Shown here: positions 1 to 64,000 of the stretch, piece after piece
How positions within the stretch are numbered: position 1 is the first letter of the stretch
How the letters are laid out: the number at the start of each line of letters is the position of its first letter
DNA from: Trypanosoma brucei
Lineage: Eukaryota
Direction of reading: 5' to 3'
Length of the DNA: 64,000 nt
Assembly: GCA_000002445.1 (NCBI GenBank)
Contig: CM000208.1
Span: 1,280,001-1,344,000 of the forward strand
The notes under the pieces: model-generated
The model's input: the letters and a program-made list of their open reading frames with translations, nothing else
Told to the model about the DNA's origin: nothing
Databases searched by the model: none
Position numbers and translations under genes: made by a program

Positions 1-1454
1 AGGGACAATACAAGGAGGCCATACAAGTATACACAGACGCTATTAGATGCGACCCGGAAAACAATGTTCTCCTATGCAATCGAGCTGTTGCCTACTTACT
101 CAACAACCAGTACAGGCTCTCTCTGATGGATTGTGAGAATGTGCTTTACAACTCACCAACCAATCTTAAGGCTCACTGGCGCGCCGCGAAAGCACTTCTG
201 TATATGTATAGGACGAAAGAGGCACGGTATCACTACCGAAAGGCCAGTGAGCTTTCTACCAACGCGGCTGATGAGCGGCTAATAGCCGATGAACTGGAAC
301 TTCTTCATTCGGTGGAGATGTACCACAGCTGCAGTAAGGAAAAACACTGGTCAAAGTGTTTGTGGCACGCTAAACAACTTCTTCAAACTTTTAGCCACAT
401 CAGCCCAATAAATATTCCGTGGCATTGCCTGAAACTTGAGGCCCTTTTGCATTTAGACTGCTGGAAAGCATTGGAGGGTGTCAAGCAACTGAAGAAGAGC
501 CATCCGACGTGCGCCGAGCTGTTCTTTCTCCATGCGAAGAGCCTGTTTTACTGCGCACACAATCAGCGCAGTGTGGCGGAGGCTCTAGAGCTGGTTCGGC
601 ACGCAGTTGAGCTGAAAAAGGCTGACGGAGAAGTAGAGGATAGCCGTTATATCGCCTTAGAGCGCAACCTCACGTTATTTGAGAGATGTCGTGATCGCGG
701 TAATGCGGCATATAAGAGCGGAAACTGGTCAGAAGCATACGATGCGTATACTTCCTGCATTTCGATAGATCCACAGAATACTTCACTTGTTGCAATGGCA
801 TATTGCAACCGCGCAGCAACATGTATGCAGTGTGGCCGCTGGGCTGAGGCGCTGGAGGATGTCAATAACTCTATTAGCATCAACGGCACGGCACCTAAGG
901 CATATACCCGGAGGGCTCACATAAACATCCATTTATTTAGCGAAAAAGGTGGAACAGATATACGCCTTCTTAAACAAGCTGTTAGCGACCTCCGCACGGT
1001 AGTAAAACTTGAGCCAAGCAAAGCAAACAAGCAGCATCTGGATGAGGTCGTTAGAATGACACAAGAAAAAGAAAAACAGATACAGCGCGCACACAATGAT
1101 AATTGCAACCGCTATGGGTCTGGCAGCGAGCGCCATGACTGGCGTGGTAAAGGACATCAAAAACATTCTAGCTCTCCTGGTGCCCAGCATAAAGCTGAGG
1201 GCCAAGACAATCGACGACCATCGGTTGCGACCGCATCACACTCTAGAGCTCAACTTGTGCGGTTGTTGGGGTTGGAGACCACCGCCAATTTGGATGAACA
1301 GGCACTTGTGAGGGCATATCACAAGGCTGCACTTCAGTGGCATCCTGACAGGTGGGTTGGGGCACCCAAACATGAACAACAGGTAGCGGAGCAAAAGTTT
1401 AAGGAAATCAATGTTGCGTATCAAGCGTTGAAGCAGGTGATCGGCAATCGTTGA
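1..1454 (+). CDS. TPR-repeat protein with a C-terminal J domain (DNAJC7/TPR2-like co-chaperone). It is 5'-partial: the reading frame is open from nt 3 to the window edge.
   Basis: The translation frame starting at nt 3 is open into the track ORF 126..1454. It carries repeated TPR-like W/LG/Y/A/F/A/P spacing, for example AYKSGNWSEAYDAYTSCISIDPQN and AYCNRAATCMQCGRWAEALEDVNNSISIN. The C-terminus has a J-domain signature with an HPD tripeptide (YHKAALQWHPDRW ... KFKEINVAYQAL). Confidence 0.8.
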   Translation, partial: GQYKEAIQVYTDAIRCDPENNVLLCNRAVAYLLNNQYRLSLMDCENVLYNSPTNLKAHWRAAKALLYMYRTKEARYHYRKASELSTNAADERLIADELELLHSVEMYHSCSKEKHWSKCLWHAKQLLQTFSHISPINIPWHCLKLEALLHLDCWKALEGVKQLKKSHPTCAELFFLHAKSLFYCAHNQRSVAEALELVRHAVELKKADGEVEDSRYIALERNLTLFERCRDRGNAAYKSGNWSEAYDAYTSCISIDPQNTSLVAMAYCNRAATCMQCGRWAEALEDVNNSISINGTAPKAYTRRAHINIHLFSEKGGTDIRLLKQAVSDLRTVVKLEPSKANKQHLDEVVRMTQEKEKQIQRAHNDNCNRYGSGSERHDWRGKGHQKHSSSPGAQHKAEGQDNRRPSVATASHSRAQLVRLLGLETTANLDEQALVRAYHKAALQWHPDRWVGAPKHEQQVAEQKFKEINVAYQALKQVIGNR

Positions 1455-2290
1455 CTATTAACAACAATATACATTATATATATATCTATATATACATATA
1501 TGTGTGTTTTCTCTTCGCTCCCTCCCTCTTGCCGCAGTTACAATGTCTAGATCTACAAACTCATGGCGCATGAGTTTCTTTCTTTTTCGCAAGGCAATTA
1601 ACATGTACAGGTGGTTTAGTGTTGCGTACACCTTGCCTTGACCCTTTTCTGTTCCTTGCCTTTTACCCACGTGTGAAAACCCCGGCTTCTCTGAGACCAT
1701 ACGCTGTTTGATCTCACTTTTTTGTTTTGTTTAATTTTGTTGGCGTGCGTATATATGTAACGTGTGTGTGTGTGGTGATGTATTAATATATACCCTTGTG
1801 CATCTACTGACGTATTTGAGTAAAACGAATCCCTATAGAGCGTACTAAAGGAAAGGGGATGAGGAAAAAGAAGAGGGGAAGGAGGGGGAGGGGAGGAATT
1901 TAGGGGAAGGTAATTACGGACGTTATGAAGGCACATCGGCCTTGTGTTAATAGAAGGACGGCGGTCATTCATTATTTGTGCACTATGGGACGTTAATGCA
2001 CGGGCTAGCAACTCATTGCCCCTGGCGCCTTGTGTGCTCATGTTCGTTTCTTCTTTCCTTTTCCTTTTCCATTTTGTTTTGTTTTTGTTTTTAGTTCCGT
2101 ACATATTCCTTTTTTTTTTCTCCCGTGTTCACGATACGACATCAATTGCGAGGTGGATGAGGAAAAGAAACACGTATTAGTAGAGCTTTAATCACAAGTG
2201 AAAGATGATAAACAAGAAGTGAGAGGAGGAAAAGGGGTAAACCCCCAAATTTACGTTAATATCTAAGTCATGTCTACGTTTAGCTGAATA

Positions 2291-2315
2291 TGTGTGTGTG
2301 TGTGTGTGTGTGTGT
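2291..2315. repeat. (TG)n microsatellite, about 12 units
   Basis: Direct read: tgtgtgtgtg... in the intergenic region. Confidence 0.95.
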
Positions 2316-3189
2316 TTATGTGGTAGGGGCCCCGGGGATACGTGGGATCGTGATAGAGGTTCGAATGCTATTCGTGGAAAGACTTCTTTATTTTTCTTTT
2401 TTCCCCCTCCCTTTTACGTTCTCTTTGAATTGTTTTATTTTGTTGTGCGTTGCACCGGTTGCCGGCACATTATAATTATTACTTCTACCATTTTGCGTTG
2501 TAGAAATGTGGTCTCGGTTTAAAACGAACGAGCGAGAGGGTGATTTGATGCAATTTGCCCCCTTTTTTATTCCCTCATTTCTCTGCCGTTCAAGGTATTA
2601 CCGTGTGAGGGTGGAGGGACACATCCTTATTTTCTTTTGCGTTCTTCGCTTCCTATTTTCAGAGTGGCGATTTGACAGAATTATTATTTTTGTCATTGCG
2701 CTGTGCTTGGCACGGCTATAGCTACCGTCCCCGATGCTTTGTTGTGTTTACACGATATATGTTTTATCTCCTTTGTTATCTGTTTGTCGCCCAACATATA
2801 TGCAAATAATTATATCTTTATATATCTGCATGCATTTCCCCCTTCTCTTATGCTGCTTCAAAGTGCGTGGTAGTCGTCGGTAAGTTGATAAGCGTATTTG
2901 GGGTTGCAAAGCGGCTAAAGGAAAAGCACCAAAGGTGGCGAAGTTTTGAGGAAAGGTAACTGAATTAGAGAAACTTGGAAAACATCTATAGGTGTGTAAA
3001 AATCCGAAAAAAAAATAGGTGAGGAAGGTTAAATCGAGGAAGCGGAAAGGAACGGGTGGTAGGATCATATACTGTGTGGAAAAGGCGGTTTGGTAGCGTT
3101 ACAGTGTTAATCCATACGGTTCCTCGACAGCATTTTGCACTGCGCCTCCCACTTAATTTTCAAGGTGTCAGCCGTGTAAAGCTCGCAAC

Positions 3190-4137
3190 ATGGGCTCAAT
3201 GGTAATCGGAGGTGACCGCAAGTCAATCTCCTCGGTCGAACCCCTCACGGCCCTTCAATCGAGTAACGCAACACCCAACAAGGTCAATCAGAGGCCAACT
3301 CCCTCACAGAGGGAACAAAAGCAGGAGACGTCAAAGTCACCGCTTGTTATGCGGGCAAATGCAGCTGCTGATGTGCATCAGTGGCCAGATTTTTCGGGAT
3401 TCCGTGAGAGGAACGACATCTTCAACACCAGTAGTTTACCGCGCTCCCCCAATCAGAAGCAAATGGACACTCATGCAGAGAATAACAGTAAAGCAGAACT
3501 TACCTCACCGGCAAGTGAAGGTAGTGGACGTGTGATGGAACGAAGCATGACAGCGGCGGTATCCGCTCGAACATTTAGTGACGACAGAGTGTTAGATGAT
3601 GAATCTGATATTGACATCGTCATTCACATGCCAACACATTACCAGCCGGGCCCACCGGCACAGATCCAGGAGAAGGAGGTCGTGTCATCATCATCCCCTA
3701 GTTGCAACACAGGTGTCGCACTGTCCACCAACGAGGTGCCCTGTAGGGACATTATTAATTCAGCGGAAAACGAGAAAGTTTCCTTTACTGGGGCATGTCA
3801 GCAAAAAGAGATTGCCCATCTAAACGAATTTGTTGCAGTGGTAAAGGAGGCTGTAGTGAAAGCTGTGGTTGAAATTCCCGCATCGCCAAAGCCTCAACGT
3901 CGACCTCGGTTGACCCGGGCACTTCTCAACAGGACCAGGGAAGTTACCTTTAAGCCGTACACCATCGAGGAGTGGCTGGGGGGCGTACAACTACTTGGGG
4001 ACCAACCGGCTGCGGTTAAAATTTGTTCAGTGGAGAATGTTATACTCACGGCCACGATAGCGACAATGAAGGTGGAGGATCAGTTCACCGGAAGCAACGG
4101 ATGCACCGATGCTAGATTGGAGGAGTCCACTAACTGA
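3190..4137 (+). CDS. Hypothetical protein with a Ser/Pro/Gln-rich low-complexity N-terminal half
   Basis: 315-codon ORF in the same orientation as all neighbouring genes. A polypyrimidine tract plus AG lies upstream at about 3135-3165. I recognise no homology. Confidence 0.45.
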   Translation: MGSMVIGGDRKSISSVEPLTALQSSNATPNKVNQRPTPSQREQKQETSKSPLVMRANAAADVHQWPDFSGFRERNDIFNTSSLPRSPNQKQMDTHAENNSKAELTSPASEGSGRVMERSMTAAVSARTFSDDRVLDDESDIDIVIHMPTHYQPGPPAQIQEKEVVSSSSPSCNTGVALSTNEVPCRDIINSAENEKVSFTGACQQKEIAHLNEFVAVVKEAVVKAVVEIPASPKPQRRPRLTRALLNRTREVTFKPYTIEEWLGGVQLLGDQPAAVKICSVENVILTATIATMKVEDQFTGSNGCTDARLEESTN

Positions 4138-4227
4138 ATAAATGATACTCTGCTGCTGGAACTTACCAAATGGGATTTCTATTGATACAATCTTAGTTTA
4201 AGGCAGCCCTTTGAATCAAATATTTCT

Positions 4228-4572
4228 GCAGCTTGAAGTTCCCGTGTATTTTCTGAGGGCGAGACATTTATAACGTAAAAGTGGTATTATTTTCAGATAC
4301 ATCGCCTCTTTCCCTCTATCTCTCTTTCTCTGGCGGACGTTTATTTTTGTTTTATACACACCTCCAGTGGTAATTTTTTTTTCTTGTATTCTCTGCGTGC
4401 TGAAGTTCCACTTTGTTCCGTTCCATGTTATAGAGTAGTGTGAACTCAAATGTGTGAGGGAAATAAGAGCTGTCTGATTATCTTCTGTGTGTGTTTGTGT
4501 TTGTTCGGGAAGTTCACGTGCAGAAGTTTATGCGTTACATTATTTTGATACCACTGTATTATTGAAATACCT
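4228..4572 (+). repeat. Copy A of a ~350-bp dispersed repeat (copy B is at 13724..14093). It contains an internal (TG)n tract.
   Basis: Long stretches are identical to 13724..14093, including gaagttcccgtgtattttctgagggcgagacatttataacgtaaaagtggtattattttcagatacatcgcctctttccctctatctctc and tgtgaactcaaatgtgtgagggaaataagagctgtctgattatcttctgtgtgtgtttgtgt. Both copies give the same spurious minus-strand ORF peptide HYSITWNGTKWNFSTQRIQEK in the ORF track. Confidence 0.85.
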
Positions 4573-5586
4573 CACAGCACACAACTGTTTCCTCCATTGA
4601 TGTCTTGTTTCCGCAAGCATATTGATGTATGATACACATTTTCCATCTATTGTTCCTTTCCGTGGTCTTGTAGACAGATCAGCAATATCGTTTTTCAATT
4701 CTTTAACGTTCGGACAGCTAACGTTATTGTTATTGTCATTATTACTATTTTCGTTGATATATATTACGTGGGTTAAATTGTTGTAACCCAGGAGTACTCG
4801 TTCTGTGGATTTTGAGTTATTTTTTCCCCCTTTAACCCACTAGGTTTTCTTATTTTCTTCTCGTTTCTCAGATCGCGTCCATGGGTAAGAAAATGTGGCA
4901 AGGGCGGAAAAGGGAAGGGAGAGGGATGCGTAAAAGAAACGGAGAATTTAAACTGAATGTAATGATGGGGGAATCAGTTCTGTAGAAATAAACAAGTGAT
5001 TCATCACTTTTTTTTTCAATTTGTCAGTGCTTGTTTGTCTTTTTTCTTTCCCTACTTTAGTTTTTTTTCTTTTTATTATTATTTTTTGATAGCCCTATAT
5101 CCCACCCTTTCCTTCCAGACCCCCTTTTCCCAGTTGTGGATGTGTTATATATTTTTTTTCCTTTTCTTTTCCATCTTTGTTGGTACGTACTCGTGCACAT
5201 CGTCACATGCTGCGAATGGTCTCTAAAAGCAGAATTTAGAGGGAATTGGTGACGGATTGTGGAGAGACATGTGAGGCGTGTGCATTTTTTTTTATGTCCA
5301 TAACCACGCGCGTGTGTGTTTCATATATCTATTTATGTGTTTAAGTACCAGGGGGGGGAAAGAAGGGCGGGAGAATAAATAAATAAATGAAAAACAGATG
5401 AAAAGAGTGTCAAAGTTGATGAGAGAAATGACAAAAGAGACTCGAATGTGATTTGTTACTTTATCTATTTATTTGCTGTTTATTATTATTTTTTAACTTG
5501 TGTGTGCGTTTGCATCACTAAAACGTGAGCACAAGGGGATGAGTTGTCAGTGGCAGAGCCGTGAAGGAAAGGGGCACTATTTGACG

Positions 5587-5607
5587 TATATATATATATA
5601 TATATAT
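5587..5607. repeat. (TA)n microsatellite
   Basis: Direct read. Confidence 0.95.
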
Positions 5608-6685
5608 TCAATCTTACGTTTTATGATAACAATATAAAGTTATTATTACCAATGCTACCATTGTTTTTTCTCCATGTGCCGTCTTAAACCCTTGTGAAAC
5701 GTCTTACAGCTCATGAAAGGGTGGCGGAAGGGAAACGAGAATAAATAACTTTTTCCTCTAACCGTAGTATTTGGTTTGCGCCCCACTACAGCCCCCCTCT
5801 TATACTTTTTCTTACCTTTTTAAAATTTTGTTTCAGCAACGTGGTAGCGCAGGGCACGAAGTGTTGCGTTGTGAACGGTCGCTCATTGTGCTACCAAAAC
5901 GATGGACAGAAGCGTATGAACACAGACGGACAAAAAATAATATATGTATGCATTTGTGTGTTTGTTTATGCCTTGTAGTCTATAAATGTAAAAGCAGTTA
6001 TGCACCTGATTCTGTTCGAAGTTGCTCTATAGGATCAGTGTGAGATGGAGTACTCGTGAGCAATACGGACACTAGTAATAATAATCATAATCACGATAAT
6101 TATGGTCGCAATTTTTATAAATTCTTCTCACTTGTATATATAAATATGTAATTGTTTACTCGCATGTGCAGGAGGACATACTCCTCAGGTATGGAGAGTG
6201 GTGAAAGACTCTGCCGTGGGGCGGGGGCTGCCAAATATTTGCGTGTGTGTATGGGCAGGTGTGCTTTGAGAAAAGGAAATGATGGATTACGGGAAACAGG
6301 TTGAATGATTCAATACCCCAATAACACTTACCGATGCTATTCAAACCTCTTCATCCAAAAGGGAGTGCATATATGATTTCCAACTTATTTTTTTCTCATT
6401 TTTATTCCTATTACCATTACTATGATTATTATTTCAAATCACTATGGGCACTTTCTTTCGGCTCAGTGTCAATTTGCATTTTATTTTTGTTTCTCAGTTT
6501 GTTAAGCAATGCAATACACTCGTTCCTGCGTCGTAGTGATAGTTTACTGCAGTATTCCCTCGTAGCTAAAAGATATGCACCTCCAACTTCATTGAGGGGA
6601 GCGCATGAGGCTAATTTATGTCTGCTCGTGGGAAGTACCCAGCGTAATAGCCCTCTCCATTGTTTGCTGCTCAGCCGTGACTGAT

Positions 6686-6780
6686 GATTTTTTTCTTTCT
6701 CTTACTCTTACTTTTCTTCTTTGTGTTGGTTTCTTGCCATTATAGGTTACAGCCGCTATTTTTTTTTTTTTTTTTGATAA
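6686..6780 (+). promoter_or_regulatory. Polypyrimidine tract, a candidate trans-splicing/polyadenylation signal upstream of the 6921 CDS
   Basis: ttttttctttctcttactcttacttttcttctttgtg ... ctatttttttttttttttt, followed by AG dinucleotides. Confidence 0.5.
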
Positions 6781-6920
6781 GGCCCTGCAAAGGGGATCGT
6801 AAGCGGAAGGGGTATACGGTGCGATTTGTTTGAGCGGGCCGTTCCTCTGCTTTATATTTCCTTCAGTTACCGTTCTTTTAGTGGAGGGGGGCACCTTAGC
6901 ACGAAGGGGAAATATAGGGG

Positions 6921-8216
6921 ATGCAACACATTAACCATAGATTCAGTTACTTCATAGATAACTACATTCTACTACTTGCAGAGCGGTTTGGTATTCCACT
7001 CAGCACTGAGGCCCCTTCAGAACGCAGCGGCGGTGACGACGTTGACGATATCGATGGGAGCGGTCTCGCGAAATGGGAGCAAGTTGCCGAATGTGTGCGG
7101 GAGGCGTTGAGTCGCCCGAAGACGGCAGAAGAGCGCCAAGCGCTTCTTCACGTCGACGTGAGTATGCTTGATGCAAAGGTTTGCCGCGGGAGGTTGCAAT
7201 ATCTCATATGGCAAGCTGAAAGGTCGGTGGAGGGTGGGGTTGGGGAGAGGATAAAAGGAAAGGAATCACCATCCTTTTCGGTATTTAATATCACACGTGA
7301 CTCACTACGGGACAAAATTCAGGGCATATATGCCTCGGTTCGGGATCATTTACCGAGCACAATCGCCCCTCGACGCAACCACAACGGGAATTCCACCGGG
7401 CCCGCCGTTCAAAGTGGTTCACAGGGAGATAAGGACGTTATGGATTACGATAGTGACGGTGACGGAAGCGAAGGCAGTCTTCATGTCGTTGATGTCGTTT
7501 TGCCAACGGAGGCGGAGGCTCGGCGTAACCGAGTGGTGGCGGAAGCTCGTGATGATCTTCTGTCGAAGATACAAAAAATGCAACTGGATTTCTTTGAGAA
7601 GCATAGACGATGGGTGGACGTTCCCTTCGATTTCGACACTGTTCCTAACGATGGTAGTGGGCCTGAGGAAACATCCCCTCAATCGGACAGCACTGGACTT
7701 TCGAAATCCGCCGCGCGAGAGGCACTGGAAAATGGAACTCCAACTCGGTTACCACCCAGTAGTGAGATGCCAGAGCCCACAATGCGCAACGAACTTGCAG
7801 GGGAATCTGATGGCCCTAAACTTGATCCGATAATGAGTCTTTTCAACGCCCTGCGGGAGGACCGTCGCGTCGGGCGCCCACCACGCCCTTCTCAAATGAG
7901 GGAAGAGGATTACGAAAAGCAATACGTGCATGCCTCAACAATGCCCTCCGCCCCCGCTGGGTTTCCTAATGCATTGGATGGACAAACTATCCGCCGTTTC
8001 AATGGGAGGCCGAGCACTGAGTCCGTGCGAACGCCGGAACCCGAAAAGCCGGCGAATGAGCCTCTGCCCATCAAGAACACCATCAGTAATGGCGGCGCCG
8101 TGACACATGAGGGGCGCGCACCACAGCTACGGGCAAATAGGTGGAATGTTGTGGAGTACGACGGTGAGGATAGCTCTGAAAGTGAGAGTAGCACCGATGT
8201 AGAATGCGTGACGTAG
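6921..8216 (+). CDS. Hypothetical acidic protein with Asp/Glu/Ser-rich low-complexity stretches
   Basis: 431-codon ORF on the + strand, preceded by a strong polyY tract. I recognise no domain. Confidence 0.45.
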   Translation: MQHINHRFSYFIDNYILLLAERFGIPLSTEAPSERSGGDDVDDIDGSGLAKWEQVAECVREALSRPKTAEERQALLHVDVSMLDAKVCRGRLQYLIWQAERSVEGGVGERIKGKESPSFSVFNITRDSLRDKIQGIYASVRDHLPSTIAPRRNHNGNSTGPAVQSGSQGDKDVMDYDSDGDGSEGSLHVVDVVLPTEAEARRNRVVAEARDDLLSKIQKMQLDFFEKHRRWVDVPFDFDTVPNDGSGPEETSPQSDSTGLSKSAAREALENGTPTRLPPSSEMPEPTMRNELAGESDGPKLDPIMSLFNALREDRRVGRPPRPSQMREEDYEKQYVHASTMPSAPAGFPNALDGQTIRRFNGRPSTESVRTPEPEKPANEPLPIKNTISNGGAVTHEGRAPQLRANRWNVVEYDGEDSSESESSTDVECVT

Positions 8217-10068
8217 GTGAAGGGAAGGTTGTAGGCCTCTTCCCCTAATAGGTCATTACTTTCCGCTCTTATGACTCACCAGGTAACCACTTTTCTTTTT
8301 CTAGGGATGAGGGTCAGTTCACTTCCTCCCTGACTTACTGCGTCTTGCGTGTTAATATACCTGAGCCGTTCGGGATGTCGTCCGTTGGCGCTTTTCCGCC
8401 ACGAGGGCCTCATGCATTCACACACGAACTACGCAGAGATATAGATGGTAGGTGAGTGAGGTAAGGCGGGTCATGCGGCGTGTGGGTTACGAGGCGCATG
8501 GGGAGGGGGGAAGAAAAAAGGAATGCGTATGAAATAAGAGTGGAGTGATGTAGTTAATAAAGTTGTGGAGGCAGGGAGGGTACATCAGCACCCGAACAAT
8601 AGATCTTTCGTGCATGCATGTGGGGGAGTTCCTTCGTATACATCTGCGCTGTCATTATTACTGAGAGGGATGCTTGTTTCATCAAGTGAATTTGAAGTGG
8701 GCCGGCGAATGGACAAACCAGTGGGTTTGTGTGACGGTTAGTGACTTAAACTTAAAACAATTTCACGGTGTGTGCGCACCCTGAGGCTAACATGCGCCGC
8801 GTTGTTCTTCAACAGTTGCACCACTCAGTGTTCCGAAAAGAACGTTTCAGAATCACCCCTATTTTTAATCCATTTCTTTTTCTCAACTTGTGCGAAAAGG
8901 GTATTATTTTTGTCTCATTTACTTTTCCCTAGTGTCCTGTATCGGTGGAGGGGGACTGCTCCTCCAGAACACGTAAAAAATGGGGACTTAGGAATCACGA
9001 AGGATTAGCTCTTGATGGTTAGAGCTACACACTGTAGTATAATATGCTATCGGCCCCTAATAACTATAAGTTATAAATGTGGAGCGCAAGTTCTCGTAAA
9101 GCAGTTCGTCTTAAAAATGCTAGTGGTTGAGTGTGTGTTTGTGTGTTTGTGGGGATAGTCGGATCCACACCAAAGAGAGAAAGTTGTGAAGAGAGGCAGC
9201 AGCATCACTTGTTGGATGGTTATCCCTGTCACCAAACATATCCAACATTCCTCAGAGGCCGAGGTGCGGTGTGCTCACGATTATTGTGGTCTGCAAGCTG
9301 TTTATGTGCGTGAAAGCCCCCACTTTTTTTTTTGTGCTGCCGTAAGCGGTTTGGCCACTTTGGTCGATGTGACACGTGTATGTGTGTGTGCGTGGTGAGC
9401 ACCTCGTTATGGGAAACATCGATGACTTGTATCTGCGTGTGCTGCTGCTTGGGGGTTGTTGGGACACTTTTTTTTCGGAGGTGGCAGCCACAGTGGTGCC
9501 ACGGAGTTGCATTATTCAACTGGCAGCAGTAGCGGGGACGTCGGAGCCGTGTCCCTACACCTTTTCGTTGACCCTTTGCAACCGTTGGTGAAGGCGATGA
9601 GATCCGTAAAGCCCTCTGTTTAGGGGTTTCTTGTTTTTATATGCATTGCGCGTACGATAGTTTTAGTTTTACGACCATTCTCTGACCCGCAGATGCGTAA
9701 ATGGGGCCAGCATACTGAGAGAACACCGAAGGGTCACTGTTTTAACGCGGTGTGACTTTCCCTCAAGCTTCCTTATTCTGCATTGTGTTATCCTCGTCAA
9801 TAATTCGGAAACGCTCTCAATTATTTTGCTTTTTGCTTTGTTGGCACCGCCGTCGCCACCTGTTGGGGACGCACCGGTGACTACTTTTCATTCGTGCAGG
9901 GGAGGGGACTGGAAGGCGTAGGGACATCGTGGCAGTTGCTTAACTGTAGTTCAGAAGGGTCGCACTCAGGAAGGCGCCAGAAGTGTGAAAGGTGTTGGAA
10001 CTGCGGGACCGTTTACGAGAGGTAGAGATCCCTGAGGTGTTCCTTTTCCCACATTTCAGTTAGGAGAT

Positions 10069-11571
10069 ATGAACCCGTCCTATTTGAATCAGATATTGAG
10101 TTACCCCCAACGCGAATCGCTAATTTCGGAGTGCCCCGCGCTTGCACTCCTCTGCTATCAGGAATTAGTGGCTGCCTTCCGCAAAGGGAAACGCATTGCT
10201 GATCCGCTGTCTTTGAGGGATGATGTCACAGTCCTACTTTCCATTGGATCGTTGCATGAACTGACGGACCGGATTTTCTCAGCTGCACCGCATGAATCCG
10301 CTTTGCCTCCTCTCTGGTGTACGCTTCGGAAGGCTCTTGAGTGTGCCTGGGACCCCAGAGGTGATGGTGAGCGACAATGTGAACTAACGATGGTGGGTGG
10401 GAAACTCCGATTTTACAAGAAAAAATGTGATAGGATGCCGCTTGCACAGTCATCAATGCGGAACGCACTTAATATGAGTAGAACACGCATTCGAGAAGTT
10501 ATTGCCTGTGCCCTATCGGGTTCACTGGAGCCCCTTGGAGGGAGACGTAACGAGCCTATCGCTGCATTACTTCAGTTTTCCCGCCTGATCCCACCACCGT
10601 CGGAAGAGCGGGTCGTCACCTCTGAAGGATTGGCATTTTGCATGCAGCCCCTTCAACAACAGTGGTGGACATTAGTATCTGTTGTGTTAGATCGCGCACT
10701 GGCCATAATGTCGGGTAAAGGAGTCTCACGCGCCACTCTTTGGCAGCTTCTAGCTGTTCTGTTTGCACTTAACACAAGTGATTATGTTTACTTGTTTCCT
10801 TCAAAGGATGATGACCTTGAGGCCTTTCAACTGCTGGCGCGCCTCTCGGAGGTCGGGTTGGTTTACCCCCTTATTTGTAACGGAGAGAAATGCTTTGTGC
10901 TTTCTCCCCACTTCCACCACGCCATATGTTGGAGTTCTACACCATCGCTTTGCACAGCGGCATTGCTGGACGACACGAGGGGTCCATCGTCTCGTCTACG
11001 GCGGGAGGATGAAGATACTATCATCACTGAAACAAATTTTCGACTATACGCATACACGAAAAATCCTGACATGCTGCGCATTCTTGATCAATTTGCGGTA
11101 AAGGAAGTGGATGTGGTGGGAATGGTTGTATGCTACAGGGTGACACGAGCATCATTTGCAAGTGCACTAGCGAAAGGCATAGGCGCAAACCATATATTGC
11201 AATTTCTTACGGTGAAGGCACATCCTTCTATGATCAAGCAGAGCAATAGTGAGGCTGGTGACCCGTCGTGCCCGGTTCTCCCCGCTGCTTCTGTGGGATT
11301 CGGTAATACATCTGAATATCGTCAGGGAAATATTATACCACAATCCTTTTGTGATCAACTGTTCACGTGGGAGAGGGAATGCCGAAGACTAATTTTTCGT
11401 CACGATGTGGTGCTGTTGAAAAATATCGGGAAAGAGCAGATGGAAATAATCTTAAACTGTCTTTCAAATAGTGGGGAACAGCACGCCGTGGTGCATCGCG
11501 AGAGCGGTACTTTGGCCATTGAACAGGAGGTTTACACGCGTGTACTGTCCAATTTCATTACTCCGGATTAA
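10069..11571 (+). CDS. Probable general transcription factor TFIIH subunit p52 (Tfb2/GTF2H4 family)
   Basis: The segment DTIITETNFRLYAYTKNPDMLRILDQF matches the Tfb2/p52 hallmark motif (ETNFR-x-YAYT), as I remember it. A downstream ...DQLFTWERE... resembles the conserved DQIRLWE region. The length of 500 aa is typical of p52. The polyY tract and AG at 10035-10062 give an acceptor just upstream of the ATG. Confidence 0.65.
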   Translation: MNPSYLNQILSYPQRESLISECPALALLCYQELVAAFRKGKRIADPLSLRDDVTVLLSIGSLHELTDRIFSAAPHESALPPLWCTLRKALECAWDPRGDGERQCELTMVGGKLRFYKKKCDRMPLAQSSMRNALNMSRTRIREVIACALSGSLEPLGGRRNEPIAALLQFSRLIPPPSEERVVTSEGLAFCMQPLQQQWWTLVSVVLDRALAIMSGKGVSRATLWQLLAVLFALNTSDYVYLFPSKDDDLEAFQLLARLSEVGLVYPLICNGEKCFVLSPHFHHAICWSSTPSLCTAALLDDTRGPSSRLRREDEDTIITETNFRLYAYTKNPDMLRILDQFAVKEVDVVGMVVCYRVTRASFASALAKGIGANHILQFLTVKAHPSMIKQSNSEAGDPSCPVLPAASVGFGNTSEYRQGNIIPQSFCDQLFTWERECRRLIFRHDVVLLKNIGKEQMEIILNCLSNSGEQHAVVHRESGTLAIEQEVYTRVLSNFITPD

Positions 11572-12056
11572 TGACATCAGAGGTAACGACATGAGTGCTG
11601 CTCTTGGAGTTCGTTTCTACCTGTTTATTCTTGGTGTGTGAGTGAGCGCACGCGCATTGGTTCCCTTACTACAGTGGTCGGGTCGCGGTTGGGGGCGTGG
11701 TGGCCGCTTGGGTGCCGATTCCGTTTCCTTTTTTCCCCCCTCCTCCGCGGTGCCAGTAACGCGAGGGATCGGCTTGGTCTCCATCTGCGGTGTGTATTAT
11801 TCGGTAAAAAAAAAAATAATAATTCGACCTTAGCCTTTTTCCAGTGGAAGGGGTAAAGAAGATGTGTCTGTCATGTGTGTTTGCTCGTTTTTGAACGCTG
11901 TTGCTTATGCTTGAATTGATGTATACCTCATTTCCCCCCGTATTGTAATTGTTCATTATTAACAACAACAATAAGGCTCAGTGAAGGTGTAACGGCTGGT
12001 TCTGGGCTGGCCTGCGGCGTCGATCCCTTCCATTTGACCATTTTAGCGACTCGGCG

Positions 12057-13400
12057 ATGCGTAGGGGACCACAATGGTTTATCCAGAGCCGGTCACGTGA
12101 ACGGTTTCACCAGTTATGGCCATGGGCACTTGGGGGCGTATGTGCCACTTTGTACTTCTTCAATCGCGAGCCTTTTGAAGAAATGGCTGGTACTGTGGTA
12201 ACTAAGATACGGAAACCCCTACTCAAGACGATGGAATGGATTGAACTGCACGATGTGGACCCGGAGACGATGGCGCTGGAACTTCCTCCTGACGTGCTTT
12301 TTGGCCCCTTGGAGTTCTCAAAGCAGATGCGATTCCTAATGGCTGCGCTACGGGCTGATAATGAACTTGCCGATGGGTATCTTGCTCGTGTGCTGGTGGA
12401 TCATATGGATCTTTCTCTCGATCCACCATTGCTCACGGAAAAGGAAATTCTCGAGACAGGTGGGAGGCAGTTGCTTGACTTTGCCATTGAGGATTTTTTG
12501 GGTGCAGGTTCTAGGAAGACTCGGAAGCATATATTCTTTAGGCCAGACCAATTTCTTCGTCTTATAAACTTTTTAGCCGTTTATCCGTCATTGACAAACT
12601 ACTTTGTGAAGGAACGCAACGGTGTGGACATGATTTTTCGCGCGCTACGGCACAGCAGCGACGAATTCGCACGTGTTCTGGCGCTTCGCAGCCTATGTCT
12701 ATTCTGCTTTACGCAGCGCGAAGACGGCGACGTGGAGCGGCGAATAATGCAGGCGAATGGTGTTGAGCAAATTGTGAAAGCTTATAAGCAAAGTACGGGT
12801 GACCCAACCGACACAAGGTACATCACCTTACTCGTCTCTTCCCTGTTGCGCCACTATCCTCTAGAGGGCGGAAAAGAATTTGTTGAGGCTGATGGCATTC
12901 AGGCAGCTGTTGACAACTTGAATATTGCTCGGTACAAGGGCATACCTCAACATGTGCGAGTTCTTCATGATGCGAAACGACTCCCACCAGCGGCCATTGG
13001 CGGGAGGTCCATCAATTCGCGCATTGAGGATGCTGACTTTATTCCTATAGCGATGGGTCTTCTTGATGCCTTTCCTGAATTCTACGAAGCTTCTAGTGAG
13101 ATATTACTACTACTACGAAGTATTGTACCGTCGTGTGCGAGTCCGTTTAACCTTTTGGAGTATCGTGCTATGCCTATTTTATCAAAATATTATGTGCGAT
13201 GGCAGAATGACACCGTTTTTCACACGGATGGTACGCTCCAGTTGTTGGTGGAACTGTTTAAACTAATGTTAGAGGACCCGACGTGCCAGCGCTGTTTTGA
13301 CCCGAGTGTGGCGTCATATGAGTTGCAGGAGTGTCTGCGGACCGCACGCGCGGCAATTGAAGCGGAATCATCCAAACCTGTGGTGCAACCCACACTTTAG
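12057..13400 (+). CDS. Hypothetical conserved protein, possibly helical-repeat or ARM-like. The true start may be a downstream Met, for example the Met of ...EEMAGTVV....
   Basis: 447-codon ORF on the + strand. A polyY tract lies upstream at 11700-11760. I recognise no diagnostic motif. Confidence 0.5.
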   Translation: MRRGPQWFIQSRSRERFHQLWPWALGGVCATLYFFNREPFEEMAGTVVTKIRKPLLKTMEWIELHDVDPETMALELPPDVLFGPLEFSKQMRFLMAALRADNELADGYLARVLVDHMDLSLDPPLLTEKEILETGGRQLLDFAIEDFLGAGSRKTRKHIFFRPDQFLRLINFLAVYPSLTNYFVKERNGVDMIFRALRHSSDEFARVLALRSLCLFCFTQREDGDVERRIMQANGVEQIVKAYKQSTGDPTDTRYITLLVSSLLRHYPLEGGKEFVEADGIQAAVDNLNIARYKGIPQHVRVLHDAKRLPPAAIGGRSINSRIEDADFIPIAMGLLDAFPEFYEASSEILLLLRSIVPSCASPFNLLEYRAMPILSKYYVRWQNDTVFHTDGTLQLLVELFKLMLEDPTCQRCFDPSVASYELQECLRTARAAIEAESSKPVVQPTL

Positions 13401-13723
13401 TTTGTGCAGAAATTGATTTGTGTTTTGCGTCTTTTTCCGTTTGGATAAGGGAATATGAAAAGTGGAAGAGGGCGCAACGGACGGTGAAATTGTTAGTCAC
13501 CGTGTTAATGTGAGGTGACCATCCTCCCTTTCCTTTTATTTTTTGTATTTTTTTTTTTCGTCATCATCTCTTTTGAGCAACCTGACACGACAGATGTGTG
13601 TGTGTGGGAACACGAACAGGAGCGAAACAAAAGGAATAATAGAGGAATAAAAATATGATGAATTGCATTTATTCCATGATAGTCAACAACAGACAAGATA
13701 ATTCTTAAACGTCTTGATTTCGA

Positions 13724-14093
13724 TATTCCTGCATCTTGAAGTTCCCGTGTATTTTCTGAGGGCGAGACATTTATAACGTAAAAGTGGTATTATTTTCAGA
13801 TACATCGCCTCTTTCCCTCTATCTCTCTCTTTCTCTGGCGGACGTTTATTTTTGTTTTATACACACCTCCAGTGGTAATTTGTTTTTCTTGTATTCTCTG
13901 CGTGCTGAAGTTCCACTTTGTTCCGTTCCATGTTATAGAGTAGTGTGAACTCAAATGTGTGAGGGAAATAAGAGCTGTCTGATTATCTTCTGTGTGTGTT
14001 TGTGTGTTTGTGTGTTTGTGTTTGTTCGGGAAGTTCACGTGCAGAAGTGTATGCGTTACATTATTTTGATACCACTGTATTATTTAGGTATTA
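13724..14093 (+). repeat. Copy B of the ~350-bp dispersed repeat, with a longer (TG)n/(TGTGTTTG)n tract than copy A
   Basis: See copy A. The internal microsatellite tgtgtgtgtttgtgtgtttgtgtgtttgtgtttg is expanded relative to copy A. The flanks diverge beyond about 13724 and about 14093. Confidence 0.85.
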
Positions 14094-14291
14094 CCACCTT
14101 ATGTGTTTTATTGGTTTATCTTTTTTTTTTCATATTTAGTGGCGAAAGGGGGGTTTGCTTCGTGAGTTTGTGCTCTTGTGTTGAGAAAGGGATCAAACAA
14201 TCACCGAATTGGTCGAAGCTAAGTGACCTGAATCGTTTCTAAGTAAGAGAATATTTTTTAATTAACCGATAGATATTCAAAGGAATCGATT

Positions 14292-15104
14292 ATGAGCAGT
14301 TCTGAACACGATAGTCGTGTTGCGTACTGTAAGGAGCATAATGTGCATCATCTCTTTGAGCTCATGGCTTCCAGGTTGCTAGTTGAGCGCCCCGAGAACC
14401 CTTTTGAATACCTTCGGGAGTTGCTGGTCACGGTGGAGAACTCCAAGAAGCAAACAGCACATGATCCCACAATGCTTCCGTCGTCGCCATTGGGGGCGAA
14501 GGACAAGCTGACGAAGATCACAATAGGCACATTTGGTATTGAGAATGCCGGCAAAACAACGATCATTTCTGCTTTGGGAGGAAATATTGAGAAGAATCCT
14601 ATGCCTACCGTCGGATTCACTCCTACAAGATTCCAGACGGATAGGTGCGATCTTTGCATCTTCGACCTTGGCGGAGGCGCCAACTTTCGAGGAATTTGGG
14701 TTCACTATTTCCACGACTGTCATGGTTTCATGTTCGTCATCGACTCTGCAGCGGATGATGCGGTTGTGGAGGAATCCCTCAATGCACTTCGCACTGTAGC
14801 GCAGCACAAGCATGTGCGTGGCAAGCCGGTGCTGGTGCTGGCTAACAAAAAGGACTTAAAGAGTAGCAGAGGCGTTGAGATTGTTTCTGAAGGCCTCTTG
14901 GAGGAACTCTTTGGGGATGTTTCTCTCTACCATCTAGTGCCTTCATGTGGCATTGAGGAGGATCCTGAACTGGAGAAGGGCGTTGATTGGCTATTGACGA
15001 AGATACAGAAGGAATATACTCACATTGATAAGTTGGTGGAAAGTCAGACGCTGGAGGTAAAAATGGAGGCGGAACAAAAGAGGAAGAAGTTGCTTGAAGA
15101 ATAG
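14292..15104 (+). CDS. Arf-like small GTPase with an N-terminal Dpy-30/RIIa-type dimerisation/docking motif and a C-terminal coiled coil. Its switch II is atypical, DLGGG in place of the DVGGQ found in Arf proteins.
   Basis: P-loop GIENAGKTT, switch II DLGGGANFRGIW and NKxD motif LANKKDL (shown as read from the sequence). The N-terminal ERPENPFEYLRELL resembles the Dpy-30/RIIa core ERPPNPIEFLASYLL. The C-terminal tail EVKMEAEQKRKKLLEE is coiled-coil-like. Confidence 0.85.
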   Translation: MSSSEHDSRVAYCKEHNVHHLFELMASRLLVERPENPFEYLRELLVTVENSKKQTAHDPTMLPSSPLGAKDKLTKITIGTFGIENAGKTTIISALGGNIEKNPMPTVGFTPTRFQTDRCDLCIFDLGGGANFRGIWVHYFHDCHGFMFVIDSAADDAVVEESLNALRTVAQHKHVRGKPVLVLANKKDLKSSRGVEIVSEGLLEELFGDVSLYHLVPSCGIEEDPELEKGVDWLLTKIQKEYTHIDKLVESQTLEVKMEAEQKRKKLLEE

Positions 15105-16356
15105 AGAAACAGCTGATGTGTTTTACATTGCCCGTAAGGGAGAAGGCGGGCACTGTTAATCATAGAGGACACATGCATGGGGAAGTTGCTGCTCGTGTGA
15201 GTAACATATTGACAGTGACATTAGAAGCGAGTGCGGGCATTTATTGTTCTTCGGTGCTAAACTCTAGTGAGTACGTTTCGGTGAGTTGTGAACTGATGTG
15301 GGCGTTCCCTTGTGTTGTGATACTGCATTTCTCCGCCTTTCGACTTGTTTGTATGAAAACTACATTTGTAGTTGCCACTATCACACTATTGTGCGTCGAC
15401 GTGCCAACACTTTTTCTTTGTCATCTGTTTTGCTTTTTTTTTTCGTTTCTCTTCAAACATCCTTTTCGGTGTTCGTGCACCGCTCATCCGATCGGTGGGG
15501 GTCTCGTTTTGTGCGATCTAATTTTCGATTAGCGGAGGTAGTGTTTCCTTTCCTTCCCCATAGGTGGATGGTTATCATTCCATTTCATCTTCTCTATTTT
15601 TAGTATTTTGATTATCCCTTAATGCCACTGCATGTGTTAATTCACTGTTTGCTGCCCACCGTTCTGCCACTTTTTTTTCCTTTCTCCTTCTTTTACTTTT
15701 TTAAACATTGTCTGTACTTACCCTTTGTCTCTCGGTAGGTGTAAAGAAGGGGTACTCTACACCAACTTTTTGTTAGCCTCCTTCTTAGTTTAAACTAGGG
15801 GTTCAGAATCCTTATTTTCCCCCTTCCCTCCCCCCCAAAAAAGGGAAAACAAAGCAAATCAAAGGAAGGGAGAAGGGGTTACGGAGTTAGATATATAGAT
15901 AGGGGGGAAAGTGAAGGTGTGTCCTCCTGCCGAGAAGTAAAGCAAAAAAGACAGGAAAGGTAGAATAGAAGTGGGAAAGGAAAGGAGGGCGCATCCCCGC
16001 CACTTAGCATTACACATTGTTCTATTTCACCCTTTTTTATTTCGAAATTTTTGTTGGTGTCGTTGTTATTGTTATTGTTATAATTTTTTTTTGTATTCTC
16101 TTTGTGTTATTGTGGCCCGCGTGCTTGTGTGGTGGGAGAGTGACATACGTACATTCAAGTTTTTGGTCGGCTCATTTCTTAGTTGGAGCGAGAGGACGTA
16201 CTTGCGCGCACGCACACACAAACAAACAAAAGGGTTGACAGACACAAAGCAACTCCATACATTGGTGTGGTGGAGGTTCGGGAGTATTTTATATAGCACT
16301 CCCCTACACTGTTATTTGCCTTTTCCTCCTTTTATCTCGCGTGTGGCTGAAATACG

Positions 16357-19300
16357 ATGACTTTAATTCCTCAAAACCCCTACCGAATGAGTTTCAGCAG
16401 ATGTAATAATGAGCGAAAAGCTTCAATTCCCTTGCAACCGACCAACACGAATGGGGGGATCAGTGCTGATAACACTGGTGTAGATCTTAAAGCTCATCGT
16501 GTGACTCCATTCACCACCACATTTGGACGGAGACACACCCTATATGGGGAGACAGAGATACGCGAGGCAAAGGAAACTTTAGCAAAGTTATTTGTGCCAG
16601 TGGCAAAGTTGGGAATGTACCGGCTGCGAAGAAGTAGACTGCACAAAAAGAATTCAGAGCTTCGGAGCTACACTATCGACTCCATTGTTCAGGCATACCG
16701 GAGTTCCAACTCAATAATCTCCACTTGGCCTATGGACGTGCTAACCTTGCTTGCTGAGGGAGCACAGTATCACTACTTAGAAGATGGCGAGGTGATTGTA
16801 TATGCGAGGGAATGGTACTTGTCGACTGGAATTATTGTTGTTCTCTTCGGTGAGGTGCAGGAGACGCTACCAAAATCTGAGAAAAACTTCACACCGAATA
16901 AGACGTCTGGTAACATACGGCACCCTGAGCGTTCCGTTTTATGCGAACAAACCGTTCTCTGTAGGGATTTTGCACCTTCGCGTCTAAAGGCGCACGGTTA
17001 TGCCGATGTAGCAGTAATACCCGCTCGCTGGGTTTGGGATGCCATCAATTACACCTCAATGGAGCCATTTGCTGAGGGGATGCTAGACTCTTTGAGAATG
17101 ACTGTTGCACCATTATGTGAAAGCGTTTTGGAACGAACGTACTTTCCCACCGCGTTGACGCTTCGTCGCAGTTGGCTTTGGTCTTTCTTCAGTGCAGGGG
17201 AGCGAATTCGTCTCGCACGCCTCATGGAGGTGAAGGTGTTTTGCGCTGGCGACACCCTGTTTGGTGAAGGGGACCGTAATCCGTACGTGTACATCATTCG
17301 CCGCGGTGCCGTTCGGGTTGTGGTGTGCAAGGAGCCCATTTTGGACTTTGGCCCCGGCGCAGCCTTCGGCGAGGTGAGTGTCATTTTTGATGAACCACGC
17401 TGCTGCCATGCGATTGCCACGTGTTTATGTGAAGTTTACTGTTTGCACCGTCGTCACATTATGAAGCGACTCAGGAAGAAGGCGCACGTGTGTGATAGCG
17501 TGATTGGAACAGCCCTGAGAAGGCGTGAGCAGTGGTTGGAGGACGCCAAGACAAGGCACGTGATGAGCCTTACTGTTTTGTTAGGAGGCGTCCCCTGTCT
17601 CAGTCAGGCGACAGAAAAGGTCCGAGCGGCCATAGCGGAGAAGGCCAAAACAGTGGTGCTGCCCCCGCGACAAGTGTTATTCAAAAAGGGAACCTTGTGC
17701 GATCATCTTTTCATTGTGGGGCGGGGAACCCTCTTAATGGAAGGTGCTGAAGATACTGTAGCGACTCGTACGTCAACGGGGTTTGTGGGTGAGTTGTTTC
17801 TCCATCCGCATTTGTGGCCCACAGACGTTACCTCCCTCACATCTGTTGATGGCTGGATGTTCCACGTTGATGTAGTGAAGGATGCGCTTGATAGCATAAA
17901 CGCAAGGGAACAGGCAGTTGACATATGCCGTCAGGGGATTGAACTTTATCGCGCTCAGTACGGGCCGGAAAGTGTTATGGAGCCAACCCCTGCACCCCGA
18001 AAGTTGGGTCCCGCGCGTAAAGGCACAACTGCCTTTTCTTCGGGGGCGAAGCAGTCAAATTCACTCCGTCAGAAGGGGCAACCCAGAAGTCCGTCACTTC
18101 CCAGCACGCCAAGGCTTGTAGCGGTAGCGAAGACTACTCCTGTGAAGGAGGAGCCACTGGAGAAGTTTGATTGGAACGCGTATGCAATCGAGGATAAGGT
18201 AGCGCTGCCCTCAGCGGACACGGATGAAAGTGATAAGCGCAGTGAACGGCAGCAGACCGAGCATGTCATTGAGGCTGAACTCGGTGGGCAGGCGGGGAGT
18301 TTGTTGTCCGCTGGTGTAGGGCTAGGAATTAGTGCTATTGACTGCGACTTTTCTGATGAGGTGGATGAGATGCGGCAAATGTTACTTGAGCAGGCCCTTC
18401 TAATACCTTCAAACAGACTACTGTTCTTCCTCAGGCAAATAAATCGCAGCAAGGTTACATTGGTGGTGGACGACGGTGCCGTTGTGACGGGAGAGTGTTC
18501 GTTAGAGACAACCGTGGGTGACGATCTGACGTTCCCCCAGTACGTCTTACCGCCCTCTGTTGTGTACACTTTAGACAATGTGAACACTTATAATGTGGAT
18601 GGCGCGCCATTTAACGGGGAGGACGTGCTAAACGACACCAACCGACAGTTAGCAGACGGAGTCGGTACGACTGCGCACCGACGAGCACGCACTCCCGAAG
18701 TTGCTCTTGTGACACCAGATTTTATGTCAACGTTTCGCTCCACCGATGAAATGGCAAATACAACCTTAAAGGGGCAACAGTTTGGCGGCCTTTCATTGTT
18801 CCTGCGGTCCGGTCGTCCATGTTCGGGGCTCAGTGGTAAGCACCATCTACAGCATTCATCGTCCCTTTATGGGACGCTGCGGCGTAGGAGTCTTAGCGGG
18901 GTGAGCAGAAATTATACTCCTTATCCCCAAACTCCTTTTACGCCTGATGTACACGGTTCGACACAGTACAGTTTCTCTAACATATACACAAGACTCAATA
19001 GCGTGGATTACACACAACAAGCGAAAATCACAGCTTCTGCACTCCAGTCTGCTCTTGATCGTTTTGTGAAACTGGACGACCAAAATTACTTTCAACAAGT
19101 GGTGCGTGTCTGCTTACCAACAGAGGCAGAGCAGCAGTTGATTACGGAAGAGGTTGGTAGTGGTGGTAAGAGTAGCTGTGACTTGATACTACTGCTGATG
19201 CACGTTAGGAAGTGTGAGGGCCTCCAGCTAAGTGACGATATGCAGTACCCTATTGTGAAGGTTTATACCAAGACGCGCGTCCTCATCAGAACGCCAATTA

Positions 19301-21465
19301 TGGAGGATCGTGTGGAACCGGACTGGCCGATTGAGGTGGCCTCTTTTATAACATTTATTCGCCGTGATGCTGACGTCAGCTTTTGCATCTGTGATGCGGG
19401 CCAGGAAGATAAGGTTGAATATACTGCCAACCTGGCCGCAGCTGACTTAGGAGAGAATAGGGGTGTTGGCCTTCGGAAGTTGGTCATGCATCGTGGGGCT
19501 ACGGAATCTAATGATGAAATCAATGAGACCAAAGCCACTATTGAGGTGTGCATGATGGCCGTTACTACTTCCAAGCACCACGCACTGCAGAAGCATCTTG
19601 ATGAGGAGGAGGACGCTTGCAAATCATCTGATGACTTTAGTGCAATCTACCTGCAGGTACTGGGGGTGAAAGGCTTAAAGCATCGTATAGAGGCTGCCGT
19701 CCATATTAGTGTGGAGATGGATGGGAAGACAAAAGAGGTTCTGCGCACCCATAAGATCGCACCCAAAACACGCTCTCCCGCGTGGCCGGGGCAAACCAGT
19801 TTTTGTGTTGCTCAGGGGGACGGTGTAATCAGTTTTGATCTTTTCCATCGCGACACGTTTGTGGCGTCGTACGATACTTCCGTCGACACTCTCGCATTTG
19901 GCGGTACCGGTGTGCAGTGTTTACCTCTCCTTCGCGCTCAGGGGACCGGCGGGGACCCCTATGGCGACTTGTATGTTTCCATTCTTGGAACCAAAACACC
20001 ATGTGGGGAGGAGGACGTCGTGGAGCGACCGTCGAAGTTGCTTGTCGTGCATGTGGAGGCGCTTTCTCTACGCCAAAATCTGGATTTAGAGTTTGTACCT
20101 GATCCATTTGTCATTATCCGGGGCCCCAAAGGGGAGGTAATTATGCGCACCGCAATGAACTTTGGTACGTATGAGGCGAAATGGTCGGAGGAACGTGCTT
20201 CTTGCTTCATCCTTTGCCCCTCGCTCCCCGGTTGCGTCGTAACGTATCACTTGGAGGTGTATGACAACAATGAGTCGAGCAAGATTGGTGAAGCAACAAT
20301 GACGGTTACCGTGAACGGCACAAAACGCAATCGTATGATGCTTGACATTGGGGGAAAGGGACTACTCACAGTGGTGGCTCATTCGTTTCCAATACAAGAT
20401 GTTATCAGCCACAGCCAACCGCCTGGATCAGGTCTTACCAATCACCTCACCGACACCTCCAGCTCTAGTATAGAAGAAGGTTACTTCTTGCAGGTTCATA
20501 TTTGTAGTTGTGAGAGCCTTCAGGGGACTGGGTTTGATGATTTCCAGATTGACCCTGTCGTAACTGCACGGGTTGGACGGAAGCGTATTGTAGTTGCACC
20601 ACTCGTGTCGGGCTGTACGGCACCCCAGTGGAAGTATCCGAAAGCCACTTTTGTCCTTCCGTTTGTCCCTGACGTTCTCAGCCATATCGTTTTGGAGGTT
20701 TGGGACACCAACATCGAGCTATGCGATGTTCTCGGCGTCGCCCGCCTTCCAATGGAAGAGATATGCCGAACTGGAACACACAAATACACTCTGCAGCCAC
20801 ATAAGGATCAAGAGTATGGTCGGCGCAGGGATTTAGGTACCATTGTGGTAAACACTCGGTTCGGTCGCGTAAATGGAGCTGTCGTTTCTAAGGAGTCGCC
20901 CTTGTTCTTTTCAGCGGGCTCTTCAGGCTCAGGTATCTTTCGGTCCCGTTTATTTCCTTCTACGAATAGGGGGCCAAACCTCCCCATCACTCGAGTCCGT
21001 TTGCACATATCCAGCTGCTGCTCTGCCGTATCCGCATGGCCTTTCGACTTTATAAAGGTGACATTAACATGCCTTCATCATGTTTTGCTTGAGGTGCGTA
21101 AATCCTGCAAAGATGAATTCTTCGTCGCATGGTCCGTTGATGATGCGCAAACTATCGTGGACCTTAGGGCCATATACGGACGATCCCTGCGACTCGCTGT
21201 TTCTGGTGGAAAGGAAGAGACTGGACGATTAACAACCCACATTGGCGCCGCGCATTTGCCCTTTTCAACGCTGGCATCAGCGTCCCCGGAGGTTGTCTCT
21301 GTGCGGAGTTTACCACTAGTAGACCAGGCAACTGAGGAACGGAGTAGCGGGAGTAGAAGTGGTCGGCGATGTGTAACTCCGAGTGTTTCAGCGCAGGAAC
21401 CTAGTATAACCGTGTCCCTTCTTGCGCTTGATTCTGACCACTCTGTGAGCTTGGGAAGTGAGTAG
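16357..21465 (+). CDS. Large (1702 aa) protein with two tandem cyclic-nucleotide-binding-like domains followed by several C2-like beta-sandwich domains
   Basis: The first cNMP-binding-like segment is LFGEGDRNPYVYIIRRGAVRVVV...FGEVSVIF and the second is LFKKGTLCDHLFIVGRGTLLMEG...FVGELFL. Three C2-like segments are IYLQVLGVKGLKHRIEAAVHISVEMDGKTKEVLRTHKIAPKTRSPAWPG, LVVHVEALSLRQNLDLEFVPDPFVIIRGPKGEV and FLQVHICSCESLQGTGFDDFQIDPVVTARVGRKRIV...LEVWDTN. The ORF is uninterrupted. PolyY tracts run through 16000-16130 upstream. Confidence 0.8.
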   Translation: MTLIPQNPYRMSFSRCNNERKASIPLQPTNTNGGISADNTGVDLKAHRVTPFTTTFGRRHTLYGETEIREAKETLAKLFVPVAKLGMYRLRRSRLHKKNSELRSYTIDSIVQAYRSSNSIISTWPMDVLTLLAEGAQYHYLEDGEVIVYAREWYLSTGIIVVLFGEVQETLPKSEKNFTPNKTSGNIRHPERSVLCEQTVLCRDFAPSRLKAHGYADVAVIPARWVWDAINYTSMEPFAEGMLDSLRMTVAPLCESVLERTYFPTALTLRRSWLWSFFSAGERIRLARLMEVKVFCAGDTLFGEGDRNPYVYIIRRGAVRVVVCKEPILDFGPGAAFGEVSVIFDEPRCCHAIATCLCEVYCLHRRHIMKRLRKKAHVCDSVIGTALRRREQWLEDAKTRHVMSLTVLLGGVPCLSQATEKVRAAIAEKAKTVVLPPRQVLFKKGTLCDHLFIVGRGTLLMEGAEDTVATRTSTGFVGELFLHPHLWPTDVTSLTSVDGWMFHVDVVKDALDSINAREQAVDICRQGIELYRAQYGPESVMEPTPAPRKLGPARKGTTAFSSGAKQSNSLRQKGQPRSPSLPSTPRLVAVAKTTPVKEEPLEKFDWNAYAIEDKVALPSADTDESDKRSERQQTEHVIEAELGGQAGSLLSAGVGLGISAIDCDFSDEVDEMRQMLLEQALLIPSNRLLFFLRQINRSKVTLVVDDGAVVTGECSLETTVGDDLTFPQYVLPPSVVYTLDNVNTYNVDGAPFNGEDVLNDTNRQLADGVGTTAHRRARTPEVALVTPDFMSTFRSTDEMANTTLKGQQFGGLSLFLRSGRPCSGLSGKHHLQHSSSLYGTLRRRSLSGVSRNYTPYPQTPFTPDVHGSTQYSFSNIYTRLNSVDYTQQAKITASALQSALDRFVKLDDQNYFQQVVRVCLPTEAEQQLITEEVGSGGKSSCDLILLLMHVRKCEGLQLSDDMQYPIVKVYTKTRVLIRTPIMEDRVEPDWPIEVASFITFIRRDADVSFCICDAGQEDKVEYTANLAAADLGENRGVGLRKLVMHRGATESNDEINETKATIEVCMMAVTTSKHHALQKHLDEEEDACKSSDDFSAIYLQVLGVKGLKHRIEAAVHISVEMDGKTKEVLRTHKIAPKTRSPAWPGQTSFCVAQGDGVISFDLFHRDTFVASYDTSVDTLAFGGTGVQCLPLLRAQGTGGDPYGDLYVSILGTKTPCGEEDVVERPSKLLVVHVEALSLRQNLDLEFVPDPFVIIRGPKGEVIMRTAMNFGTYEAKWSEERASCFILCPSLPGCVVTYHLEVYDNNESSKIGEATMTVTVNGTKRNRMMLDIGGKGLLTVVAHSFPIQDVISHSQPPGSGLTNHLTDTSSSSIEEGYFLQVHICSCESLQGTGFDDFQIDPVVTARVGRKRIVVAPLVSGCTAPQWKYPKATFVLPFVPDVLSHIVLEVWDTNIELCDVLGVARLPMEEICRTGTHKYTLQPHKDQEYGRRRDLGTIVVNTRFGRVNGAVVSKESPLFFSAGSSGSGIFRSRLFPSTNRGPNLPITRVRLHISSCCSAVSAWPFDFIKVTLTCLHHVLLEVRKSCKDEFFVAWSVDDAQTIVDLRAIYGRSLRLAVSGGKEETGRLTTHIGAAHLPFSTLASASPEVVSVRSLPLVDQATEERSSGSRSGRRCVTPSVSAQEPSITVSLLALDSDHSVSLGSE

Positions 21466-21631
21466 CGTATGCATGACATCTCTTAAGTCACTAAAGTGTT
21501 CCCCTCTCGTTCCACACTGTTTCCCCAACCCATTTGATTAACTCCTTTTGGTTGCTTGGTGAGTACGTATGTGTGGTTTTTGCGTATCATTTTATTTTAC
21601 ACACTACTCCTTCCATTCCCTCCTCGGCTAC

Positions 21632-21644
<13 letters not shown>

Positions 21645-21664
<20 letters not shown>
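21645..21664. repeat. (TA)n microsatellite
   Basis: Direct read. Confidence 0.95.
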
Positions 21665-21668
<4 letters not shown>

Positions 21669-24258
21669 CCTTCTGCACGCTAACATCCGCAGAACTGCTT
21701 ACTGCAGAATTTGGGCAGGTGTCACCACAGAATGTAACTACAGAGGTACGGGCGAGTGAGGGCCCTGGAGAGGAATGGTGATGCGCCCCACAAACTGCGC
21801 TATGTTTATTGTTACCATTATTATTTTCATTACCCCCACTACAGTTATCACTATTAATTCCCCTCCCGTTTTTTCCCTTCCTGCTCGTTGTCACCGCCTC
21901 CCCCAAACTCTCTGTTCGCACCTCACCTTTTTCTTTCCTTTCGTCTCTGCGTTTATCCGTCTACATTTTTGTTTCTTGATTCGCCTTTGACGTTGACTCT
22001 GAATTTTTTTGTATTTGGTTGCTTCTTTCCGAGTGTTTGATCGAAAATATCTTGCACATATAAATAAATAAATATTTATGTTTATTTGTTCGTTTGCCCA
22101 TGCGTGTGCTGAGGTGTGGTCGCTTCCCCTCCTTTTATTATTACCATTATCATTATGTTGTCATTGGTATTACTACTCTCCTGTTGGTGTCACTACGTTT
22201 TTTCTCAGTTTTTGCATTTTGAGAAAAATAGCGTTTTGATTCGTTGGAGCGGGGTGGTGGCGCGAACAAACAAACAAAAAAGAAACACAGAAAAAAGTAA
22301 GCACCAGCATTAACTCAGAATGAGAGAGTAATACACCTGCAGAATGCACGCACAAAACACAGGAAATGATACAAATCCAGTGAAATGAATGCGCAAAAAG
22401 ACTGAGAGAATCGAATATGTCTGAGCAGATAGTGAATATGCCACGTGCTCACGGAATTACATAGTCAAACGCACGCATTACTGAAAAGAAGAAAACCGCC
22501 CTACACTTTTCTTTTGTTCCCCACCCCCGCATTTATTTAACCGCACTCAAGCAATCATAAGTGGACATAAAGGTAAAAGAGTTGAGTATATGTATAAATA
22601 AATTCGTATATTTATAATTATGTAGGATAACTTATGTAAAAATGCAGACGGAGCTAACTAAGAGAGCGGGAGAAGAGAAGGAGAATGAACGGGGTGGCAC
22701 CTGAACGTTTTTTTTTTTCGTACATCGGCATATATATATATATATATATTTATTTATAAATATATACAAAACCGTTTCTGACGAAAGAGAAGAAAGCGAA
22801 GGAGGAAGGAAAAAAAGAGGGAAAGGAATTTATATACTTGTATATGTTTACTCGCGTGCACTTGCTGACTATGAGTAGATGGTTTAACCGCGTAGAAGGC
22901 TTCACCACACTTTTTAGGTCTTCTTCGTTTTCCCTCCCTTCCGTTCCTGTCGCTATATGTGTTCGCAATTCCCTTCATATTTTAATTATCTTCATCCTCA
23001 TTGTTGCCGTTGCCATTGTTGTGTCTTACTTCATTACATATATATATATATATGTACATGCACACTAACACACGTATTTGTTTTCTCTCTCTCTCCCTCT
23101 TCCTCTTAGTTTCTTTTTTCCTCTTCCCTATCCTTTGCTTAGCCGCTGCTTCTCTTATTGTTGCAACTGGCTGTAGAGTAGATGAGAGGAGTTAGGATCA
23201 TATCGACACCTGTGTGTCCGCATACGTGTGAACGAAATGTCTTTCTTAATACCAAACATACCTAAGACACGGAATATAATAGCATCACTTTTTTTTTTTT
23301 TAAAAAGGAAATAGTGTCAGTAGTGTCAACCATATTTGTGTGGCTTTACAACTACGCCTTCCCATGCGGGATGAGCTGCAAGAGAAGATTGTAAATAACG
23401 ATAATTAGAAGGAACGTACCAAAGATGATAAAGACAAAAAAACTTTTTTTTTCCCGTCTCTTCCTTTGAATGTGGGTTACCACCAGCCCTCAGAGGAGAT
23501 GAGGGATGTAGCGACTAAATGACCGAAAAAAAAGATGCACAGACATAAAAGTATGAAGGGGTATAACCAGTCAAACTTTGAGGGGAAAGGGGATAATTGC
23601 GGTCAAGGCGCCACTCTCGCGATAAATAATTAAATATAAATATCTGGTTTGATACACCTCTCGCTTCCTTCAAAAAGACATTTTTTTTTGCTTTTTGTTT
23701 TTTGTCAGCGTTTTGACTATTGTCATTGATTCTCTTATCGATAATTTGGCCTCATTTATATATCTCCGCTTTTTCACTTGCTTGAAAATTTTTTGTTTGA
23801 TTGTTTTTAGGTGAAGGGAAGTCAGAGTTTCTCTGGAAGCCGCAGCAGCAAAGAGGTATTGCCACCTATTTGTGGATTACTAAGAGTGCGCGCTTGCGTG
23901 GTGAACAGGGGGAACTGTCTTTTTTTCCCTTTTTCCTCCTTTGAGGGAAGAAAATAAAAAAAAAAGAAAAAGTAAAGACAAAAATAACCGGAAGACACAC
24001 CCGCCCACGCACACACACACACACAAAAAAAAACGAGGAAAGCAAAGAAAAGAGAAGAGTAAAGGGGGAAAAATAGCATCAAAAACAAAAGGACCAAGTG
24101 AAGGAAGGAACGTTGAACGATTTGCTTTGAGGTGAAGTGAGTGGCATTTTCTGCACATTCATATCACTAACTGACTCACTCATACATCTAAAACGAAGGA
24201 AAGAAAGAAAGGGAGGGAGTTTCAGGAAATTGTGTCGTGGTGAAAAGACGGAGAGGAA

Positions 24259-24284
24259 TATATATATATATATATATATATATA
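24259..24284. repeat. (TA)n microsatellite
   Basis: Direct read. Confidence 0.95.
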
Positions 24285-24571
24285 AGGGTGTGGGAGCAGT
24301 TGCCGCTACTTGTGCTGTTCTCTAGTGTTTAATCGCATAGTAACGGCGCGGGAAACTTGCCCACCCCCTCTGCTGTCTCAGGTGGTTCAACTGTATTGAC
24401 TGAAGCTGGTGCTAATTCAGACCCCGGAGAAGCGAGCAGGTCGAGGGGAAGTGGAATATATTTAAGTATATTTATACCACAGGAAGATACGGGCAGAGGA
24501 AACGGCAGGGGTAAAAATTGTGGCAAAAAAACAGAGGAAAATAAAGGAATAAGAAGGGGAAGGAAAACATC

Positions 24572-26539
24572 ATGTCTGGCACTAATCACCTCCGTCAGGT
24601 GGTTCCCGCAGCCGTTTACAACCCAATACCTCCTGCACCACCGTTCATGGTGTTTTGCGACCCGTACGCGAAGGTCGCCAACGCTACTGCAAAGTACAGG
24701 AATCAACCGCCAGTCGCACCGAACGCTGCCGCTGTTTTTCAGCAGCAACTCTACAGTTTACCTTTTCATGGTGTTGCTGGGGTTCCCGCCCCTATGCGTG
24801 AAGAAGAGGACGCTGATGGGTCTTTTGAGGTTCACGACAGCTGCCTCAAGGCACCTATTACTGTAGGGCGTCGAGTTGTAATCCCCACTACCGGAAGCCG
24901 TGGCCTTTTCAACTGTGCGCAGCTTCCAAGTAATGGAAACAGTGGTGGTAACTGCAATAACAACTCCAATAGTAACGGGAATGGTGGGAAAAGTTTCGCG
25001 CGAATTTGTGACGCCCATCCCGAGGGAAGGTGTATTTCAGGTGAACAGTGCCCTGACATTCATGTGCAGGCCGAGTACCTAACTGCTCAGCGACAGGAGA
25101 TGATATTCTGGCTTGAAAGTAAGGAACGTGAGTTCCAGAACACACTGCGTGCGGATCCGACCAAGATGTTCCGTGTGTTCTGTGCGGACCTTAAAGAGGC
25201 CGTGGAAGTCCCGATTAGCGCGTTGCAATTCACTAAAGGTCTATACGTGGATCCGTCGGTTCGGGCTCGCCGGGCGCGTGCGGGTCATCAGAACCAGTTC
25301 GCGATGTTAGCCTCGCAGTTACCAACTGCCTGCGGATTGTTTCTTAGCAACCCTTCGCAGTGCAGGTGGGCCCGTTGGTGTAACCAAATTCATGTCGACT
25401 TCACGTGGATGCAGACGAAGAAGAAAGAGTTTGAGTCGTGGTTCAACGAACTGGAGGGACGCTTCAATGCACTTCCCGATGACTACGAGTTTCATGTGCA
25501 CGACCCACAGCTTAAAATGGGTTTAAGAATTCCGAAAGCAAGCATTGCTGTCTTTTCTCGTGGTCTCTTTCAGGGATCGCCGAAGAAGGCGCCGAGTGTC
25601 TGCATGCTCTTTCAACGGGACCGGTGCACAGCAAATGTGTGCTGCAATCAAATTCATGTGATACCGCGGTACTTAGCTTTGCATCGACTTTTGATACAAA
25701 AAGGGGACAGCATTACTGAAGAGGAGCGCGGGAACATTATGAATCAAATGAAGGAGATACTGGAGTCGCAGAAGCGGAGCATGCAGGTTGCGGACGATGG
25801 TGACGCCAACTTTCTCGCAAGGGAGCTAAATCCTCAGGCCGTACCGTACGTCCCACCGCAGCCAACAAGTGTGTGGCGCACGGGGGGCTCTGCGGGTAGC
25901 AGCAGTCCACCACGGACAGCAGCGGCTCCCATTCCTGTTCCCGAGCCCCTTCCAACATTCCGCCAACCACCGCAGTGGAACGAACACTCACCTTCAGCTG
26001 CTGTGGATGGCTCTCCGTACGCTTCCCCTCACCGACGCGTTGAAAGGTGTGGTAGCAGCGGCACGCGGGACTTGCACACCTGTTCCAATCCACTGGAAGA
26101 TTTGATTGAGTTCGTGGATGGGGACAAGTCGCGTACGTCTCTTCTCGCAAGTCAGAGTACAACGAGTCAGGCTAGTCGCAGTTGCAAGCACACCAATAAC
26201 CCTTATGCGTTTGGTGCGAGCTATAAATGTACCGCATCACCCACTTTTGGATGGGTCCAACCTGTTTACAGTGCAGCAAATAGCGGCTCGACACATCCAG
26301 CGAACCGCTCGTGGGGAAGTGGCAGCGTTACAGGCGGGTGTCAACCCATTCGAGTGCGTGTAGGAGGTGGTGGAATTATGGAACATGAACCGTTGGAGCC
26401 CTTTTCTTTGGATCAACACGATATGGGTGCCAGTCCCTTTGAATGTCGCTCACCAGCGCACCGGACGTTGGGATCAAGAACTATAGAAGACCGCCTCAGT
26501 TCTTCGCCAACGTGGAGTGCCACGCAGAAACAGAGATGA
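24572..26539 (+). CDS. CCCH-type zinc-finger protein with three C-x7-9-C-x4-5-C-x3-H fingers. It is a putative RNA-binding regulator with a Gln/Asn/Ser/Pro-rich C-terminal half.
   Basis: The three fingers are CDAHPEGRCISGEQCPDIH, CGLFLSNPSQCRWARWCNQIH and CMLFQRDRCTANVCCNQIH. The last two share a CNQIHV core. The rest of the protein is low-complexity, as is common in kinetoplastid ZC3H proteins. Confidence 0.75.
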   Translation: MSGTNHLRQVVPAAVYNPIPPAPPFMVFCDPYAKVANATAKYRNQPPVAPNAAAVFQQQLYSLPFHGVAGVPAPMREEEDADGSFEVHDSCLKAPITVGRRVVIPTTGSRGLFNCAQLPSNGNSGGNCNNNSNSNGNGGKSFARICDAHPEGRCISGEQCPDIHVQAEYLTAQRQEMIFWLESKEREFQNTLRADPTKMFRVFCADLKEAVEVPISALQFTKGLYVDPSVRARRARAGHQNQFAMLASQLPTACGLFLSNPSQCRWARWCNQIHVDFTWMQTKKKEFESWFNELEGRFNALPDDYEFHVHDPQLKMGLRIPKASIAVFSRGLFQGSPKKAPSVCMLFQRDRCTANVCCNQIHVIPRYLALHRLLIQKGDSITEEERGNIMNQMKEILESQKRSMQVADDGDANFLARELNPQAVPYVPPQPTSVWRTGGSAGSSSPPRTAAAPIPVPEPLPTFRQPPQWNEHSPSAAVDGSPYASPHRRVERCGSSGTRDLHTCSNPLEDLIEFVDGDKSRTSLLASQSTTSQASRSCKHTNNPYAFGASYKCTASPTFGWVQPVYSAANSGSTHPANRSWGSGSVTGGCQPIRVRVGGGGIMEHEPLEPFSLDQHDMGASPFECRSPAHRTLGSRTIEDRLSSSPTWSATQKQR

Positions 26540-26699
26540 TTGTGCCTCGTTACCATGGTGATTTGCTCAGGTGTTTTCTACTTGTACCTCCTTTGAGCTT
26601 TTCCCTGATCCCGCCTTTAAAAATTTTTTTTTCTAAAAATCTTTTCGTTCGTGCATTTTTATCCATTCTTGGTGTTTTTTCTTTTTAAATATCCGTTTC

Positions 26700-29600
26700 T
26701 ATTTTGCATCAGGTGCTTCAATTTTGCTTTATTTTTGCTGTTTGCAACTGCAGGAGTGCTGTAAGGGAGGGGGAAAGAAAAAGAAAAGTAGCATAATATC
26801 TTACTTTAGGAATATAACAGATGGAGGAGAGTTGTTTTTTTTTTCCCCCTCCTCCTCCTGCCTTTTCCCGTTTTTTGTCTTTTTTTTGTCTATTTTTAAC
26901 GAACCAAGTCAGGAAGGAAAACAAAGATAAAGTGATAAATGATTATACTATATTCCTATTTATATATATGTGTGCATATATATATAAATAAGCAAAATTT
27001 CGGGCGATTGTAAGCAAAATATATGAAATTTAATACTTGTAGCTAAACCATTACACAAATAATATAATTTCAAACGACTAAACTGCGAGTAATAATGAAC
27101 CAGACTAATTAAAAGGATATATATTTATTTATATTTATTTATATTGATTTCGTGGGGGAGAAGGGGGCGGGAGGGGGAAAATATAGATAAATATTTAATA
27201 AATTTTTTTTGTTTTAGAGAAGGAAACAATTTCTTTCAACGAAAAGAGGGAGGGGCAAAGGTGGGGTGAAAAAATAAAATTAGTTCATAGGTACAAGCAA
27301 CTAAATAAATTGCAGACCCGAGGTAAAGACAAATAATTTATAGAATACCACAACAACGACCAAATCGTGGTAAAGGTCTAAAGACGGTGAATAAAGGAGA
27401 AAAAGAAAAAGAAAAAGAAAATTGAGAGGGAAAAAAAACAGATGGTGAGGGGAGACAAATAAAACTTTCCTGCCGAGCTAGCTGAAAGGAAGGAAAGGAA
27501 ATGGATAAATTAATAAATAAATAAACGAAAACAATGACAAGAATGAGGGAGACAAAAATAGCGAAAAAAATAATAATAATACAAACTTAATAAGTAAGTA
27601 ACGGCAGAAACACCGCGGAAAAAAAAAAAGAGGAAAAAGGGTCGTTTCAAGGCGTTAAAGGGAAATAAAAGGGGGAAAAAAAACAAAGGAACCCACAAAA
27701 AAAAACAAATATAAGGTAAATGTTCAGATTTGTGTTTATTATGAATAAGTATGCGTTCGTGTGTGTCTGCAATGTAACAACACCAAAGGAAAAAAAAAGT
27801 GCGGGGGAGGTGGAGGAGAGGCGACAAAGAAAGAAAGCAAAAGCGAAAGAAAAAAAGAAAAAAAAGGGGAAAAGAAAGAAAGGGAGAAAGTGAAAACGAA
27901 AAAAAAAGGGAAAAGAAGTACGTGTTTTTCTGCTCGGAGATGATGATATGAAAATGATATGATATAATTTTATATGAAATCTTGACGAGTGGTGTAACTT
28001 AAATGGAAAGGGAAAATGGAAAAGAGAAAAAAAGAGGTCCATTGCATATGTGATGTGTGGCAGGGATGAAGGAAGTTAACTTTTGTTTCCCTTTTCCCAT
28101 CTTTTTTTTTTTACGTTATATCATTTCATATATTCTTAACTTTATGATTTTTGTTAATATTATCATTATCATTACTATCATCATTACCGTGGTTATTAGT
28201 TGATAATTCTCTCTTTCTCTTTCTCTTCTTGCTGCCCTCCTGCTTTTTTTTTCCTCTTTGTTTTTTATTCTTGTTTTGGATTGTTTTCCCCAATGTGTAC
28301 GGGACAGTTTCCTCCAAGTTTGAAAGGAAATGAAATAAATCATAATGATAAAAACAGAAGTAACGAGCGAGAAGAAAAAGGATGATGAAATGAAAAATGA
28401 AAATCACTGATTTGTGCATAAATAATTGATTATACTTTAAGAAAAAAAAAGTATTTGTACAGGCACCAATATATAACACTTATGTTTATAATACATATAT
28501 TTATATGAGACGTGCAGGCTCCTTGATATATGTGTGTGTGTTGACCCACACGTGTGCTAGCATGTTTTTTTTTGGTATTAGTTTCGCATTCGTTTTTTTT
28601 TCTTTCTCTTATAGGCTCCCTTCTGTTTTCGTTTTTGTTTTATTTCGAAACAATTTCTCCCCCCTCATTCCTTCCCATTTTCTAATCCTCTTTGTCAAGC
28701 TTACAACTCATCCTTCCACCTTGTGTGATTATTGTTATAAAAATTATTATTGTTACCGCGTTTACTATCCTTATTATTGATATTGTATTAATACATACCG
28801 TGTTTCCTTCTTTTTTTCTTTTTTTTCTTTTAATTCCGGTGCATGAAGGCCTGCAAACTTTTTTTTGTGGTGATTGTGATGTGACCATCCCTTTGTGCGT
28901 GTGTGTTTTCTTTCATTTGTTTGCAAGGCAGTATTATTATTATTATTATTATTATTTCTCTCTTTTCCTTCAGCTTCTTGTTTGCTGGCTTGGGAATCTC
29001 GCGTAGTTTCTGCTATTTATCATTTTATTTGCTTTGCTGTAGTTTCTTTCTTTCTTTTTTTATCTTTTTTTATCTTTCTTTTTTTTTTTTTAAAAAAGAA
29101 CCTTTTGTTTATTTTGTTGTTGTATTCCGTGGAGGGGGAAGGAGGAACAGAATTGAGTGGTGGAGGAAAAGAAAATGGAAAGAAGAAGGAAAAAAAAAAC
29201 AAAGTGGCGTACGTTCGTATCTGTGCGTTTGTATGTTCGGCCGTTTTCTTTTTCTTTTGTTTTTTTTTGCTCTTTTTTTGTCTTCTTTTTAAAAATTTTT
29301 TTTTGTTTTACCTTTGCATTCTCTGTATTGCTGTTTTGTTTTCCTTTTTCGTTTTTGCTGTTGTCCATTACTCTTTGGTTCCGGTGTTGTGAGCACTGAG
29401 GCGCATGCGGAGATCAAGAAAATATCATGTATACATATATATTAATATATACGTATATTTGAATGTACAGCTATACACACAGGTATGCGTATGTATAATA
29501 CAAACCTGTTTCGGGAAACATATCAGACAAGAAGGTTACATGTATGAATATAAATATAATATATAATATATAAAAATAAATAAATAAATATATACATTGA

Positions 29601-32600
29601 AAGTTTGTACATTTTGCATGCATAAATATGAATCTGCATATGTGAATGAATGCGTGTCTATGTGCGTTTGTGTGTGCACGATTATGTACAAAAATGTATA
29701 GGAAAAATAAAGGGAATGTAAGTGTGTATTGGCATTGCATCATGCCGTCATCATCTTCTCTCATTCCTTATTTCTCTTTTATTTGTGATTTGTGATTTTG
29801 ATTCATTTCTTCTTTGTTTTTTTTTTATTGGTTTGGTTTGCTATCAGTTGTCCGGTTTCGCTTCGTTTACACGCCACCTGAGAACTTCCCCATCTCTCCC
29901 TCCACGACACAAGATAAAAAAAAATAATTATTTGTATGTATGTGTTTCTTTTCTTTTCTTTTCTTTTTCCCCCTCCTTCTTGTTTTATGCGTCGTTCTGC
30001 TTGTCAGGAGTTAGTTTTTTATTTTTATTTTTGTTTTTGTTTTTGTATGACTGTGCTTGTGCTTGTGCTTATGTGTGAAGGAAAATAAAAAAAAGAAGGA
30101 TGAAAATACAAAGAGATGGAGACGGTGATTTGTATGCTTGGAAAGGTATGAAGGGAACAAAAGAGGGAATGTTGAACACACAAAACAAACATAAACACAA
30201 AGGAAAAAAAACGAAATTCTTCAATATTTGTTGTTTATTTAATTGCTTTTTTGTATGTATGTTTGTATGTTTGTTTGTGTGTGTCTTTACCTTTATTATT
30301 ATCTATTTTTTTTTTTTGGTTTTCTCTTTCTCTTCTGTCAACTTTCCTCTCCTGTTGTTTACCGTATTTGTTTGCTTCGGTATTTGTGAGTGCTTGTATA
30401 TGTTTGTGTAGAGGTGATGATGATGATGGTGATGAAAGCAGTTTGGTGTCATTATTGCGTTATAACAATAATAATAATAACAATAATAAGAGCTACAAGT
30501 AAGAAGGAATAGAAGAGAAAGAGAGAAAATGAAATGCTTGTGCTTGTGCTTGTGGTTGTGTTTTTTTTTGCTTTTTGTTTTTTGTTTTTAAATATTATCT
30601 CACGTACACATGAACACTTTACACTTAACTCTGCAAGCAATGGGTGAGATGATGCAAAAGGAAGAAAAAGGATACTAAATTAAGTAAATAAATGCAAATG
30701 AAGGGGAGGGGAGGGGAGGAGGAGGAGTGGGAGGGGAAGGAAAAGGAGAAAAAAAAAAAGAATAATATATACTTGACAACAGTAGCAGCAGCAACATTAG
30801 TTTAGTTAGCGATTCTTTTAACCGTGCTGCGCCCGCACGTTGGTGGCACTCCTTCATTTTTTTTTTTCGCCTTCGGGTCTCTTTCACGCACTGATGTTGC
30901 CACATTTGGTCCGTGTGTCTTTTTGTTTTTTTTTCTTTTTACTTTCAAAGGCGTTTTATCATCGGCTATGACAAAAGTCGGTGTGTTATTTCCTACGACT
31001 GTTTGTGTGACTCCGAACTGTTACTTTCTTCCCATTTCTGATTCCCCTCGCCTTTTACAGTGAGACTTTTTGAAAAAAAATAAACAAAAAACAACAATAT
31101 GTATAATATATTACATGAAAAGTTGATAAAATAAATAAATAAATATATTCATATAACACTTCTCCATATTTTCAAATATTTCCCCTTCCTCTTTTTCTTT
31201 TTATCGTTTCGCGTTTGCTGTATATCTCTTAAGTTTTGAAGAGAATTGGAAGAATGATGATTTTTTTTTTTTAAATATATATATATTTAACGTTGTTGTT
31301 GTTGTTTACATTTTTTTTTCTTTTTTGAAGGGGAGGGGGAAGGGCGTTGCTGCTGCTGCTGCTGTTATTGTCACTTTTGTTGTTATTGTTATTGCCGTCA
31401 CCGGCTCCCTCTTATGACTTGTGGTAATTGAAGGGAAGCTTAACATAAACAACGAAAAAAAAAAGTGAAGCAAAAAACGAAAAAAAAAAGAAAATAAAAC
31501 AAGAAAAAAGAGGGAGAAAAAATGTTTGTTGCGGGTTCTCACCACATTTTTCATTTTATTTTGTTTTTTTTTTAAAAAGAAAAAAATCACTTGATTTCAC
31601 GATACTTCCAGTTTGTTTACTTTTTTTTCTTTTTTTCTCTGTTATTTGATTCCATCACCCCAGAAGGTCCAGGGAATGGGGCAGGGGAAGGGAGGAGAGG
31701 GGTAAGAGTTCTTCTTGAAGGAGGAAACTATGAGAATTTAATTTATTACATTTGTGCGGTTCCTGTTTTTTCTTTTTTTTTCTTTTTTTTTCTTTTCAGG
31801 GAAGGGAGGGGAGGGGAGGGGAAGGAGAATGTTACCGCCACCCAGATATGAAGTAAGGATGCGAGGAAGAGGGAAACATGGCGATGGTGATGATGATGAT
31901 GATTTTTTTTTTTTTAAATCGTGACTTTTATGATAATAATGATAATGGTGGCAGCGTTGGTGCCGTTATGACGAAACGTGACTCGAGCGATATGAAAATA
32001 GCGGTACACAAATGCCGAAGGAGCCAAATGTTTGGTGTGTGTGTTCATATATATTTTGTACGTACGTGTGATCGTGTTCTCTCTTCCTCCATTTTTTCTT
32101 TTAACTTTTTTTCTTTTAGTTTTTTTTGTTTCCAATTTACGCGTATATGTGAGGGGCAAGCACATGTATATATGTACTTGGTAAAGTAAGTGGAGCGTGT
32201 GAAATTGCTTGAATAACGAGAAATTTTGTGTGGCAAAAAAAAAAATAAACAAAATAAAACGAAGTAACAATGGGAAAGTGACAAACTGTACTAACAAGTA
32301 CCTCCAGATTTGTAGTGCGATCCCATTATTGTTCCATTTCTTTCCCCCTTTTTGCTTTTAAATTATTTTTATGTAATGTATATATGCCTGTGTGCTTGTA
32401 CTTTTGTTTGCTTTACTGTTACAGTACTGTGTGAGCAGCTGAAGATTGTGTGAATGAGAGTGTGCATATTTGTGGTGAAGAGGGAAGCAAAGAGACTGTT
32501 ATATTTGTACAAAGTGGGCTGGTCTCCTGCTCTTCCACCTTTTTCTTTTTCTTCATCCGCTCTCTTTTTTTTTTCTTCTCTACTTGAGTTACTGCTCCAC

Positions 32601-33000
32601 CTCTTTTTTTTTTTGAAAAAATTATTCGGGGAAATAATTCACCTTAAGAAATGCTGAAGAGCAACGAACGATAGCAATGAGGATGAGTCCTTTTATATCT
32701 ACTTTTCTTTCTTTTTTTTTCACTTTATATATTCAAAGAGAAGTGTTCACGTGAACTGAACGCTATACTTTTTATGATTGTTTGTTGTCATTCATCCAGT
32801 AGTGAGTGACTTCAAACAACTCGTTTGAATGCCACTTGCCCAAAGACTTTCTACTCTATTTTCAATGCATCAGCGGGGTCACCAGTCAATTCCTGCTTCA
32901 TTAGCTTCCGTTAATTTCTCCACCATTTCTTTCTTTTCTCTTTTCTCTTTTCTTTTTTTTTCTTTTTCCCCCTTCTCTACCGACAATATTTTTAGTTAGA
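26700..33000. repeat. 6.3-kb gene-free low-complexity block with alternating purine-rich and pyrimidine-rich strand segments, homopolymers, G-tracts and tri/tetranucleotide repeats
   Basis: No ORF here has a non-degenerate composition. The + strand is A/G-rich over about 27100-28100 and T/C-rich over about 28100-29400 and about 32500-33000. Motifs include gggaggggaggggagg, (TA)n and (AAT)n. Confidence 0.8.
32905..32998 (+). promoter_or_regulatory. Strong polypyrimidine tract plus AG, a candidate trans-splice acceptor region for the 33088 CDS
   Basis: ctccaccatttctttcttttctcttttctcttttctttttttttctttttcccccttctctacc ... tttttag. Confidence 0.55.
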
Positions 33001-33087
33001 GAAGTATCGGGTTTCACCTTTACCTCCATTCCACACGCCTGGGTGTTTAAAGAGATATAAAAAGAAGAAGAGGGAGTGTAAATAATT

Positions 33088-36000
33088 ATGACTGGAGGCA
33101 ATAGCGGGATCTCTGCTACTGGCGCGGGAAGTGTTGTATTGCTTCCACGCGGAGTGTACGCTACGGTGTTTGAACCAATAAATAGTGCGGAAGAGCAACA
33201 GAAAGTGGCGCTTGAGGACTCCGTTAGACGGCCACTTGACGACCATCAAAAAGCGAACATTTCGTCGATGGCAGGGGCGGCTGGACGTTTTGAAGCGCAG
33301 CGGCGACTGCGTAAGGCAATGGCTGCAAAGGAGGCAACTATGATTCAACTTAAGCAACTTATTAGAGAATATTCGAGTCCAGGTGAGGGACCTAATCGCA
33401 GTAAGGAGCAGCTAAAAATGGTAAATGATAAGGTAACGGGATGTTCTCTAGGTGAAATAAATGGTATACCATCACCAGCGGTAGCACTGGGACATATTGA
33501 AAAAGATATTTCTGTGCATCCAGCCGCTGATTTGGCGTGCGATGCGGAGGTTTTGCGCCTCAAACTTGAGAACGAAAAATTATCTGTGAAGGAAACAGCC
33601 CTTAAAAGGGAACGTGAGCAGCTGGAAAGGCTCGTTGTTGACCTTCGAAAAGAGTTGGAAGCTTCTGGAGATGCCCTCCGTGATCAAACCGAGCTTCTAC
33701 AAACCATACGCATCAGCGAGGGCCGCCACGGGTCACATGTCTTCTTCAAACACAAACCTGAAAAACTGTCGGAGCCCATAACCACTGCGGCCCCATCTGA
33801 AGAGAGGAAAAAGGGAGGTGAGAAGGATGATGAAAATGAGAAGGGGAATAAGGAAGAAGATAAGAAAGAGGAAAAGAAAAAAGATACCATATGTGAAGGG
33901 GATAAGGTGTCTGACATGCTGAAAAGAATAGAGGCTTTGGAGGGACTTCTCGCCCTCGAGGAAAAAAGGCGGGAAGCGGTGGAAAAGCGGTGTGAGGAAC
34001 TTCTGGCGATGTCTTCCGAGAGGAAAGCAGGAGATGAGCCGACTCCTCTTGCAGCAAGGACGGCAGATTGGGGTACCGTTGCGGGTCGCCGCGAGGAGGA
34101 GGGCGGTAAAACTTTAAAGACTGATCCAGCTTGTAAAGAAAATCTTTTTGAACCGGCACCTGCGGTAGAGGACAGCCCGGGGAAAAGCGCGAAGGACGGC
34201 AGGGACACAAATCTCAATCGTGTCATTCGCGTGTTGGTGGAAAAGCACCGTGCTGCACGGGTTGTGTGGACGAGGCGTGAGAAGGAGTTCAAGCGGTACA
34301 CGCAAGTACTTGAGTCCGTCATGACACGAATGGAGCGTGGTCTCCCTGCCGAGGAACCAGGCAAAGCAGCTTTATTTAATCTCACCGTATCCCTTGTTGC
34401 ATGTGAGAACCTACTTAACCGGCGTAACAATGGTGCTCTTTTTATTGATCCCTTTGTTGTGCTCTATTCACCAATTGGCGAAAAGGCACTTGAGACTCTG
34501 CCCCGTGAGGACACCAATTGCCCTCAGTTCACAAATGCTGGGGACACTGTTACCTTCAAAGTGGTGAGGGGTTTACCGTGGAGTCTCACATTTGAGGTCT
34601 ATTCAAGAGGTGTAAACAATACTGGTCTCTTTTTGGGACAGGCAAAAGTACCTGTTGAGTCTTTCTTGGAGGACGTTGCAGTAGACAAACGTTTCCAACG
34701 AAAGGTAAGGCTTTGTCCACGCGACCGTGAACCGGATAGTGAAGTTATTCAAAACGCTCATCGCCTAGGTTCCATTATTTTCACTGCATGTATTTCGGTG
34801 GTGGGGAGGGATCGAAGAAGTTCTTCTATTCCTGCGGTTTCTCCACGCAACTCTGCCATCACCTCCAGTGGTTGCCGGCGGTCGGTGCTCGACGTGAAGC
34901 GGTCAATGGAAGCTGAACATTATGATACCGTCAACGTCGACGTGAGTTGTAGTGCAGGGGAAGAGGCGAGGTGTTGCTCTCCTGCCGACGCTGTAATTCT
35001 ACGCGTGCTGAGTGCTAAAGGTGTTATAAAGCGTCCTTCGGGCGTGTATTCAAATCCTTACGTTGTAGCGTTCGACAGTGGCACCGGTGAGGAGTTGTTG
35101 CACACGCCACCCGTTATGGCATCATCCAACCCTCAGTGGGAGCATTCGGCGCAGGGTAGATGTATAATCCGTCCCGATCACGCGAGAGGGTCTGTCACCT
35201 TCCGCGTATATGACCACGACCAAGAGGGGAAGGACCGGTTCCTGGGCGAAGCTCATCTTCCAAAACGTCTGATATTTTCCGGGAAGGAGTTGCATGAACT
35301 GAAACTAGAGCCACGAAGGGATGAATCGTTAGAGTACATTCGCCGCAAACAGCACAAACTTGGAAAGTTGGTGGTTCAGTGCGTCCGTAAGAATGCTAGG
35401 AGTGAGGGTGAAAGAAGCCGAACCCAGTCCGGGGGAAGTGTGTGCAGGTCAGCACCTTATCCTGGAGCGGTATGTGGATTCACCGAGTCATCAAAGATTC
35501 TCCACGAGGATTCTGTTACAAATTGCAAAACAATTTTATTGGACGCTTTGCCTATTCGGGTTACAGTCGAGGCATGCAACGGACTCTGCATTGATCGGTC
35601 GGGTGGATATGTAGTGGTGTGTATTGTTTCACCTAATCTGGTGGAGTACATGACCTCCGCAGTATGTGGGACAGCCGACCCCTCGTGGACCGGCACGGAC
35701 AACTCCGCAACGTTTTCTGTGCACCCTCTAAGCAGTGGCGCCATCCAATTTCATGTAATGGCTCAAGATAGAAAATGCGGCTACGGTGGAAGAATCGTCG
35801 GCTGTGCACAAATATCCACTCTGGACCTCTTCCGTCGAGGGTTTGGCAGGAAGAAACTACAGCTTGGAGGCCCTCCAGATCGCGCGGATATCTTACGAAG
35901 GCAAAGGCAGTCGGGTCAGGGGACGATCACTGTGTTTTTTTCGCTTCTTTCCTCTCCCCCAGTGCGTGGTGAAGATGAAGTCACTTGCTCTCAGGAAAAA

Positions 36001-36495
36001 CGAGCGGCGGCGGTGTCTCCTGCTGCCGTGACTAACGGCCAGAGTGAGCCGTCCTTGACAAGAAGACAAGATCGCAACACACCCGCTTCTACAGGAGTTG
36101 CAATGTCAATATACATCAAGGAAGCTCATGATCTTTTGGACTACGACAAGTCCATGTTTAATGTGCTTGGAGTAACGGATCCACGAGTAACAGTATGGGT
36201 AGGGCCCAATCACGCATTCACAACACCTGAAAAACGTGATACTGTGAACCCTAAGTGGAGTTTAGAAGAAGCTGAGTTCCAGGTTTCTGTTGAGCGAGGG
36301 CATGTTATACGATTTGAGGTTCAGGATGTAGACACAACTGGTTTTGATAGCTTGGGATCTGCTGTAGTAGATGCCTCTGAGGTGATAGAGTCGCCGGGTG
36401 CGCGTACACTTCCAGTGATGCTACGGGAAAAGCAGTACGGAACATTGACGGTTGTTTTTACCCTCGTCGATAAGAAGGATTCGACCAAAGAGTGA
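33088..36495 (+). CDS. Large (1135 aa) coiled-coil protein with at least three C2-like domains
   Basis: The N-terminal third is heptad-like (LRLKLENEKLSVKETALKREREQLERLVVDLRKELEA). A poly-acidic/Lys block reads EKGNKEEDKKEEKKKD. The C2-like segments are LRVLSAKGVIKRPSGVYSNPYVVAFDSG...VTFRVYDHDQEGKDRFLGEA, IYIKEAHDLLDYDKSMFNVLGVTDPRVTVWVGPNH...IRFEVQDVDTTGFDSLGSA and VTVEACNGLCIDRSGGYVVVCIV. Confidence 0.75.
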   Translation: MTGGNSGISATGAGSVVLLPRGVYATVFEPINSAEEQQKVALEDSVRRPLDDHQKANISSMAGAAGRFEAQRRLRKAMAAKEATMIQLKQLIREYSSPGEGPNRSKEQLKMVNDKVTGCSLGEINGIPSPAVALGHIEKDISVHPAADLACDAEVLRLKLENEKLSVKETALKREREQLERLVVDLRKELEASGDALRDQTELLQTIRISEGRHGSHVFFKHKPEKLSEPITTAAPSEERKKGGEKDDENEKGNKEEDKKEEKKKDTICEGDKVSDMLKRIEALEGLLALEEKRREAVEKRCEELLAMSSERKAGDEPTPLAARTADWGTVAGRREEEGGKTLKTDPACKENLFEPAPAVEDSPGKSAKDGRDTNLNRVIRVLVEKHRAARVVWTRREKEFKRYTQVLESVMTRMERGLPAEEPGKAALFNLTVSLVACENLLNRRNNGALFIDPFVVLYSPIGEKALETLPREDTNCPQFTNAGDTVTFKVVRGLPWSLTFEVYSRGVNNTGLFLGQAKVPVESFLEDVAVDKRFQRKVRLCPRDREPDSEVIQNAHRLGSIIFTACISVVGRDRRSSSIPAVSPRNSAITSSGCRRSVLDVKRSMEAEHYDTVNVDVSCSAGEEARCCSPADAVILRVLSAKGVIKRPSGVYSNPYVVAFDSGTGEELLHTPPVMASSNPQWEHSAQGRCIIRPDHARGSVTFRVYDHDQEGKDRFLGEAHLPKRLIFSGKELHELKLEPRRDESLEYIRRKQHKLGKLVVQCVRKNARSEGERSRTQSGGSVCRSAPYPGAVCGFTESSKILHEDSVTNCKTILLDALPIRVTVEACNGLCIDRSGGYVVVCIVSPNLVEYMTSAVCGTADPSWTGTDNSATFSVHPLSSGAIQFHVMAQDRKCGYGGRIVGCAQISTLDLFRRGFGRKKLQLGGPPDRADILRRQRQSGQGTITVFFSLLSSPPVRGEDEVTCSQEKRAAAVSPAAVTNGQSEPSLTRRQDRNTPASTGVAMSIYIKEAHDLLDYDKSMFNVLGVTDPRVTVWVGPNHAFTTPEKRDTVNPKWSLEEAEFQVSVERGHVIRFEVQDVDTTGFDSLGSAVVDASEVIESPGARTLPVMLREKQYGTLTVVFTLVDKKDSTKE

Positions 36496-37391
36496 CGGTA
36501 ACAAACACGCACAAACACACAGGGAAGGAGTGATGATGATAGCAGTGTATCATAAGTATCCTGACATTTCTTTTTCATTTTTTCCCCTTCCTCACTGTGT
36601 TTTGAGTGGAGTCTCACCACTTTTACTATTTTTCTTCCGTATATTATTATATATATATATGTTACCTGTGTGTCCTCTTCCCCCTTTGATCACCGCTCAA
36701 TAAGCACTGAGTTGCTTTCCACTCGTGTAATGTGCGATAGCGGGGAGAAGGGTTTTTTTCTTTTGGCGTGACCGAAGGGGGTAGTCACTAAAGGTGCCCA
36801 AATAAATATATATATTTTTATGAATTGCGAACGTAAATTTATAGAATTTGACCATAGATTTTTGTTGTGCTTGGCTGCTTGTGGGCCTAGTTTGTGGTTA
36901 AAAGCCATCATAGATAGAAGCACAAAGATCCTCAAACTATTGTTTGATGGTGAGCCGCTGATTTATTTATTTTTTTTTGCTTGAGGGTACAAGTTACGAG
37001 TAAACAAGCACACCTCCTTTTCTGTTTTGGTTCCCTCGCGGAGGTTTTGGTGCTTTAGTGAGCCACCGCATCAACATCTTAATGCACCGAGGAACCGCTT
37101 GTGCATGACTATCATTGTTATTACTCGCAACACATCTGTTCATTTTGTATCCGCTACCTTTTTTGTACTCGTATGCAGCGAGGACCTTATATGCCGTGCT
37201 ACATTAAGTTTATTGTGTTGTGATCCACGTAGAGACCTTGCCCTTTTTTTTTTTTAACGTTAATGCATAAGTGCATATATACAAATAAATATTTGTGCAT
37301 TCGTGCTCAATCATGCCGATTGCTAATGCAGCAATAATACAACTTGCTTCACTGTGTTTGTTGAACTCACGTATGCAAACGCACATAAACA

Positions 37392-37394
<3 letters not shown>

Positions 37395-37424
<30 letters not shown>
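37395..37424. repeat. (TA)n microsatellite, about 15 units
   Basis: Direct read. Confidence 0.95.
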
Positions 37425-37436
<12 letters not shown>

Positions 37437-37678
37437 ATCTATATTTCTTCACTTATATTTATGTATGTACATCGGCTACAAAGAGAAATAGGAAAGTCGC
37501 GGCTCGTAGCGGTTGACCCTCTCTTTAGTACCGAAAGAAGGGGAAACAGGATCTTAACGTTACAAGTGACACTGAAACAACCACAACGCTTGCAAAATAG
37601 GTATTTCTGCGCATTTGCAGGTATTCTTTTGTGTGAAAGGGAATTTTCTTCTCTGCCTCACTGTGTGTTGAGTCAACC

Positions 37679-38815
37679 ATGACCGGGTTGAAGATTGACA
37701 TCGATATGTTGCCGAACGATAGCGACGAAAACCTGCGTATGCTTCACGAGGGCATTCGTCTGGGTGAACTAACCGTGTCCGCGGAGGGTCTCACAACGTC
37801 TATGGGACAAAAATACGTCCTTTCACCAGAGGATGTACTTGTCAACAATACGAGTTTTTTAGGCCGTGGAAGCAGTGGTTCTGTCCGTCGGGCCACACAC
37901 CGAAAAACTGGAAAAGAAATTGCACTCAAGGAAATAAAGTTCACAGGTCAAACCCGCATGATGGAGATTCGACGTGAACTTGAAACCCTTCACCGTGGCG
38001 GCGGGCCGTCCCCATATTTGGTTGATTTCTACGGCGCATTTTGTCATGAGGGCTCCGTTTTCATTGCCATGGAGTGTATGGATGGTAGTTTAGACGGTGT
38101 GGCAGGGTCTGTTCCTCCAAAAGTTTTAGAGTGTATCACACGGAGTATTCTTCGCGGTTTGTCTTATCTTCACAAGGATAGGCATCTCATTCACCGCGAT
38201 ATAAAACCCAGTAACATCTTGTACAGCCGGGATGGGAGCATCAAAATATCAGACTTTGGAGCAAGTTCGTGTCTGGAGTGCACCCGCGGAAATGCATTTA
38301 GCTTCGTTGGAACACTTACCTATATGAGTCCTGAGCGTTTGAAAGGGGAACCGTATTCTTTCCCGGCGGATATATGGTCACTTGGTCTTGCTGTTGCTGA
38401 ACTCGCCCTTGGCAAGTGCCCATTCATTGATAGGCTTTCACGGGCTAATGGTTCTACAGAGGGTTGCTTTTGGGTTCTACTGCAGCATTTAAATGGTGAT
38501 GGTCCTGTGATTTCTCTTCCATCATCCATGAATGCTTCAATGACGGATTTCATCACGACGTGCATTCAAAGGGAACCGTCCAAGCGCCCGACGTGTGATG
38601 AACTCCGGCGGCACCCTTTTGTTGCCGAAGGGGACGAGGAGAATGACAAGAATGTCATCAAACAATGGCTCTCCACCATGCAACCGAAGTCTTCGTCACA
38701 CGACATAGCTGATGTGGATGGTGTATGCCGAATGCAGCAGGTGCCGTGTAGCATGGGTGGTGCGGATGAATCATCATTCGATCTCGACGAGGAACTAAAT
38801 AAGTTGGTGCAGTGA
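37679..38815 (+). CDS. Dual-specificity MAP kinase kinase (STE7/MEK family)
   Basis: ATP-binding loop GRGSSGSV and VAIK-type Lys (IALKEI). Catalytic loop HRDIKPSNIL, DFG, and an activation segment GTLTYMSPER typical of MEKs. The polyY tract at 37620-37670 ends in AG. Confidence 0.88.
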   Translation: MTGLKIDIDMLPNDSDENLRMLHEGIRLGELTVSAEGLTTSMGQKYVLSPEDVLVNNTSFLGRGSSGSVRRATHRKTGKEIALKEIKFTGQTRMMEIRRELETLHRGGGPSPYLVDFYGAFCHEGSVFIAMECMDGSLDGVAGSVPPKVLECITRSILRGLSYLHKDRHLIHRDIKPSNILYSRDGSIKISDFGASSCLECTRGNAFSFVGTLTYMSPERLKGEPYSFPADIWSLGLAVAELALGKCPFIDRLSRANGSTEGCFWVLLQHLNGDGPVISLPSSMNASMTDFITTCIQREPSKRPTCDELRRHPFVAEGDEENDKNVIKQWLSTMQPKSSSHDIADVDGVCRMQQVPCSMGGADESSFDLDEELNKLVQ

Positions 38816-39572
38816 AAGTGTTGGAGTGCCGAAACATGGTGTAGAACGACATGTGTATTTATTTTAGGTGTCACCGTTGTTATCGACGGGCAAGGACTGT
38901 GAGAGGACATTACATGTTGGTGGCGGAGTGTGGGGTGCGTGGGTAATGAAATACTATGAACGAAGGGTTGTTTTACACATTAATATTTTACGTACTATGT
39001 GGTTTCAAGTGCAAATGTATTGGCGGCTGTTGTTCGGCACAGGGTGAACCAACACTCAGTTTCCGTTTCTCTTACTTTATACCGCTGTTTCTTTCCTTTC
39101 ATTAAACTTCTTCTTTTTACTTTTTTTTTTTCTTCTTCAGTCATGTATTTCGTGTGTTGTGGCGTCGAGGACGCGATATGGTGCTAGAAGTCATTGTCTT
39201 TTTTTCCCTATTTTGCTTTAAAATATCGCATTAACAATATTTCGTGTGTGTTCGTGGGAGGGGGGCGGCGGTGGGGAAGGCGCGATAGCGCCTAACAAAC
39301 AAAAAGGATGGAATATAAGTTGGGTCTTTCCACCCAGCTGCTTTTTTTTTTTTTGCAGTCCCCTCACATGGGGTAGGTCGAATGCTGCAGGAAATTTAAA
39401 AAAAAAACGGTAATTTTTGGTTATCTTCAATGTTTTTTAAAAATGTTGGAATCATCTTTTTATTTTTATTTTAAAGAAACTCTCCTTTCCCTCTCTTTTC
39501 CATCATGCTACTCGGTGGTTTCACACATGTAAATAAAAAGGGGGAGGATCACTCAGTTATCTTCCGAAGCAA

Positions 39573-42215
39573 ATGGACAGGGAAGCCATGCGTCGGGCTC
39601 AGCAGACATCTCGTGATGCTTATTTACGCAAGCGTGCTGCTATGCGAGAGAAGGCAGCATCTGTTGTCCTGCAGGAGAAGATCACTGAGATAGAGGCCGG
39701 AGTGTTGCCCAGTTCCTTTACTGAAATTGAGTTGTTAAGCAAGCGTGCTCAAGAGGTGAAGGCTGCTGAGCGGCTGCAGGTTGCAGCAAACATGCGACAG
39801 GAAATAATCACGCTGGATGGGGGACCGGCTCTTGGAGAAAAGCGCCATCGGGATGTGGTGGTTCCACCGCTGATCCAGGAGGAAATGATTGTCCAGGAGG
39901 ATACGCAGAGACACGCGGAGGCGTCTCACGGTTTTGTGGCGATGGACAAAGCCATCATTGATGATCGCATCGAGAAGCATGATTACACGGAAGAAGTGAC
40001 AGAAGAGGAGATAAAGCGTGAGCGCACAGCGGCGCTACAAAATCAGAACCGCCGGTTGCAGGAGCAGCGCCGCTCTCTTCCCATTTATCAGTCGCGTGGT
40101 GCACTTCTTGAATTGATTCGGAACAATCCCGTGGTGATCATTGTGGGAGAAACTGGTTCAGGTAAGACAACGCAGCTGCTTCAGTACCTCTACGAGGAGA
40201 ATTTACACGAACCTGCCCCACCCACGTCTGCGAACGCGGAAGGTGTGACATCTGAACCCGTAGGGGAAGTGACACAAGGGAAGCGACTTATATGCACGCA
40301 GCCGAGGAGGCTCGCTGCCATTAGTGTTGCCGAGCGTGTAGCACAAGAAATGAATACGCGATGTGGTAGCATCGTAGGATACAAGGTGCGTTTTGATGAC
40401 CGTACTGGGCCGCTGACACGTGTTCTTTTCGTGACGGATGGTATGATGCTGAAGGAAGTTGTCGGAGACCCAAGCCTTAACACAGTCGCCGCCATCATGG
40501 TGGATGAAGCCCATGAAAGGTCCCTCAATACTGACATACTCCTTGGACTGCTAAAGGATATCATACGGGGTAACAAACAGTTGAGGGTAATTGTGGCGAG
40601 TGCGACAATAAATGCGGATAAATTTAGCGACTTCTTTAATAGAGCACCCATATTTACAGTAAAAGGCCGCTCCTTTCCCGTTGATACTTCGTACATCACT
40701 GAACCAGTTGCTGACTATGTGAAGGCCAGTGTGGATTGTATACTCATGCTCCACGCTACGAAGCCGCTGCCAGGGGACATCCTTGTCTTTCTTCCAGGAC
40801 AGGAAGAAATCGAAAGTTGTGCTGCCGCCGTTCGCGAGGCTCTTGTTGAGACCGCCGGTCAACTCCGTCCTTTGTTGGTTCTTCCCGTCTATTCCTCCCT
40901 TCCCCCTCGTGAGCAGAAGCGGATATATGAGGTGCCTCCGCCAAACACCAGGAAGGTTGTTATCGCCACAAATATTGCGGAAACGTCCATCACTATTGAT
41001 GGCATAGTGTATGTTGTGGACTGTGGACTGTGTAAGCAGAATTACTATAACCACCGGGCAATGATAGAGGAACTTCGGGTGCTTCCCATTTCACAGGCAA
41101 GTGCTACACAGCGGGCGGGCCGTGCTGGGCGTACACGGGAAGGTGATTGTTATCGTCTTTACACAACCTACACGTTTCATAATGAGTTCCCCTCGGAAAC
41201 CGTTCCCGAGATTTTGCGGTCTTCGATGAGCTCTGTCGTTCTGCAACTCAAGGCTCTTGGCATCAACAATTTACTTCAGTTTGAGTTTATTGATGCACCG
41301 TCGACGGCCTCACTAGAGCGAGCCTTGGATCACCTATACCTGCTTGGTGCCATGAAGCAAGATGGCCGACTGACACTTACCGGGAGGCGCATGGCAGAGT
41401 TCCCTTTGGACCCGTCGCTAAGCAAAAGTGTTATTCGTGCCTCTGCAATGGGGTGCTTGCGACACATGGCAATTGCTGTGGCGATGCTTTCTTTGGACTC
41501 CATTTTCATAAATACAAGAGATCCAAAGGAGCGTATAGCCATGACGAGCGCAAGGGATAAGATGTTTTCCTCCGGCAATGGCGATGTTGTTGGCTATGTT
41601 CGGCTAATGGAGGAGTGGCTGCGGTCAGGGTCCTTGAAGCAGGAATTCTGCGATACAAATTATGTGAATTCTAAGTCTCTCTTGCGCGCGCGGGACATTC
41701 TTGACCAAATACTCAAAACGTGTGAGCGACTTGGTTTTGATCTTCCAAATGGACAGGAAGCTGATGCTCTCTCTGTAGAGGCTTTGACAAAAGCTCTGCT
41801 TTCAGGGTTCTTTATGAACGTTTCCGTACTAGGTCTGGATAAACGAACGTACTCCATTGTGCGCCCGATTGACCCCACCGTAAGTCGTTTGGGTGCTGCA
41901 TCTCAAGTTGGCAGTGGTAATCGCTTCGGTGATGCAGAATCTGCGGTGGAGTTACATCCCTCAAGTTATCTTTTCCGAACTGGCACGAGCACACATGGTG
42001 AGAGAAGTAAAGGTTTACCTCCTACTCCTTCCATGGTTGCGATGGAAGAAAGACCACGCCTCGTAGTTTTTACACAGCTTCGCTGCACGAAAAAGCGGTA
42101 CATGATGCACGTTACGGCCGTCCCATCCGCCGACTGGGTGTTGGCCGTCGCCCCTGTAAATTACTTTACAAAGGAAGAGTTGGAGGTCGAAACGCACAAG
42201 CGGAAACACGTTTGA
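39573..42215 (+). CDS. DEAH-box ATP-dependent RNA helicase (DHX/Prp-type) with HA2/OB-like C-terminal region
   Basis: Motif I GETGSGKTTQ, motif II DEAHER, motif III SAT, motif V TNIAETSITIDG and motif VI QRAGRAGR. The downstream conserved ...LGA...LT.LG..MAEFPLDP... is characteristic of the DEAH HA2 domain. Confidence 0.9.
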   Translation: MDREAMRRAQQTSRDAYLRKRAAMREKAASVVLQEKITEIEAGVLPSSFTEIELLSKRAQEVKAAERLQVAANMRQEIITLDGGPALGEKRHRDVVVPPLIQEEMIVQEDTQRHAEASHGFVAMDKAIIDDRIEKHDYTEEVTEEEIKRERTAALQNQNRRLQEQRRSLPIYQSRGALLELIRNNPVVIIVGETGSGKTTQLLQYLYEENLHEPAPPTSANAEGVTSEPVGEVTQGKRLICTQPRRLAAISVAERVAQEMNTRCGSIVGYKVRFDDRTGPLTRVLFVTDGMMLKEVVGDPSLNTVAAIMVDEAHERSLNTDILLGLLKDIIRGNKQLRVIVASATINADKFSDFFNRAPIFTVKGRSFPVDTSYITEPVADYVKASVDCILMLHATKPLPGDILVFLPGQEEIESCAAAVREALVETAGQLRPLLVLPVYSSLPPREQKRIYEVPPPNTRKVVIATNIAETSITIDGIVYVVDCGLCKQNYYNHRAMIEELRVLPISQASATQRAGRAGRTREGDCYRLYTTYTFHNEFPSETVPEILRSSMSSVVLQLKALGINNLLQFEFIDAPSTASLERALDHLYLLGAMKQDGRLTLTGRRMAEFPLDPSLSKSVIRASAMGCLRHMAIAVAMLSLDSIFINTRDPKERIAMTSARDKMFSSGNGDVVGYVRLMEEWLRSGSLKQEFCDTNYVNSKSLLRARDILDQILKTCERLGFDLPNGQEADALSVEALTKALLSGFFMNVSVLGLDKRTYSIVRPIDPTVSRLGAASQVGSGNRFGDAESAVELHPSSYLFRTGTSTHGERSKGLPPTPSMVAMEERPRLVVFTQLRCTKKRYMMHVTAVPSADWVLAVAPVNYFTKEELEVETHKRKHV

Positions 42216-42663
42216 AAAATCGTTGACTGGCTTTCCCAACCCCGCCGCAGTGGATGGGATGGTGTCTGGTAAGGGCACGTATTTGGCATCGGATTCGTTG
42301 TTCTTTTGTGTGATATTTTGTTCCCTTGAAACCGTTGCGGCTGTCGTACGCTTTCTCGGTTAGGCAACGGTGATGCGACTATCCATAAAGCGCGTTAATG
42401 ACAATTCTCCTCTTTCGCCTGTGTTGTGACAACACTGGTACTTCGTTCATTTCACTCTTTTGTTTTCCCTTACTCCCTTTCGGAATTGCTTTGTAGGGGT
42501 TGAACATAGTGAACAGTTTAGAACCCTGTCGTCGGACGGGTATTGGACGGTGAAAGTTTATGGTGAACTGGTGTTCCACCTCCGTCTCATCACGGGGCTG
42601 AATGGTAGGTTCTGTTATTACCATTATTTATAGCACTTTTCGGGGACACCACCGGGGCTCATC

Positions 42664-43449
42664 ATGCTACGTGGCACACGGCTCATGTTGATGATGCAGT
42701 TGCACTCTCTCCCAACGCCAAATCCTTCTTGTTACACTTTTCATATCCCATCATCCACGTACGACAACTTTATTCCGGATGGTCAGACATGCGATGTTGC
42801 GCATATGGGCCTTGCGTGGGTTCATCCGCTTAGTCAGGGTATCTTCGAACAGTACCCGCAGGAGGTAGCGAGTGTCTTCATTGCTCCCCGGCATACGTCC
42901 ATAACGGTACATCCCCACGTCGACTGGAATAAATTGGAGTGGAGTATCAGTTCTTTTATCGGGCATTACCTTGTCTTCACAAACGCATGCTTTCCTGCCG
43001 CAGCAGAATATGCTTTGCTTGAGGATGACCTTGTGATCCACGAGGATGACTCAGAGGTTTTGCAGTGCATTAAGGAGTTGGTGCGGGAACAGGTGCGCCC
43101 AATGGTTCAGCGTGACGGTGGTGACGTGAAACTCCTTAACTTCAACGAAAAAACAGGCGTTGTATCACTTGCTATGCTCGGTGCGTGCCGCACCTGTCCA
43201 TCATCACAAAACACGTTAAAGGATGGTGTGGAGCGACTATTGAAGCACTTCTTGCCGGAGGTGAAGGAAGTAGTGGAGGCGAAAGGGCATGCATTCTACG
43301 AGGAATACGGACTTTTGTTTGATTCGGAGAAGGCACTCCGCGAAGAAGCTGCTCGTGTAGACGCAGTGCGCCGGAGAAAAATTTCTATCTACACCACGGC
43401 GCCACTCATGCCTTTCGAGGCGTTGAATGAGCCCGATGGGGATGAGTGA
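42664..43449 (+). CDS. NFU1: NFU1-type iron-sulfur cluster scaffold protein (NifU-like), probably mitochondrial
   Basis: The N-domain TPNPSCYTFHIP...VFIAP..TSITV matches the NFU N-domain (TPNPNSLKFIPG ... VFFGPDFITV). The C-domain GGDVKLLNFNEKTGVVSLAMLGACRTCPSS matches the NifU CxxC motif. The N-terminus MLRGTRLMLMM is presequence-like. Confidence 0.85.
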   Translation: MLRGTRLMLMMQLHSLPTPNPSCYTFHIPSSTYDNFIPDGQTCDVAHMGLAWVHPLSQGIFEQYPQEVASVFIAPRHTSITVHPHVDWNKLEWSISSFIGHYLVFTNACFPAAAEYALLEDDLVIHEDDSEVLQCIKELVREQVRPMVQRDGGDVKLLNFNEKTGVVSLAMLGACRTCPSSQNTLKDGVERLLKHFLPEVKEVVEAKGHAFYEEYGLLFDSEKALREEAARVDAVRRRKISIYTTAPLMPFEALNEPDGDE

Positions 43450-43815
43450 GCGTTTAAGTAACTTGCAGTTTACTGTGCGTGAATCGGCGTCACTTCCCAC
43501 TGTTGCTCTCGCGGATGGTAGTCATAGTTTACCGTTTCGATTTATGACAGTTGAGTAGCAGCGCAGAGCGTATCAATATACTCTGGTTGTCATTTAGTGT
43601 ATTCGTTATTACTTGTATCTCCTTTCCCCTCCTTTTGCCTGGCATCACTGGCCCGCATACCGGAATGTTTCAACTTTAGTTGTGCTCTTTCTCGTCTCTT
43701 TAAACTATTTCACTCCGCTCCTTCCCCCCCTTTTTTCAAAAAAAACCTGTAAAACGTCATACTGCTATTTGTACATTAGTGTGGAGCCACGTGGAATTAA
43801 GAGAGGGAGCTAAGT

Positions 43816-44562
43816 ATGACACTGCGTACGCGCTTCGAGAGCTCTGACGATGTGGGTGTGTTTGCCCGCCTAACGAACGCGTATTGTCTTGTCGCGGCTG
43901 GTGCTTCACAGAACTTCTATTCCGTGTTTGAGCAGGAGTTGGCATCACATATTCCCGTTGTGTACACGTCGATTGGCGGTTCTCGCGTTGTGGGCCGTCT
44001 GACGATTGGAAACCGCCATGGTCTCGTCGTGCCATCCATCACCACTGACCAGGAGCTCCAACATCTGCGCAACTCCCTTCCTGATTCTGTGAAGGTGCAG
44101 ATGGTGGAAGAGCGGCTCAGTGCGTTAGGAAACTGCGTTGTATGCAATGACCACGTTGCACTTATCCACACGGATCTGAGTCGGGAGACGGAGGAAGTGA
44201 TTCGTGACACGCTGCAGGTGCAGACATTCCGTACATCCATTGCAGAGAATGCTCTGGTCGGTAGCTACGCAGCCGTGACGAATAAGGGTTGCATGGTGCA
44301 TCCAAAGACACCAGCACAAGATATGGATGAGATTGCTTCACTTCTGCAGGTCCCCGTGGTGGCTGGGACAATTAACCGCGGTAATGCAGCCATTGGCTCC
44401 GGTCTTGTGGTGAATGACTGGGCAGCGTTCTGTGGGCTCAACACCACTGCAACGGAAATAACAGTGGTGGAGCGCATCTTCCAGCTTCGTAGGGATTTAG
44501 GTGGGGATGAGTCGAACTTACTGCAGCAGTTGCGCGATACGTTGGTGGATGAACTGGCATAA
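43816..44562 (+). CDS. EIF6: Eukaryotic translation initiation factor 6 (eIF6), a 60S anti-association factor
   Basis: The N-terminus MTLRTRFESSDDVGVFARLTNAYCLVA is almost the canonical eIF6 N-terminus (MA.R.QFENS.EIGVF.KLTN.YCLV). The 248-aa length fits the pentein fold. Confidence 0.92.
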   Translation: MTLRTRFESSDDVGVFARLTNAYCLVAAGASQNFYSVFEQELASHIPVVYTSIGGSRVVGRLTIGNRHGLVVPSITTDQELQHLRNSLPDSVKVQMVEERLSALGNCVVCNDHVALIHTDLSRETEEVIRDTLQVQTFRTSIAENALVGSYAAVTNKGCMVHPKTPAQDMDEIASLLQVPVVAGTINRGNAAIGSGLVVNDWAAFCGLNTTATEITVVERIFQLRRDLGGDESNLLQQLRDTLVDELA

Positions 44563-45215
44563 TGTGGTGTTAATCGTCGGGCGCATCCGAGACGAAGATA
44601 ATGGACAATTCATCTTTCGAAAGAACATTATCTGTTGTTCCGCTTCTCTTTTTAATAGTAATCAACACTAACGCGGGCTAAAGTACCGAGTCTTTAAACG
44701 TTTTTGTATTCTTCTCCCTTTCCTCCCTCCCCTCTTGTTTGTACGCGGGGAGAGATGCTTTGGACCAGAACGCGTTAGTGTGGGGGTTCAATCAACAACT
44801 CAATTGCGATATTTCACTTACCGGTATCATTTGTCTATTCTTCTATTCCTTTTCGATTTCTTCGTTAGTCGTCGTTTGATTTGCTTCTTTGACGAGGGGC
44901 AAAGAGTTGAAAAAGGAAGCAGCAACAAAGAAACGTAAAAAAAGACAGATTTATATATTGGCTCATAGGGGTTAATAAAGCACGTTATATTATTATTACC
45001 GTTGTTAGTGAAGAACTGAGAAGTATAGGTTATATACCACGCTGATCTACACCTATACTTTGTTCTCAACGAAAACTGTTTTACCACATCGCATCCGAAG
45101 TCACGAGGTAAAGGGGGTGGAGGTTTAATCTGACCAAAAAAGGAGTCAGGTTACAGGTAGTGGCAAGAGGAAGAAGTGGAGGTGGTGTCGACGCTACGGT
45201 AAATAAACTGAGTGT

Positions 45216-47408
45216 GTGATGAGTCAGCGGTTCGGACCGTATCGAGTGGGGGAGACGATTGGACGCGGCACATTCGCTAAAGTGAAGATTGCAGTACATG
45301 AGCTAACGGACACAAAAGTTGCCCTTAAGATCATCCCCCGGAAGGTTATGGATGATTCCAAGTCCAGCACGAAACTGACGCGCGAAATTGGGATACTGCG
45401 TACGCTGCAGCATCCAAACATAATGAAACTCTACCAGGTGGTGCAAACCAAGCAGGATATTGTGCTGATACTGGAATATGTATCCGGTGGGGAGTTGTTT
45501 GATTATATATGCCAGCGGGGGCCGCTTGCTGAAGATGTTGTACGACACATCTTTCAGCAAATAGCAGCAGGTGTTGCATACTGTCACAGATACCGTGTCA
45601 TTCACCGTGATCTCAAACCAGAGAATATCCTGTTGGAGAAGAATACGAACACCGTGAAGATTGCTGACTTTGGTTTGTCGTCGTACACACACGATGGTCG
45701 CTTCTTAGAAACTAGCTGCGGCACACCAAACTATGCTTCACCGCAGGTGGTCAGTGGTGAGATGTATGCAGGACCCGATACAGATGTGTGGAGTTGTGGT
45801 GTAATTCTTTACACAATGTTGGTGGGCGCTCTTCCCTTCGAGGACACAAATGTGGCAGCACTCTTCCAAAAGATCAAAAGGGCGGAGTACCTGGTACCTG
45901 AAAGCGTGTCACCACAGGCACATGATCTTCTGCGGCGAATGCTGGTGGTAAACCCGCTTGAGCGCGCCACGATGGAGCAGGTAATTCAGCACCCATGGGT
46001 TCGGCCTCACTATCCCCCCTGTCTCCTGTCTTTGCACTATGATGCCATTCTTCACTCCATGCGCTTCGGCAAGTCACTGGAGCTATGTGGCGAGGAATTG
46101 GATGAAAAAGTAGTTGAGGATGTAGCGGAACTATTCGAGGTCCCTACTAGCGAGGTTGCTGCTGCTATTTCTAAATACGACAACAGCATGTCGGGGTTGT
46201 TTACGTCTAATACGGGCACTGACGGTGAAGCTGCGACACGGTACCCTGCCCAGTCCTTCTACGAGTCTTACGCAAACGCCGTGGACGTCAAGCATTGGCC
46301 GTCGCCGCTTGTTATTTCTCATGCGGAGAAGGCTCTTCGTGATAAGGAAAATAATATGTACGTGTCGTATCTTATATTGTTACAGCGCAAACAGCAGGAG
46401 ACTCCCCTCCAAGCACTTCCCTCTTCAGATCTAACAACTGACGCTGTGGGTTCTTTCTTCATGTCAATGGGCGTGAATCAGGGTTACGGCTCTCTTACCG
46501 CCAACTCTTTGCAACCAATGTCGCTGTTTGGAATATCTCTTCCTCAAAGTTTGGCGCCACAATCAAATGGAGATGCCCTACAACTTATGCAAAAGCAAGG
46601 CAACGTAACCTTTTGTGGTTCGCTTCCCGCGCATGTGCAAGCAGAGAAGCTGGAATTGGTGGAGATAGATGCTTATATGGAAAGCTATAATAAAGTAGTG
46701 GAACCGTTCATTCCATTATACTCCTCTACATCGAAGCGTACGCTTCTGGGTAAACTGTTTCGTGTGACTGAGATCCCAGTTTCTGTCAATTCTGATTTAT
46801 CTTCTTTGCGAGGGTCGTTCGCGTCCACTGTTGATGAGGAGCTCGGCGGTTCACTCATCAGGTCAATGGTCGGTTCCCGTTCAGCTCCTGCCTCATCTCA
46901 CAGAGATCCTAACCGGCTCCTTCGGCCTCTGTCCTCCACGAAGAAACAAAAAATCAGTAAAACCACAGCGGAGAAAAGTAGGGCAAAGCGGGTTGACACC
47001 GCAGGATCCGCAGCGGGAAAGTCATCGGAAGTACTTCAGTGCAATGTGGTTGCTAAACCTGGTTTTAATGGTTATATGCACAACGGTGTGCGGTTTGTCA
47101 ACATAGACGCGGCAGCGACGTTGCGCTGTGTATACAGCTCTCTGAAAGCTGAGGGGCTGCTATGGAAACAAATACGTCCTTTTTATCTTGCGGCCGTCAT
47201 GCACCCGTGTGTAAAACTACAGGTGAGGATTTTTAGGATCCAGGCAAATGACCAAGTAGTTGATGTGAGAGTGTCATCGCAGAGTGGAATGATGGGTTGC
47301 GTGACGGCTGCAAAACTCATAGATCGGTTGTGGAGTAAAGCTGTGGCCCTTACGCCTGTAAAGGTAGAAGAGGGACCACGGTTGGGTAAGTTCACCGTAT
47401 GCACTTGA
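45216..47408 (+). CDS. SNF1/AMPK-family catalytic (alpha) subunit serine/threonine kinase with regulatory C-terminal domain
   Basis: GRGTFAKVK glycine loop, HRDLKPENILL and DFGLS. The T-loop GRFLETSCGTPNYASPQVVSG is nearly identical to AMPK-alpha [21 protein letters not shown], including the activating Thr. The Ser-rich linker and C-terminal globular region are consistent with an alpha-CTD/KA1-like module. Confidence 0.9.
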   Translation: MMSQRFGPYRVGETIGRGTFAKVKIAVHELTDTKVALKIIPRKVMDDSKSSTKLTREIGILRTLQHPNIMKLYQVVQTKQDIVLILEYVSGGELFDYICQRGPLAEDVVRHIFQQIAAGVAYCHRYRVIHRDLKPENILLEKNTNTVKIADFGLSSYTHDGRFLETSCGTPNYASPQVVSGEMYAGPDTDVWSCGVILYTMLVGALPFEDTNVAALFQKIKRAEYLVPESVSPQAHDLLRRMLVVNPLERATMEQVIQHPWVRPHYPPCLLSLHYDAILHSMRFGKSLELCGEELDEKVVEDVAELFEVPTSEVAAAISKYDNSMSGLFTSNTGTDGEAATRYPAQSFYESYANAVDVKHWPSPLVISHAEKALRDKENNMYVSYLILLQRKQQETPLQALPSSDLTTDAVGSFFMSMGVNQGYGSLTANSLQPMSLFGISLPQSLAPQSNGDALQLMQKQGNVTFCGSLPAHVQAEKLELVEIDAYMESYNKVVEPFIPLYSSTSKRTLLGKLFRVTEIPVSVNSDLSSLRGSFASTVDEELGGSLIRSMVGSRSAPASSHRDPNRLLRPLSSTKKQKISKTTAEKSRAKRVDTAGSAAGKSSEVLQCNVVAKPGFNGYMHNGVRFVNIDAAATLRCVYSSLKAEGLLWKQIRPFYLAAVMHPCVKLQVRIFRIQANDQVVDVRVSSQSGMMGCVTAAKLIDRLWSKAVALTPVKVEEGPRLGKFTVCT

Positions 47409-48374
47409 TGTGAGTGACAGTTTTTGTTACTTCACTCCCCTATTTCTTTCCATACTTTTTTCCTTTTTTTGAAAAGAAAAGCACTTGACTTTGCTTACTC
47501 GTTTCTCACTTTGTTTTGCTTCAAATGGCCGTGTTTTACGATCGGGAAGGTTGTGTGCATTTATCACTACCGATTTTTCTCTTTTTATTTCTTTAGTTTT
47601 TGTTATTTTTGTTTTGTAGTATGTGGAGATGCAGGTGATCTCCAAACGGGTCATTTTTTTTTTTGAGTTCTTGTGTTTACTTATAACTAATGCATTACGA
47701 GAGGGAAGCTCAAGAAAAAGTAGATTCAAGTAGCGAAACCAAAGAAAGGACGTGACAGTGGTGGGAAAGAAAATAGATCAGTTAGTGAAAGGAACATACG
47801 AGTGAACTAACGGTTTTACGTTGGGGGAAAAATATTATGTGAAATAGGAAAATCAGGTGAATACAAACGTGCTTGTGCGCTTTTTTTCTTTGTTATTTAT
47901 CTTTACCCAATATTTGACGGCAACTCGATTCGGGTGGTTCGACGTTGGATCGTAGGGGGTTGTGAGGGTCAGTAGTTCCTCTTTTTCGTTTCTTTTCTTC
48001 TCTTGTTAATGCTATTTCTTTTTATGTGACATGCGAGTGTTGACTTCCGTTTTCTTTTACTTTTTTCTCTTCTTTTTTTTTTTCGTTGGGTTTAATTTAA
48101 CCGGGGGTTGGGTTGTTGTCTTCCTTCATTACAATTGTCATTGTCATTATGGTCCCTTGATCAACATTGCCCTCGGCGTTGGTGTTGCTCCTATTCAAAC
48201 TTTGTTTCTTCACTTTTCGTTTATCCTGCGGTTATTTCGCATTCTGTTTCGTTTCTTATCGCCCTCCCCCTCCCAACCCCCATCCCGGTGCTCAGCTTTT
48301 GAAAGGGAGATAAATATCATTTGTGTTAACAATGACAGACGTAATGAGTGAACGAACGAATTATTTTTGGGAAA

Positions 48375-48401
48375 CGTGTGCGTGTGTGTGTGTGTGTGTG
48401 T
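48375..48401. repeat. (GT)n microsatellite
   Basis: Direct read. Confidence 0.95.
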
Positions 48402-48675
48402 ATGTGGTAATGTATGCGTCATAACTAAGGCTGAGGGCGTTTACTTCGCTTTTTCTTTAGGTCTTTTTTTTTTGTTGCGTATCCTTCTCCCACTTGAGAC
48501 TATTTTTTTTACTCAAAGGAGGAAGACGGAAATGTTCGGAAGGAAGTTGTGGGTGGAAGAGATAGTAGTGAAGAGGAACCGGTCTCAAATGAAATTTGGA
48601 AATGTGTGCCATCCCCGTTTTTGGGCCTGTGCGTAACATATTTGCTCTCATAAATGATGCTAACATATGAGTACA

Positions 48676-48681
48676 TATATG

Positions 48682-48729
<48 letters not shown>
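48676..48729. repeat. Compound (TA)n(GT)n microsatellite
   Basis: Direct read: tatatatatatatatgtatgtgtgtgtgtgtgtgtgtgtgtg. Confidence 0.95.
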
Positions 48730-48732
<3 letters not shown>

Positions 48733-48999
48733 TTACATATTCGGTAGTTTGTTACTTTGAGCTTTTACTCCCTTCATTTAATGTCTTGTTGTGGTAGTAG
48801 CAAACAATTGTGCACAACTCCGCTGGTCCCTGCAACTGGTGACATTTCTTTCCACTCCCCCCATGCTATTAAGTAAATATATATATTTATTTAATTTGTG
48901 GTCTTTTTCCCCATCTTGTCGTGTATGTGTGTGCGTGTTTGTAACTGGGAGTCGGAAATGGTAGTCGAGTTCCTCTACGCCGGTTCTTTCAGTTTGCAA

Positions 49000-49300
49000 A
49001 AGAAACTTTTTTTTTTTGCTACGGCCACTGGTGTTTTAACTTGTGTGTCCCCCCTCTATTTATTTTCATCTTTCTGTATCCCCAATATCACACCCTTTTT
49101 AAAAAAATTCCTACCCCTATTTCTCCTTATTTTTTTCTCCCTAGTTGCTTTATACCTCCCATTTTTTTTCCTGCGGCACTACGACTACTCATATATTTTT
49201 TCTTCGTTCTCTTTCTAAACTGTGCTTTTCTTACTGCCGTCACCACCTTCGAATTCATGCGCGTAGTTTCTTGCTTCATTTTTTTTTTTTGAAGTGCATG
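49000..49300 (+). promoter_or_regulatory. Extended polypyrimidine-rich region, candidate trans-splicing signals for the 49493 CDS
   Basis: The + strand is T/C-rich for about 300 nt (cccctctatttattttcatctttctgtatcccc...ttctccttatttttttctccctag). Confidence 0.5.
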
Positions 49301-49492
49301 ACTTTCATTAGTGTGCCTGTGTTTAGTTGAGTCTGACGACTGCGCCCTTCGTTACTGAAGGGTAACCCTGATTGCTGTTGTGTGCGTGTGTGGATTGTGG
49401 TGTAGGGAAGAGTAGGAAGGAAAGCGATCGTTTGCGCCCTGTAGATTTGTACAGCACGTTGAACTGTTGAGCTTTGTGAAATTCGCCAATTT

Positions 49493-51283
49493 ATGCGGAA
49501 CTCGCTCATTCAGCATACGCGAAACCTGTCAGCGACAAAGCAAATCACGGGGATTGTCTGCGACCACGTGGATGTCTTCACTTGGGGCCACTCCCCTCCT
49601 GAACAGCACGGCAATAAGTTTTCCTCAGGGAAAGCAACAGCGCCATTCTACAATGCGGGACAAAGGCGCTGCACACTCTGTGATGACCGTCTAGAAACTT
49701 CCTTCTCTGCTCACTGCGGCTACGTGGGGCATGTGGCGCGAGTGGGTATACTGGAGCGTGCAATGGAAATACTACAAAAGGGGGAAAAACGTGCGGCGAA
49801 TGGAAAGAGTGGTGGTTTAGGTGGAAAAATAACAGATTTAGATGAAAGCATTAAGGCACTTGTGGGCACCTGGTGGTCTCGATTAAATGATACAAAGCGG
49901 GAACCGGCACTCGACTACAAGCGCATACCATCACTCAGCGCATCTACGACGAAAAAGCGATTGTGGCGTATGCGTTTCCTGCTGCAGTATTTGCGTGATA
50001 GAGGTATTATCCGCTACAGTTTGACTCCGGCAAAGGTAGCTGGCGCGGGAGATAACGCGTTTGTACGATCTGCCCGTTTCGAGAGAAGTGAGATGATTGG
50101 AGATAACATTGTAAAAGTTGTGGTCCCTGACCGCTTAGTTCGGCTCTTCCCTGCGGATGAGGGCGGTGTGACATATAAATTGGCTTCTATTCAACAACTG
50201 CTTGACAGTAATGAGGGATTATTGGAAATATACGACTATCTTGGCCTCAACAACATCATCGGCGTGAGGCTTCCAAACAACAAGACGAAGTCAGACGTTG
50301 TGGAGGCTTTGTTTGGTGAACTGCAGACATTTCTTTGGGCAAGCGAGTTGTCCTGTGGGTCGTGCCAGTACCCCGCATTTCCTACTGCTGAGCACCGTTA
50401 TGTGCGCGCGTTAGTTGATCACTTATTGAATGAGCTTACGCATATGGTTATTATGTGGCGTGTTGAGAGCACCCTCGAGAACTCTAAGGAATATCTTGCC
50501 AAGTACCTTCTACAGGGCGCACGTCAAAATGGTAGTTTTTCTACTAGTGCTAGTGGTGCTACAATCGTAAAGGAGGTGGATTGTGACCGTTCCCGCTACG
50601 CTGTCTTGCCGCTGCTTTTGACGTTTCCTTACTCGACATCATCTGCCAATAAATCAGCGGGAGGAAAGCAGCCACCGCTTCAATCTTCGAGTTTGGCTGC
50701 AGCGAAAAGTGTGCAGGAAAGAGGGACGCCGCGGATGTTGTTTACCTCACCAGTAGCTATGCCAGCCGTTTTGCATTCGCATTACAACCCACCCCTTCGT
50801 ATTGTGCGAACCATTAAGGATTATCAGCGTGAGATTTTAACGGTACTCGAAGAGGAGGAAGTTGTGTCTGCATTAATCCCTTGTACAGATTCTTCGTGGG
50901 GGATGAAAGAGGGAAATATGAATTCGCGGGAAACTGGGAGGAGGAAACCGCCACATGGGCAGATCCGCGCCCCATGGCACGAGTTGGCACTGGAAAAATA
51001 TCCAAGATGGCGGTGTGACACTGAAGAAGCGGTGGTACGCCAAGCCTTGGAGCTTCGACTCATGCAGCGGAAGGTTTACACCAAAGAGACCAATTGGAGG
51101 GCATTAACTACCGCCATGGCTCAACGTCTCCTTCCGAATTCCCCATTGGAAGTAGATCCAGTAGGTGTACGGCCTGTTAGACAAACCGGAAGGTTGCTGT
51201 TGACTTTTGAAGGGACTACTGAGCGTAGAGCGGCACTCGCTACTAGCATGTGTTTTCCGTCGCTAGCACAATCGGCCGGCTGA
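49493..51283 (+). CDS. RNase III-domain protein with an N-terminal U1-like C2H2 zinc finger, resembling the kinetoplastid mitochondrial RNA-editing endonuclease family (KREN/KREPB/mRPN1-like)
   Basis: Zinc finger CTLCDDRLETSFSAHCGYVGH (C-x2-C-x10-H-x5-H). The RNase III signature FERSEMIGDNIV (E-x2-E-x2-GD) and the downstream KSDVVEALFGEL (D-x2-E) retain all acidic catalytic positions. The N-terminus is Arg/hydroxyl-rich and presequence-like. Confidence 0.6.
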   Translation: MRNSLIQHTRNLSATKQITGIVCDHVDVFTWGHSPPEQHGNKFSSGKATAPFYNAGQRRCTLCDDRLETSFSAHCGYVGHVARVGILERAMEILQKGEKRAANGKSGGLGGKITDLDESIKALVGTWWSRLNDTKREPALDYKRIPSLSASTTKKRLWRMRFLLQYLRDRGIIRYSLTPAKVAGAGDNAFVRSARFERSEMIGDNIVKVVVPDRLVRLFPADEGGVTYKLASIQQLLDSNEGLLEIYDYLGLNNIIGVRLPNNKTKSDVVEALFGELQTFLWASELSCGSCQYPAFPTAEHRYVRALVDHLLNELTHMVIMWRVESTLENSKEYLAKYLLQGARQNGSFSTSASGATIVKEVDCDRSRYAVLPLLLTFPYSTSSANKSAGGKQPPLQSSSLAAAKSVQERGTPRMLFTSPVAMPAVLHSHYNPPLRIVRTIKDYQREILTVLEEEEVVSALIPCTDSSWGMKEGNMNSRETGRRKPPHGQIRAPWHELALEKYPRWRCDTEEAVVRQALELRLMQRKVYTKETNWRALTTAMAQRLLPNSPLEVDPVGVRPVRQTGRLLLTFEGTTERRAALATSMCFPSLAQSAG

Positions 51284-51964
51284 ATCGTCATTGGAGGTTT
51301 GCTTATACCTGCGCTTTGGCTTCTTTCTGCGAAATACTTTCACCGGTGCGCTTTTGGCTTCGGTTTTTCCTCTGTGTGGAGTGACGGCATTTGTTAACGA
51401 GCTGTGTTTGCCCTGCACCGAGCATTAAATTTATGGACTCGCCAGAGTTGCGCGTGCAGGGGAGTTGCTTAACTGTCAATTTAGTTACTGGATCCCCTAA
51501 ACTGAATTGTTTGGCGCTCCGCACGTTTTGTCACGCATAGGTGGTTATGGCGGTTCGTTGCTCGTGAAAATTTCACCTCTGTGAAGGAAAACTTGTGGAA
51601 CCACCGCTCTTCCTGAAAGATGCCACTTTCTCCTCCCTGTGGATGATCAGTGGTTGAATTGTAGATATTGAAAGCATCTATATGGCTTTATTGCGAGCGG
51701 AGTGCTCTGAAGAGGGAGTTGTGACCGGTGGGGCAAGCGGCGCCCTGTTCAGGTAACATTCCTTGTTACTTTTCCCTATCATGTCGTGGACTTGCTGGGC
51801 TGCTCGTTGTTCTTTTTTTGTTGTTCCGAAGTGTGAGAAAGGAGGATAGTGGGAAACCATTTAGCAAGACTTCTTGTCGTATTCCGATGGCTGCGGTGAT
51901 GGTCCACGGGGGGCCGCTTGTTGGTGTGAGCGGTGGTATACCACTGTCGTGTTTTATTATTTAA

Positions 51965-52030
51965 GTGGTTTCTCTTTGTTTTCGTTTGACTTGGCTTCTT
52001 TTTTTTTTTTTATAGGACGCCTCACTTTTT
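51965..52030 (+). promoter_or_regulatory. Polypyrimidine tract plus AG upstream of RPS18 copy 1
   Basis: gtggtttctctttgttttcgtttgacttggcttctttttttttttttatag. Confidence 0.5.
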
Positions 52031-52145
52031 AAGTGGAGGGTGTCGTATCCACTAACCCTTCCCCGCTGATCTCAGTTTCGCTGTTCATCACTTTCTGTTT
52101 CACATCCAATACTTCTTGTACTCATAATAAAGGCACCTAGACGTA

Positions 52146-52607
52146 ATGTCTTTAACCCTCCAGAGCGAAAGCTTCCAGCACATTGTGCGTCTCCTCAACA
52201 CGAACGTTGAGGGCAAACGCAAGGTCCCCTTTGCACTACGGATGGTGAAAGGTATTGGTATCCGTTTCGCATACATGGTCTGCAAAAAGGCTGGTGTTGA
52301 TGTTGAGCGCCGTGCTGGTACGCTGTCACCTGAGGAGCTTGAGAAAATCTCTGAGGTGATCGCCGATCCCGCGAAGTTCAAAATCCCCGAGTGGTTCCTG
52401 AATCGTCAGCGCGACCCTAAAACTGGAAAGACGGAGCACCTGACTAGCTCGATGGTGGATACACGCTTGCGTGAGGACCTGGAACGGCTGAGGAAGATCC
52501 GTGCGCACCGTGGTGTTCGTCACGCCTATGGTCTGCGCGTTCGTGGTCAGCATACTTGCACGTCTGGCCGCCGTGGTAAGACTGTCGGTGTGTCCCGCAC
52601 CAAGTAG
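52146..52607 (+). CDS. RPS18: 40S ribosomal protein S18 (uS13), copy 1
   Basis: The 153-aa protein [42 protein letters not shown]...[21 protein letters not shown] is the uS13/S18e family. The two copies are identical at the protein level. Confidence 0.95.
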
Positions 52608-52864
52608 GCGTAGGAACTCCACCTTAGGAAAGGCTGCCAAGAAAACTACCGTGTTTCATATTATTTCTTTTCTTTTTACTGAATTTTAAACATGTTCGGT
52701 GCCGCGACGCCACCGCTGGCTTTTTGCTAACGTAGTACACTATTCGGAAATATATTTAATGCTTGACCCCTGTTATACCACGCTTGTTCGTTCATTTCCG
52801 CCTTTTCCTCATTTTTGTTACTACTATATCTAACAACTATAATAACTTTAAGCAGGCAAACATA

Positions 52865-53326
52865 ATGTCTTTAACCCTCCAGAGCGAAAGCTTCCAGCAC
52901 ATTGTGCGTCTCCTCAACACGAACGTTGAGGGCAAACGCAAGGTCCCCTTTGCACTACGGATGGTGAAAGGTATTGGTATCCGTTTCGCATACATGGTCT
53001 GCAAAAAGGCTGGTGTTGATGTTGAGCGCCGTGCTGGTACGCTGTCACCTGAGGAACTTGAGAAAATCTCTGAGGTGATCGCCGATCCCGCGAAGTTCAA
53101 AATCCCCGAGTGGTTCCTGAATCGTCAGCGCGACCCTAAAACTGGAAAGACGGAGCACCTGACTAGCTCGATGGTGGATACACGCTTGCGTGAGGACCTG
53201 GAACGGCTGAGGAAGATCCGTGCGCACCGTGGTGTTCGTCACGCCTATGGTCTGCGCGTTCGTGGTCAGCATACTTGCACGTCTGGTCGCCGTGGTAAGA
53301 CTGTCGGTGTGTCCCGCACCAAGTAG
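52865..53326 (+). CDS. RPS18: 40S ribosomal protein S18 (uS13), copy 2 in tandem. The track ORF starts at 52763 because of an upstream in-frame ATG, but homology and identity to copy 1 begin at ATG 52865.
   Basis: 462 nt differ from copy 1 at only 2 synonymous positions (gag/gaa, ggc/ggt). Identity extends about 22 nt past the stop and then the flanks diverge. Confidence 0.95.
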
Positions 53327-53628
53327 GCGTAGGAACTCCACCATAGGAAGTATTGTTTGTCATGCTTTTATTCGTGGTTGTTGTCTCTTTTTTCTGTTTT
53401 CATGACTTGGTTTAATTTGTTGTAGGAACCACCTCGTCAGTATCTGGTGGAAGACCCCATGTATCACATTGTCTACCGTTGGTTTTATCACTTTAAAAAT
53501 CTCTTTCATTTTCTATCACCCCTCGGTTTGACATAATCGCTGCGCACTATTCTTATTGTTCGCGCGGTGAAGTGTGTCAACGTTGTGTTTCTGTAGTATT
53601 ACGTTGTGAGGAATTGTATTCCCCGAGA

Positions 53629-56600
53629 ATGTCTATTTCCTACAAAGAGCTTATTGCTCTTCGTCGTGCACATTTGGCTCGCCAAGGGCAAAACGCACCG
53701 TTATCTCCAGGTCGGTCTGAGTTGCAGGCTTCACAGGTAGGTGCCTCCTCTGAGACCGCAGTGGTTAGGGTGGATGATGTTTCTCCTCAACTAGAAATCG
53801 AGGGAAGACCCCAAGAGACACTCCCGGAGTGGTTAGTGGATGAGCAGCAACCAACTGTTGGGCTTAGTCATCTTCCATGGTCCCAGTCAGTGGAGGGAAG
53901 ATACACGACCGAGGAGGAGGTCCCCCGGGCTGAAGAACCAAAGGTCATGGTTCCTCACGAAACCATTAAGGGTGATTTGCCACGGATGGAAGTGATGAGA
54001 CGCTGGCGTCGGAGGTACGACAAATATTCTCTCCTGGAATTGCTCAAGGAAAAAAACGTCGTTGCCGACGGTAGGTTTTCTTGGGAAGAATCCGAAGCCA
54101 ACCAGTCACTTCTTCCTCTTCACGTTTTTGACAACGTAAGTTACGAGGAACTTTCACCGAGTGATTGGATGAGCAAGAGGGATGAGACGGGCGGTGTCGT
54201 ATGTTTAGCTTTACCTGACGCCAATGTATGTTCGTGGGTTCGGGGGTGGGTGACGGGATGGGACGAAGAGACCAACGTGTTGACTGTGCGCCTGTGTGAC
54301 GCGGGTGCCGCCACGGGTGACCCCAAACAAACAAAAGGGACCGTTGTGCGGCTTCACCGCTTGTATGTGTGTTTTAATGCAGAGAACCCGGAAAACTTTG
54401 CGGAACGGTTTGCGGGGGCGTACCGCATGCGAAATCTGCTGAAAAGTGTCCTTAGGCAGCAAACATTTGTCGATGCCATTCCAACAGATGAATTTCAGAC
54501 GGTGGACCCGTACGCACTAGAACGTGTGCATCAGTTGTGTTTGAATACGCCGAAACTCCTCCAAAAACAAGATTTGCTGCAGGTGACCAAGGTTCTAAAC
54601 GATGTACGATCGGACTACTCCCATGTAATGAACCGCGAGCTATTGAACCATACAGTGAAAAACGGCGCGCTCCAAGAGCTTCTGGGAGGTGCGGAACTTC
54701 CAGTTGATAGGCCACATGTCCAAGTGCAGAAATGCGGCGTGCACGAGCTTCGTCACAATTGCTTCCGAAGTATCGTGAGTTCTTTTCTATCCAACTCAAT
54801 TACTGCCCGAAGTGAAATCGCTATTGCCATTTTGCAGCGTGTGCGCGAGGGTAATGAAGTCTTGATGGCTAGGAGAGTATTCCGAACGAGCAAGGTCCCA
54901 GATGAACAGGTTACACTTACTTTGAATGCGTTCGAGGATGTACAGGTTACGTCTGTGCGGGAAAATGCTCAGTTTGTGCGCGAAAAGTGGATTCCCGGCA
55001 TTACTGAATTTATCAAACGCATATGCTCTGACTGCGATGAGAATGAGGATGTAACACTGAAGGTACGCGAGTGTGACTACGAGACATGCAAAGTGCGTGG
55101 CCTCATGAACACCATCACACTACAAATGGAAGATACCTTGCGCTGGGTGCTGACGAACGCACTTTCAGAGTTTGCGTCCTTTGTAGAGGAGTGTGCGAAG
55201 TACACTGTGAAGGTGCACAGCATGTTTGATGTTGAGGTTGTACCTCATCCAGACTTGAAACGCGCAAGGATTGTGCCACTCTTCAAGGTTTCTCTCGTAG
55301 ATGGCGAAGAACGGAATTTGGTGTGGAGCTCATCAATTTCTGACTTCTTATCGATGCTTACGGAAGTTGTCTACCGATGTCTAGCGTTACATACCGGTGC
55401 TCGTTCGGTGGAGCGGCGCCTGTTTACCTTCCTCTTTGACAGCCACACGGCGTTTCTTTCTTCCCTGCACGACGATGATCCAGCGTGCACGTCGTGCTTG
55501 CGCAGGCTGACGGAAGCTGTTGAACGGGCTGGAAAACCTTTGGATGAATACATCGCGACCTTCGGTGACGTTCAAGAACTGATTGCACTTGATGTAAAGC
55601 AATACATAGAGGATTTCAAGCAAAAGTTCCCCACGACGAAAGGTGTGGAGGAAGAGATTCTGCGATATAACCAAAAGCAAAAGGATGTGTCCGAGATGAT
55701 ACCCCGTCAGAAGGACCTCGGTCTTTTTCAGGTTGACTGCACAGATTTGAAAAAGCGGCTCACATGGAAGTGTAATCAAGTTGTCAACTCTATTTTGGAT
55801 GTGATGCTTAATCGTGCAAACACCAAGGCTACGTTTGTGATTAATTCCTTCCAGGAGCTTCGCGACACCCTTGTTAAACCGACTCGGACACCTGAGGAGG
55901 TCGTAGACCGCCAGGACTTCATCAAGGCAATTCCGGAGAAGGTTTTTGACCTTCAGGCTGTGATTAGTGAAATTCAGCAGGTTTATGCCATCCTAGATAC
56001 ATTCCATGTCCCGTTTAGTGAAGAAGACTTCAACAAGAAGTGGACAGCGATATCATGGCCAGCACGTCTCGATGATGACATCATTCAGAGACAAGTCGAT
56101 CTCGAGCAGACGAAGCGTAGTCTTACCCTCAACTTGCGGAAGTCACAAGAGGCGTTTAGTGAGAAGGTGGTGCAGTTGCAACATACGGTGGCCTCATTCA
56201 ACCGTCGCTCCAATGTGAACAAAATGAATGAGATTGTAGGGGATGTCAACAACATATTGGAAAACATCAGACAACTTTTGGAGACAGCAAACGAATTCAA
56301 CACGCACGAGAACCTCTTACTTCTGGAGAAGACAGATTACACGATGGTACGGGATCTCCAGTCCGACTTCGAACCGTATGCCTCGTTGTGGCTCACTGTG
56401 CACGATTGGAACGTTGCCTTGCGTGAGTGGCAGGCTCGACCATTTCCTGAGATCGATGCAGAGGCCATGGAGAAGCGAGTAATGAACAATTATCACACAA
56501 TATCAAGATGCTGCGTGGATCCAAAACTCACCGAACTACTAACTGAAATCGCGAAGAAGACGAAGGCGAAGATAGAGGAATTCCAACCCATATTGCCTTT

Positions 56601-59600
56601 CGTTAAGTTTCTCCGCACCGAGGGCATGAAGGATAGACATTGGGACCAAATCTCCAAAGAGATTGGCCGCGATATCCGCCCAGGAAAGACAATCATGACG
56701 ATTAGTGATGTAAAACCTTTGATGACAGTTGAGTATGAAGAAATTTTGCTCCGTATATCGGAGGTGGCGTCCCGCGAGTACCAGATAGAGACTTCACTGA
56801 GGAAGATGAAGGAGGAGTGGGAAAAGATATCTTTCGACGTCCAGCCGTACAAGAGCACAGGGTGTTATCTCGTTACGAAGGATGCGGTGGACACGATACA
56901 AGAAGTGTTGGACGACCAAATGCTTATCACCCAATCCCTTGGCTTCTCACCTTTTAAGAAAATGTTCGAAGCGGACATTGCAGCCTGGGAAGCGTCCCTT
57001 AAGCGGGTGCAGTGCGTAATGGATGAGTGGCTTATCTGTCAAAAGGCGTGGCTGTACCTAGAACCAATTTTCCAGTCGGAGGACATCACACGCCAACTGC
57101 CTAGGGAGACGGAGCGCTTCAAGAAGGTTAACGGGAACTGGCATTACCTCACCAATGAGGCCCATGAGAAAAAACTAGTGTTAGATTTCTGCGCAATACC
57201 TGACAGTTTGAGTAAATTCAAGGATAATAATGATGAACTGGAGCTAATTCAGCGCGGGTTAAACCAGTACCTTGCAAGCAAGAGGAGTGCATTCGCTCGG
57301 TTCTACTTTCTTTCGGATGATGAACTGCTTACGATCCTTTCCGAGGCTCGTGATCCAAGGAAGATACAGCCTCATTTCCGCAAATTGTTTGAGAACATCA
57401 TGGAGATTGATATGCGTGACCCCGGAAACGAAATGTTCGGTATGTACTCGCAGATGCGCGAGTACGTGCCTTTCGACCAGGGTATTCTTCCCCGTAGAAA
57501 CATTGAGAATTGGCTCAGTGAGATCGAACACATGATGCGGATTTCGATTCGCTCTCAACTGTCAAAGGGCGTGAAGGACTGTGCCGAAAAGGGTCGTCAG
57601 AATCTTATTCTCAATGCTCCTGGCCAAGTTGCTATCGCTGTAAGTCAAATCATGTGGACAGCGAGCTGTGAGAGCAGTATCAAGGAGCATGGGTCTTTGG
57701 AACCCTATATGCCGAAGGCAAGGGAAAATCTAATGAGTCTTGTGGAAACGGTACGGCAACCTCTCTCTACGTTGCAACGTGTGAACATTAGTGGTCTCAT
57801 CACTATTGAAGTTCATGCAAAGGATATTGTGGAGAAGTTAACCGAAGATAAAGTTGATAGCATTTACGCATTTGAATGGATTTCTCAACTTCGCTCGTAC
57901 TGGGAAAACAATGACTGCTATTTGCGTCAAGTTGAGGCGCAGTTTCAATATGGTGGTGAGTACCTTGGCAACAGCACCCGTCTTGTCGTGACGCCACTTA
58001 CTGACCGTATCTACCTGACGCTCACTGGGGCCATGCATATGTTCCTTGGTGGTGCACCTGCAGGTCCAGCTGGAACAGGTAAAACAGAAACTGTGAAAGA
58101 TCTTGCCAAAGCGGTCGCAAAGCAGTGCGTCGTGTTTAACTGTCAGGAAGGTATGACGTACGCATCGATGGGTAAATTTTTTAAGGGTTTGGCACAAGCG
58201 GGTGCATGGGCGTGTTTCGATGAATTTAACCGTATTGACGTAGAAGTGCTCTCCGTTGTGGCGCAGCAGGTTTCAACGCTTCAAGAAGCCTCTCGGTCGA
58301 AGCAGTTTCGAATTCCCTTCGAGGGGACAGAAATTATTGTTGATCCCTCGTATTCTGTGTTCATCACGATGAATCCAGGTTACGCTGGACGTACGGAGCT
58401 TCCAGATAACCTGAAAGTTCTGTTCCGCCCCGTTGCGTGTATGGTACCGGACTATGCTATGATCGCCGAAATTCGTCTATTCTCCTTTGGATACTCCAAC
58501 TCTCGTACATTGGCCCAGAAAATGGTTGCGACATTCCGGTTGAGTTCTGAGCAGCTTTCATCTCAAGATCACTACGATTTTGGTATGCGTGCTGTGAACA
58601 CTGTCATTTCGGCTGCTGGGCTAATGAAGCGCGAGTGCCCCGATGAAGAGGAAGATGTCCTGCTACTCCGGGCGCTGCACGATTCCAATGCACCTAAATT
58701 TTTGGACGAGGATCTCCTTTTGTTCTCTGGCATTATCTCCGATTTGTTTCCCGGTGTCGAGCTTCCGACGCGCGATTATGGTTCTTTGCTCTCGACTCTA
58801 AAAGAGAAAGCTGTAACCTTCCGCGTTGAACCTACGGACATGTTCCTCAAGAAGTGCATACAACTCTATGAGATGAACATACTTCGGCACGGCCAAATGC
58901 TGGTTGGACCAACAATGGGTGGGAAGACATCTGCTTCTCGCGTTCTGCAGGCCGCAATGACAAAGCTTCGAGTGGAACTAAATGAGGAACGGTACGCCCA
59001 GGTTTGCATACATGCTCTGAATCCGAAGTCTATTACGATGGCCCAACTCTATGGTGGCTTTGACGATGCCACTGGTGAATGGCGCGACGGGCTCATCGGT
59101 GAACTTTTTCGGATAGCCGCTCGGGACACAACGGACACCAAGCAGTGGATTTATTTTGATGGGCCAGTGGATGCCCTGTGGATTGAATCAATGAATACCG
59201 TGCTAGACGACAACAAGAAACTTTGTCTGATATCTGGTGAGATTATTGCCATGACACCGTACATGAGTTGCTGGTTTGAAGTGGAGGATCTGGCTGTTGC
59301 GTCTCCCGCTACTGTGTCTCGCGCCGGTATGATTTACATGGAACCTTTGGGGTGTATTGGTGTAGATGCCTTCATCAAGACATGGAAGGATTACCGCCTT
59401 CCCTCGAGCATGGAGCCGTACAAGGATGAGTTGGAGAAACTATGCTCTGAACTCTTTCCCCTTCTTATTGAATTTGTGCAGCAGCAGGTGGTGGAATACT
59501 GCCCTTCCGTGTGGCCCAATCTTTTGATTTCATGCTTTAACATATATGAGGTGCTTTTGGAACCCTTTACACCCACGCGAATCGCAGAGGTACCGGAGGA

Positions 59601-62600
59601 ACAGCTGACAAAATTGAAAGCAGTGTACATGCACCTTTTTGTCTTTTCAGTTGTGTGGTCCTTCGGTGCAACAGGGGACCGAGAGAGTCGTAAGCCCTTT
59701 GACTGTTTTCTGCGCACATCGTTGGCAAATTTGGGCGTGCTCATTTCACTCCCACCCATTGGATGTATTCAAGATTACGAGTTCTGCGTGGAGCAGGGGC
59801 GTTGGATCCCCTGGACCGAGCGACTCCCACCCTTCATGGCCAAGGTAACAGCGAACACCTTTGCGGAAATCATTGTGCCCACAGCTGATGTGGTGTGTTA
59901 CAAATTTCTCAACCGTTTGCTGCTGCAGAAGTCGTTCCACACGCTGTGCTGCGGTCCTACGGGTACGGGGAAAACAGTGGTACTCCAGCAGCTTTTGATG
60001 CACGAGATGCCAAAGGAGTTCACACCAATCTTCTTCACGTTTTCTGCTCGCACAAGTGCCAACCAAACGCAAGACCTTATCTTCTCCAAGTTTGAAGTCC
60101 GACGTCGTGCAACCCCGCAAATTTGGGGCGCCCCAGTCAACAAGAAATTTGTCATTCTTATTGACGATATGAACATGCCGGTGAAGGAGCAGTACGGCGC
60201 TCAACCACCTATTGAGATTTTGCGGCAGTACATGGATTACAAGGGATGGTATGATCGCAAGACGCGTGAGTTCTTTAATATTGTTGATATTGTCTTTTCT
60301 GGTGCTATGGGTCCACCAGGCGGTGGTAGAACACACATCAGCCAAAGATTCTTGCGACATTTTAATCTCATTGCGTTTCCAGAGGTTAATGAGGGAAGTA
60401 TGGACCGTATCTTTGGTTCCATTCTGGATGCATACTTCAAACCTTTTAGTGAGGAGGTTTGTCAACTGCTGCCACAGGTGTTGAAGGCATCCATTGCTGT
60501 GTTTAATACGGTAACCAAATCGCTACGCCCAACTCCGTCGCGGTCCCACTACTTGTTTAACCTGCGTGACCTTGCTAAGGTGATCAGTGGTTTAATAATG
60601 GCTACGCCCGAAACAACAAACTGCGCGGTTGGTCTTCTCCGCCTTTGGATTCACGAAGAGATGCGGACATTTAAGGATCGTCTCATCACTGACGCAGACA
60701 GACAATGGTTTGACCAACAGCTACGGAAGCAGGTCGAAGAGAGATTTCATATGCGTTTCAGTGAAGTGGTGCCCCCAGAAAGGGGCACTGACGGATTGCT
60801 TTTTGCGGATTTCATTGGGAAGAAGGACGTCGCTAATCGGTACCAAGAGGTGACCTCCCCGGAGGAGCTTGTCGCAGTTCTGAAGAAGAAGTTAGATGAG
60901 TACAACTTTGTTGCCTTCCACAAACTGCACATTGTGATGTTTTCGTATGCCGTTGAGCATATCTGTCGCATAGCCCGCGCCACCCGAAAGCCTAATGGCC
61001 ACGTTCTGTTGTTAGGCGTTGGTGGTTCAGGGAGGCAGTCCCTGTCGCGCATTGCGGCGTTTATTAATGACTTCGAAACCTTTCAAGTTGAGATTACGAA
61101 GGGATATTCGACAAATGCTTGGCGTGAAGACATTAAGAAGGCACTTCGGCGTGTGGCTTTTCAGAACAAACAGGTTCTCTTTCTTTTCACCGACACACAG
61201 ATTGTACATGAAGCGATGCTGGAGGACGTTAACAACCTGCTAAACTCAGGCGAGGTGCCGAACCTTTTTGAGGGTCCTGATTTGGACGAGGTGTTTACAG
61301 CCATGAAGCCTGTTTGCATTGCTGAGAATATTTCTCTCGACAAGGTGGGTATGTACGCTCGATTTGTCAAGTTTTGCAAGTTTAATCTTCACGTTTCCCT
61401 TTGTATGTCGCCTCTGGGAGAAACTTTCCGAGGACGTCTCCGGATGTTTCCAGCACTAGTGAACTGCTGTACAATTGACTGGTTTACAGCGTGGCCCGCT
61501 CAGGCACTGCACAGTGTTGCTCATAATTACCTCAGCAACATGAAATTACTCACCCCCAAGGAAGTGGAAAGCTGTACTGAACTTTGTGTAATGATACACG
61601 AATCTGTGGAGAAAATGTCGGAGCGCTTCCTCGAGGAGACACGGCGTCATGCGTACGTTACACCAACGTCATTCCTTGAGCTATTGCAAACTTTTAAACT
61701 TATTCTCGAGTCTCAAACGGCCAAGGGGAACATTACCAAGCAACGACTGCAGAATGGTATGGAAAAACTTCGTGAAACTGAAGACGCAGTAGCTGGTTTG
61801 CAGCAGTCTCTGGCCGAAAACCAGCCCATTCTTTTGCAGAAGAGCGAATCTATCAAGAAACTGATGGAGGAGATAATCGTTCAAACAGAATCCGCCGAGG
61901 AAACGAAGCAGGAGGCCGAGAAGGAAGAAGCTGCCGTCGCTGCGAAGCAAAGGGAATGTGCTTCCATCGAGGCCGAGGCTCAGGAACAGCTTAGTGAGGC
62001 GCTGCCAGAGTTGGATCGGGCTTTAGACAGTTTGGCGAACTTGAAGTCTTCACAAATTACTGAGGTGGCTGGTTATAAGGCGCCAACACCCGGTGTCGTC
62101 ATGACGATGCAGGGTATTGCTATTCTTTTCCAGATCAAACCTGTTATGCGTGCTGGTGGTCCCATGGAAGAGAAGAAGCCCGATTACTGGGCAACAGCAA
62201 AGGAACAACTCTTGAACAACCCCAATGCATTATTGCAGCGGCTCATTAACTACGACAGGGAGCACATCAATGAACGCCTTATCCAAGCTGTAATGCCCTT
62301 AGTTTCTTCGGAAGACTTTACGCCAAAAAAGATTGCGGGTGCCAGCCAGGCTTGTGCTGCTATGTGCCAGTGGACGCACGCTATGGTCAAGTTTCATTAT
62401 GTTAACAAGAAGGTGGAACCACTGCGGCAACGGCTAGCCGTTGCGCAGGAAGATAACCGAGTGTTCCAAGAAAAGCTCCGCATTGCTCAAGTGCGGCTGG
62501 AAGCGGTCGCAATGAAGTTGGAGCGGTTGCAAGACGATAAGACCCGTGCTGAAAACGAGATGCAGGAACTAGAGCAGGTGGTTCGTATGACCGAGTTGAA

Positions 62601-64000
62601 ACTTGCGAGGGCGGATATGCTTATTGACGGTTTGGGAGGGGAGAAAAAGAACTGGACAAATACCGTGCGGGAGATTGACGAGAATTTTAAGTATTTAGTG
62701 GGCGACATGCTAGCTGCTGCGGGGCAGATTGCATACGTTGGACCGTTCACAGCGACGTATCGCAGTGAACTACTAACGCAATGGACAGCTGAGCTGGATA
62801 GACATAAGCTCGTCCACCACCCTCAACTTTCCGTCTTTTACACCATGCAGGACCCCATTGTGACACAGGGTTGGAATGTAAATGGCCTGCCTACGGATAT
62901 GCTGTCAGTCGAAAACGCCCTCATCATGAGCAACGCACGCCGGTGGCCACTCATGATTGACCCACAAACTCAAGCAAATAAGTGGATCAGACAGACATAT
63001 CCCGATGGACTAGAGATCCTGAAACCAACCCAAAAGGATTTAGTGAAGCGCATTGAGTACGCCGTTCGATCGGGACGGCCCGTACTATTGGAGAATGTAG
63101 GGGAAAATATTGATGCCACCCTTGCGCCGCTTCTAGCCAAACAGACGTTTATAGAGGGTGGACAAGAGATGATCCGTCTTTCCGAGCATCCGATCCCGTG
63201 GAATCCAGATTTTAAGTTCTTTATGACCACAAAGTTACCGAACCCGCACTATATCCCCGAGGTAATGGTGCAGGTGACGCTGCTTAACTTTTTCATTACT
63301 CCTCAGGGACTTGAAGACCAGCTGCTTGGTGTTGTGGTTGGGCAAGAACGAAAGGAACTAGAGATGCGTAGGAGCGATCTTATCAAGACAAATGCAGCGA
63401 TGCGGGCGGAGGTTGCAAACATCCAAACGACGATTTTGCGGAAGATGGAGGAGGTCAAGGGTGATATTCTAGATGATGAGAGCCTCATTGAATACTTGAA
63501 ACAGTCGAAAACCACAACCAAGGAGATCAATGACAAAGTGGCGGAAGCAGAGCAGGCTGAAATAGAGATTAACGCCAGTCGTGAACTCTACCGCCCGGTG
63601 TCGCGTCACTCCTCATGCTTATACTTCTGCTGCGCGACGCTTTCCAATGTAGACCCTATGTATCAATATTCTTTGCAGTGGTTTGTTCGGTTGTTTATTA
63701 ATGGCATTGAATCGTCGGAAGCTTCCGACAACCTGGAGACGCGGCTTCAGAATCTTCAGGACTACTTTACGTACAGCTTCTACCAAAATATCAGTCGCTC
63801 ACTTTTTGAGAAACACAAAATCATGTTTTCGTTCTACTTGTGTATACGGATTCTGCAGCAGAAGGACGCCATCGACGAGTCTGAATTCCGCTTCCTCCTT
63901 CAAGGCCCTTCGGTAACATTCAAAACGATGCCTAACCCATCACCCTCCTGGCTCACGGAGTCTACGTGGTTAGATCTCTGTTATCTGTCGAAGAAGTTCC
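53629..64000 (+). CDS. Dynein heavy chain, axonemal type, 3'-partial (it continues beyond the window). The tail is short, so it is probably a single-headed inner-arm-type heavy chain.
   Basis: Frame 1 is open from ATG 53629 to the window end. It is absent from the ORF track only because it has no stop. AAA1 P-loop GPAGTGKTET with the downstream CFDEFNR Walker B. AAA2 GPTMGGKTS, AAA3 CGPTGTGKT and AAA4 LLGVGGSGRQSL. A coiled-coil stalk region follows (QTESAEETKQEAEKEEAAVAAKQ...). The AAA1 P-loop sits at about residue 1480. Confidence 0.95.
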   Translation, partial: MSISYKELIALRRAHLARQGQNAPLSPGRSELQASQVGASSETAVVRVDDVSPQLEIEGRPQETLPEWLVDEQQPTVGLSHLPWSQSVEGRYTTEEEVPRAEEPKVMVPHETIKGDLPRMEVMRRWRRRYDKYSLLELLKEKNVVADGRFSWEESEANQSLLPLHVFDNVSYEELSPSDWMSKRDETGGVVCLALPDANVCSWVRGWVTGWDEETNVLTVRLCDAGAATGDPKQTKGTVVRLHRLYVCFNAENPENFAERFAGAYRMRNLLKSVLRQQTFVDAIPTDEFQTVDPYALERVHQLCLNTPKLLQKQDLLQVTKVLNDVRSDYSHVMNRELLNHTVKNGALQELLGGAELPVDRPHVQVQKCGVHELRHNCFRSIVSSFLSNSITARSEIAIAILQRVREGNEVLMARRVFRTSKVPDEQVTLTLNAFEDVQVTSVRENAQFVREKWIPGITEFIKRICSDCDENEDVTLKVRECDYETCKVRGLMNTITLQMEDTLRWVLTNALSEFASFVEECAKYTVKVHSMFDVEVVPHPDLKRARIVPLFKVSLVDGEERNLVWSSSISDFLSMLTEVVYRCLALHTGARSVERRLFTFLFDSHTAFLSSLHDDDPACTSCLRRLTEAVERAGKPLDEYIATFGDVQELIALDVKQYIEDFKQKFPTTKGVEEEILRYNQKQKDVSEMIPRQKDLGLFQVDCTDLKKRLTWKCNQVVNSILDVMLNRANTKATFVINSFQELRDTLVKPTRTPEEVVDRQDFIKAIPEKVFDLQAVISEIQQVYAILDTFHVPFSEEDFNKKWTAISWPARLDDDIIQRQVDLEQTKRSLTLNLRKSQEAFSEKVVQLQHTVASFNRRSNVNKMNEIVGDVNNILENIRQLLETANEFNTHENLLLLEKTDYTMVRDLQSDFEPYASLWLTVHDWNVALREWQARPFPEIDAEAMEKRVMNNYHTISRCCVDPKLTELLTEIAKKTKAKIEEFQPILPFVKFLRTEGMKDRHWDQISKEIGRDIRPGKTIMTISDVKPLMTVEYEEILLRISEVASREYQIETSLRKMKEEWEKISFDVQPYKSTGCYLVTKDAVDTIQEVLDDQMLITQSLGFSPFKKMFEADIAAWEASLKRVQCVMDEWLICQKAWLYLEPIFQSEDITRQLPRETERFKKVNGNWHYLTNEAHEKKLVLDFCAIPDSLSKFKDNNDELELIQRGLNQYLASKRSAFARFYFLSDDELLTILSEARDPRKIQPHFRKLFENIMEIDMRDPGNEMFGMYSQMREYVPFDQGILPRRNIENWLSEIEHMMRISIRSQLSKGVKDCAEKGRQNLILNAPGQVAIAVSQIMWTASCESSIKEHGSLEPYMPKARENLMSLVETVRQPLSTLQRVNISGLITIEVHAKDIVEKLTEDKVDSIYAFEWISQLRSYWENNDCYLRQVEAQFQYGGEYLGNSTRLVVTPLTDRIYLTLTGAMHMFLGGAPAGPAGTGKTETVKDLAKAVAKQCVVFNCQEGMTYASMGKFFKGLAQAGAWACFDEFNRIDVEVLSVVAQQVSTLQEASRSKQFRIPFEGTEIIVDPSYSVFITMNPGYAGRTELPDNLKVLFRPVACMVPDYAMIAEIRLFSFGYSNSRTLAQKMVATFRLSSEQLSSQDHYDFGMRAVNTVISAAGLMKRECPDEEEDVLLLRALHDSNAPKFLDEDLLLFSGIISDLFPGVELPTRDYGSLLSTLKEKAVTFRVEPTDMFLKKCIQLYEMNILRHGQMLVGPTMGGKTSASRVLQAAMTKLRVELNEERYAQVCIHALNPKSITMAQLYGGFDDATGEWRDGLIGELFRIAARDTTDTKQWIYFDGPVDALWIESMNTVLDDNKKLCLISGEIIAMTPYMSCWFEVEDLAVASPATVSRAGMIYMEPLGCIGVDAFIKTWKDYRLPSSMEPYKDELEKLCSELFPLLIEFVQQQVVEYCPSVWPNLLISCFNIYEVLLEPFTPTRIAEVPEEQLTKLKAVYMHLFVFSVVWSFGATGDRESRKPFDCFLRTSLANLGVLISLPPIGCIQDYEFCVEQGRWIPWTERLPPFMAKVTANTFAEIIVPTADVVCYKFLNRLLLQKSFHTLCCGPTGTGKTVVLQQLLMHEMPKEFTPIFFTFSARTSANQTQDLIFSKFEVRRRATPQIWGAPVNKKFVILIDDMNMPVKEQYGAQPPIEILRQYMDYKGWYDRKTREFFNIVDIVFSGAMGPPGGGRTHISQRFLRHFNLIAFPEVNEGSMDRIFGSILDAYFKPFSEEVCQLLPQVLKASIAVFNTVTKSLRPTPSRSHYLFNLRDLAKVISGLIMATPETTNCAVGLLRLWIHEEMRTFKDRLITDADRQWFDQQLRKQVEERFHMRFSEVVPPERGTDGLLFADFIGKKDVANRYQEVTSPEELVAVLKKKLDEYNFVAFHKLHIVMFSYAVEHICRIARATRKPNGHVLLLGVGGSGRQSLSRIAAFINDFETFQVEITKGYSTNAWREDIKKALRRVAFQNKQVLFLFTDTQIVHEAMLEDVNNLLNSGEVPNLFEGPDLDEVFTAMKPVCIAENISLDKVGMYARFVKFCKFNLHVSLCMSPLGETFRGRLRMFPALVNCCTIDWFTAWPAQALHSVAHNYLSNMKLLTPKEVESCTELCVMIHESVEKMSERFLEETRRHAYVTPTSFLELLQTFKLILESQTAKGNITKQRLQNGMEKLRETEDAVAGLQQSLAENQPILLQKSESIKKLMEEIIVQTESAEETKQEAEKEEAAVAAKQRECASIEAEAQEQLSEALPELDRALDSLANLKSSQITEVAGYKAPTPGVVMTMQGIAILFQIKPVMRAGGPMEEKKPDYWATAKEQLLNNPNALLQRLINYDREHINERLIQAVMPLVSSEDFTPKKIAGASQACAAMCQWTHAMVKFHYVNKKVEPLRQRLAVAQEDNRVFQEKLRIAQVRLEAVAMKLERLQDDKTRAENEMQELEQVVRMTELKLARADMLIDGLGGEKKNWTNTVREIDENFKYLVGDMLAAAGQIAYVGPFTATYRSELLTQWTAELDRHKLVHHPQLSVFYTMQDPIVTQGWNVNGLPTDMLSVENALIMSNARRWPLMIDPQTQANKWIRQTYPDGLEILKPTQKDLVKRIEYAVRSGRPVLLENVGENIDATLAPLLAKQTFIEGGQEMIRLSEHPIPWNPDFKFFMTTKLPNPHYIPEVMVQVTLLNFFITPQGLEDQLLGVVVGQERKELEMRRSDLIKTNAAMRAEVANIQTTILRKMEEVKGDILDDESLIEYLKQSKTTTKEINDKVAEAEQAEIEINASRELYRPVSRHSSCLYFCCATLSNVDPMYQYSLQWFVRLFINGIESSEASDNLETRLQNLQDYFTYSFYQNISRSLFEKHKIMFSFYLCIRILQQKDAIDESEFRFLLQGPSVTFKTMPNPSPSWLTESTWLDLCYLSKKF

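What the first reader, a model, noticed from the sequence alone, without database searches (positions are those of the whole stretch)
4228..4572. Near-identical ~350-bp dispersed repeat placed downstream of two unrelated genes (second copy at 13724..14093)
Two copies lie about 9.5 kb apart in the same orientation. Each begins shortly after the stop codon of an unrelated gene: about 90 nt after the 3190..4137 ORF, and about 325 nt after the 12057..13400 ORF. They are nearly identical over about 345 nt. The only difference is the length of an internal (TG)n/(TGTGTTTG)n tract. The flanks on both sides are unrelated. This is not a duplicated gene, because the upstream coding sequences differ. It does not look like a simple microsatellite either. 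Its position and conservation suggest a shared 3'UTR cis-regulatory module, a small non-coding RNA, or a short non-autonomous retroposon relic. The sequence identity implies recent transposition or gene conversion.
Basis: seen in the sequence. Interest (0 to 1): 0.6.

Follow-up and report, generated by a model that had tools for sequence, protein, structure and literature searches.

The report
Low-copy intergenic direct repeat, gene-converted
Two copies of a ~350-bp non-coding stretch lie 9.5 kb apart downstream of two unrelated Trypanosoma brucei genes; DNA copying between them (gene conversion), not shared function, keeps them alike, and such low-copy repeats are already known in trypanosomatids.

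Summary
The window is T. brucei TREU927 chromosome 10 (1,280,001-1,344,000). Copy A (4220-4563) and copy B (13723-14084) are direct repeats. They differ by 5 substitutions, a 2-nt indel and a 16-nt TG-tract indel. Their boundaries are sharp and their flanks unrelated.

Both copies and all four junctions also occur in T. b. gambiense DAL972, and three of the four junctions in T. equiperdum OVI. Four sites differ between strains but are shared by both copies within each strain, so the copies are homogenised by gene conversion. Between strains the repeat diverges faster (2.8%) than neighbouring intergenic DNA (1.15%), so its identity does not reflect purifying selection.

It has no coding potential, no Rfam match and no ingi/RIME/SIDER hallmarks. 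Two published T. brucei transcript lists record no separate transcript over it.

It meets every criterion of the low-copy intergenic repeated sequences that Ubeda et al. 2014 catalogued (773 in T. brucei) as recombination substrates. One assembly (IVM-t1) shows the predicted recombinant junction, which may be an assembly collapse.

The repeat carries a long polypyrimidine tract plus AG, so a role in RNA processing is possible but untested. Genome-wide copy number could not be checked. This is an ordinary new member of a known kind, and interest is low.

The parts
4220..4563 (+). Repeat copy A (344 nt). It starts 82 nt downstream of the stop codon of Tb10.70.1930 (ORF 3190..4137).
13723..14084 (+). 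Repeat copy B (362 nt). It starts 322 nt downstream of the stop of Tb10.70.1890 (ORF 12057..13400) and ends 207 nt upstream of the Arf-like gene start (14292).
4305..4331 (+). Uninterrupted 27-nt polypyrimidine tract inside copy A, followed by AG at 4366-4367. Together they look like a trans-splice acceptor signal.
   Evidence: processing rules from Kolev 2010
13808..13836 (+). The same polypyrimidine tract in copy B (29 nt), followed by AG at 13871-13872.
4486..4505 (+). TG-rich microsatellite (TGTGTGTT-type) in copy A, 16 nt shorter than in copy B. The length varies by strain, not by copy: DAL972 copy A has the long form.
13991..14026 (+). TG-rich microsatellite in copy B. It lies in the zone (13961-14016) where polyadenylation of the upstream mRNA is predicted from the Arf gene's likely splice acceptor (AG at 14138-14139).
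   Evidence: inference
4226..4244 (+). 5' arm of an imperfect internal inverted motif, CTGCAGCTTGAAGTTCCCG. It pairs with 4506-4523 in the predicted fold. It is not at the termini of the repeat.
4506..4523 (+). 3' arm of the inverted motif, CGGGAAGTTCACGTGCAG.
4564..13722 (+). The 9,159-bp interval bracketed by the two copies. It carries p431 (6921..8216), TFIIH p52/Tfb2 Tb10.70.1900 (10069..11571) and Tb10.70.1890 (12057..13400). It is the unit that recombination between the copies would delete or circularise. It is absent at this position in the IVM-t1 assembly and is a separate 9,257-bp contig in T. equiperdum OVI.
3190..4137 (+). Tb10.70.1930, a 315-aa orphan gene found only in Trypanozoon, upstream of copy A. 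It is expressed (7.9 RNAs per cell in Kolev 2010 Table S6).

Best explanation
The element is a low-copy, non-coding, intergenic direct repeat. About 350 bp of inter-CDS DNA was copied once between two sites 9.5 kb apart on chromosome 10, before T. b. brucei, T. b. gambiense and T. equiperdum diverged. Which copy was the donor is unknown. Copy A lies in a region that T. vivax lacks at this position, next to a gene with no homologue outside Trypanozoon, so B to A is my guess.

Since the duplication the two copies have been kept nearly identical by repeated ectopic gene conversion, which is homologous recombination between them. Selection on a function is not needed to explain the identity.

Both copies lie in one plus-strand polycistron and are transcribed by read-through. 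By position, most of each copy should fall in the 3'UTR or the poly(A) zone of the upstream gene.

At the DNA level the pair is a substrate for homologous recombination. Unequal exchange or single-strand annealing between the copies would delete or circularise the 9.16-kb interval that holds three genes.

Shown: the duplication, the sharp boundaries, the concerted evolution and the lack of constraint. Inferred: the origin by a single templated or ectopic copying event, the UTR location, and the deletion or circle outcome.
For: - **Repeat and flanks.** Two copies only in 64 kb, E = 6e-161, with flanks that give no alignment above shuffled controls out to 1000 nt on the left and 300 nt on the right.
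- **Age.** Both copies, with identical junctions, are in DAL972, and three of the four junctions are in OVI contigs. The duplication therefore predates the Trypanozoon radiation.
- **Concerted evolution.** Of the 2-2 informative sites, 4 group by strain and 1 groups by copy; that one sits beside an indel. At most 0.1 parallel sites are expected if the copies evolved independently, so P(>=4) is at most 4e-6. Within-genome divergence between copies is 5/344 and 8/360. Divergence between orthologous copies is 9/344 and 11/360. Differences between copies cluster at the edges, and the centre is homogenised.
- **No constraint.** TREU927 versus DAL972 divergence is 2.84% in the repeat, 1.15% in other intergenic DNA and 0.60% in CDS; Fisher p = 7e-4.
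- **Non-coding.** The indels break every frame. A six-frame query finds nothing among 5.8 billion proteins.
- **Not a known RNA.** No Rfam family matches. No separate transcript is catalogued over either copy.
- **Fits a described class.** Ubeda et al. 2014 screened for non-coding intergenic repeats of 0.2-2.5 kb at >=85% identity on one chromosome. They found 773 in T. brucei and confirmed rearrangements by PCR at the four pairs shown in their Figure S8. This pair meets every criterion.
- **Predicted recombinant product.** The IVM-t1 scaffold has one repeat copy with A's left flank and B's right flank, and lacks the interval.
- **Local remodelling in the T. brucei lineage.** T. vivax has no p315 gene here and only about 1 kb between DnaJ and p431. 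T. cruzi has an unrelated 330-aa ORF upstream of its p431 orthologue. Neither outgroup locus shows similarity to the repeat.
Against: - Genome-wide copy number is unknown, because no T. brucei genome could be searched by DNA. If there are many copies, a single local duplication is the wrong origin.
- A 4-nt TATT flanks both ends of both copies. This could be microhomology from templated repair. It could also be a short target-site duplication of an uncharacterised mobile element.
- The repeat contains the longest polypyrimidine tract found by my scan of either intergenic region, plus an AG 35 nt downstream of it. Applying the median 142-nt poly(A)-to-splice-site distance to that AG puts a poly(A) site at the 5' boundary of the repeat in both copies. 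That coincidence hints at a self-contained RNA-processing unit, which a purely passive reading does not explain.
- The IVM-t1 junction may be an assembly collapse. The assembly was built from MiSeq reads plus about 7,500 PacBio reads, it has a redundant overlap nearby, and the missing interval carries TFIIH p52, described as essential. Real deletion or circle formation at this pair is therefore not shown.
Confidence: 0.6

Rival explanations
1. The repeat is a functional RNA-processing or regulatory cassette shared by two mRNAs. Its polypyrimidine tract and AG, possibly with the TG tract, would set polyadenylation of the upstream gene and trans-splicing downstream. The cassette would have been copied to give the newly born orphan gene Tb10.70.1930 a working 3' end, or to co-regulate the two mRNAs.
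For: - A 27-29-nt uninterrupted polypyrimidine tract with an AG 35 nt downstream is present in both copies. It is the longest such tract found by my scan of either intergenic region. The median tract is 18 nt and starts a median of 43 nt upstream of the splice site.
- Subtracting the median 142-nt poly(A)-to-splice-site distance from that AG gives 4225 and 13730. These lie within 7 nt of the repeat's 5' boundaries at 4220 and 13723.
- Copy A follows a Trypanozoon-specific gene that is expressed.
- The two mRNAs have similar abundance, 7.9 and 9.8 RNAs per cell. This is weak evidence.
Against: - The repeat evolves faster between strains than neighbouring intergenic DNA, so there is no sign of purifying selection.
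- Its similarity is explained by gene conversion.
- No novel spliced transcript starting inside either copy appears in Kolev 2010 Table S7 or in the nanopore lncRNA list. Multi-mapping reads may have hidden one.
- Polypyrimidine and TG tracts are common throughout T. brucei intergenic DNA.
Confidence: 0.18
2. The repeat is a member of an uncharacterised dispersed or mobile repeat family. It would be a non-autonomous element, not of the ingi clade, that inserts at TATT, with further copies elsewhere in the genome.
For: - The boundaries are sharp and the flanks unrelated.
- TATT is present at both ends of both copies.
- There is an internal imperfect inverted motif.
- The size is in the SINE/MITE range.
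Against: - There are only two copies in 64 kb.
- There is no poly(dA) end, no 12-bp target-site duplication and no Pr77 signature.
- The inverted motif is internal, not terminal.
- The two copies lie only 9.5 kb apart on one strand, which suits local copying.
- The repeat gives only low-complexity matches to the single 21-kb T. vivax and T. cruzi loci compared.
- To my knowledge, no class II elements have been reported from the TriTryp genome analyses. This rests on my own recollection.
Confidence: 0.1
3. The repeat encodes a small or long non-coding RNA gene present in two copies.
For: - It is not coding.
- It sits in transcribed DNA.
- It contains a possible splice acceptor.
Against: - No Rfam hit appears even at E <= 10, apart from chance-level matches far below the gathering scores.
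- Fold z-scores are -1.5 to -1.7 on either strand.
- It is not in the novel-transcript or lncRNA lists.
- Substitutions are not depleted.
- There is too little variation to test covariation.
Confidence: 0.05

Closest known systems
Low-copy intergenic repeated sequences ('RAGs') of Leishmania and T. brucei (Ubeda et al. 2014, PLoS Biol, PMC4028189)
   Same: It is non-coding and intergenic, 344-362 bp long (screen range 0.2-2.5 kb), and 94-98.5% identical (threshold >=85%). Both copies are on one chromosome in direct orientation and bracket a few genes. Recombination between such repeats gives deletions and circles. That paper reports 773 such repeats in T. brucei and PCR-confirmed rearrangements at the four pairs shown.
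   Different: This particular pair is not among the four T. brucei pairs shown, which were on chromosomes 2, 3, 6 and 7. No list of the 773 is held, so I cannot confirm that it was catalogued. Stable amplification is not expected in T. brucei. The only sign of rearrangement here is one doubtful assembly (IVM-t1). The concerted evolution shown here was not part of that study.
SIDER / TbSIDER / RIME retroposons of the ingi clade, including the 3'UTR-resident regulatory SIDER2 of Leishmania
   Same: It is a short non-coding repeat lying downstream of unrelated genes in a trypanosomatid, probably within 3'UTRs.
   Different: It has no 76-79-bp Pr77 signature, no poly(dA) end and no 12-bp target-site duplication. 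It is 344-362 bp, against about 500 bp for RIME (my own recollection, not checked here) and 570-600 bp for SIDER. The copies are nearly identical, whereas TbSIDERs are highly degenerate.
SIRE, the short interspersed repetitive element of T. cruzi (VIPER-derived). This comparison rests on my own knowledge and was not tested.
   Same: SIRE is a repeat of about 430 bp found in intergenic regions and UTRs. It can supply trans-splicing and polyadenylation signals to neighbouring genes, which is the role the rival reading proposes for this repeat.
   Different: SIRE is present in thousands of copies and derives from a tyrosine-recombinase retroelement. No reference sequence was available to compare. 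The repeat gave only low-complexity matches to a 21-kb T. cruzi locus, which is not a real test.
Concerted evolution of tandem gene copies in T. brucei, for example the ribosomal protein S18 pair in this same window
   Same: The process is the same: gene conversion keeps paralogous stretches nearly identical, with sharp edges beyond which the sequence is unrelated.
   Different: In the S18 pair the homogenised stretch is the coding sequence, and the copies are adjacent (719-bp period). Here it is non-coding DNA 9.5 kb apart, behind unrelated genes.

Membership tests
Trypanosomatid low-copy intergenic repeated sequences (Ubeda 2014 screen) | Non-coding and located in intergenic DNA | tested here: met
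   Both copies lie between annotated CDSs. The indels break every reading frame. A six-frame query finds no protein hit.
Trypanosomatid low-copy intergenic repeated sequences (Ubeda 2014 screen) | Length 200-2,500 bp and identity >=85%, with both copies on the same chromosome | tested here: met
   The copies are 344 and 362 nt. Identity is 93.9% counting gaps and 98.5% over aligned bases. They lie 9.5 kb apart on chromosome 10. The criteria are quoted.
Trypanosomatid low-copy intergenic repeated sequences (Ubeda 2014 screen) | A detectable rearrangement junction (deletion or circle) formed between the copies | tested here: inconclusive
   The IVM-t1 scaffold has the A-left/B-right junction with a single copy. 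That assembly is weak, and the lost interval holds TFIIH p52, described as essential. Gene conversion shows that the copies do interact.
ingi-clade retroposons (ingi/RIME/SIDER/DIRE) | 76-79-bp 'Pr77' signature at the 5' end | tested here: not met
   The full 77-nt L1Tc Pr77 (sequence from PMC1874656) aligns to either strand of either copy with scores near the shuffle mean, and 105 or more of 300 shuffles do at least as well. The first 15 nt have no match within 3 mismatches in or near the repeat. GC content is 36% in the first 77 nt, against 61% for Pr77. Caveat: the T. cruzi sequence was used as a proxy for the T. brucei consensus.
ingi-clade retroposons (ingi/RIME/SIDER/DIRE) | Poly(dA) stretch at the 3' end | tested here: not met
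   Both copies end ...CCACTGTATTATT. Neither end has an A-run or T-run on either strand.
ingi-clade retroposons (ingi/RIME/SIDER/DIRE) | 12-bp target-site duplication | tested here: not met
   The best flank-to-flank matches are 11-12 nt with 2-3 mismatches. They overlap the repeat ends and are AT-rich. Only the 4-nt TATT is shared exactly.
Known structured RNA families (Rfam 15, which I recall includes trypanosome snoRNA families) | A covariance-model match at the family's gathering score | tested here: not met
   There are no hits in the 64-kb window at gathering thresholds. At E <= 10 over 4100..4700 there are only three chance-level hits of 12-16 bits, against gathering scores of 50-65.
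MITE-like DNA transposon | Terminal inverted repeats at the element ends, plus a target-site duplication | tested here: not met
   The only inverted motif (4226-4244 and 4506-4523) is internal; its 3' arm ends 40 nt before the repeat end. TATT at both ends of both copies is compatible with a 4-bp target-site duplication, and equally with microhomology.
SIRE/VIPER of T. cruzi | Sequence similarity to the SIRE consensus | not tested
   No reference sequence was available. The lack of similarity to a 21-kb T. cruzi locus is uninformative.

The most novel reading that the evidence does not exclude
The repeat is a self-contained, portable RNA-processing cassette: poly(A) zone, polypyrimidine tract, splice acceptor and a short non-coding exon. 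It would have been copied behind a newly arisen Trypanozoon-specific gene and so given that gene its 3'-end formation signal. This would be a concrete example of how polycistronic trypanosomes equip de novo genes with processing signals. It might also belong to a small, undescribed mobile family that inserts at TATT.
Probability: 0.12. Interest if true: 0.5.

Novelty: new member of a known kind. Interest (0 to 1): 0.2.

Why it matters
This is mainly a clean worked example, not a discovery. It shows that near-identity of dispersed non-coding DNA in T. brucei can come entirely from gene conversion. The repeat in fact evolves faster between strains than its surroundings, so conservation between copies should not be read as evidence of function.

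There is also a practical side. Repeats of this size break or collapse short-read assemblies. The OVI contigs end inside the copies, and the IVM-t1 scaffold lacks the 9.16-kb interval that carries the essential TFIIH p52 gene. Gene losses inferred from such assemblies need to be checked against this kind of repeat.

If the processing-cassette reading were true, it would bear on how new genes acquire 3'-end signals in polycistronic genomes.

Tried and rejected
**Genome-wide copy count (not achieved).**
- No DNA collection offered holds a T. brucei genome.
- An exact 39-mer scan of JGI metagenome contigs found nothing, which is uninformative.
- An exact look-up of ten ORF translations from the repeat found none in the 15-billion-protein collection.
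- A six-frame polyprotein query found no called ORF in any indexed assembly. The plan to reach Logan contigs through ORFs therefore failed.

**Look-ups that gave nothing.**
- Exact-protein look-ups of four window proteins were not on record. The T. congolense orthologue has no contig on record, so the nearest outgroup could not be examined.
- Poly(A) and splice sites for the flanking genes: Kolev 2010 Tables S4, S5, S12 and S13 are truncated in the held copy. Siegel 2010 and Guegan 2022 have no held supplements.
- Searches for the old gene ID Tb10.70.1930 and for guessed modern IDs found no paper.

**Ideas considered and rejected.**
- Larger decayed segmental duplication: rejected, because 40-1000 nt of left flank and 40-300 nt of right flank align no better than shuffles.
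- Protein-coding micro-gene: rejected, because the indels shift every frame.
- tRNA, snoRNA or another known RNA: rejected.
- The CGTG at positions 24-27 of the repeat resembles the Pr77 downstream promoter element at +25 to +28. I treat it as coincidence, because the full Pr77 shows no similarity.
- Positional orthology between p315 and the T. cruzi 330-aa ORF: no detectable similarity.
Full report
**1. What is there.**
The window is Trypanosoma brucei brucei TREU927 chromosome 10.
- The 315-aa ORF 3190..4137 is exactly EAN77936 (Tb10.70.1930). The 447-aa ORF 12057..13400 is exactly EAN77939/XP_822767 (Tb10.70.1890).
- Kolev et al. 2010 Table S3 places the CDS of Tb10.70.1860 at Tb927_10_v4 1,296,357..1,301,465. 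That CDS is window ORF 16357..21465. The window is therefore chromosome 10 positions 1,280,001..1,344,000.
- All genes in this stretch are on the plus strand. In order they are a TPR/DnaJ gene (126..1454), Tb10.70.1930, copy A, a 431-aa gene (6921..8216), TFIIH p52/Tfb2 Tb10.70.1900 (10069..11571), Tb10.70.1890, copy B, an Arf-like GTPase Tb10.70.1880 (14292..15104), and a 1702-aa cNMP-binding/C2 protein.

**2.
- The repeat finder, MAFFT and BLASTN agree on two same-strand copies: A at 4220..4563 (344 nt) and B at 13723..14084 (362 nt). The match has E = 6e-161, and nothing else in the 64 kb matches beyond low-complexity hits.
- The copies differ by 5 substitutions, a 2-nt indel in a CT tract and a 16-nt indel in the TG tract.
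- The boundaries are sharp. Local alignments of 40-1000 nt of left flank and 40-300 nt of right flank score at or below shuffled controls. The only exception is the 2000-nt right flank (score 20 against a shuffle maximum of 17). I did not inspect that alignment and assume it is low-complexity sequence. The pair does not look like the homogenised core of a larger decayed duplication.

**3. It is not an assembly artefact, and it is old.**
- T. b. gambiense DAL972 has both copies with the same four junctions (L002/L006).
- In T. equiperdum OVI the interval between the copies is a separate 9,257-bp contig. It begins 49 nt before the end of copy A and ends 50 nt into copy B. The next contig starts inside copy B. 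This is how a short-read assembler behaves at a repeat, and it confirms three of the four junctions (A-right, B-left, B-right).
- The duplication therefore predates the split of these Trypanozoon lineages.

**4. Concerted evolution, not constraint.**
I aligned TREU927 A and B with DAL972 A and B.
- Four sites (alignment columns 129, 223, 275, 277) have one base in both TREU927 copies and another base in both DAL972 copies. Only one site groups by copy, and it sits beside an indel.
- If the copies had evolved independently since a pre-split duplication, at most 0.1 identical parallel changes would be expected. P(>=4) is at most 4e-6.
- Copies within one genome differ less (5/344 and 8/360) than orthologous copies between genomes (9/344 and 11/360).
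- Differences between copies sit mostly near the edges of the repeat, and the centre is homogenised. This is the usual footprint of gene conversion.
- Between TREU927 and DAL972 the repeat diverged by 2.84% (20/704). The other intergenic DNA of the same region diverged by 1.15% (88/7629) and CDS by 0.60%. Fisher p = 7e-4. Four of the 20 differences are the same event counted in both copies. Even so, substitutions are clearly not depleted.
It is not evidence of a conserved function.

**5. What it is not.**
- *Protein-coding.* The longest ORFs are 77-95 aa and differ between copies, because the indels shift frames. None of ten ORF translations is in the 15-billion-protein collection. A six-frame query found nothing among 5.8 billion proteins.
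- *Known RNA.* There are no tRNAs and no Rfam family at gathering scores in the whole window. A permissive scan gives only chance-level hits. Predicted folds are unremarkable, with z of -1.7, -1.45 and -1.55.
- *Separate transcript.* Kolev 2010's complete table of novel transcripts lists only Tb10.NT.53 (window 8900..9754) in this window. A 2023 nanopore direct-RNA list of novel lncRNAs has no entry with coordinates in the two repeat regions. Multi-mapping may have hidden reads, so this is supportive and not conclusive.
- *ingi-clade retroposon.* The defining features, quoted from the TSIDER1 paper, are a 76-79-bp 5' signature, a poly(dA) end and 12-bp target-site duplications. SIDERs are about 570-600 bp and degenerate. 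The repeat has no poly(dA) and no 12-bp duplication. It shows no similarity to the full 77-nt Pr77 taken from PMC1874656; scores are near the shuffle mean on both strands. The first 15 nt of Pr77 have no match. A CGTG at repeat positions 24-27 mimics the Pr77 downstream promoter element at +25 to +28. Without the rest of the signature I treat it as chance.

**6. What it most resembles.**
Ubeda et al. 2014 screened trypanosomatid intergenic DNA for non-coding repeats of 0.2-2.5 kb at >=85% identity on one chromosome.
- In Leishmania, direct repeats of this kind give extrachromosomal circles and deletions.
- In T. brucei the authors found 773 such repeats (1,848 potential amplicons). They obtained PCR products, confirmed by sequencing, for the predicted rearrangements at the four pairs shown in their Figure S8, on chromosomes 2, 3, 6 and 7.
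- The present pair meets every criterion of that screen. At 773 repeats per genome, about one pair in a 64-kb window is what one would expect.
- I could not check whether this pair is on their list, because no T. brucei table is held.

**7. Recombination product?**
- The chromosome-10 scaffold of T. equiperdum IVM-t1 (GCA_003543875.1) carries a single repeat copy. It has copy A's left flank and copy B's right flank, and the 9,159-bp interval is absent at that position. The arithmetic fits exactly: the p315-to-Arf gap is 652 nt, which equals 82 + 362 + 207 plus one.
- Its variant pattern is A-like up to alignment column 352 and B-like after that. This is the product expected from crossover or single-strand annealing between the copies.
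- However, the assembly was built from MiSeq contigs and only 7,508 PacBio reads, which were merged and discarded if unaligned.
- The scaffold has a 100-N gap followed by 7.6 kb of redundant sequence just downstream.
- No IVM-t1 accession appears in the cluster of the 447-aa protein.
- The missing interval carries TFIIH p52. TFIIH is described as essential for spliced-leader RNA transcription.
- I therefore rate a collapse, or a heterozygous allele, as more likely than a true homozygous loss. I count this evidence as inconclusive.

**8. Origin (inferred).**
- In T. vivax the TPR/DnaJ gene is followed after about 1 kb by the p431 orthologue. In both T. vivax and T. cruzi the order from there on is p431, a cation-efflux gene, Tfb2, p447, then Arf. 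The DnaJ gene is not within the T. cruzi locus fetched.
- T. brucei has 5.5 kb between DnaJ and p431. That stretch contains Tb10.70.1930, which has no homologue outside the Trypanozoon cluster, and copy A.
- Copy B sits in the syntenic p447-Arf spacer. This makes B to A the more natural direction, but it is not proven.
- Both copies are bracketed by TATT on each side. This fits a microhomology-primed templated copy. That trypanosomes lack classical end joining and rely on microhomology-mediated repair is my own knowledge, although it is consistent with the abstract listed. A 4-bp target-site duplication of an unknown element fits equally well.
- No similarity to the repeat exists in the T. vivax or T. 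cruzi loci.

**9. Possible RNA-level role (inferred, untested).**
Kolev 2010 gives the following figures: a median polypyrimidine tract of 18 nt that starts a median of 43 nt before the splice site, a median poly(A)-to-downstream-splice-site distance of 142 nt (interquartile range 123-178), and a median 3'UTR of 388 nt.
- The Arf gene's likely acceptor is the AG at 14138-14139. This predicts polyadenylation of Tb10.70.1890 at about 13961-14016, inside copy B at its TG tract. Most of copy B would then be 3'UTR.
- For copy A, the next strong tract with an AG after the repeat is at 4853-4871. This predicts a poly(A) site near 4690-4750, so the whole copy would lie in the Tb10.70.1930 3'UTR.
- The repeat itself carries a 27-29-nt uninterrupted tract with an AG 35 nt downstream of it. 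If that AG were used, the upstream poly(A) site would fall at about 4225 and 13730, which is at the repeat's 5' boundary in both copies.
- That coincidence keeps alive the idea of a portable processing cassette. The substitution data and the transcript catalogues argue against it.

**10. Verdict.**
The element is best filed as one more low-copy intergenic direct repeat of the kind already catalogued in trypanosomatids. It is maintained by gene conversion and shows no evidence of selected function. The main open point is the genome-wide copy number, which these tools could not address. Novelty: new member of a known kind. Interest: about 0.2.

Noticed in passing
window 52146..52607 and 52865..53326: This is a tandem pair of 40S ribosomal protein S18 genes (Pfam Ribosomal_S13) with a 719-bp period. 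The coding sequences plus about 25 nt downstream are nearly identical, with 3 differences. The 5' and 3' flanks are unrelated. Concerted evolution is confined to coding DNA here, the mirror image of the finding.
   Followed up: partly
window 8217..10068; L008 5218..6507; L009 4356..5606: T. vivax and T. cruzi have a cation-efflux (CDF) gene between the p431 orthologue and Tfb2. T. brucei has none at this position, and tblastn finds no remnant. The 1.85-kb gap instead contains Kolev 2010's novel transcript Tb10.NT.53 (window 8900..9754). The gene was lost or relocated in the T. brucei lineage, inside the interval bracketed by the repeat.
   Followed up: partly
L001 (T. equiperdum IVM-t1, CM010681.1) 9431..9792 and 19356..20813: The IVM-t1 chromosome scaffold lacks the 9.16-kb interval carrying p431, TFIIH p52 and Tb10.70.1890. 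It also has a 100-N gap followed by 7.6 kb that repeats sequence already present. A 2026 preprint (10.64898/2026.06.15.732286) interprets absences in IVM-t1 as 'core erosion'. This locus looks like a candidate false deletion caused by a collapsed repeat.
   Followed up: partly
window 3190..4137: Tb10.70.1930 is labelled 'T. brucei spp.-specific protein' or 'kinesin associated protein' in different records. It has no homologue outside its Trypanozoon cluster among 5.8 billion proteins and no Pfam domain, yet it is expressed (about 7.9 RNAs per cell in Kolev Table S6). T. vivax has no room for it. T. cruzi has an unrelated 330-aa ORF at the same position; the T. brucei protein begins with MGS, and the T. 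cruzi ORF has an internal MGS at residue 25.
   Followed up: partly
window 4226..4244, 4402..4409, 4506..4523 (and the equivalent positions in copy B): The near-palindromic motif GAAGTTC(C) occurs three times in the repeat. Together with CTGCAG/TGCAG it forms an imperfect 19-nt inverted pair that closes the predicted fold. It is internal rather than terminal, and its significance is unknown.
   Followed up: no
window 37364..37478 and 48650..48750: Long (TA)n/(TG)n microsatellite blocks show up as the top 'inverted repeats' of the window. They are low-complexity sequence and not a structured element.
   Followed up: no

What the first reader, a model, noticed from the sequence alone, without database searches (positions are those of the whole stretch)
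14292..15104. Arf-like GTPase with an N-terminal Dpy-30/RIIa docking motif and a Gly in place of the Arf switch-II Gln
The 270-aa protein joins three parts: a Dpy-30/RIIa-like helix pair (ERPENPFEYLRELL), an Arl G-domain and a C-terminal coiled coil. In canonical Arf proteins switch II reads DVGGQ and the Gln is catalytic. Here the sequence reads DLGGG. ARL13-type GTPases also lack the Gln and also have a C-terminal coiled coil. The added RIIa/Dpy-30 module would let it dock onto AKAP-like or radial-spoke-type amphipathic helices. Together this suggests a structurally anchored ciliary GTPase with slow hydrolysis, rather than a classical switch.
Basis: partly seen in the sequence, partly recalled or inferred. 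Interest (0 to 1): 0.55.

Follow-up and report, generated by a model that had tools for sequence, protein, structure and literature searches.

The report
Trypanosome Arl13 with axoneme-docking domain

Summary
The G-domain is an Arl13 orthologue. Its best solved-structure matches by sequence and by fold are Chlamydomonas Arl13B. Switch II reads DLGGG in an ungapped alignment where Arf, Arl2 and Arl3 have GGQ, and there is no offset Gln.

The N-terminal module fails Pfam thresholds as a single sequence (Dpy-30, 13 bits against a cutoff of 22). A profile of 28 kinetoplastid N-termini hits the PKA RI-alpha dimerisation/docking (D/D) domain at E=4e-5. An AlphaFold model superposes on it at 0.8 Å. 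Dpy-30 itself scores E=1.5. The module is therefore an RI-type D/D domain, not a Dpy-30 domain.

The protein is 100% identical to T. brucei-group entries. It corresponds to TbArl13, Tb927.10.5230 (Zhang et al. 2018, J Cell Sci). That paper showed that the D/D domain is necessary and sufficient for axoneme docking, that the protein self-associates, that it is a GEF for TbArl3A and TbArl3C, and that it is essential for flagellum biogenesis. Vargová et al. 2021 classed the domain as DD_RI_PKA and as a Euglenozoa-wide trait, which I reproduced here.

Verdict: observation confirmed, interpretation supported, already known. The axonemal docking partner is still unidentified.

The parts
14292..15104 (+). 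Complete CDS of TbArl13 (270 aa plus stop), the T. brucei Arl13/Arl13b orthologue
   Evidence: ORF and translation. 100% identical to a T. equiperdum / T. brucei-group protein. The exact protein is encoded on megabase-scale chromosomes of T. brucei-group assemblies with the same neighbours. Matches the published 270-aa Tb927.10.5230.
14292..14447 (+). N-terminal dimerisation/docking (D/D) domain, RI-alpha type, residues 1-52. Helices at 3-15 (N-1), 18-32 (I) and 37-52 (II). Includes RPENPFEYLRELL.
   Evidence: Profile against PDB: RI-alpha D/D at E=4e-5. Pfam RIIa in 10 of 28 orthologue N-termini. AF2 pLDDT 88.8. Foldseek top hit 5hvz_B, rmsd 0.8 Å. Y12, H19, E23, A26 and P34 are invariant in 41 orthologues. 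Experimentally necessary and sufficient for axoneme association, using aa 1-62.
14448..14510 (+). Low-confidence, length-variable linker, residues 53-73
   Evidence: pLDDT about 52. Highly variable in length and sequence among orthologues.
14511..15011 (+). Arf-family G-domain of Arl13 type, residues 74-240
   Evidence: Pfam Arf E=3.5e-28. Chlamydomonas Arl13B is the best PDB match by sequence (E about 3e-33) and by fold (E=3.3e-18).
14535..14558 (+). P-loop GIENAGKT, residues 82-89
   Evidence: Motif scan. G82, A86, G87 and K88 are invariant.
14664..14678 (+). Switch II / G3 motif DLGGG, residues 125-129. Gly129 sits where Arf, Arl2 and Arl3 have the catalytic Gln.
   Evidence: Ungapped alignment with Arf, Arl2, Arl3 and animal ARL13B. 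In 41 kinetoplastid-type orthologues this position is A (23), G (14) or S (4), never Q. The other Euglenozoan representatives checked have G, A, S or R.
14844..14855 (+). G4 motif NKKD, residues 185-188 (guanine specificity)
   Evidence: Motif scan. N185, K186 and D188 are invariant.
15012..15101 (+). Arl13-specific C-terminal helix (the annotated 'coiled coil'), residues 241-270
   Evidence: AF2 helix 242-269, pLDDT 87-97. Aligns to the CrArl13B post-G-domain helix. Weak heptad pattern. The paper states that this motif is required for catalytic function in Arl13b proteins.
14115..14139 (+). Putative polypyrimidine tract plus AG trans-splice acceptor of the mRNA (inferred only)
   Evidence: Read directly from the sequence: tttatcttttttttttcatatttag, about 150 nt upstream of the ATG. 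The low-GC (0.37) intergenic region is typical of trypanosomatid polycistrons. No transcript data were examined.

Best explanation
The ORF is TbArl13 (Tb927.10.5230), the single Arl13/Arl13b orthologue of the Trypanosoma brucei group. It has three parts. An N-terminal PKA-RI-type dimerisation/docking (D/D) domain dimerises the protein and docks it on a limited number of sites on the flagellar axoneme, enriched proximally; this is the published 'diffusion-retention' targeting model. An Arl13-type G-domain has Gly in place of the Arf switch-II catalytic Gln. An Arl13-specific C-terminal helix follows it. [quoted passage not shown] This creates high Arl3-GTP inside the flagellum, which releases lipidated cargo from carrier proteins and supports flagellum biogenesis.

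Shown by experiment in the literature: flagellar and axonemal localisation; necessity and sufficiency of the D/D domain; self-association; competition by free D/D domain; GEF activity; RNAi lethality; rescue by a membrane-tethered catalytic domain.

Shown here by computation: Arl13 orthology, absence of the Gln, the RI-type D/D fold, and Euglenozoa-wide conservation of the architecture.

Inferred: very slow intrinsic GTP hydrolysis, and binding of the D/D dimer to an amphipathic helix of an AKAP-like axonemal protein.
For: Identity:
- 100% match to T. brucei-group proteins on megabase-scale chromosomes, with identical neighbours.
- The paper describes a 270-aa protein with D/D aa 1-62 and catalytic domain aa 61-270, and calls it the sole Arl13b homologue in T. 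brucei.

Arl13 assignment:
- Phmmer against PDB gives CrArl13B at E about 3e-33, against Arl6 at 6e-23 and Arf1 at about 1e-17. The alignment runs through the C-terminal helix.
- The Foldseek top four hits are CrArl13B chains.
- DLGGG aligns ungapped with animal and algal ARL13B DLGGG and with Arf/Arl GGQ.

D/D domain:
- Family profile against RI-alpha D/D, E=4e-5, covering the whole domain and sharing Y..(K/Q).HN(I/V) and RPE.P..(F/Y)LRE.
- Pfam RIIa best E=1e-5 among the orthologue N-termini.
- AF2 pLDDT 88.8, and Foldseek top hit the RI-alpha D/D domain at rmsd 0.8 Å. Nearly all other hits are D/D folds.
- An independent HHpred-based assignment to DD_RI_PKA is published.

Function: experiments in PMC6140319. 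In Leishmania the ARL13B deletion gives short flagella, and the proximal localisation depends on the docking complex.

Conservation: the D/D-Arl13 architecture is present in trypanosomatids, bodonids, Apiculatamorpha, diplonemids and Euglena.
Against: - The single T. brucei sequence does not reach any Pfam D/D-family threshold.
- Foldseek E-values for the 55-residue module are individually non-significant (best 0.2) because the domain is so short.
- The D/D dimer and its complex with an anchoring helix were not modelled.
- The docking partner is unknown.
- GTP hydrolysis by TbArl13 has not been measured in the paper read.
- In the rescue experiment neither axoneme docking itself nor the gradient was essential, only flagellar enrichment. 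The specific anchoring mode is therefore dispensable for the core function.
- I could not check the gene identifier Tb927.10.5230 against a TriTrypDB record directly. The link rests on organism, length, domain boundaries and 'sole homologue'.
Confidence: 0.95

Rival explanations
1. The N-terminal module is a Dpy-30-type domain rather than an RI/RIIa-type domain. It would then dock on Dpy-30-specific helices, such as the second amphipathic helix of RSP3 that binds RSP2/RSP23, or Ash2L-like SDI motifs.
For: The only Pfam hit of the T. brucei sequence itself is Dpy-30, at E=0.05-0.09 on the RPENPFEYLRELL segment. Eleven of 28 orthologue N-termini touch Dpy-30 weakly, best E=0.026. Dpy-30 structures appear in the Foldseek list with TM about 0.64.
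Against: All Dpy-30 hits are below the gathering score and cover only 15 residues of helix II, a motif shared across the whole D/D clan. The family profile scores RI-alpha at E=4e-5 over 43 residues, against E=1.5 for a Dpy-30 protein. Pfam RIIa reaches 1e-5. The structural fit to RI-alpha is rmsd 0.8 Å and TM 0.76, against about 1.6 Å and 0.64 for Dpy-30. The N-1 helix motif Y-x-K-x-H-N-I/V is RI-alpha-like. The published HHpred assignment is DD_RI_PKA.
Confidence: 0.04
2. It is a generic or lineage-specific Arf-like GTPase, for example a divergent Arl3 or Arl6 paralogue that happens to have lost the Gln. It would not be a true Arl13 orthologue, and the C-terminal helix would be an unrelated coiled coil.
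For: Public annotations call it only 'ADP-ribosylation factor, putative'. It lacks the N-terminal palmitoylation cysteines and the long Pro-rich tail of animal ARL13B.
Against: CrArl13B beats every other Arf or Arl by about 10 orders of magnitude in sequence E-value, and the alignment extends through the C-terminal helix. CrArl13B chains are also the best fold matches. Published phylogeny places it in the Arl13 clade, and it has Arl3 GEF activity. CrArl13B also lacks the palmitoylation site. About half of Arl13 sequences have no predicted N-terminal palmitoylated Cys, and 11 of 70 depart from the canonical C-terminal architecture.
Confidence: 0.01
3. The protein is a conventional GTP/GDP switch whose hydrolysis is supplied in trans by an undiscovered GAP. 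The GAP would provide the catalytic residue, as RapGAP does for Rap. Nucleotide state, not anchoring, would then be the main regulator of its GEF output.
For: All nucleotide-binding motifs are intact and invariant: P-loop, switch-I Thr106, DxxG and NKxD. The position after GG tolerates G, A, S or R, so it is not under selection for a particular catalytic side chain. That is compatible with catalysis in trans.
Against: No such GAP came up in the two trypanosome ARL13 papers read here. To my knowledge (not checked with these tools) no ARL13B GAP has been identified. [quoted passage not shown] No hydrolysis data are available for TbArl13. This idea concerns regulation and does not conflict with the identity assignment.
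Confidence: 0.1

Closest known systems
TbArl13 (Tb927.10.5230), Zhang et al. 2018 J Cell Sci 131:jcs219071 (PMC6140319)
   Same: Same protein: T. brucei group, 270 aa, D/D domain aa 1-62, G-domain without the switch-II Gln, C-terminal coiled-coil motif.
   Different: Nothing detectable. The window's strain or subspecies was not determined. The protein sequence is identical in T. equiperdum and in assemblies GCA_000210295.1 and GCA_003543875.1.
Chlamydomonas reinhardtii Arl13B (PDB 4m9q; 5di3 in complex with Arl3)
   Same: G-domain plus following helix. About 30% identity by Foldseek, phmmer E about 3e-33, identical FDLGGG...RG.W switch II, no N-terminal palmitoylation site. GEF for Arl3.
   Different: CrArl13B has no D/D domain and has a long C-terminal tail. 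The trypanosome protein ends right after the helix and carries the N-terminal D/D domain and linker.
Human/animal ARL13B (Joubert syndrome GTPase)
   Same: Orthologous G-domain with DLGGG and a coiled-coil helix; ciliary; Arl3 GEF. The invariant R133 here corresponds to the Joubert R79 position; that mapping is from my own knowledge of the human sequence, while the invariance is.
   Different: The animal protein is anchored to the ciliary membrane by N-terminal palmitoylation and targeted by a C-terminal VxP motif in a long Pro-rich tail. The trypanosome protein is anchored on the axoneme by a D/D domain.
PKA RI-alpha dimerisation/docking domain (PDB 2ezw, 3im4, 5hvz; CDD DD_RI_PKA)
   Same: Three-helix module (N-1, I, II) with shared Y..K.HN(I/V) and RPE.P..(F/Y)LRE motifs. 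Profile E=4e-5, model rmsd 0.8 Å. Mediates self-association and docking.
   Different: It is attached to a small GTPase, not to a cAMP-binding regulatory subunit. Helix I carries an invariant His-His (H19-H20) where RI-alpha has Gln-Ala. The RI-alpha disulfide cysteines (Cys16 and Cys37, bovine numbering from my own knowledge) have no counterpart at the aligned positions of the alignment. The anchoring partner is unknown.
Axonemal RIIa/D-D proteins (Chlamydomonas FAP385 and RSP7/RSP11 in radial spokes; mammalian EFCAB10, AK8, SPA17)
   Same: D/D modules used to fix non-PKA proteins on axonemal scaffolds. They appear as weaker profile and fold matches.
   Different: These are structural or enzymatic spoke and central-pair components. 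None is an Arf-family GTPase, and similarity is weaker than to RI-alpha (E=0.006-0.055 against 4e-5).

Membership tests
ARL13 (Arl13/Arl13b) subfamily of Arf-like GTPases | Arf-family G-domain with intact nucleotide-binding motifs | tested here: met
   Pfam Arf E=3.5e-28, 98.7 bits against a cutoff of 22.3. GIENAGKT, PTVGF, DLGG and NKKD are present and conserved.
ARL13 (Arl13/Arl13b) subfamily of Arf-like GTPases | Switch-II catalytic Gln (DxGGQ) replaced, typically by Gly | tested here: met
   Ungapped alignment: Arf, Arl2 and Arl3 have GGQ; animal ARL13B and this protein have GGG. There is no Gln between residues 115 and 171. Orthologues have G, A, S or R, never Q.
ARL13 (Arl13/Arl13b) subfamily of Arf-like GTPases | Helix/coiled-coil immediately after the G-domain, homologous to that of CrArl13B | tested here: met
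   The phmmer alignment to 4m9q/5di3_B extends over query 241-266. AF2 helix 242-269. Foldseek to 5di3_B covers 205 columns of a 204-residue chain.
ARL13 (Arl13/Arl13b) subfamily of Arf-like GTPases | Closest relatives are Arl13 proteins (orthology / clade membership) | tested here: met
   Best PDB sequence and fold matches are CrArl13B, by a wide margin. The non-Euglenozoan best hits carrying a source name are ARL13B: P0057 (UniRef) and P0059 (NCBI). I built no tree. A published phylogeny places it in the Arl13 clade.
ARL13 (Arl13/Arl13b) subfamily of Arf-like GTPases | GEF activity towards Arl3; ciliary localisation | not testable with these tools
   Shown experimentally for this protein in PMC6140319: mant-GDP release from TbArl3A and TbArl3C, and flagellar/axonemal localisation.
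ARL13 (Arl13/Arl13b) subfamily of Arf-like GTPases | N-terminal palmitoylated Cys and long Pro-rich C-terminal tail with VxP (animal-type features, not universal) | tested here: not met
   The N-terminus is MSSSEHDS, the first Cys is C13 inside the D/D domain, and the protein ends 30 residues after the G-domain. These features are not defining across eukaryotes: about half of Arl13 sequences lack a predicted palmitoylated Cys and 11 of 70 depart from the canonical C-terminus.
RIIa / PKA-R dimerisation-docking (D/D) domain (Pfam PF02197; CDD DD_RI_PKA) | Significant profile similarity to the D/D family | tested here: met
   Met at family level: profile of 28 orthologue N-termini against RI-alpha D/D, E=4e-5, 26.7 bits, full domain. 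Ten of the 28 N-termini hit PF02197, best E=1e-5. The T. brucei sequence alone does not hit PF02197.
RIIa / PKA-R dimerisation-docking (D/D) domain (Pfam PF02197; CDD DD_RI_PKA) | Helix-turn-helix protomer of an X-type four-helix bundle | tested here: inconclusive
   The protomer model (pLDDT 88.8) superposes on the RI-alpha D/D domain at 0.8 Å over 44 columns, prob 0.99, but E=0.2 because the domain is short. The hit list is dominated by D/D folds. The dimer was not modelled.
RIIa / PKA-R dimerisation-docking (D/D) domain (Pfam PF02197; CDD DD_RI_PKA) | Dimerisation, and docking onto an amphipathic helix of an anchoring protein | not testable with these tools
   Self-association by co-IP, and saturable, competable axoneme docking, are published. 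The anchoring protein and its helix are unidentified.
Dpy-30 motif (Pfam PF05186) | Profile similarity above the family threshold | tested here: not met
   13-13.7 bits against a gathering score of 22, E=0.05-0.09, only 15 residues. Best among the orthologue N-termini is E=0.026. The profile against a Dpy-30 protein in PDB gives E=1.5.

The most novel reading that the evidence does not exclude
The one open element is the docking site. The RI-type D/D dimer, with its Euglenozoa-invariant His19-His20 pair on helix I, may bind a still-unidentified AKAP-like amphipathic helix. That helix might belong to, or depend on, the proximal outer-dynein-arm docking complex rather than to radial-spoke protein RSP3. 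If so, this would define a lineage-specific, potentially druggable anchoring interface, in organisms where, to my knowledge (not tested here), the PKA regulatory subunit itself lacks a canonical D/D domain. Nothing in my evidence identifies the partner. The idea rests on the reported dependence of proximal ARL13B localisation on the docking complex and on the conserved HH motif.
Probability: 0.25. Interest if true: 0.35.

Novelty: already known. Interest (0 to 1): 0.1.

Why it matters
Arl13b is an ancient ciliary GTPase, and mutations in the human ARL13B gene cause Joubert syndrome. The trypanosome version shows that its essential requirement is enrichment inside the cilium, not a particular anchoring mode. 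Animals use palmitoylation to the membrane, whereas Euglenozoa use a PKA-type D/D domain on the axoneme. This was established in 2018 and extended in 2021 and 2025, so the present finding adds no new biology. The still-unknown axonemal docking partner is the only open question. The 2018 authors suggested the docking machinery as a parasite-specific drug target.

Tried and rejected
(1) Single-sequence Pfam scans of the full protein and of residues 1-72 gave no significant D/D-family hit. This is a sensitivity limit, not evidence of absence, because the family profile succeeds.

(2) Dpy-30 membership was rejected.

(3) An offset switch-II Gln was rejected.

(4) A true heptad coiled coil in residues 241-270 has only weak support: best register 5 of 9 hydrophobic a/d positions. 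I treat the segment as the Arl13-specific helix.

(5) I searched for cryo-EM papers placing ARL13B on the T. brucei doublet microtubule. None of the five returned papers addresses it, judging by title and abstract.

(6) A weak match of the D/D profile to the N-terminus of Leishmania G6PDH (E=0.43 by sequence, E=1.3 by fold) was judged not significant.

(7) My first switch-II regex was off by one residue and returned nothing. It was corrected.

(8) Rfam and tRNA scans of the window found nothing.

(9) The gene is on the + strand like all its neighbours, with no antisense feature of note. The minus-strand ORFs overlapping it (111 and 144 aa) were taken to be chance open frames opposite a coding region and were not searched.
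Full report
**Observation**

The window carries a 270-codon ORF at 14292-15104 on the + strand, starting at the first in-frame ATG.

The ORF has higher GC (0.49) than its flanks (0.37 upstream, 0.43 downstream). It lies in a run of same-strand genes separated by low-complexity T/G-rich spacers, as in a trypanosomatid polycistronic unit. A polypyrimidine tract followed by AG lies about 150 nt upstream of the ATG. It is a plausible trans-splice acceptor, but this is inference only. Forty orthologues align from Met1, which supports the start codon.

**The G-domain**

- Pfam Arf (PF00025) matches residues 75-237 at E=3.5e-28.
- Against all PDB sequences, the two best hits are Chlamydomonas Arl13B (4m9q, and 5di3 chain B) at E about 3e-33. 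The next hit is an engineered miniGq construct (1.8e-27). Next among Arf-family proteins come Arl6 (6e-23) and Arl3 (5e-21), and Arf1 scores about 1e-17.
- The alignment to CrArl13B runs beyond the G-domain, through query residues 241-266.
- An AlphaFold2 model built on 41 orthologues (mean pLDDT 86) has a canonical G-fold at 74-240 followed by one long helix at 242-269.
- The four best Foldseek hits in the PDB are CrArl13B chains, E=3e-18 to 7e-17.

**Switch II**

An alignment with hits that their sources name as Arf1, Arf3, Arl2 or Arl14, plus arthropod and cephalopod ARL13B, has no gap near switch II. The Arf and Arl proteins read WD(V/I/L)GGQ. Animal ARL13B and this protein read DLGGG. The nearest glutamines are Q115 and Q171.

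Among 41 kinetoplastid-type orthologues this position is Ala (23), Gly (14) or Ser (4). In other Euglenozoan representatives it is G, A, S or R, never Q.

The P-loop (GIENAGKT), the switch-I Thr (PTVGF) and NKKD are intact and invariant. The protein should therefore bind guanine nucleotide.

**The C-terminal 'coiled coil'**

Residues 241-270 are confidently helical and homologous to the Arl13B-specific helix. The heptad pattern is weak (5 of 9 at best) and 47% of residues are charged. A helix is shown; a true coiled coil is not.

**The N-terminal module**

As a single sequence it does not pass any Pfam threshold. The best hit is Dpy-30 at E=0.05-0.09 and 13 bits against a cutoff of 22, over 15 residues only.

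The module is, however, among the most conserved parts of the protein in kinetoplastids, including free-living bodonids. Y12, H19, E23, A26 and P34 are invariant, and H20, L21, F22, L24, R33, F38, L41 and R42 are nearly so.

- A profile of 28 such N-termini hits the PKA RI-alpha D/D domain (2ezw, 3im3, 3im4, 5hvz) at E=4e-5 over profile positions 6-48 and chain positions 7-49, which is the entire domain. Weaker hits go to axonemal D/D proteins: EFCAB10 at 0.006, RI-beta at 0.03 and the radial-spoke protein FAP385 at 0.055. A Dpy-30-motif protein scores only E=1.5.
- Scanned one by one, 10 of the 28 N-termini hit Pfam RIIa, best E=1e-5.
- An AlphaFold2 model of the module alone (pLDDT 88.8) has three helices. 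Its top Foldseek match is the RI-alpha D/D domain in complex with the smAKAP helix (5hvz_B): rmsd 0.8 Å over 44 columns, TM 0.76/0.88, probability 0.99.
- The Foldseek E-value is only 0.2 because the query is so short. Nearly all the remaining hits are D/D folds: radial-spoke and central-pair RIIa proteins, SPA17 and Dpy-30.

The module is therefore a D/D domain of the RI type, with the extra N-1 helix. It is not a Dpy-30 domain.

**Identity and literature**

The protein is 100% identical to a T. equiperdum / T. brucei-group entry annotated only as 'ADP-ribosylation factor, putative'. It is encoded on megabase-scale chromosomes of T. brucei-group assemblies with the same neighbours as in the window.

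Zhang et al. 2018 (PMC6140319) describe Tb927.10.5230, TbArl13, as the sole Arl13b homologue of T. brucei. Their description matches this architecture: a D/D domain (aa 1-62), a GTPase domain lacking the switch-II Gln, a coiled-coil motif, no palmitoylation site, no long tail, 270 aa in total. They showed the following.

- The protein is on the axoneme in a proximal-to-distal gradient.
- The D/D domain alone is sufficient, and is required, for detergent-resistant flagellar association.
- Excess free D/D domain displaces it, which indicates limited docking sites and supports a diffusion-retention model.
- RNAi is lethal and disrupts flagellum biogenesis.
- A membrane-tethered catalytic domain rescues, so flagellar enrichment rather than axoneme docking as such is what matters.
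- The recombinant protein accelerates nucleotide exchange on TbArl3A and TbArl3C.

Vargová et al. 2021 (PMC8358228) assigned the extension to DD_RI_PKA by HHpred. They found the architecture in Euglena and proposed it as a synapomorphy of Euglenozoa. They also noted an independent acquisition in stramenopiles and speculated that RSP3 might be the anchor.

A 2025 study reports short flagella on ARL13B deletion in Leishmania. It also reports that the proximal localisation depends on the outer-dynein docking complex.

**Independent replication of the distribution**

An exhaustive hmmsearch with the N-terminal profile against 1.84 billion representatives found 133 proteins at E≤0.001. Of the ten top hits scanned against Pfam, eight have an Arf domain downstream of the D/D match.

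The named ones come from the following organisms:
- Euglena mutabilis;
- Diplonema papillatum (annotated ARL13B);
- Rhynchopus euleeides;
- Namystynia karyoxenos;
- Apiculatamorpha spiralis.

All of these have DLGG followed by G, A, S or R. Other hits are unrelated D/D proteins, for example EFCAB10-like proteins.

**Mechanism**

Shown by experiment in the literature: D/D-mediated dimerisation and saturable docking on the axoneme concentrate the catalytic domain in the flagellum, where it acts as an Arl3 GEF.

Shown here: the orthology, the RI-type D/D fold, the absence of the Gln, and Euglenozoa-wide conservation.

Inferred: very slow intrinsic hydrolysis. This was not measured for TbArl13; 'hydrolysis' does not occur in the paper. 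Also inferred is binding of the D/D groove to an amphipathic helix of an unidentified axonemal anchor.

**Verdict**

- the module is RI-type D/D rather than Dpy-30;
- the key function, Arl3 GEF activity, was missed;
- the radial-spoke anchor is speculative.

The feature is already known, and the interest as a discovery is low. The docking partner is the only open point.

**Surroundings, noted in passing**

- 126-1454: a TPR + DnaJ protein.
- 10069-11571: a Tfb2 homologue.
- 16357-21465, directly downstream of the Arl13 gene: a 1702-aa protein with two cNMP-binding domains and a C2 domain.
- 33088-36495: a protein with three C2 domains.
- 37679-38815: a protein kinase.
- 39573-42215: a DEAH-type helicase (all of the above).
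- 53497 to beyond the window end: a dynein heavy chain of at least 3,501 codons, which the ORF lister omits because it runs off the end.

No tRNA or Rfam family was found in the window.

Noticed in passing
window 53497-63999 (+), runs off the window end: Open frame of at least 3,501 codons that the ORF listing does not show because it runs off the end. Pfam identifies a dynein heavy chain: DHC_N2, AAA_6/7/8/9, MT stalk and AAA lids. Which dynein class it belongs to was not determined.
   Followed up: partly
window 16357-21465 (+): A 1702-aa protein immediately downstream of the Arl13 gene, with two cyclic-nucleotide-binding domains (E=5e-21) and a C2 domain. A cNMP-binding protein sitting next to a gene with a PKA-type D/D domain is probably coincidental in a polycistronic genome.
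   Followed up: no
window 33088-36495 (+): A 1135-aa protein with three C2 domains (E=2e-35) and no other Pfam hit.
   Followed up: no
window 14346-14351 (His19-His20 of the D/D domain): H19 is invariant in 41 kinetoplastid-type orthologues. H20 is nearly invariant there and is replaced in several euglenid and diplonemid representatives (V in Euglena mutabilis, R in Namystynia). Both sit on helix I of the D/D domain, where PKA RI-alpha has Gln-Ala. Possibly a specificity determinant for the unknown anchor; unexplained.
   Followed up: no
P0117 (512 aa, JGI metagenome contig of 1580 bp): Architecture Arf - D/D - Arf: two Arl13-type G-domains, both DLGGA, separated by a D/D match at residues 217-260. 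It could be two tandem genes merged by the gene caller or a real duplicated Arl13, compare the Euglena 'Arl13Triple' in PMC8358228.
   Followed up: no
PDB 7zhy/7zht/9vp5 (Leishmania donovani G6PDH), chain residues ~20-42: The Arl13 D/D profile weakly touches the N-terminal extension of kinetoplastid glucose-6-phosphate dehydrogenase: hmmsearch E=0.43 and Foldseek E=1.3-1.8. Not significant, but it appeared in both independent searches.
   Followed up: no
window 3190-4137, 6921-8216, 12057-13400, 24572-26539 (+): Four ORFs of 315-655 aa with no Pfam hit at E≤0.001. The 447-aa ORF directly upstream of the Arl13 gene is also called as a gene in GCA_000210295.1.
   Followed up: no
window 13980-14035: A (TG)n/(TGTTTG)n-like low-complexity tract in the intergenic spacer upstream of the Arl13 gene, typical of trypanosomatid intergenic DNA.
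   Followed up: no

What the first reader, a model, noticed from the sequence alone, without database searches (positions are those of the whole stretch)
16357..21465. 1702-aa protein joining tandem cyclic-nucleotide-binding domains to a string of C2 domains
Two cNMP-binding-like domains (aa ~280-370 and ~430-510) are followed by at least three C2-like beta-sandwich segments. This architecture is not that of PKA regulatory subunits, Epac or CNG channels. A second multi-C2 protein (33088..36495) lies two genes downstream. C2 arrays usually mediate Ca2+/lipid or microtubule-doublet association. The combination may therefore be a cyclic-nucleotide-responsive membrane or cytoskeleton tether. That would be relevant to flagellar cAMP signalling in trypanosomes, which lack canonical cAMP-responsive PKA.
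Basis: partly seen in the sequence, partly recalled or inferred. Interest (0 to 1): 0.5.

Follow-up and report, generated by a model that had tools for sequence, protein, structure and literature searches.

The report
Known trypanosome flagellar protein cAMP-BP1

Summary
ORF 16357..21465 (+) encodes a 1702-aa protein with two Pfam cNMP-binding domains (aa 293-372 and 433-511) and a C-terminal C2 array. The sequence is identical to T. brucei TREU927 XP_822769 (Q38B79). Neighbours ZC3H32 and TZP125 place it at Tb927.10.5240. That gene was characterised in 2024 as cAMP-BP1 (Zhou, Nguyen and Li, JBC, PMC11555346). The paper reports 2 CNB and 5 C2 domains. [quoted passage not shown] Knockdown gives epimastigote-like cells. 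cAMP binding was not testable there. My additions are modest. CNB1 keeps the cassette Glu in 20/20 and Arg in 17/20 family members. CNB2 lacks the Arg in all 20. A third, degenerate CNB-like module probably lies at aa ~110-245. No C2 module has the full set of five Ca2+-ligand Asp (C2-4 has 4 plus Asn; C2-1, C2-2 and C2-5 have 2 or fewer). The C2 array has only 28 matches among 1.84 billion representative proteins, and all named family members are kinetoplastids. Novelty: already known. Interest: low to moderate.

The parts
16357..21465 (+). Complete ORF of cAMP-BP1 (Tb927.10.5240), 1702 aa plus stop
   Evidence: Exact sequence match to XP_822769.1 / Q38B79 of T. brucei brucei TREU927 on a 4.05-Mb contig. 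Gene ID from PMC11555346 and from synteny with ZC3H32 and TZP125.
16684..17091 (+). CNB0: probable third, degenerate CNB-like domain (aa ~110-245). Its cassette-equivalent 'LCEQTVLCRDFAPS' (aa 195-208) has no Gly and no Arg.
   Evidence: No Pfam hit in T. brucei. In the AF2 model its secondary-structure order matches CNB1: N-terminal helices, beta strands, a short helix, a beta hairpin and two helices. hhalign with 19-20-sequence profiles gives E 3.5e-4 against CNB1 and 9.8e-5 against CNB2, in register over 105-111 columns. cNMP_binding is the only Pfam hit, below threshold (17.7-22.1 bits), in 5 of 10 diverse members. Foldseek alignments to four-CNB Plasmodium PKG span 410-458 of 476 residues.
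17233..17472 (+). CNB1: canonical cyclic-nucleotide-binding domain (Pfam core aa 293-372; full domain with helices aa ~262-397)
17365..17406 (+). Phosphate-binding cassette of CNB1, FGEVSVIFDEPRCC (aa 337-350), with Glu339 and Arg348
   Evidence: Glu is kept in 20/20 and Arg in 17/20 family members. Ser stands at the position where kinetoplastid PKA-R has Glu.
17653..17889 (+). CNB2: Arg-less CNB domain (Pfam core aa 433-511; full domain aa ~400-535). Cassette VGELFLHPHLWPTD (aa 477-490; nt 17785-17826).
   Evidence: Pfam 29.4 bits against a cut-off of 27.5. hhalign CNB1 against CNB2: probability 98.5%, E 3e-15. Arg is absent in 20/20, while 'GE..PH.W' is conserved.
17989..19176 (+). Linker of ~400 aa (aa 545-940), partly low-complexity, with several conserved blocks and no recognised domain
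   Evidence: No Pfam hit. Conserved blocks appear in the consensus. Mean identity within Trypanosoma is 46%. This region was not modelled.
19183..19566 (+). C2-1 (aa 943-1070): eight-stranded beta-sandwich with 2 of 5 canonical Ca2+-ligand Asp in T. brucei. It was essential in the published rescue assay.
   Evidence: AF2 model. No Pfam hit. Ligand table. Deletion phenotype in PMC11555346.
19642..19995 (+). C2-2 (aa 1096-1213): C2 with 2 of 5 ligand Asp and a conserved Lys at ligand position 1. It was partly required in the rescue assay.
   Evidence: Pfam C2 17.6 bits. AF2. Ligand table. Rescue data.
20035..20394 (+). C2-3 (aa 1227-1346): C2 with 'PDPFV' and 'YDNNE' loops, giving 3 Asp plus Asn
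   Evidence: Pfam C2 15.4 bits. A profile hit to the rice C2 protein 4rj9 aligns PDPFV with SDPYV. AF2. Ligand table.
20482..20883 (+). C2-4 (aa 1376-1509): the best C2 match, with 4 Asp plus Asn at ligand positions, invariant in seven Trypanosoma sequences. It is the most conserved module within Trypanosoma (75%).
   Evidence: Pfam C2 27.0 bits, E 5.4e-6. AF2. Ligand table. Conservation.
20992..21426 (+). C2-5 (aa 1546-1690): divergent C2-like sandwich with 1 of 5 ligand Asp
   Evidence: AF2 model only. No Pfam hit. Ligand table.

Best explanation
This is the T. brucei gene for cAMP-BP1 (Tb927.10.5240), a protein known so far only from kinetoplastids. [quoted passage not shown] Its loss shortens the new FAZ, breaks the flagellar connection and produces epimastigote-like cells. 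Deleting CNB1, CNB2 or C2-1 abolishes function, deleting C2-2 weakens it, and deleting C2-3, C2-4 or C2-5 has no effect in procyclic culture. Shown here by computation: the N-terminal half is probably three tandem CNB-like modules, of which only the middle one (CNB1) has a canonical phosphate-binding cassette. The C-terminal half is five C2 sandwiches, none with a complete Ca2+ site. Inferred: CNB1 binds cAMP made by adenylate cyclases at the flagellar tip, and the degenerate CNB0 and CNB2 pass that change on to the rest of the protein or act as docking surfaces. In this view, the Ca2+-ligand-poor C2-1 and C2-2 anchor the protein to membrane or to FLAM3 and cytoskeletal partners without needing Ca2+. 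That would make tip tethering and FAZ elongation sensitive to cAMP. I put the cAMP-binding step at about 0.5 and the regulatory consequence at about 0.3.
Against: cAMP binding has never been demonstrated, because the authors' cAMP-agarose assays were non-specific. The gene is not among CARP1-11 from the RNAi screens for resistance to raised cAMP. The CNB1 cassette departs from the PKA consensus at four non-ligand positions: Ser for Ala, Val for Leu, and Cys-Cys after the Arg. Three lineages have lost the Arg. The T. cruzi orthologue TcCC2CP showed a vesicle-like rather than flagellar pattern. CNB0 rests on sub-threshold sequence signals and on a model that could not be searched as an isolated domain.
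Confidence: 0.85

Rival explanations
1. The CNB modules are ligand-free pseudo-receptors. They would serve only as folded scaffolds or protein-protein interfaces, for example for FLAM3 or flagella-connector proteins, and the protein would be a purely structural component that cAMP does not regulate.
For: Two of the three CNB-like modules lack the cassette Arg. CNB2 is essential even without it. The Arg of CNB1 is lost in Phytomonas and in two unnamed lineages, yet the protein persists there. The gene is absent from the CARP screens. No binding data exist.
Against: The CNB1 cassette Glu and Arg are kept across very divergent members (20/20 and 17/20). That is hard to explain without selection on the ligand site. 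CARP1 has a similar layout of one canonical and two degenerate CNBs and does bind cAMP.
Confidence: 0.3
2. One or more of the CNB modules bind a ligand other than cAMP, such as a purine nucleoside (as in trypanosomatid PKA-R) or another small molecule. The conserved 'GE..PH.W' pocket of CNB2 would be the candidate site.
For: Kinetoplastid PKA-R shows that CNB pockets lacking Arg can switch ligand (PMC6440977). The CNB2 cassette is non-canonical but strongly conserved in all 20 sequences, and CNB2 is essential.
Against: Neither CNB1 nor CNB2 has the PKA-R signature Glu at the Ala202-equivalent position. CNB1 has Ser and CNB2 has Phe or Cys. The Arg-equivalent position of CNB2 varies (T/A/M/G/S/F), which argues against a specific contact there. 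No ligand data exist.
Confidence: 0.1
3. The protein is mainly a Ca2+-regulated membrane-trafficking or membrane-docking factor, as the label 'five calcium-binding C2 domains' implies. The flagellar phenotype would then be secondary.
For: It has five C2 folds. C2-4 keeps 4 Asp plus Asn at ligand positions, invariant in Trypanosoma, and C2-3 keeps 3 Asp plus Asn. C2-3 and C2-4 are among the best-conserved modules in Trypanosoma (64% and 75%). TcCC2CP shows a vesicular pattern in T. cruzi.
Against: No module has all five Asp, and C2-1, C2-2 and C2-5 have 2 or fewer. The functionally required C2-1 and C2-2 are the ligand-poor ones, while C2-3, C2-4 and C2-5 are dispensable in procyclic cells. The T. 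brucei protein localises to discrete cytoskeletal foci.
Confidence: 0.15

Closest known systems
T. brucei cAMP-BP1, Tb927.10.5240 (Zhou, Nguyen and Li, J Biol Chem 2024; PMC11555346)
   Same: It is the same gene. The sequence is identical to the TREU927 protein. The published description of two CNB and five C2 domains, with Glu and Arg in CNB1 and no Arg in CNB2, agrees with my results.
   Different: Nothing differs in sequence. My analysis adds a probable third degenerate CNB-like module upstream. It also finds that the 'calcium-binding' label in the abstract is not supported by the ligand residues of most modules.
T. cruzi TcCC2CP, TcYC6_0079900 (bioRxiv 10.1101/2023.07.09.548290)
   Same: It appears to be the orthologue. 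The T. cruzi family member found here is ~50% identical over 96% of the length, with the same CNB plus C2 architecture. The preprint's 5076-bp gene (1691 codons plus stop) corresponds to that 1691-aa protein. It could not be knocked out.
   Different: It is reported as vesicle- or endomembrane-like in epimastigotes rather than at a flagella connector or FAZ tip. InterPro saw only three C2 domains.
T. brucei CARP1, Tb927.11.16210 (PMC10354285)
   Same: It is a trypanosome protein with three tandem CNB domains, of which only the first has a canonical cassette. It is a precedent that such a module binds cAMP (EC50 ~30 nM).
   Different: CARP1 is 705 aa, has no C2 array, and was recovered in screens for resistance to raised cAMP. 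cAMP-BP1 was not. In cAMP-BP1 the canonical domain is the middle one of the three.
PKA regulatory subunits and PKG (tandem CNB-A/CNB-B)
   Same: They are the best sequence and fold matches for the CNB region: yeast Bcy1 at 4e-17, and Plasmodium PKG at Foldseek E 3e-23 over ~450 columns.
   Different: cAMP-BP1 has no kinase domain, no RIIa docking domain and no conserved inhibitor site. CNB1 does not carry the nucleoside-binding substitutions of kinetoplastid PKA-R.
Multi-C2 tethers (extended synaptotagmins, ferlins, MCTPs) and ciliary C2 proteins (CEP120, TZP125)
   Different: cAMP-BP1 has no SMP, DysF or FerA domain detected by Pfam. Sequence similarity to any solved C2 is below phmmer detection. 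Its Ca2+ sites are incomplete.

Membership tests
cAMP-BP1 / CC2CP orthologous group of kinetoplastids | Sequence identity with Tb927.10.5240 and its chromosomal position next to ZC3H32 (Tb927.10.5250) and TZP125 (Tb927.10.5260) | tested here: met
   Exact match to XP_822769/Q38B79. The downstream 655-aa ORF fits the 72-kDa ZC3H32. The 1135-aa multi-C2 ORF is EAN77943, two accessions after EAN77941, and Tb927.10.5260 is cited as TZP125.
cAMP-BP1 / CC2CP orthologous group of kinetoplastids | N-terminal tandem CNB domains followed by a C-terminal array of five C2 domains | tested here: met
   The architecture is kept in every distant member tested.
Cyclic-nucleotide-binding domain (Pfam PF00027) | Profile score above the Pfam gathering threshold (27.5 bits) | tested here: met
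   CNB1 scores 54.2 bits and CNB2 scores 29.4 bits. CNB0 is not detected in T. brucei and is sub-threshold (17.7-22.1 bits) in 5 of 10 relatives.
Cyclic-nucleotide-binding domain (Pfam PF00027) | Eight-stranded beta-roll with a cassette helix, flanked by helices | tested here: met
Functional cAMP/cGMP receptors (PKA-R, Epac, CRP, CARP1 CNBD-A) | Cassette Glu (contacts ribose 2'-OH) and Arg (contacts phosphate) | tested here: met
   Met for CNB1 only: Glu339 and Arg348, conserved 20/20 and 17/20. Not met for CNB2 (Arg 0/20) or for CNB0.
Functional cAMP/cGMP receptors (PKA-R, Epac, CRP, CARP1 CNBD-A) | Measured, competable binding of cyclic nucleotide | not testable with these tools
   The published attempt failed for technical reasons. 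No other dataset mentioning the gene was found.
PKA regulatory subunit | N-terminal dimerisation/docking domain, an inhibitor (pseudo)substrate site before CNB-A, and exactly two CNBs | tested here: not met
   No RIIa hit. The RRHT at aa 58-61 is not conserved in Trypanosoma. The protein has three CNB-like modules plus about 1150 further residues.
Nucleoside-binding kinetoplastid PKA-R type CNB | Ala202-equivalent changed to Glu, and cassette Arg changed to V/T/A/N (PMC6440977) | tested here: not met
   CNB1 has Ser and Arg. CNB2 has Phe or Cys and no Arg.
C2 domain (Pfam PF00168) | Profile score above threshold and an eight-stranded beta-sandwich fold | tested here: met
Ca2+-dependent C2 domains (synaptotagmin / PKC-alpha type) | Five acidic ligands: two in loop 1 (D..G.SDPYV) and three in loop 3 (V.D.D.....D.IG) | tested here: not met
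   Asp counts in T. brucei are C2-1 2/5, C2-2 2/5, C2-3 3/5 plus Asn, C2-4 4/5 plus Asn and C2-5 1/5. Positions were assigned by motif, so this is an inference. Partial Ca2+ binding by C2-4 is not excluded.

The most novel reading that the evidence does not exclude
cAMP-BP1 is a genuine cAMP effector built into the tip of the growing flagellum. cAMP from tip-localised adenylate cyclases would bind CNB1 and, through the two degenerate CNB-like modules, switch the C2-mediated tether with FLAM3. FAZ elongation, and with it the trypomastigote-to-epimastigote shape change, would then be under cAMP control. This would be one of the few cAMP effectors known in trypanosomes, whose PKA does not respond to cAMP, and the first to be part of a cytoskeletal structure.
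Probability: 0.3. Interest if true: 0.7.

Novelty: already known. Interest (0 to 1): 0.25.

Why it matters
Trypanosome PKA does not respond to cAMP, and few cAMP effectors are known in these parasites (PMC10354285, PMC6440977). A CNB protein at the flagellar tip and FAZ tip is therefore a plausible missing link between flagellar cAMP signalling and cell morphogenesis. That idea, the domain architecture and the localisation are already published (PMC11555346), so the scan finding adds nothing new in itself. The present analysis adds sharper targets for the one open experiment. Glu339 and Arg348 of CNB1 are the conserved ligand residues to mutate. A construct should start before aa ~100 so that it includes the probable third CNB-like module. 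C2-3 and C2-4, not C2-1 or C2-2, are the only candidates for Ca2+ binding.

Tried and rejected
- phmmer of the C2 array against all PDB sequences gave no match.
- A C2-4 profile against PDB gave only a chance hit. A C2-3 profile gave one weak C2 hit, 4rj9, at E 0.033. Residue-level alignment to a solved Ca2+-bound C2 was therefore not possible, and ligand positions were assigned by motif.
- hhalign of CNB0 against CNB1 and CNB2 using only the 10-11 close orthologues was negative, with probabilities of 0.2-2.4%. It became suggestive only with the wider 19-20-sequence profiles.
- The afdb50 fold library was unavailable.
- Word-indexed homologue searches, with a single sequence and with a profile, returned only 11-12 proteins. 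The exhaustive HMMER search was needed to find the wider family.
- Paralogy between cAMP-BP1 and the neighbouring TZP125 was considered and rejected as a meaningful link. BLASTP gave E 0.002 over 49-116 residues.
- A PKA-R-like inhibitor site (RRHT, aa 58-61) was considered and rejected as a conserved feature.
- Literature searches for the gene ID and for the name found only the 2024 paper and one citing paper.
Full report
**Observation**

The + strand ORF 16357..21465 encodes 1702 aa. Pfam scores the whole protein at E 5.1e-21 for cNMP_binding (two stretches) and E 1.3e-14 for C2 (three stretches). Both are above the curated cut-offs.

Scanned by segment:
- CNB1, aa 293-372: 54.2 bits.
- CNB2, aa 433-511: 29.4 bits, against a cut-off of 27.5.
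- C2 matches at aa ~1099-1168 (17.6 bits), 1235-1319 (15.4 bits) and 1378-1470 (27.0 bits).
- Nothing at aa 91-260, 541-1090 or 1511-1702.

The ORF at 33088..36495 is also a multi-C2 protein (C2 E 2e-35, four stretches).

**Identity**

The protein is identical, residue for residue, to T. brucei brucei TREU927 XP_822769.1 / EAN77941 / Q38B79, on a 4,054,025-bp contig. The window is a one-strand gene array typical of a trypanosome polycistron.

The 655-aa ORF at 24572..26539 fits ZC3H32 (Tb927.10.5250), a 72-kDa protein. The 1135-aa multi-C2 ORF is EAN77943. Tb927.10.5260 is cited as the transition-zone protein TZP125. The finding's ORF is therefore Tb927.10.5240.

**What is already published**

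Zhou, Nguyen and Li (J Biol Chem 2024, PMC11555346) named Tb927.10.5240 cAMP-BP1. They report:
- Two CNB domains and five C2 domains (two found by SWISS-MODEL, three more by AlphaFold).
- CNB1 has the cassette Glu and Arg, and CNB2 lacks the Arg.
- The protein localises to flagella connector zone 1 and to the new FAZ tip.
- RNAi gives short new FAZs, detached new-flagellum tips and epimastigote-like cells.
- The protein is in close proximity to FLAM3, and the two depend on each other for localisation at the connector.
- Deleting CNB1, CNB2 or C2-1 abolishes rescue. Deleting C2-2 partly abolishes it. Deleting C2-3, C2-4 or C2-5 leaves rescue intact.
- cAMP binding could not be tested because the cAMP-agarose beads bound proteins non-specifically.

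The T. cruzi orthologue, TcCC2CP, appears essential in epimastigotes and shows a vesicle-like pattern (bioRxiv 10.1101/2023.07.09.548290). Searches for the gene ID and the protein name found no further functional work.

**Structure checks made here**

I ran AlphaFold2 with an 11-orthologue alignment.
- aa 85-560 gave pLDDT 78.9.
- aa 935-1702 gave pLDDT 71.4. This model has five eight-stranded sandwiches at aa 943-1070, 1096-1213, 1227-1346, 1376-1509 and 1546-1690.

This independently confirms the published count of five C2 domains.

**Phosphate-binding cassettes**

An exhaustive HMMER search with the C2 array against 1.84 billion representative proteins found only 28 matches. About 14 of them are collinear family members. 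All nine that I scanned keep N-terminal cNMP_binding domains. The named ones are Leishmania and Strigomonas.

In a 20-sequence alignment:
- The CNB1 cassette (T. brucei FGEVSVIFDEPRCC, aa 337-350) keeps Glu in 20/20 and Arg in 17/20. The Arg is lost in Phytomonas and in two unnamed lineages.
- The CNB2 cassette (VGELFLHPHLWPTD) has no Arg in any sequence but conserves 'GE..PH.W' throughout.

Kinetoplastid PKA-R switched to nucleoside ligands by changing Ala202 to Glu and the Arg to V/T/A/N (PMC6440977). CNB1 has Ser and Arg at those positions, so it does not show that switch. CNB2 has Phe or Cys and no Arg, so it is neither canonical nor PKA-R-like.

**A probable third CNB-like module**

aa ~110-245 is conserved across the whole family. 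Four lines of evidence suggest it is a degenerate CNB:
- In the AF2 model its order of secondary-structure elements matches CNB1: three N-terminal helices, beta strands, a short helix where the cassette helix sits, a beta hairpin and two helices.
- Profile-profile comparison was negative with close orthologues only. With 19-20 diverse sequences it gave full-length, in-register alignments to CNB1 (E 3.5e-4, 105 columns) and CNB2 (E 9.8e-5, 111 columns).
- Scanned alone, this module from 5 of 10 diverse members hits PF00027 as the only Pfam family (E 1.5e-4 to 3.5e-3). Three of the five hits span nearly the whole profile, but all are below the cut-off.
- Foldseek's best matches to the 476-residue model are Plasmodium PKGs, which have four tandem CNBs. 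Those alignments span 410-458 columns at E ~1e-23. Two-CNB PKA-R subunits give ~270-310 columns at E ~1e-17.

I regard this 'CNB0' as likely but not proven. It has no cassette Gly or Arg in T. brucei. The layout of one canonical and two degenerate CNBs recalls CARP1, which binds cAMP with an EC50 of about 30 nM (PMC10354285).

**C2 calcium sites**

I mapped the five canonical acidic ligand positions by motif: loop 1 'D..G.SDPYV' and loop 3 'V.D.D.....D.IG'. This mapping rests on established knowledge of C2 domains and is an inference. Counts for T. brucei:

| Module | Asp at ligand positions |
|---|---|
| C2-1 | 2/5 |
| C2-2 | 2/5 (conserved Lys at position 1) |
| C2-3 | 3/5 plus Asn |
| C2-4 | 4/5 plus Asn, invariant in seven Trypanosoma sequences |
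| C2-5 | 1/5 |

No module has a complete site. The two modules needed for function in the published rescue assay (C2-1, C2-2) are ligand-poor. The phrase 'five calcium-binding C2 domains' is therefore not supported at the residue level.

C2-4 (75% identity) and C2-3 (64%) are among the best-conserved modules within Trypanosoma, although they are dispensable in procyclic culture. This suggests a role that was not assayed.

**Mechanism**

- *Shown by others:* a structural and regulatory role at the flagella connector and FAZ tip together with FLAM3.
- *Shown here by computation:* three CNB-like modules, one of them canonical, followed by five mostly Ca2+-ligand-poor C2 modules, in a family known so far only from kinetoplastids.
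- *Inferred:* CNB1 binds cAMP (probability about 0.5), and this modulates tethering and FAZ elongation (about 0.3).

The rival readings are pseudo-receptor scaffolds, a non-cAMP ligand for CNB2, and a Ca2+-regulated trafficking role. Each is set out with its evidence in the rival-explanations section.

**Context**

The other genes in the window are unrelated: TPR-DnaJ, TFB2, an Arf-like GTPase, ZC3H32, TZP125, two kinases, a DEAH helicase, NifU, eIF6, an RNase III-like protein and a dynein heavy chain. Similarity between cAMP-BP1 and TZP125 is weak (E 0.002), so their proximity carries no functional weight.

**Verdict**

The feature is already known, and interest is low to moderate. The unresolved point is still the one the 2024 paper left open: whether the protein binds cAMP.

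Noticed in passing
window 33088..36495 (+): The 1135-aa multi-C2 protein is EAN77943, i.e. Tb927.10.5260, cited as the transition-zone protein TZP125. A distant homologue (P0038, E 7e-41) shows repeated C2 units that end in 'L.PREKEND....LGTIT'. The C2-4 tail of cAMP-BP1, 'LQPHKDQEYGRRRDLGTIVV', resembles this, hinting at a shared C2 subtype.
   Followed up: partly
window 26540..33087: About 6.5 kb of AT-rich sequence (GC 0.32-0.41) lies between ZC3H32 and TZP125, with no ORF longer than 165 aa. It is much longer than the other gaps in the window. It is presumably a long UTR or intergenic region.
   Followed up: no
window 24572..26539 (+): The 655-aa ORF fits ZC3H32 (Tb927.10.5250), a 72-kDa CCCH zinc-finger mRNA-binding protein. 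Pfam gives only a weak Torus (CCCH) hit.
   Followed up: partly
window 53629..64000 (+), runs off the end: An open frame of at least 3457 codons encodes a dynein heavy chain (DHC_N2, AAA_6, AAA_7, AAA_8, AAA_9 and the MT stalk).
   Followed up: partly
window 16357..16683 (aa 1-109 of cAMP-BP1): A conserved basic helix, 'P..V..R.VLR.R+.+RW' (aa ~80-100), precedes CNB0 across the whole family. An RRHT site at aa 58-61 resembles a PKA consensus site. It is not conserved in Trypanosoma, but an RRxS motif recurs at the same place in Leishmaniinae.
   Followed up: partly
window 17989..19176 (aa 545-940, linker): Several strongly conserved blocks sit in an otherwise low-complexity linker, for example 'SA.DCDFS...DE.Q..L.EQ..L.P', 'FLRQIN.SKVTLV.DD' and 'AL.SALDR.VKLDDQ.YFQ..VRVCLP'. 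They have no Pfam match and may be partner-binding sites.
   Followed up: no
window 17140..17961 (CNB1-CNB2), PDB hits: The CNB region also matches PCR12 of Toxoplasma (9ya0, 2736 aa; E 2.4e-8), which is another protein carrying tandem CNB domains. A CNB-bearing chain of the bovine sperm doublet-microtubule 96-nm repeat (9fqr) appears among the Foldseek matches.
   Followed up: no
window 14292..15104 (+): An Arf-family small GTPase (Pfam Arf E 3.5e-28) lies immediately upstream of cAMP-BP1.
   Followed up: no

What the first reader, a model, noticed from the sequence alone, without database searches (positions are those of the whole stretch)
26600..33000. 6.4-kb gene-free low-complexity block downstream of the CCCH zinc-finger gene: an ultra-long 3'UTR or an internal transcription-unit boundary
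No credible ORF exists between the CCCH gene stop (26539) and the next gene (33088). Strand composition is strikingly asymmetric. The + strand is purine-rich from about 27100 to 28100 (gaaagaaaaaggg tracts) and then flips to pyrimidine-rich. The block also holds G-tract (GGGAGGGGAGGGG) motifs at about 27154, 30702, 31318 and 31798, plus trinucleotide runs. A second 3-kb gene-free block (21500-24550) lies upstream of the same gene. In trypanosomes, regulatory RNA-binding proteins often carry multi-kb 3'UTRs that control developmental expression. Alternatively, purine-rich tracts on the coding strand inside a same-strand gene array could mark a head-to-tail termination/re-initiation site.
Basis: partly seen in the sequence, partly recalled or inferred. 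Interest (0 to 1): 0.5.

Follow-up and report, generated by a model that had tools for sequence, protein, structure and literature searches.

The report
Long 3'UTR of trypanosome ZC3H32 gene
The 6.4-kb "gene-free" block is the already annotated 6.3-kb 3' untranslated region of the Trypanosoma brucei RNA-binding-protein gene ZC3H32, so it is an ordinary member of a known class of long regulatory 3'UTRs rich in purine and pyrimidine tracts.

Summary
Window 26540-33087 has no coding potential, about 33% G+C, a 1-kb purine-rich stretch followed by pyrimidine-rich sequence, sense-strand G-tracts and many microsatellites.

The window is T. brucei TREU927 chromosome 10 (window coordinate = chr10 coordinate minus 1,280,895). 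The upstream ORF is ZC3H32 (Tb927.10.5250). Trenaman et al. 2024 (PMC11405848, Supplementary Data 1) list its 3'UTR as Tb927_10_v5.1:1307435-1313738. That is window 26540-32843, or 6304 nt. The paper revised or added 4703 3'UTR annotations by hand from RNA-seq, spliced-leader and poly(A) reads. Klein 2017 gave no 3'UTR length for this gene.

The UTR ends 83 nt before the 53-nt polypyrimidine tract and AG that serve the next gene. This is the usual coupling of polyadenylation to downstream trans-splicing.

The composition matches the published class of long 3'UTRs of mRNAs that are translated better in bloodstream forms. These carry many A-rich polypurine and U-rich polypyrimidine tracts and are typical of RNA-binding proteins and kinases. 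The distal UTR fragment was a positive hit in that paper's reporter screen. ZC3H32 mRNA is also a DRBD18 target.

I found nothing that supports an internal transcription start or stop, although chromatin marks could not be checked.

Verdict: already known, low interest.

The parts
24572..26539 (+). ZC3H32 (Tb927.10.5250) coding sequence, 655 aa. A cytosolic mRNA-binding repressor with CCCH zinc fingers.
   Evidence: 100% identical to XP_822770.1 of T. b. brucei TREU927. Klein et al. [quoted passage not shown]
26540..32843 (+). Annotated 3'UTR of ZC3H32 mRNA, 6304 nt (Tb927_10_v5.1:1307435-1313738).
   Evidence: Columns UTR_Start and UTR_End in Supplementary Data 1 of PMC11405848. The coordinate offset of 1,280,895 was checked on two stop codons and one Sau3AI site. 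The annotation method is described. There is no coding potential.
27040..28075 (+). Purine-rich segment with dense A-rich polypurine tracts (for example 27393-27421, 27617-27641, 27845-27890, 27898-27918, 28018-28037).
   Evidence: Purine fraction 0.67-0.75. It holds 106 of the block's roughly 227 A-rich polypurine 9-mers. It matches the pPuT element of PMC11405848.
28080..29400 (+). Pyrimidine-rich segment with U-rich polypyrimidine tracts (28207-28230, 28593-28610, 28803-28831, 29043-29091, 29240-29350).
   Evidence: Purine fraction 0.31-0.45. There are 29-42 U-rich polypyrimidine 9-mers per 500 nt. The tracts are partly complementary to the neighbouring purine tracts.
27154..27177 (+). Sense-strand G-tract and canonical G-quadruplex motif GGGGGAGAAGGGGGCGGGAGGGGG.
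30700..30762 (+). G-rich polypurine tract (GAAGGGGAGGGGAGGGGAGGAGGAGGAG, then GGGAGGGGAAGGAAAAGGAG...).
31327..31344 (+). G-rich polypurine tract GAAGGGGAGGGGGAAGGG, followed by a (TGC)6 run.
31672..31702 (+). Sense-strand G-quadruplex motif.
31766..31829 (+). A 32-nt polypyrimidine tract directly abutting a 32-nt G-rich polypurine tract (AGGGAAGGGAGGGGAGGGGAGGGGAAGGAGAA). The pyrimidine tract with the following AG (31798) is a candidate internal or cryptic processing signal.
29945..29981 (+). The longest internal polypyrimidine tract (37 nt, next AG at 30006). It is one of about 12 internal tracts of at least 18 nt that could act as alternative trans-splicing and polyadenylation signals.
   Evidence: The role is inferred by analogy with RBP10 and other DRBD18-dependent 3'UTRs (PMC9380746).
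32318..33015 (+). Genomic fragment recovered as a positive regulatory hit in the bloodstream-form reporter screen (Tb927_10_v5.1:1313213-1313910). It overlaps the distal 525 nt of the 3'UTR and includes the native downstream splice site.
   Evidence: Supplementary Data 1 of PMC11405848. Read counts were 40, 37, 42, 52, 58 and 58 under positive selection and 0 in all six negative-selection samples. log2 fold change was 5.59 and FDR 0.052, inside the paper's FDR < 0.1 cut-off.
32844..32925 (+). Spacer of 82 nt between the annotated poly(A) site of ZC3H32 and the downstream polypyrimidine tract.
32926..32995 (+). 53-nt polypyrimidine tract (32926-32978), the longest in the block, and the first AG (32994-32995). 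This is the predicted spliced-leader acceptor signal of Tb927.10.5260 and would give a 5'UTR of about 92 nt.
   Evidence: The screen fragment that ends at 33015 is flagged as containing the downstream splice site.
33088..36495 (+). Next gene, Tb927.10.5260, a 1135-aa protein with three C2 domains.
   Evidence: Its synteny is conserved in T. equiperdum, T. vivax, T. theileri and T. cruzi.
21466..23000 (+). Annotated 3'UTR (1535 nt) of the upstream gene Tb927.10.5240 (cNMP-binding and C2 protein).
   Evidence: Supplementary Data 1 of PMC11405848 lists the UTR as 1302361-1303895.
23081..23141 (+). Polypyrimidine tracts (27 nt and 20 nt) with AG at 23108 and 23141, starting 81 nt after the upstream poly(A) site. 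This is the probable main spliced-leader acceptor of ZC3H32.
   Evidence: The screen fragment that ends at window 23925 is flagged as including the downstream splice site.

Best explanation
The block is the 3' untranslated region of the ZC3H32 mRNA (window 26540-32843, 6304 nt). It is followed by the short spacer, polypyrimidine tract, AG acceptor and 5'UTR of the next gene, Tb927.10.5260.

RNA polymerase II reads through the whole region as part of one polycistronic unit. All 16 genes of the window lie on the + strand. The ZC3H32 mRNA is cut and polyadenylated about 80-150 nt upstream of the strong 53-nt polypyrimidine tract that directs trans-splicing of the next mRNA.

The low-complexity content is the working part of the UTR.
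- Dense A-rich polypurine tracts are concentrated at 27.0-28.1 kb and recur at 29.2, 30.5-30.8 and 31.4-31.8 kb. They are the published positive translation elements.
- The equally dense U-rich polypyrimidine tracts can pair with them. In the published model they mask the purine tracts in insect-stage cells. This would give the expression seen for ZC3H32: protein about 20-fold and mRNA 2-4-fold higher in bloodstream forms, with better translation there.
- The same internal polypyrimidine tracts are potential cryptic processing signals. DRBD18 binds ZC3H32 mRNA and holds its level and translation down in procyclic forms. It probably keeps these internal signals unused, so that the full-length UTR is made.

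What is shown: gene identity, lack of coding potential, tract statistics, the position of the processing signals, the published UTR coordinates, the published reporter hit and the published DRBD18 dependence.

What is inferred: that the purine and pyrimidine tracts of this particular UTR mediate its stage regulation, and that DRBD18 acts here through poly(A)-site choice.
For: Identity. The ORF is 100% identical to TREU927 XP_822770.1. ZC3H32 is Tb927.10.5250.

Annotation. The UTR is listed as 1307435-1313738 in Supplementary Data 1 of PMC11405848. That paper's 3'UTR annotations were curated by hand from RNA-seq plus spliced-leader and poly(A) reads. The offset was checked on the stop codons of Tb927.10.5240 and Tb927.10.5250 and on a GATC at the fragment start.

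Geometry. The UTR ends 83 nt before the longest polypyrimidine tract of the block, 32926-32978, with AG at 32994.

Non-coding. No Rfam family or tRNA was found.

Class features.
- A-rich polypurine 9-mers occur at 34.7 per kb and U-rich polypyrimidine 9-mers at 49.8 per kb. Both are the highest of the 15 spacers in the window. Coding sequence has 1.9 and 0.9 per kb.
- There are 12 polypurine and 10 polypyrimidine tracts of at least 20 nt, against about 0.05 expected.
- The published class is: longer than 2 kb, dense in both tract types, translated better in bloodstream forms, and enriched for mRNA-binding proteins and kinases.
- The distal fragment was a positive hit in the reporter screen.

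Pairing. There are 67 inverted purine/pyrimidine tract pairs within 400 nt of each other. Of five local segments folded, four had z-scores of -1.6 to -3.5 and one -0.4.

Regulation from the literature.
- Protein is about 20-fold higher in bloodstream forms, mRNA 2-4-fold, and translation is better there.
- The mRNA rises 28-fold and is stabilised on DRBD18 RNAi in procyclic forms.
- DRBD18 binds the mRNA, and its translation and protein level rise on knockdown.
- DRBD18 is proposed to mask internal polypyrimidine tracts of long 3'UTRs.

Evolution. The spacer downstream of ZC3H32 is the longest in its neighbourhood in every species checked:
- T. brucei: 6548 nt
- T. equiperdum: 6426 nt
- T. vivax: 4790 nt
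- T. theileri: 3326 nt
- T. cruzi: 3379 and 3429 nt
- L. major: 6087 nt
Against: - I could not view RNA-seq, spliced-leader or poly(A) read tracks myself. The 6304-nt figure rests on one published table.
- Tables in Klein et al. 2017 give the 3'UTR length as 'null' and one sheet gives an mRNA length of 2729 nt. That number is most likely a default estimate made before the UTR was annotated, but I did not confirm this.
- No Northern size for the mRNA was found.
- About a dozen internal polypyrimidine tracts followed by AG mean that shorter isoforms and UTR-derived RNAs may coexist with the full-length mRNA.
- Only one reporter-screen fragment from this UTR appears in the part of the table that is held, and it lies at the distal end rather than in the purine-rich kilobase.
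- No sequence block is conserved outside the Trypanozoon group. Against T. equiperdum the block diverges faster than coding sequence, mostly by indels in tracts. Constraint therefore acts on length and composition at most.
Confidence: 0.9

Rival explanations
1. The block contains a head-to-tail boundary between two polycistronic units. Pol II would terminate after ZC3H32 and re-initiate before Tb927.10.5260, with the sense-strand purine and G tracts as part of the signal.
For: - The spacer is unusually long.
- G-runs and GT-rich sequence on the coding strand have been linked to T. brucei start regions (PMC5579346). The block has sense-strand G-tracts and GT-rich patches at about 30.0-30.6 kb.
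- 57 non-divergent start regions exist genome-wide, so such sites are real.
Against: - A mature 3'UTR is annotated across the entire block, up to the processing signal of the next gene.
- No tRNA or other small-RNA gene is present.
- G+T on the coding strand is 0.562, mid-range for the window's 15 spacers (0.51-0.60).
- The G-quadruplex motifs are absent from the orthologous spacers of the other species, while the long spacer itself is conserved.
- The prior is about 57 sites among roughly 8000 gene junctions.
- A-rich polypurine tracts have a documented role in 3'UTRs.
Confidence: 0.03
2. The region is transcribed but is not one functional UTR. In wild-type cells the main ZC3H32 mRNA uses a proximal poly(A) site. 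The remainder gives separate spliced, polyadenylated non-coding RNAs (long non-coding RNAs or UTR-derived fragments).
For: - About 12 internal polypyrimidine tracts of at least 18 nt are followed by AG.
- Such internal processing is documented for other long 3'UTRs when DRBD18 is depleted.
- More than 1500 transcripts change poly(A) site on DRBD18 knockdown.
- Earlier tables had no UTR length for this gene.
Against: - Supplementary Data 1 of Trenaman 2024 gives a single 6304-nt UTR.
- In the published cases the short forms appear mainly after DRBD18 loss, not in wild-type cells.
- The long spacer is conserved in length across species.
Confidence: 0.07
3. The block hides an unannotated small protein-coding gene or a structured RNA gene.
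For: Several ATG ORFs of 67-131 aa exist. Gene callers placed a 125-aa ORF in the T. vivax spacer.
Against: - All ORFs have negative codon scores and low-complexity translations.
- No cross-species protein similarity was found.
- There is no Rfam hit at gathering thresholds and no tRNA.
Confidence: 0.01

Closest known systems
RBP10 (Tb927.8.2780) 3'UTR of T. brucei, given as 7.3 kb (8.5 kb elsewhere in the same paper)
   Same: - It is a multi-kb 3'UTR of an RNA-binding-protein mRNA specific to bloodstream forms.
- It is dense in both A-rich polypurine and U-rich polypyrimidine tracts.
- The mRNA is bound and controlled by DRBD18.
- It contains many internal polypyrimidine tracts.
   Different: - The RBP10 UTR has been dissected experimentally, with at least six independent bloodstream-specific regions and three reporter-screen hits. 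Only one distal screen fragment is on record for ZC3H32.
- No alternative-processing data specific to ZC3H32 were found.
The class of long 3'UTRs (over 2 kb) with high densities of polypurine and polypyrimidine tract motifs, from mRNAs translated better in bloodstream forms (Trenaman et al. 2024, PMC11405848)
   Same: - Length is 6.3 kb.
- It has the highest densities of both tract types among the window's spacers.
[quoted passage not shown]
- It gave a positive hit in the same screen.
   Different: - I could not confirm that ZC3H32 is one of the 44 listed transcripts.
- My densities use a 9-mer proxy, not the paper's motif scan.
ZC3H20, ZC3H21 and ZC3H22 3'UTRs (over 4 kb)
   Same: They are long 3'UTRs on mRNAs for CCCH zinc-finger regulators, used for stage control.
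   Different: Those are insect-stage or stumpy-stage genes that are repressed through multiple RBP10 sites, UA(U)6. The ZC3H32 UTR has a single UAUUUUUU in 6.5 kb, as expected for a bloodstream-form mRNA.
Non-divergent (head-to-tail) Pol II transcription start regions of T. brucei
   Same: Both lie between same-strand genes and carry G and T runs on the coding strand.
   Different: Start regions are defined by chromatin (H2A.Z, H2B.V and acetylated histones over about 10 kb) and by primary-transcript starts. Here a mature mRNA is annotated across the region, and GT content is not above the local background.

Membership tests
Trypanosomatid mRNA 3'UTR | It starts at the stop codon of a gene and lies on the same strand within a polycistronic unit. 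| tested here: met
   The ZC3H32 stop codon is at 26539. All 16 genes of the window are on the + strand.
Trypanosomatid mRNA 3'UTR | It has no protein-coding potential. | tested here: met
   Codon score is -0.35 against +0.2 to +0.39 for genes. No cross-species peptide similarity was found.
Trypanosomatid mRNA 3'UTR | It ends a short distance upstream of the polypyrimidine tract and AG used to trans-splice the next mRNA. | tested here: met
   The annotated end at 32843 is 83 nt before the 53-nt tract 32926-32978, with AG at 32994.
Trypanosomatid mRNA 3'UTR | It has continuous RNA coverage and poly(A)-containing reads at the 3' end. | not testable with these tools
   This rests on the UTR coordinates listed in PMC11405848. 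The read tracks were not available here.
Long pPuT/pPyT-rich 3'UTRs of mRNAs translated better in bloodstream forms (Trenaman 2024) | The 3'UTR is longer than 2 kb. | tested here: met
   6304 nt.
Long pPuT/pPyT-rich 3'UTRs of mRNAs translated better in bloodstream forms (Trenaman 2024) | It has more than 20 A-rich polypurine and more than 20 U-rich polypyrimidine motif hits per kb (FIMO, p < 0.01). | tested here: inconclusive
   A 9-mer proxy gives 34.7 and 49.8 per kb, the highest of 15 spacers. The paper's motif matrices were not available, so the numbers are not directly comparable.
Long pPuT/pPyT-rich 3'UTRs of mRNAs translated better in bloodstream forms (Trenaman 2024) | Translation efficiency is more than 3-fold higher in bloodstream than in procyclic forms. 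| not tested
   Klein 2017 states that the mRNA is translated more efficiently in bloodstream forms and that the protein is about 20-fold higher. The exact ratio was not retrieved.
DRBD18-dependent long 3'UTRs (RBP10-like) | DRBD18 binds the mRNA, and its abundance or translation changes on DRBD18 depletion. | not testable with these tools
   From the literature: 28-fold up and stabilised; enriched in RNA immunoprecipitation, with translation efficiency and protein up.
DRBD18-dependent long 3'UTRs (RBP10-like) | The 3'UTR contains internal polypyrimidine tracts that can act as cryptic processing signals. | tested here: met
   Twelve internal tracts of at least 18 nt are each followed by AG within 120 nt.
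DRBD18-dependent long 3'UTRs (RBP10-like) | Poly(A) sites shift to proximal positions, or UTR-derived RNAs appear, after DRBD18 loss. | not tested
   No data specific to ZC3H32 were found.
Head-to-tail Pol II start/termination region | It is enriched for H2A.Z, H2B.V and H4K10ac (start) or for base J, H3.V and H4.V (stop). | not testable with these tools
   No list of start-region coordinates could be retrieved.
Head-to-tail Pol II start/termination region | The coding strand is GT-rich above the local background. | tested here: not met
   G+T is 0.562, against 0.51-0.60 for the other 14 spacers.
Head-to-tail Pol II start/termination region | No mature mRNA spans the boundary. | tested here: not met
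   The annotated 3'UTR spans the block to within 83 nt of the next gene's splicing signal.

The most novel reading that the evidence does not exclude
The sense-strand G-rich tracts (GGGAGGGGAGGGG and relatives) might form RNA G-quadruplexes. These would act as a regulatory layer separate from the A-rich polypurine tracts, for example in temperature-dependent control of translation or of internal processing-site use. Seven of the nine matches in the window are in this UTR, and it holds three canonical G-quadruplex motifs. None of these motifs is present in the orthologous spacers of T. vivax, T. theileri, T. cruzi or L. major.
Probability: 0.08. Interest if true: 0.35.

Novelty: already known. 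Interest (0 to 1): 0.1.

Why it matters
It matters little beyond correct bookkeeping. The block should be read as part of the ZC3H32 gene, not as empty DNA or a transcription-unit boundary.

For specialists, the ZC3H32 UTR is a good but undissected second example, after RBP10, of a very long 3'UTR of a bloodstream-form regulator. It carries an almost pure 1-kb purine-rich module followed by pyrimidine-rich modules. That layout could be used to test the published 'polypurine tract masking' model and DRBD18-controlled poly(A)-site choice.

Tried and rejected
- Cross-species nucleotide comparison of the spacer (blastn, word size 9) found only low-complexity matches outside the Trypanozoon group. 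No conserved element could be defined.
- Rfam at gathering thresholds and a tRNA scan of the whole window found nothing.
- Six-frame peptide comparison with the orthologous spacers found nothing.
- I looked for a published mRNA or 3'UTR length in the Klein 2017 tables. They give 'na/null' in one table and 2729 nt in another, which is probably a default estimate. I did not use that number.
- Supplements of the DRBD18 papers and the ZC3H28 paper are not held as text.
- I looked for published transcription-start-region coordinates or polycistron membership for Tb927.10.5250 and Tb927.10.5260. The SPARC paper's supplements hold only proteomics. The histone-tail paper's supplements do not list these genes. 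The chromatin test of the rival therefore remains undone.
- The T. congolense orthologue (P0002) has no contig on record, so the closest informative outgroup spacer was not available.
- A count of RBP10 motifs, UA(U)6, gave 1 in 6.5 kb. By my own estimate from base composition about 2 would be expected, so this is not informative.
- The L. major comparison is weaker than the others. Its next called gene downstream is not a detectable orthologue of the C2 protein.


Full report
**What the window is**

All large ORFs lie on the + strand. There are 15 complete ORFs, plus a frame of more than 3500 codons that is open from 53497 to the end of the window. Composition alternates between about 50% G+C in ORFs and 30-40% G+C between them, as in trypanosome polycistronic units.

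The ORF at 24572-26539 (655 aa) is 100% identical to T. b. brucei TREU927 XP_822770.1 and its T. equiperdum counterpart. This is ZC3H32 (Tb927.10.5250), a cytosolic mRNA-binding repressor with three non-canonical CCCH fingers (PMC5435347).

Its neighbours are identified as follows:
- an Arf-like GTPase, Tb927.10.5230;
- a 1702-aa protein with cNMP-binding and C2 domains, Tb927.10.5240;
- a 1135-aa protein with three C2 domains, Tb927.10.5260;
- a protein kinase;
- a DEAH helicase.

**Checking the observation**

- The gap 26540-33087 is 6548 nt, the longest of the 15 inter-ORF spacers in the window. The others are 366-3106 nt.
- A codon-usage log-likelihood trained on the window's genes gives +0.20 to +0.39 per codon for every real gene. 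The best of six frames inside the block averages -0.35 and never exceeds 0.01.
- ATG ORFs in the block reach at most 131 aa and translate to low-complexity strings.
- The purine-rich kilobase has a purine fraction of 0.67-0.75 at 27040-28040. It is followed by pyrimidine-rich sequence with a purine fraction of 0.31 at 28540-29040.
- The G-tract motif GGGRGGGGAGGGG, allowing 1 mismatch, occurs 9 times in the window against 0.07 expected. Seven of these are in the block, all on the sense strand.
- Pure polypurine and polypyrimidine tracts of at least 20 nt number 12 and 10, against about 0.05 expected under a first-order Markov model.

**What it is**

Supplementary Data 1 of Trenaman, Tinti, Wall and Horn 2024 (Nat Commun, PMC11405848) lists, for Tb927.10.5250, UTR_Start 1307435 and UTR_End 1313738 on Tb927_10_v5.1, + strand.

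The same table gives the UTR of Tb927.10.5240 as 1302361-1303895. The two UTR starts are 5074 nt apart, exactly as the two stop codons are in the window (21465 and 26539). Window coordinates are therefore chr10 coordinates minus 1,280,895. The start of the listed genomic fragment, 1313213, also falls on a GATC (Sau3AI) site at window 32319-32322.

The annotated ZC3H32 3'UTR is therefore window 26540-32843, or 6304 nt. The authors state that they revised or added 4703 3'UTR annotations by hand in Apollo, using RNA-seq coverage and reads that carry spliced-leader or poly(A) sequence. Klein 2017 recorded no 3'UTR length for this gene.

The sequence agrees with this end point. The longest polypyrimidine tract of the whole block (53 nt, 32926-32978) begins 83 nt after the annotated end. 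The first AG follows at 32994, about 92 nt before the ATG of Tb927.10.5260. In trypanosomes polyadenylation is set by the downstream trans-splicing signal (PMC9380746), so this is the expected geometry.

The block is thus the 3'UTR (96% of it) plus the inter-mRNA spacer, the splicing signal and the short 5'UTR of the next gene.

**Why it looks the way it does**

Long 3'UTRs of several kb are characteristic of T. brucei mRNAs for RNA-binding proteins and protein kinases (PMC6597758).

[quoted passage not shown] They also showed that mRNAs translated better in bloodstream forms are over-represented among 3'UTRs longer than 2 kb with high densities of both A-rich polypurine and U-rich polypyrimidine motifs. 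They proposed that the pyrimidine tracts base-pair with and mask the purine tracts in insect-stage cells.

My measurements fit this class.
- With a simple proxy (all-purine 9-mers with at least 6 A, and all-pyrimidine 9-mers with at least 6 T), the block has 34.7 and 49.8 hits per kb. Both are the highest among the window's 15 spacers. Coding sequence has 1.9 and 0.9.
- Purine and pyrimidine tracts are often mutually complementary. There are 67 inverted pairs within 400 nt of each other.
- Of five local segments folded, four had z-scores of -1.6 to -3.5 against dinucleotide shuffles and one -0.4. This is compatible with the masking model but is not a test of it.

ZC3H32 itself fits the expression profile. 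Its protein is about 20-fold and its mRNA 2-4-fold higher in bloodstream forms, and it is translated better there.

The distal UTR fragment, window 32318-33015, was a positive regulatory hit in the bloodstream-form reporter screen. It gave 40-58 reads under positive selection and none under negative selection, with FDR 0.052, inside the paper's FDR < 0.1 cut-off.

**The DRBD18 connection**

ZC3H32 mRNA rises 28-fold and is stabilised when DRBD18 is depleted in procyclic forms (PMC4477658). DRBD18 co-precipitates the mRNA, and its translation efficiency and protein level rise on knockdown (PMC10653379).

DRBD18 is proposed to bind polypyrimidine tracts inside long 3'UTRs. This would stop the splicing machinery from using them, so that distal poly(A) sites and full-length UTRs are maintained (PMC9380746; PMC11260167).

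The ZC3H32 UTR contains about a dozen internal polypyrimidine tracts of at least 18 nt, each followed by AG. It is therefore a plausible substrate. I found no data on poly(A)-site choice specific to ZC3H32, so this step is inferred.

**Comparative evidence**

Gene order Arf, cNMP/C2, ZC3H32, C2 protein, kinase, helicase is conserved in T. equiperdum, T. vivax, T. theileri and T. cruzi.

The spacer downstream of ZC3H32 is always the longest of its neighbourhood:

| Species | Spacer downstream of ZC3H32 (nt) |
|---|---|
| T. brucei (window) | 6548 |
| T. equiperdum | 6426 |
| T. vivax | 4790 |
| T. theileri | 3326 |
| T. cruzi | 3379 and 3429 |

Most of the other neighbouring spacers in these species are 0.7-1.4 kb; the spacer directly upstream of ZC3H32 is 1.4-2.0 kb (3.1 kb in T. 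brucei).

L. major also has a 6087-nt spacer, but the next gene there is not a detectable orthologue of the C2 protein.

There is no alignable sequence outside the Trypanozoon group apart from low-complexity matches. Between T. brucei and T. equiperdum, coding sequences are 99.85-99.98% identical. The block is 97.8-99.5% identical, with many indels in tracts. What is conserved is therefore a long, tract-rich UTR, not a particular sequence. The G-quadruplex motifs are specific to T. brucei.

**The rival: an internal transcription boundary**

I could not obtain chromatin tracks or a list of start-region coordinates. The indirect evidence is nevertheless against it.
- A mature mRNA is annotated across the block.
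- No tRNA or other RNA gene is present.
- Coding-strand G+T is 0.562, in the middle of the range for the other spacers.
- The purine tracts have a documented UTR function.
- Only 57 non-divergent start regions exist genome-wide.

I put this rival at about 3%. A more realistic caveat is that shorter isoforms or UTR-derived RNAs coexist with the full-length mRNA (about 7% as the main state in wild-type cells).

**The upstream 3-kb block**

It is composite. Window 21466-23000 is the annotated 3'UTR of Tb927.10.5240. Polypyrimidine tracts at 23081-23129, with AG at 23108 and 23141, follow 81 nt later. A screen fragment that ends at window 23925 is flagged as containing the downstream splice site. 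ZC3H32 therefore appears to have an unusually long 5'UTR, of at least 647 nt and probably about 1.43 kb, with 13 upstream ATGs. This was not verified further.

**Verdict**

The feature is already annotated and belongs to a well-described class. Novelty: already known. Interest: low.

Noticed in passing
window 23001-24571: ZC3H32 seems to have a very long 5'UTR. The upstream gene's annotated 3'UTR ends at 23000. Polypyrimidine tracts with AG lie at 23081-23141. A published reporter fragment ending at 23925 is flagged as containing the downstream splice site. This implies a 5'UTR of at least 647 nt and probably about 1.43 kb, against a genome median of 82 nt. The stretch 23001-24571 contains 13 ATGs.
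   Followed up: partly
window 53497-64000 (+): A single reading frame is open for more than 3500 codons and runs off the end of the window. This is a giant gene that the ORF lister does not report because it is truncated by the window edge. It explains the apparent lack of genes after 51.3 kb.
   Followed up: partly
window 31766-31829: A 32-nt pure polypyrimidine tract abuts a 32-nt G-rich polypurine tract with no spacer. The junction AG (31798) makes this the most splice-acceptor-like internal site of the UTR, and it sits directly in front of a G-quadruplex motif.
   Followed up: no
window 26763-26859: A 26-nt purine tract (AAGGGAGGGGGAAAGAAAAAGAAAAG) and a 25-nt pyrimidine tract (TTTTTTTTTTCCCCCTCCTCCTCCT) lie 46 nt apart, just after the stop codon. 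They are predicted to pair into an 18-bp stem (-32.5 kcal/mol, z = -1.6).
   Followed up: partly
L002 14736-15113 (T. vivax): Gene callers placed a 125-aa ORF with no Pfam hit in the T. vivax spacer downstream of ZC3H32. Nothing in the T. brucei block matches the T. vivax spacer at the peptide level, so it is probably spurious.
   Followed up: partly
window 4138-6920: This 2.8-kb spacer carries six UAUUUUUU (RBP10-type) motifs and two sense-strand G-quadruplex motifs (4902-4925 and 5351-5371). It may be the 3'UTR of a procyclic-specific mRNA downstream of the 315-aa ORF at 3190-4137.
   Followed up: no
L006 12356-18442 (L. major): L. major also has a spacer of about 6.1 kb after its ZC3H32 orthologue. 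The next called gene (888 aa, no Pfam hit) is not a detectable orthologue of the trypanosome C2 protein, so local synteny differs downstream.
   Followed up: partly
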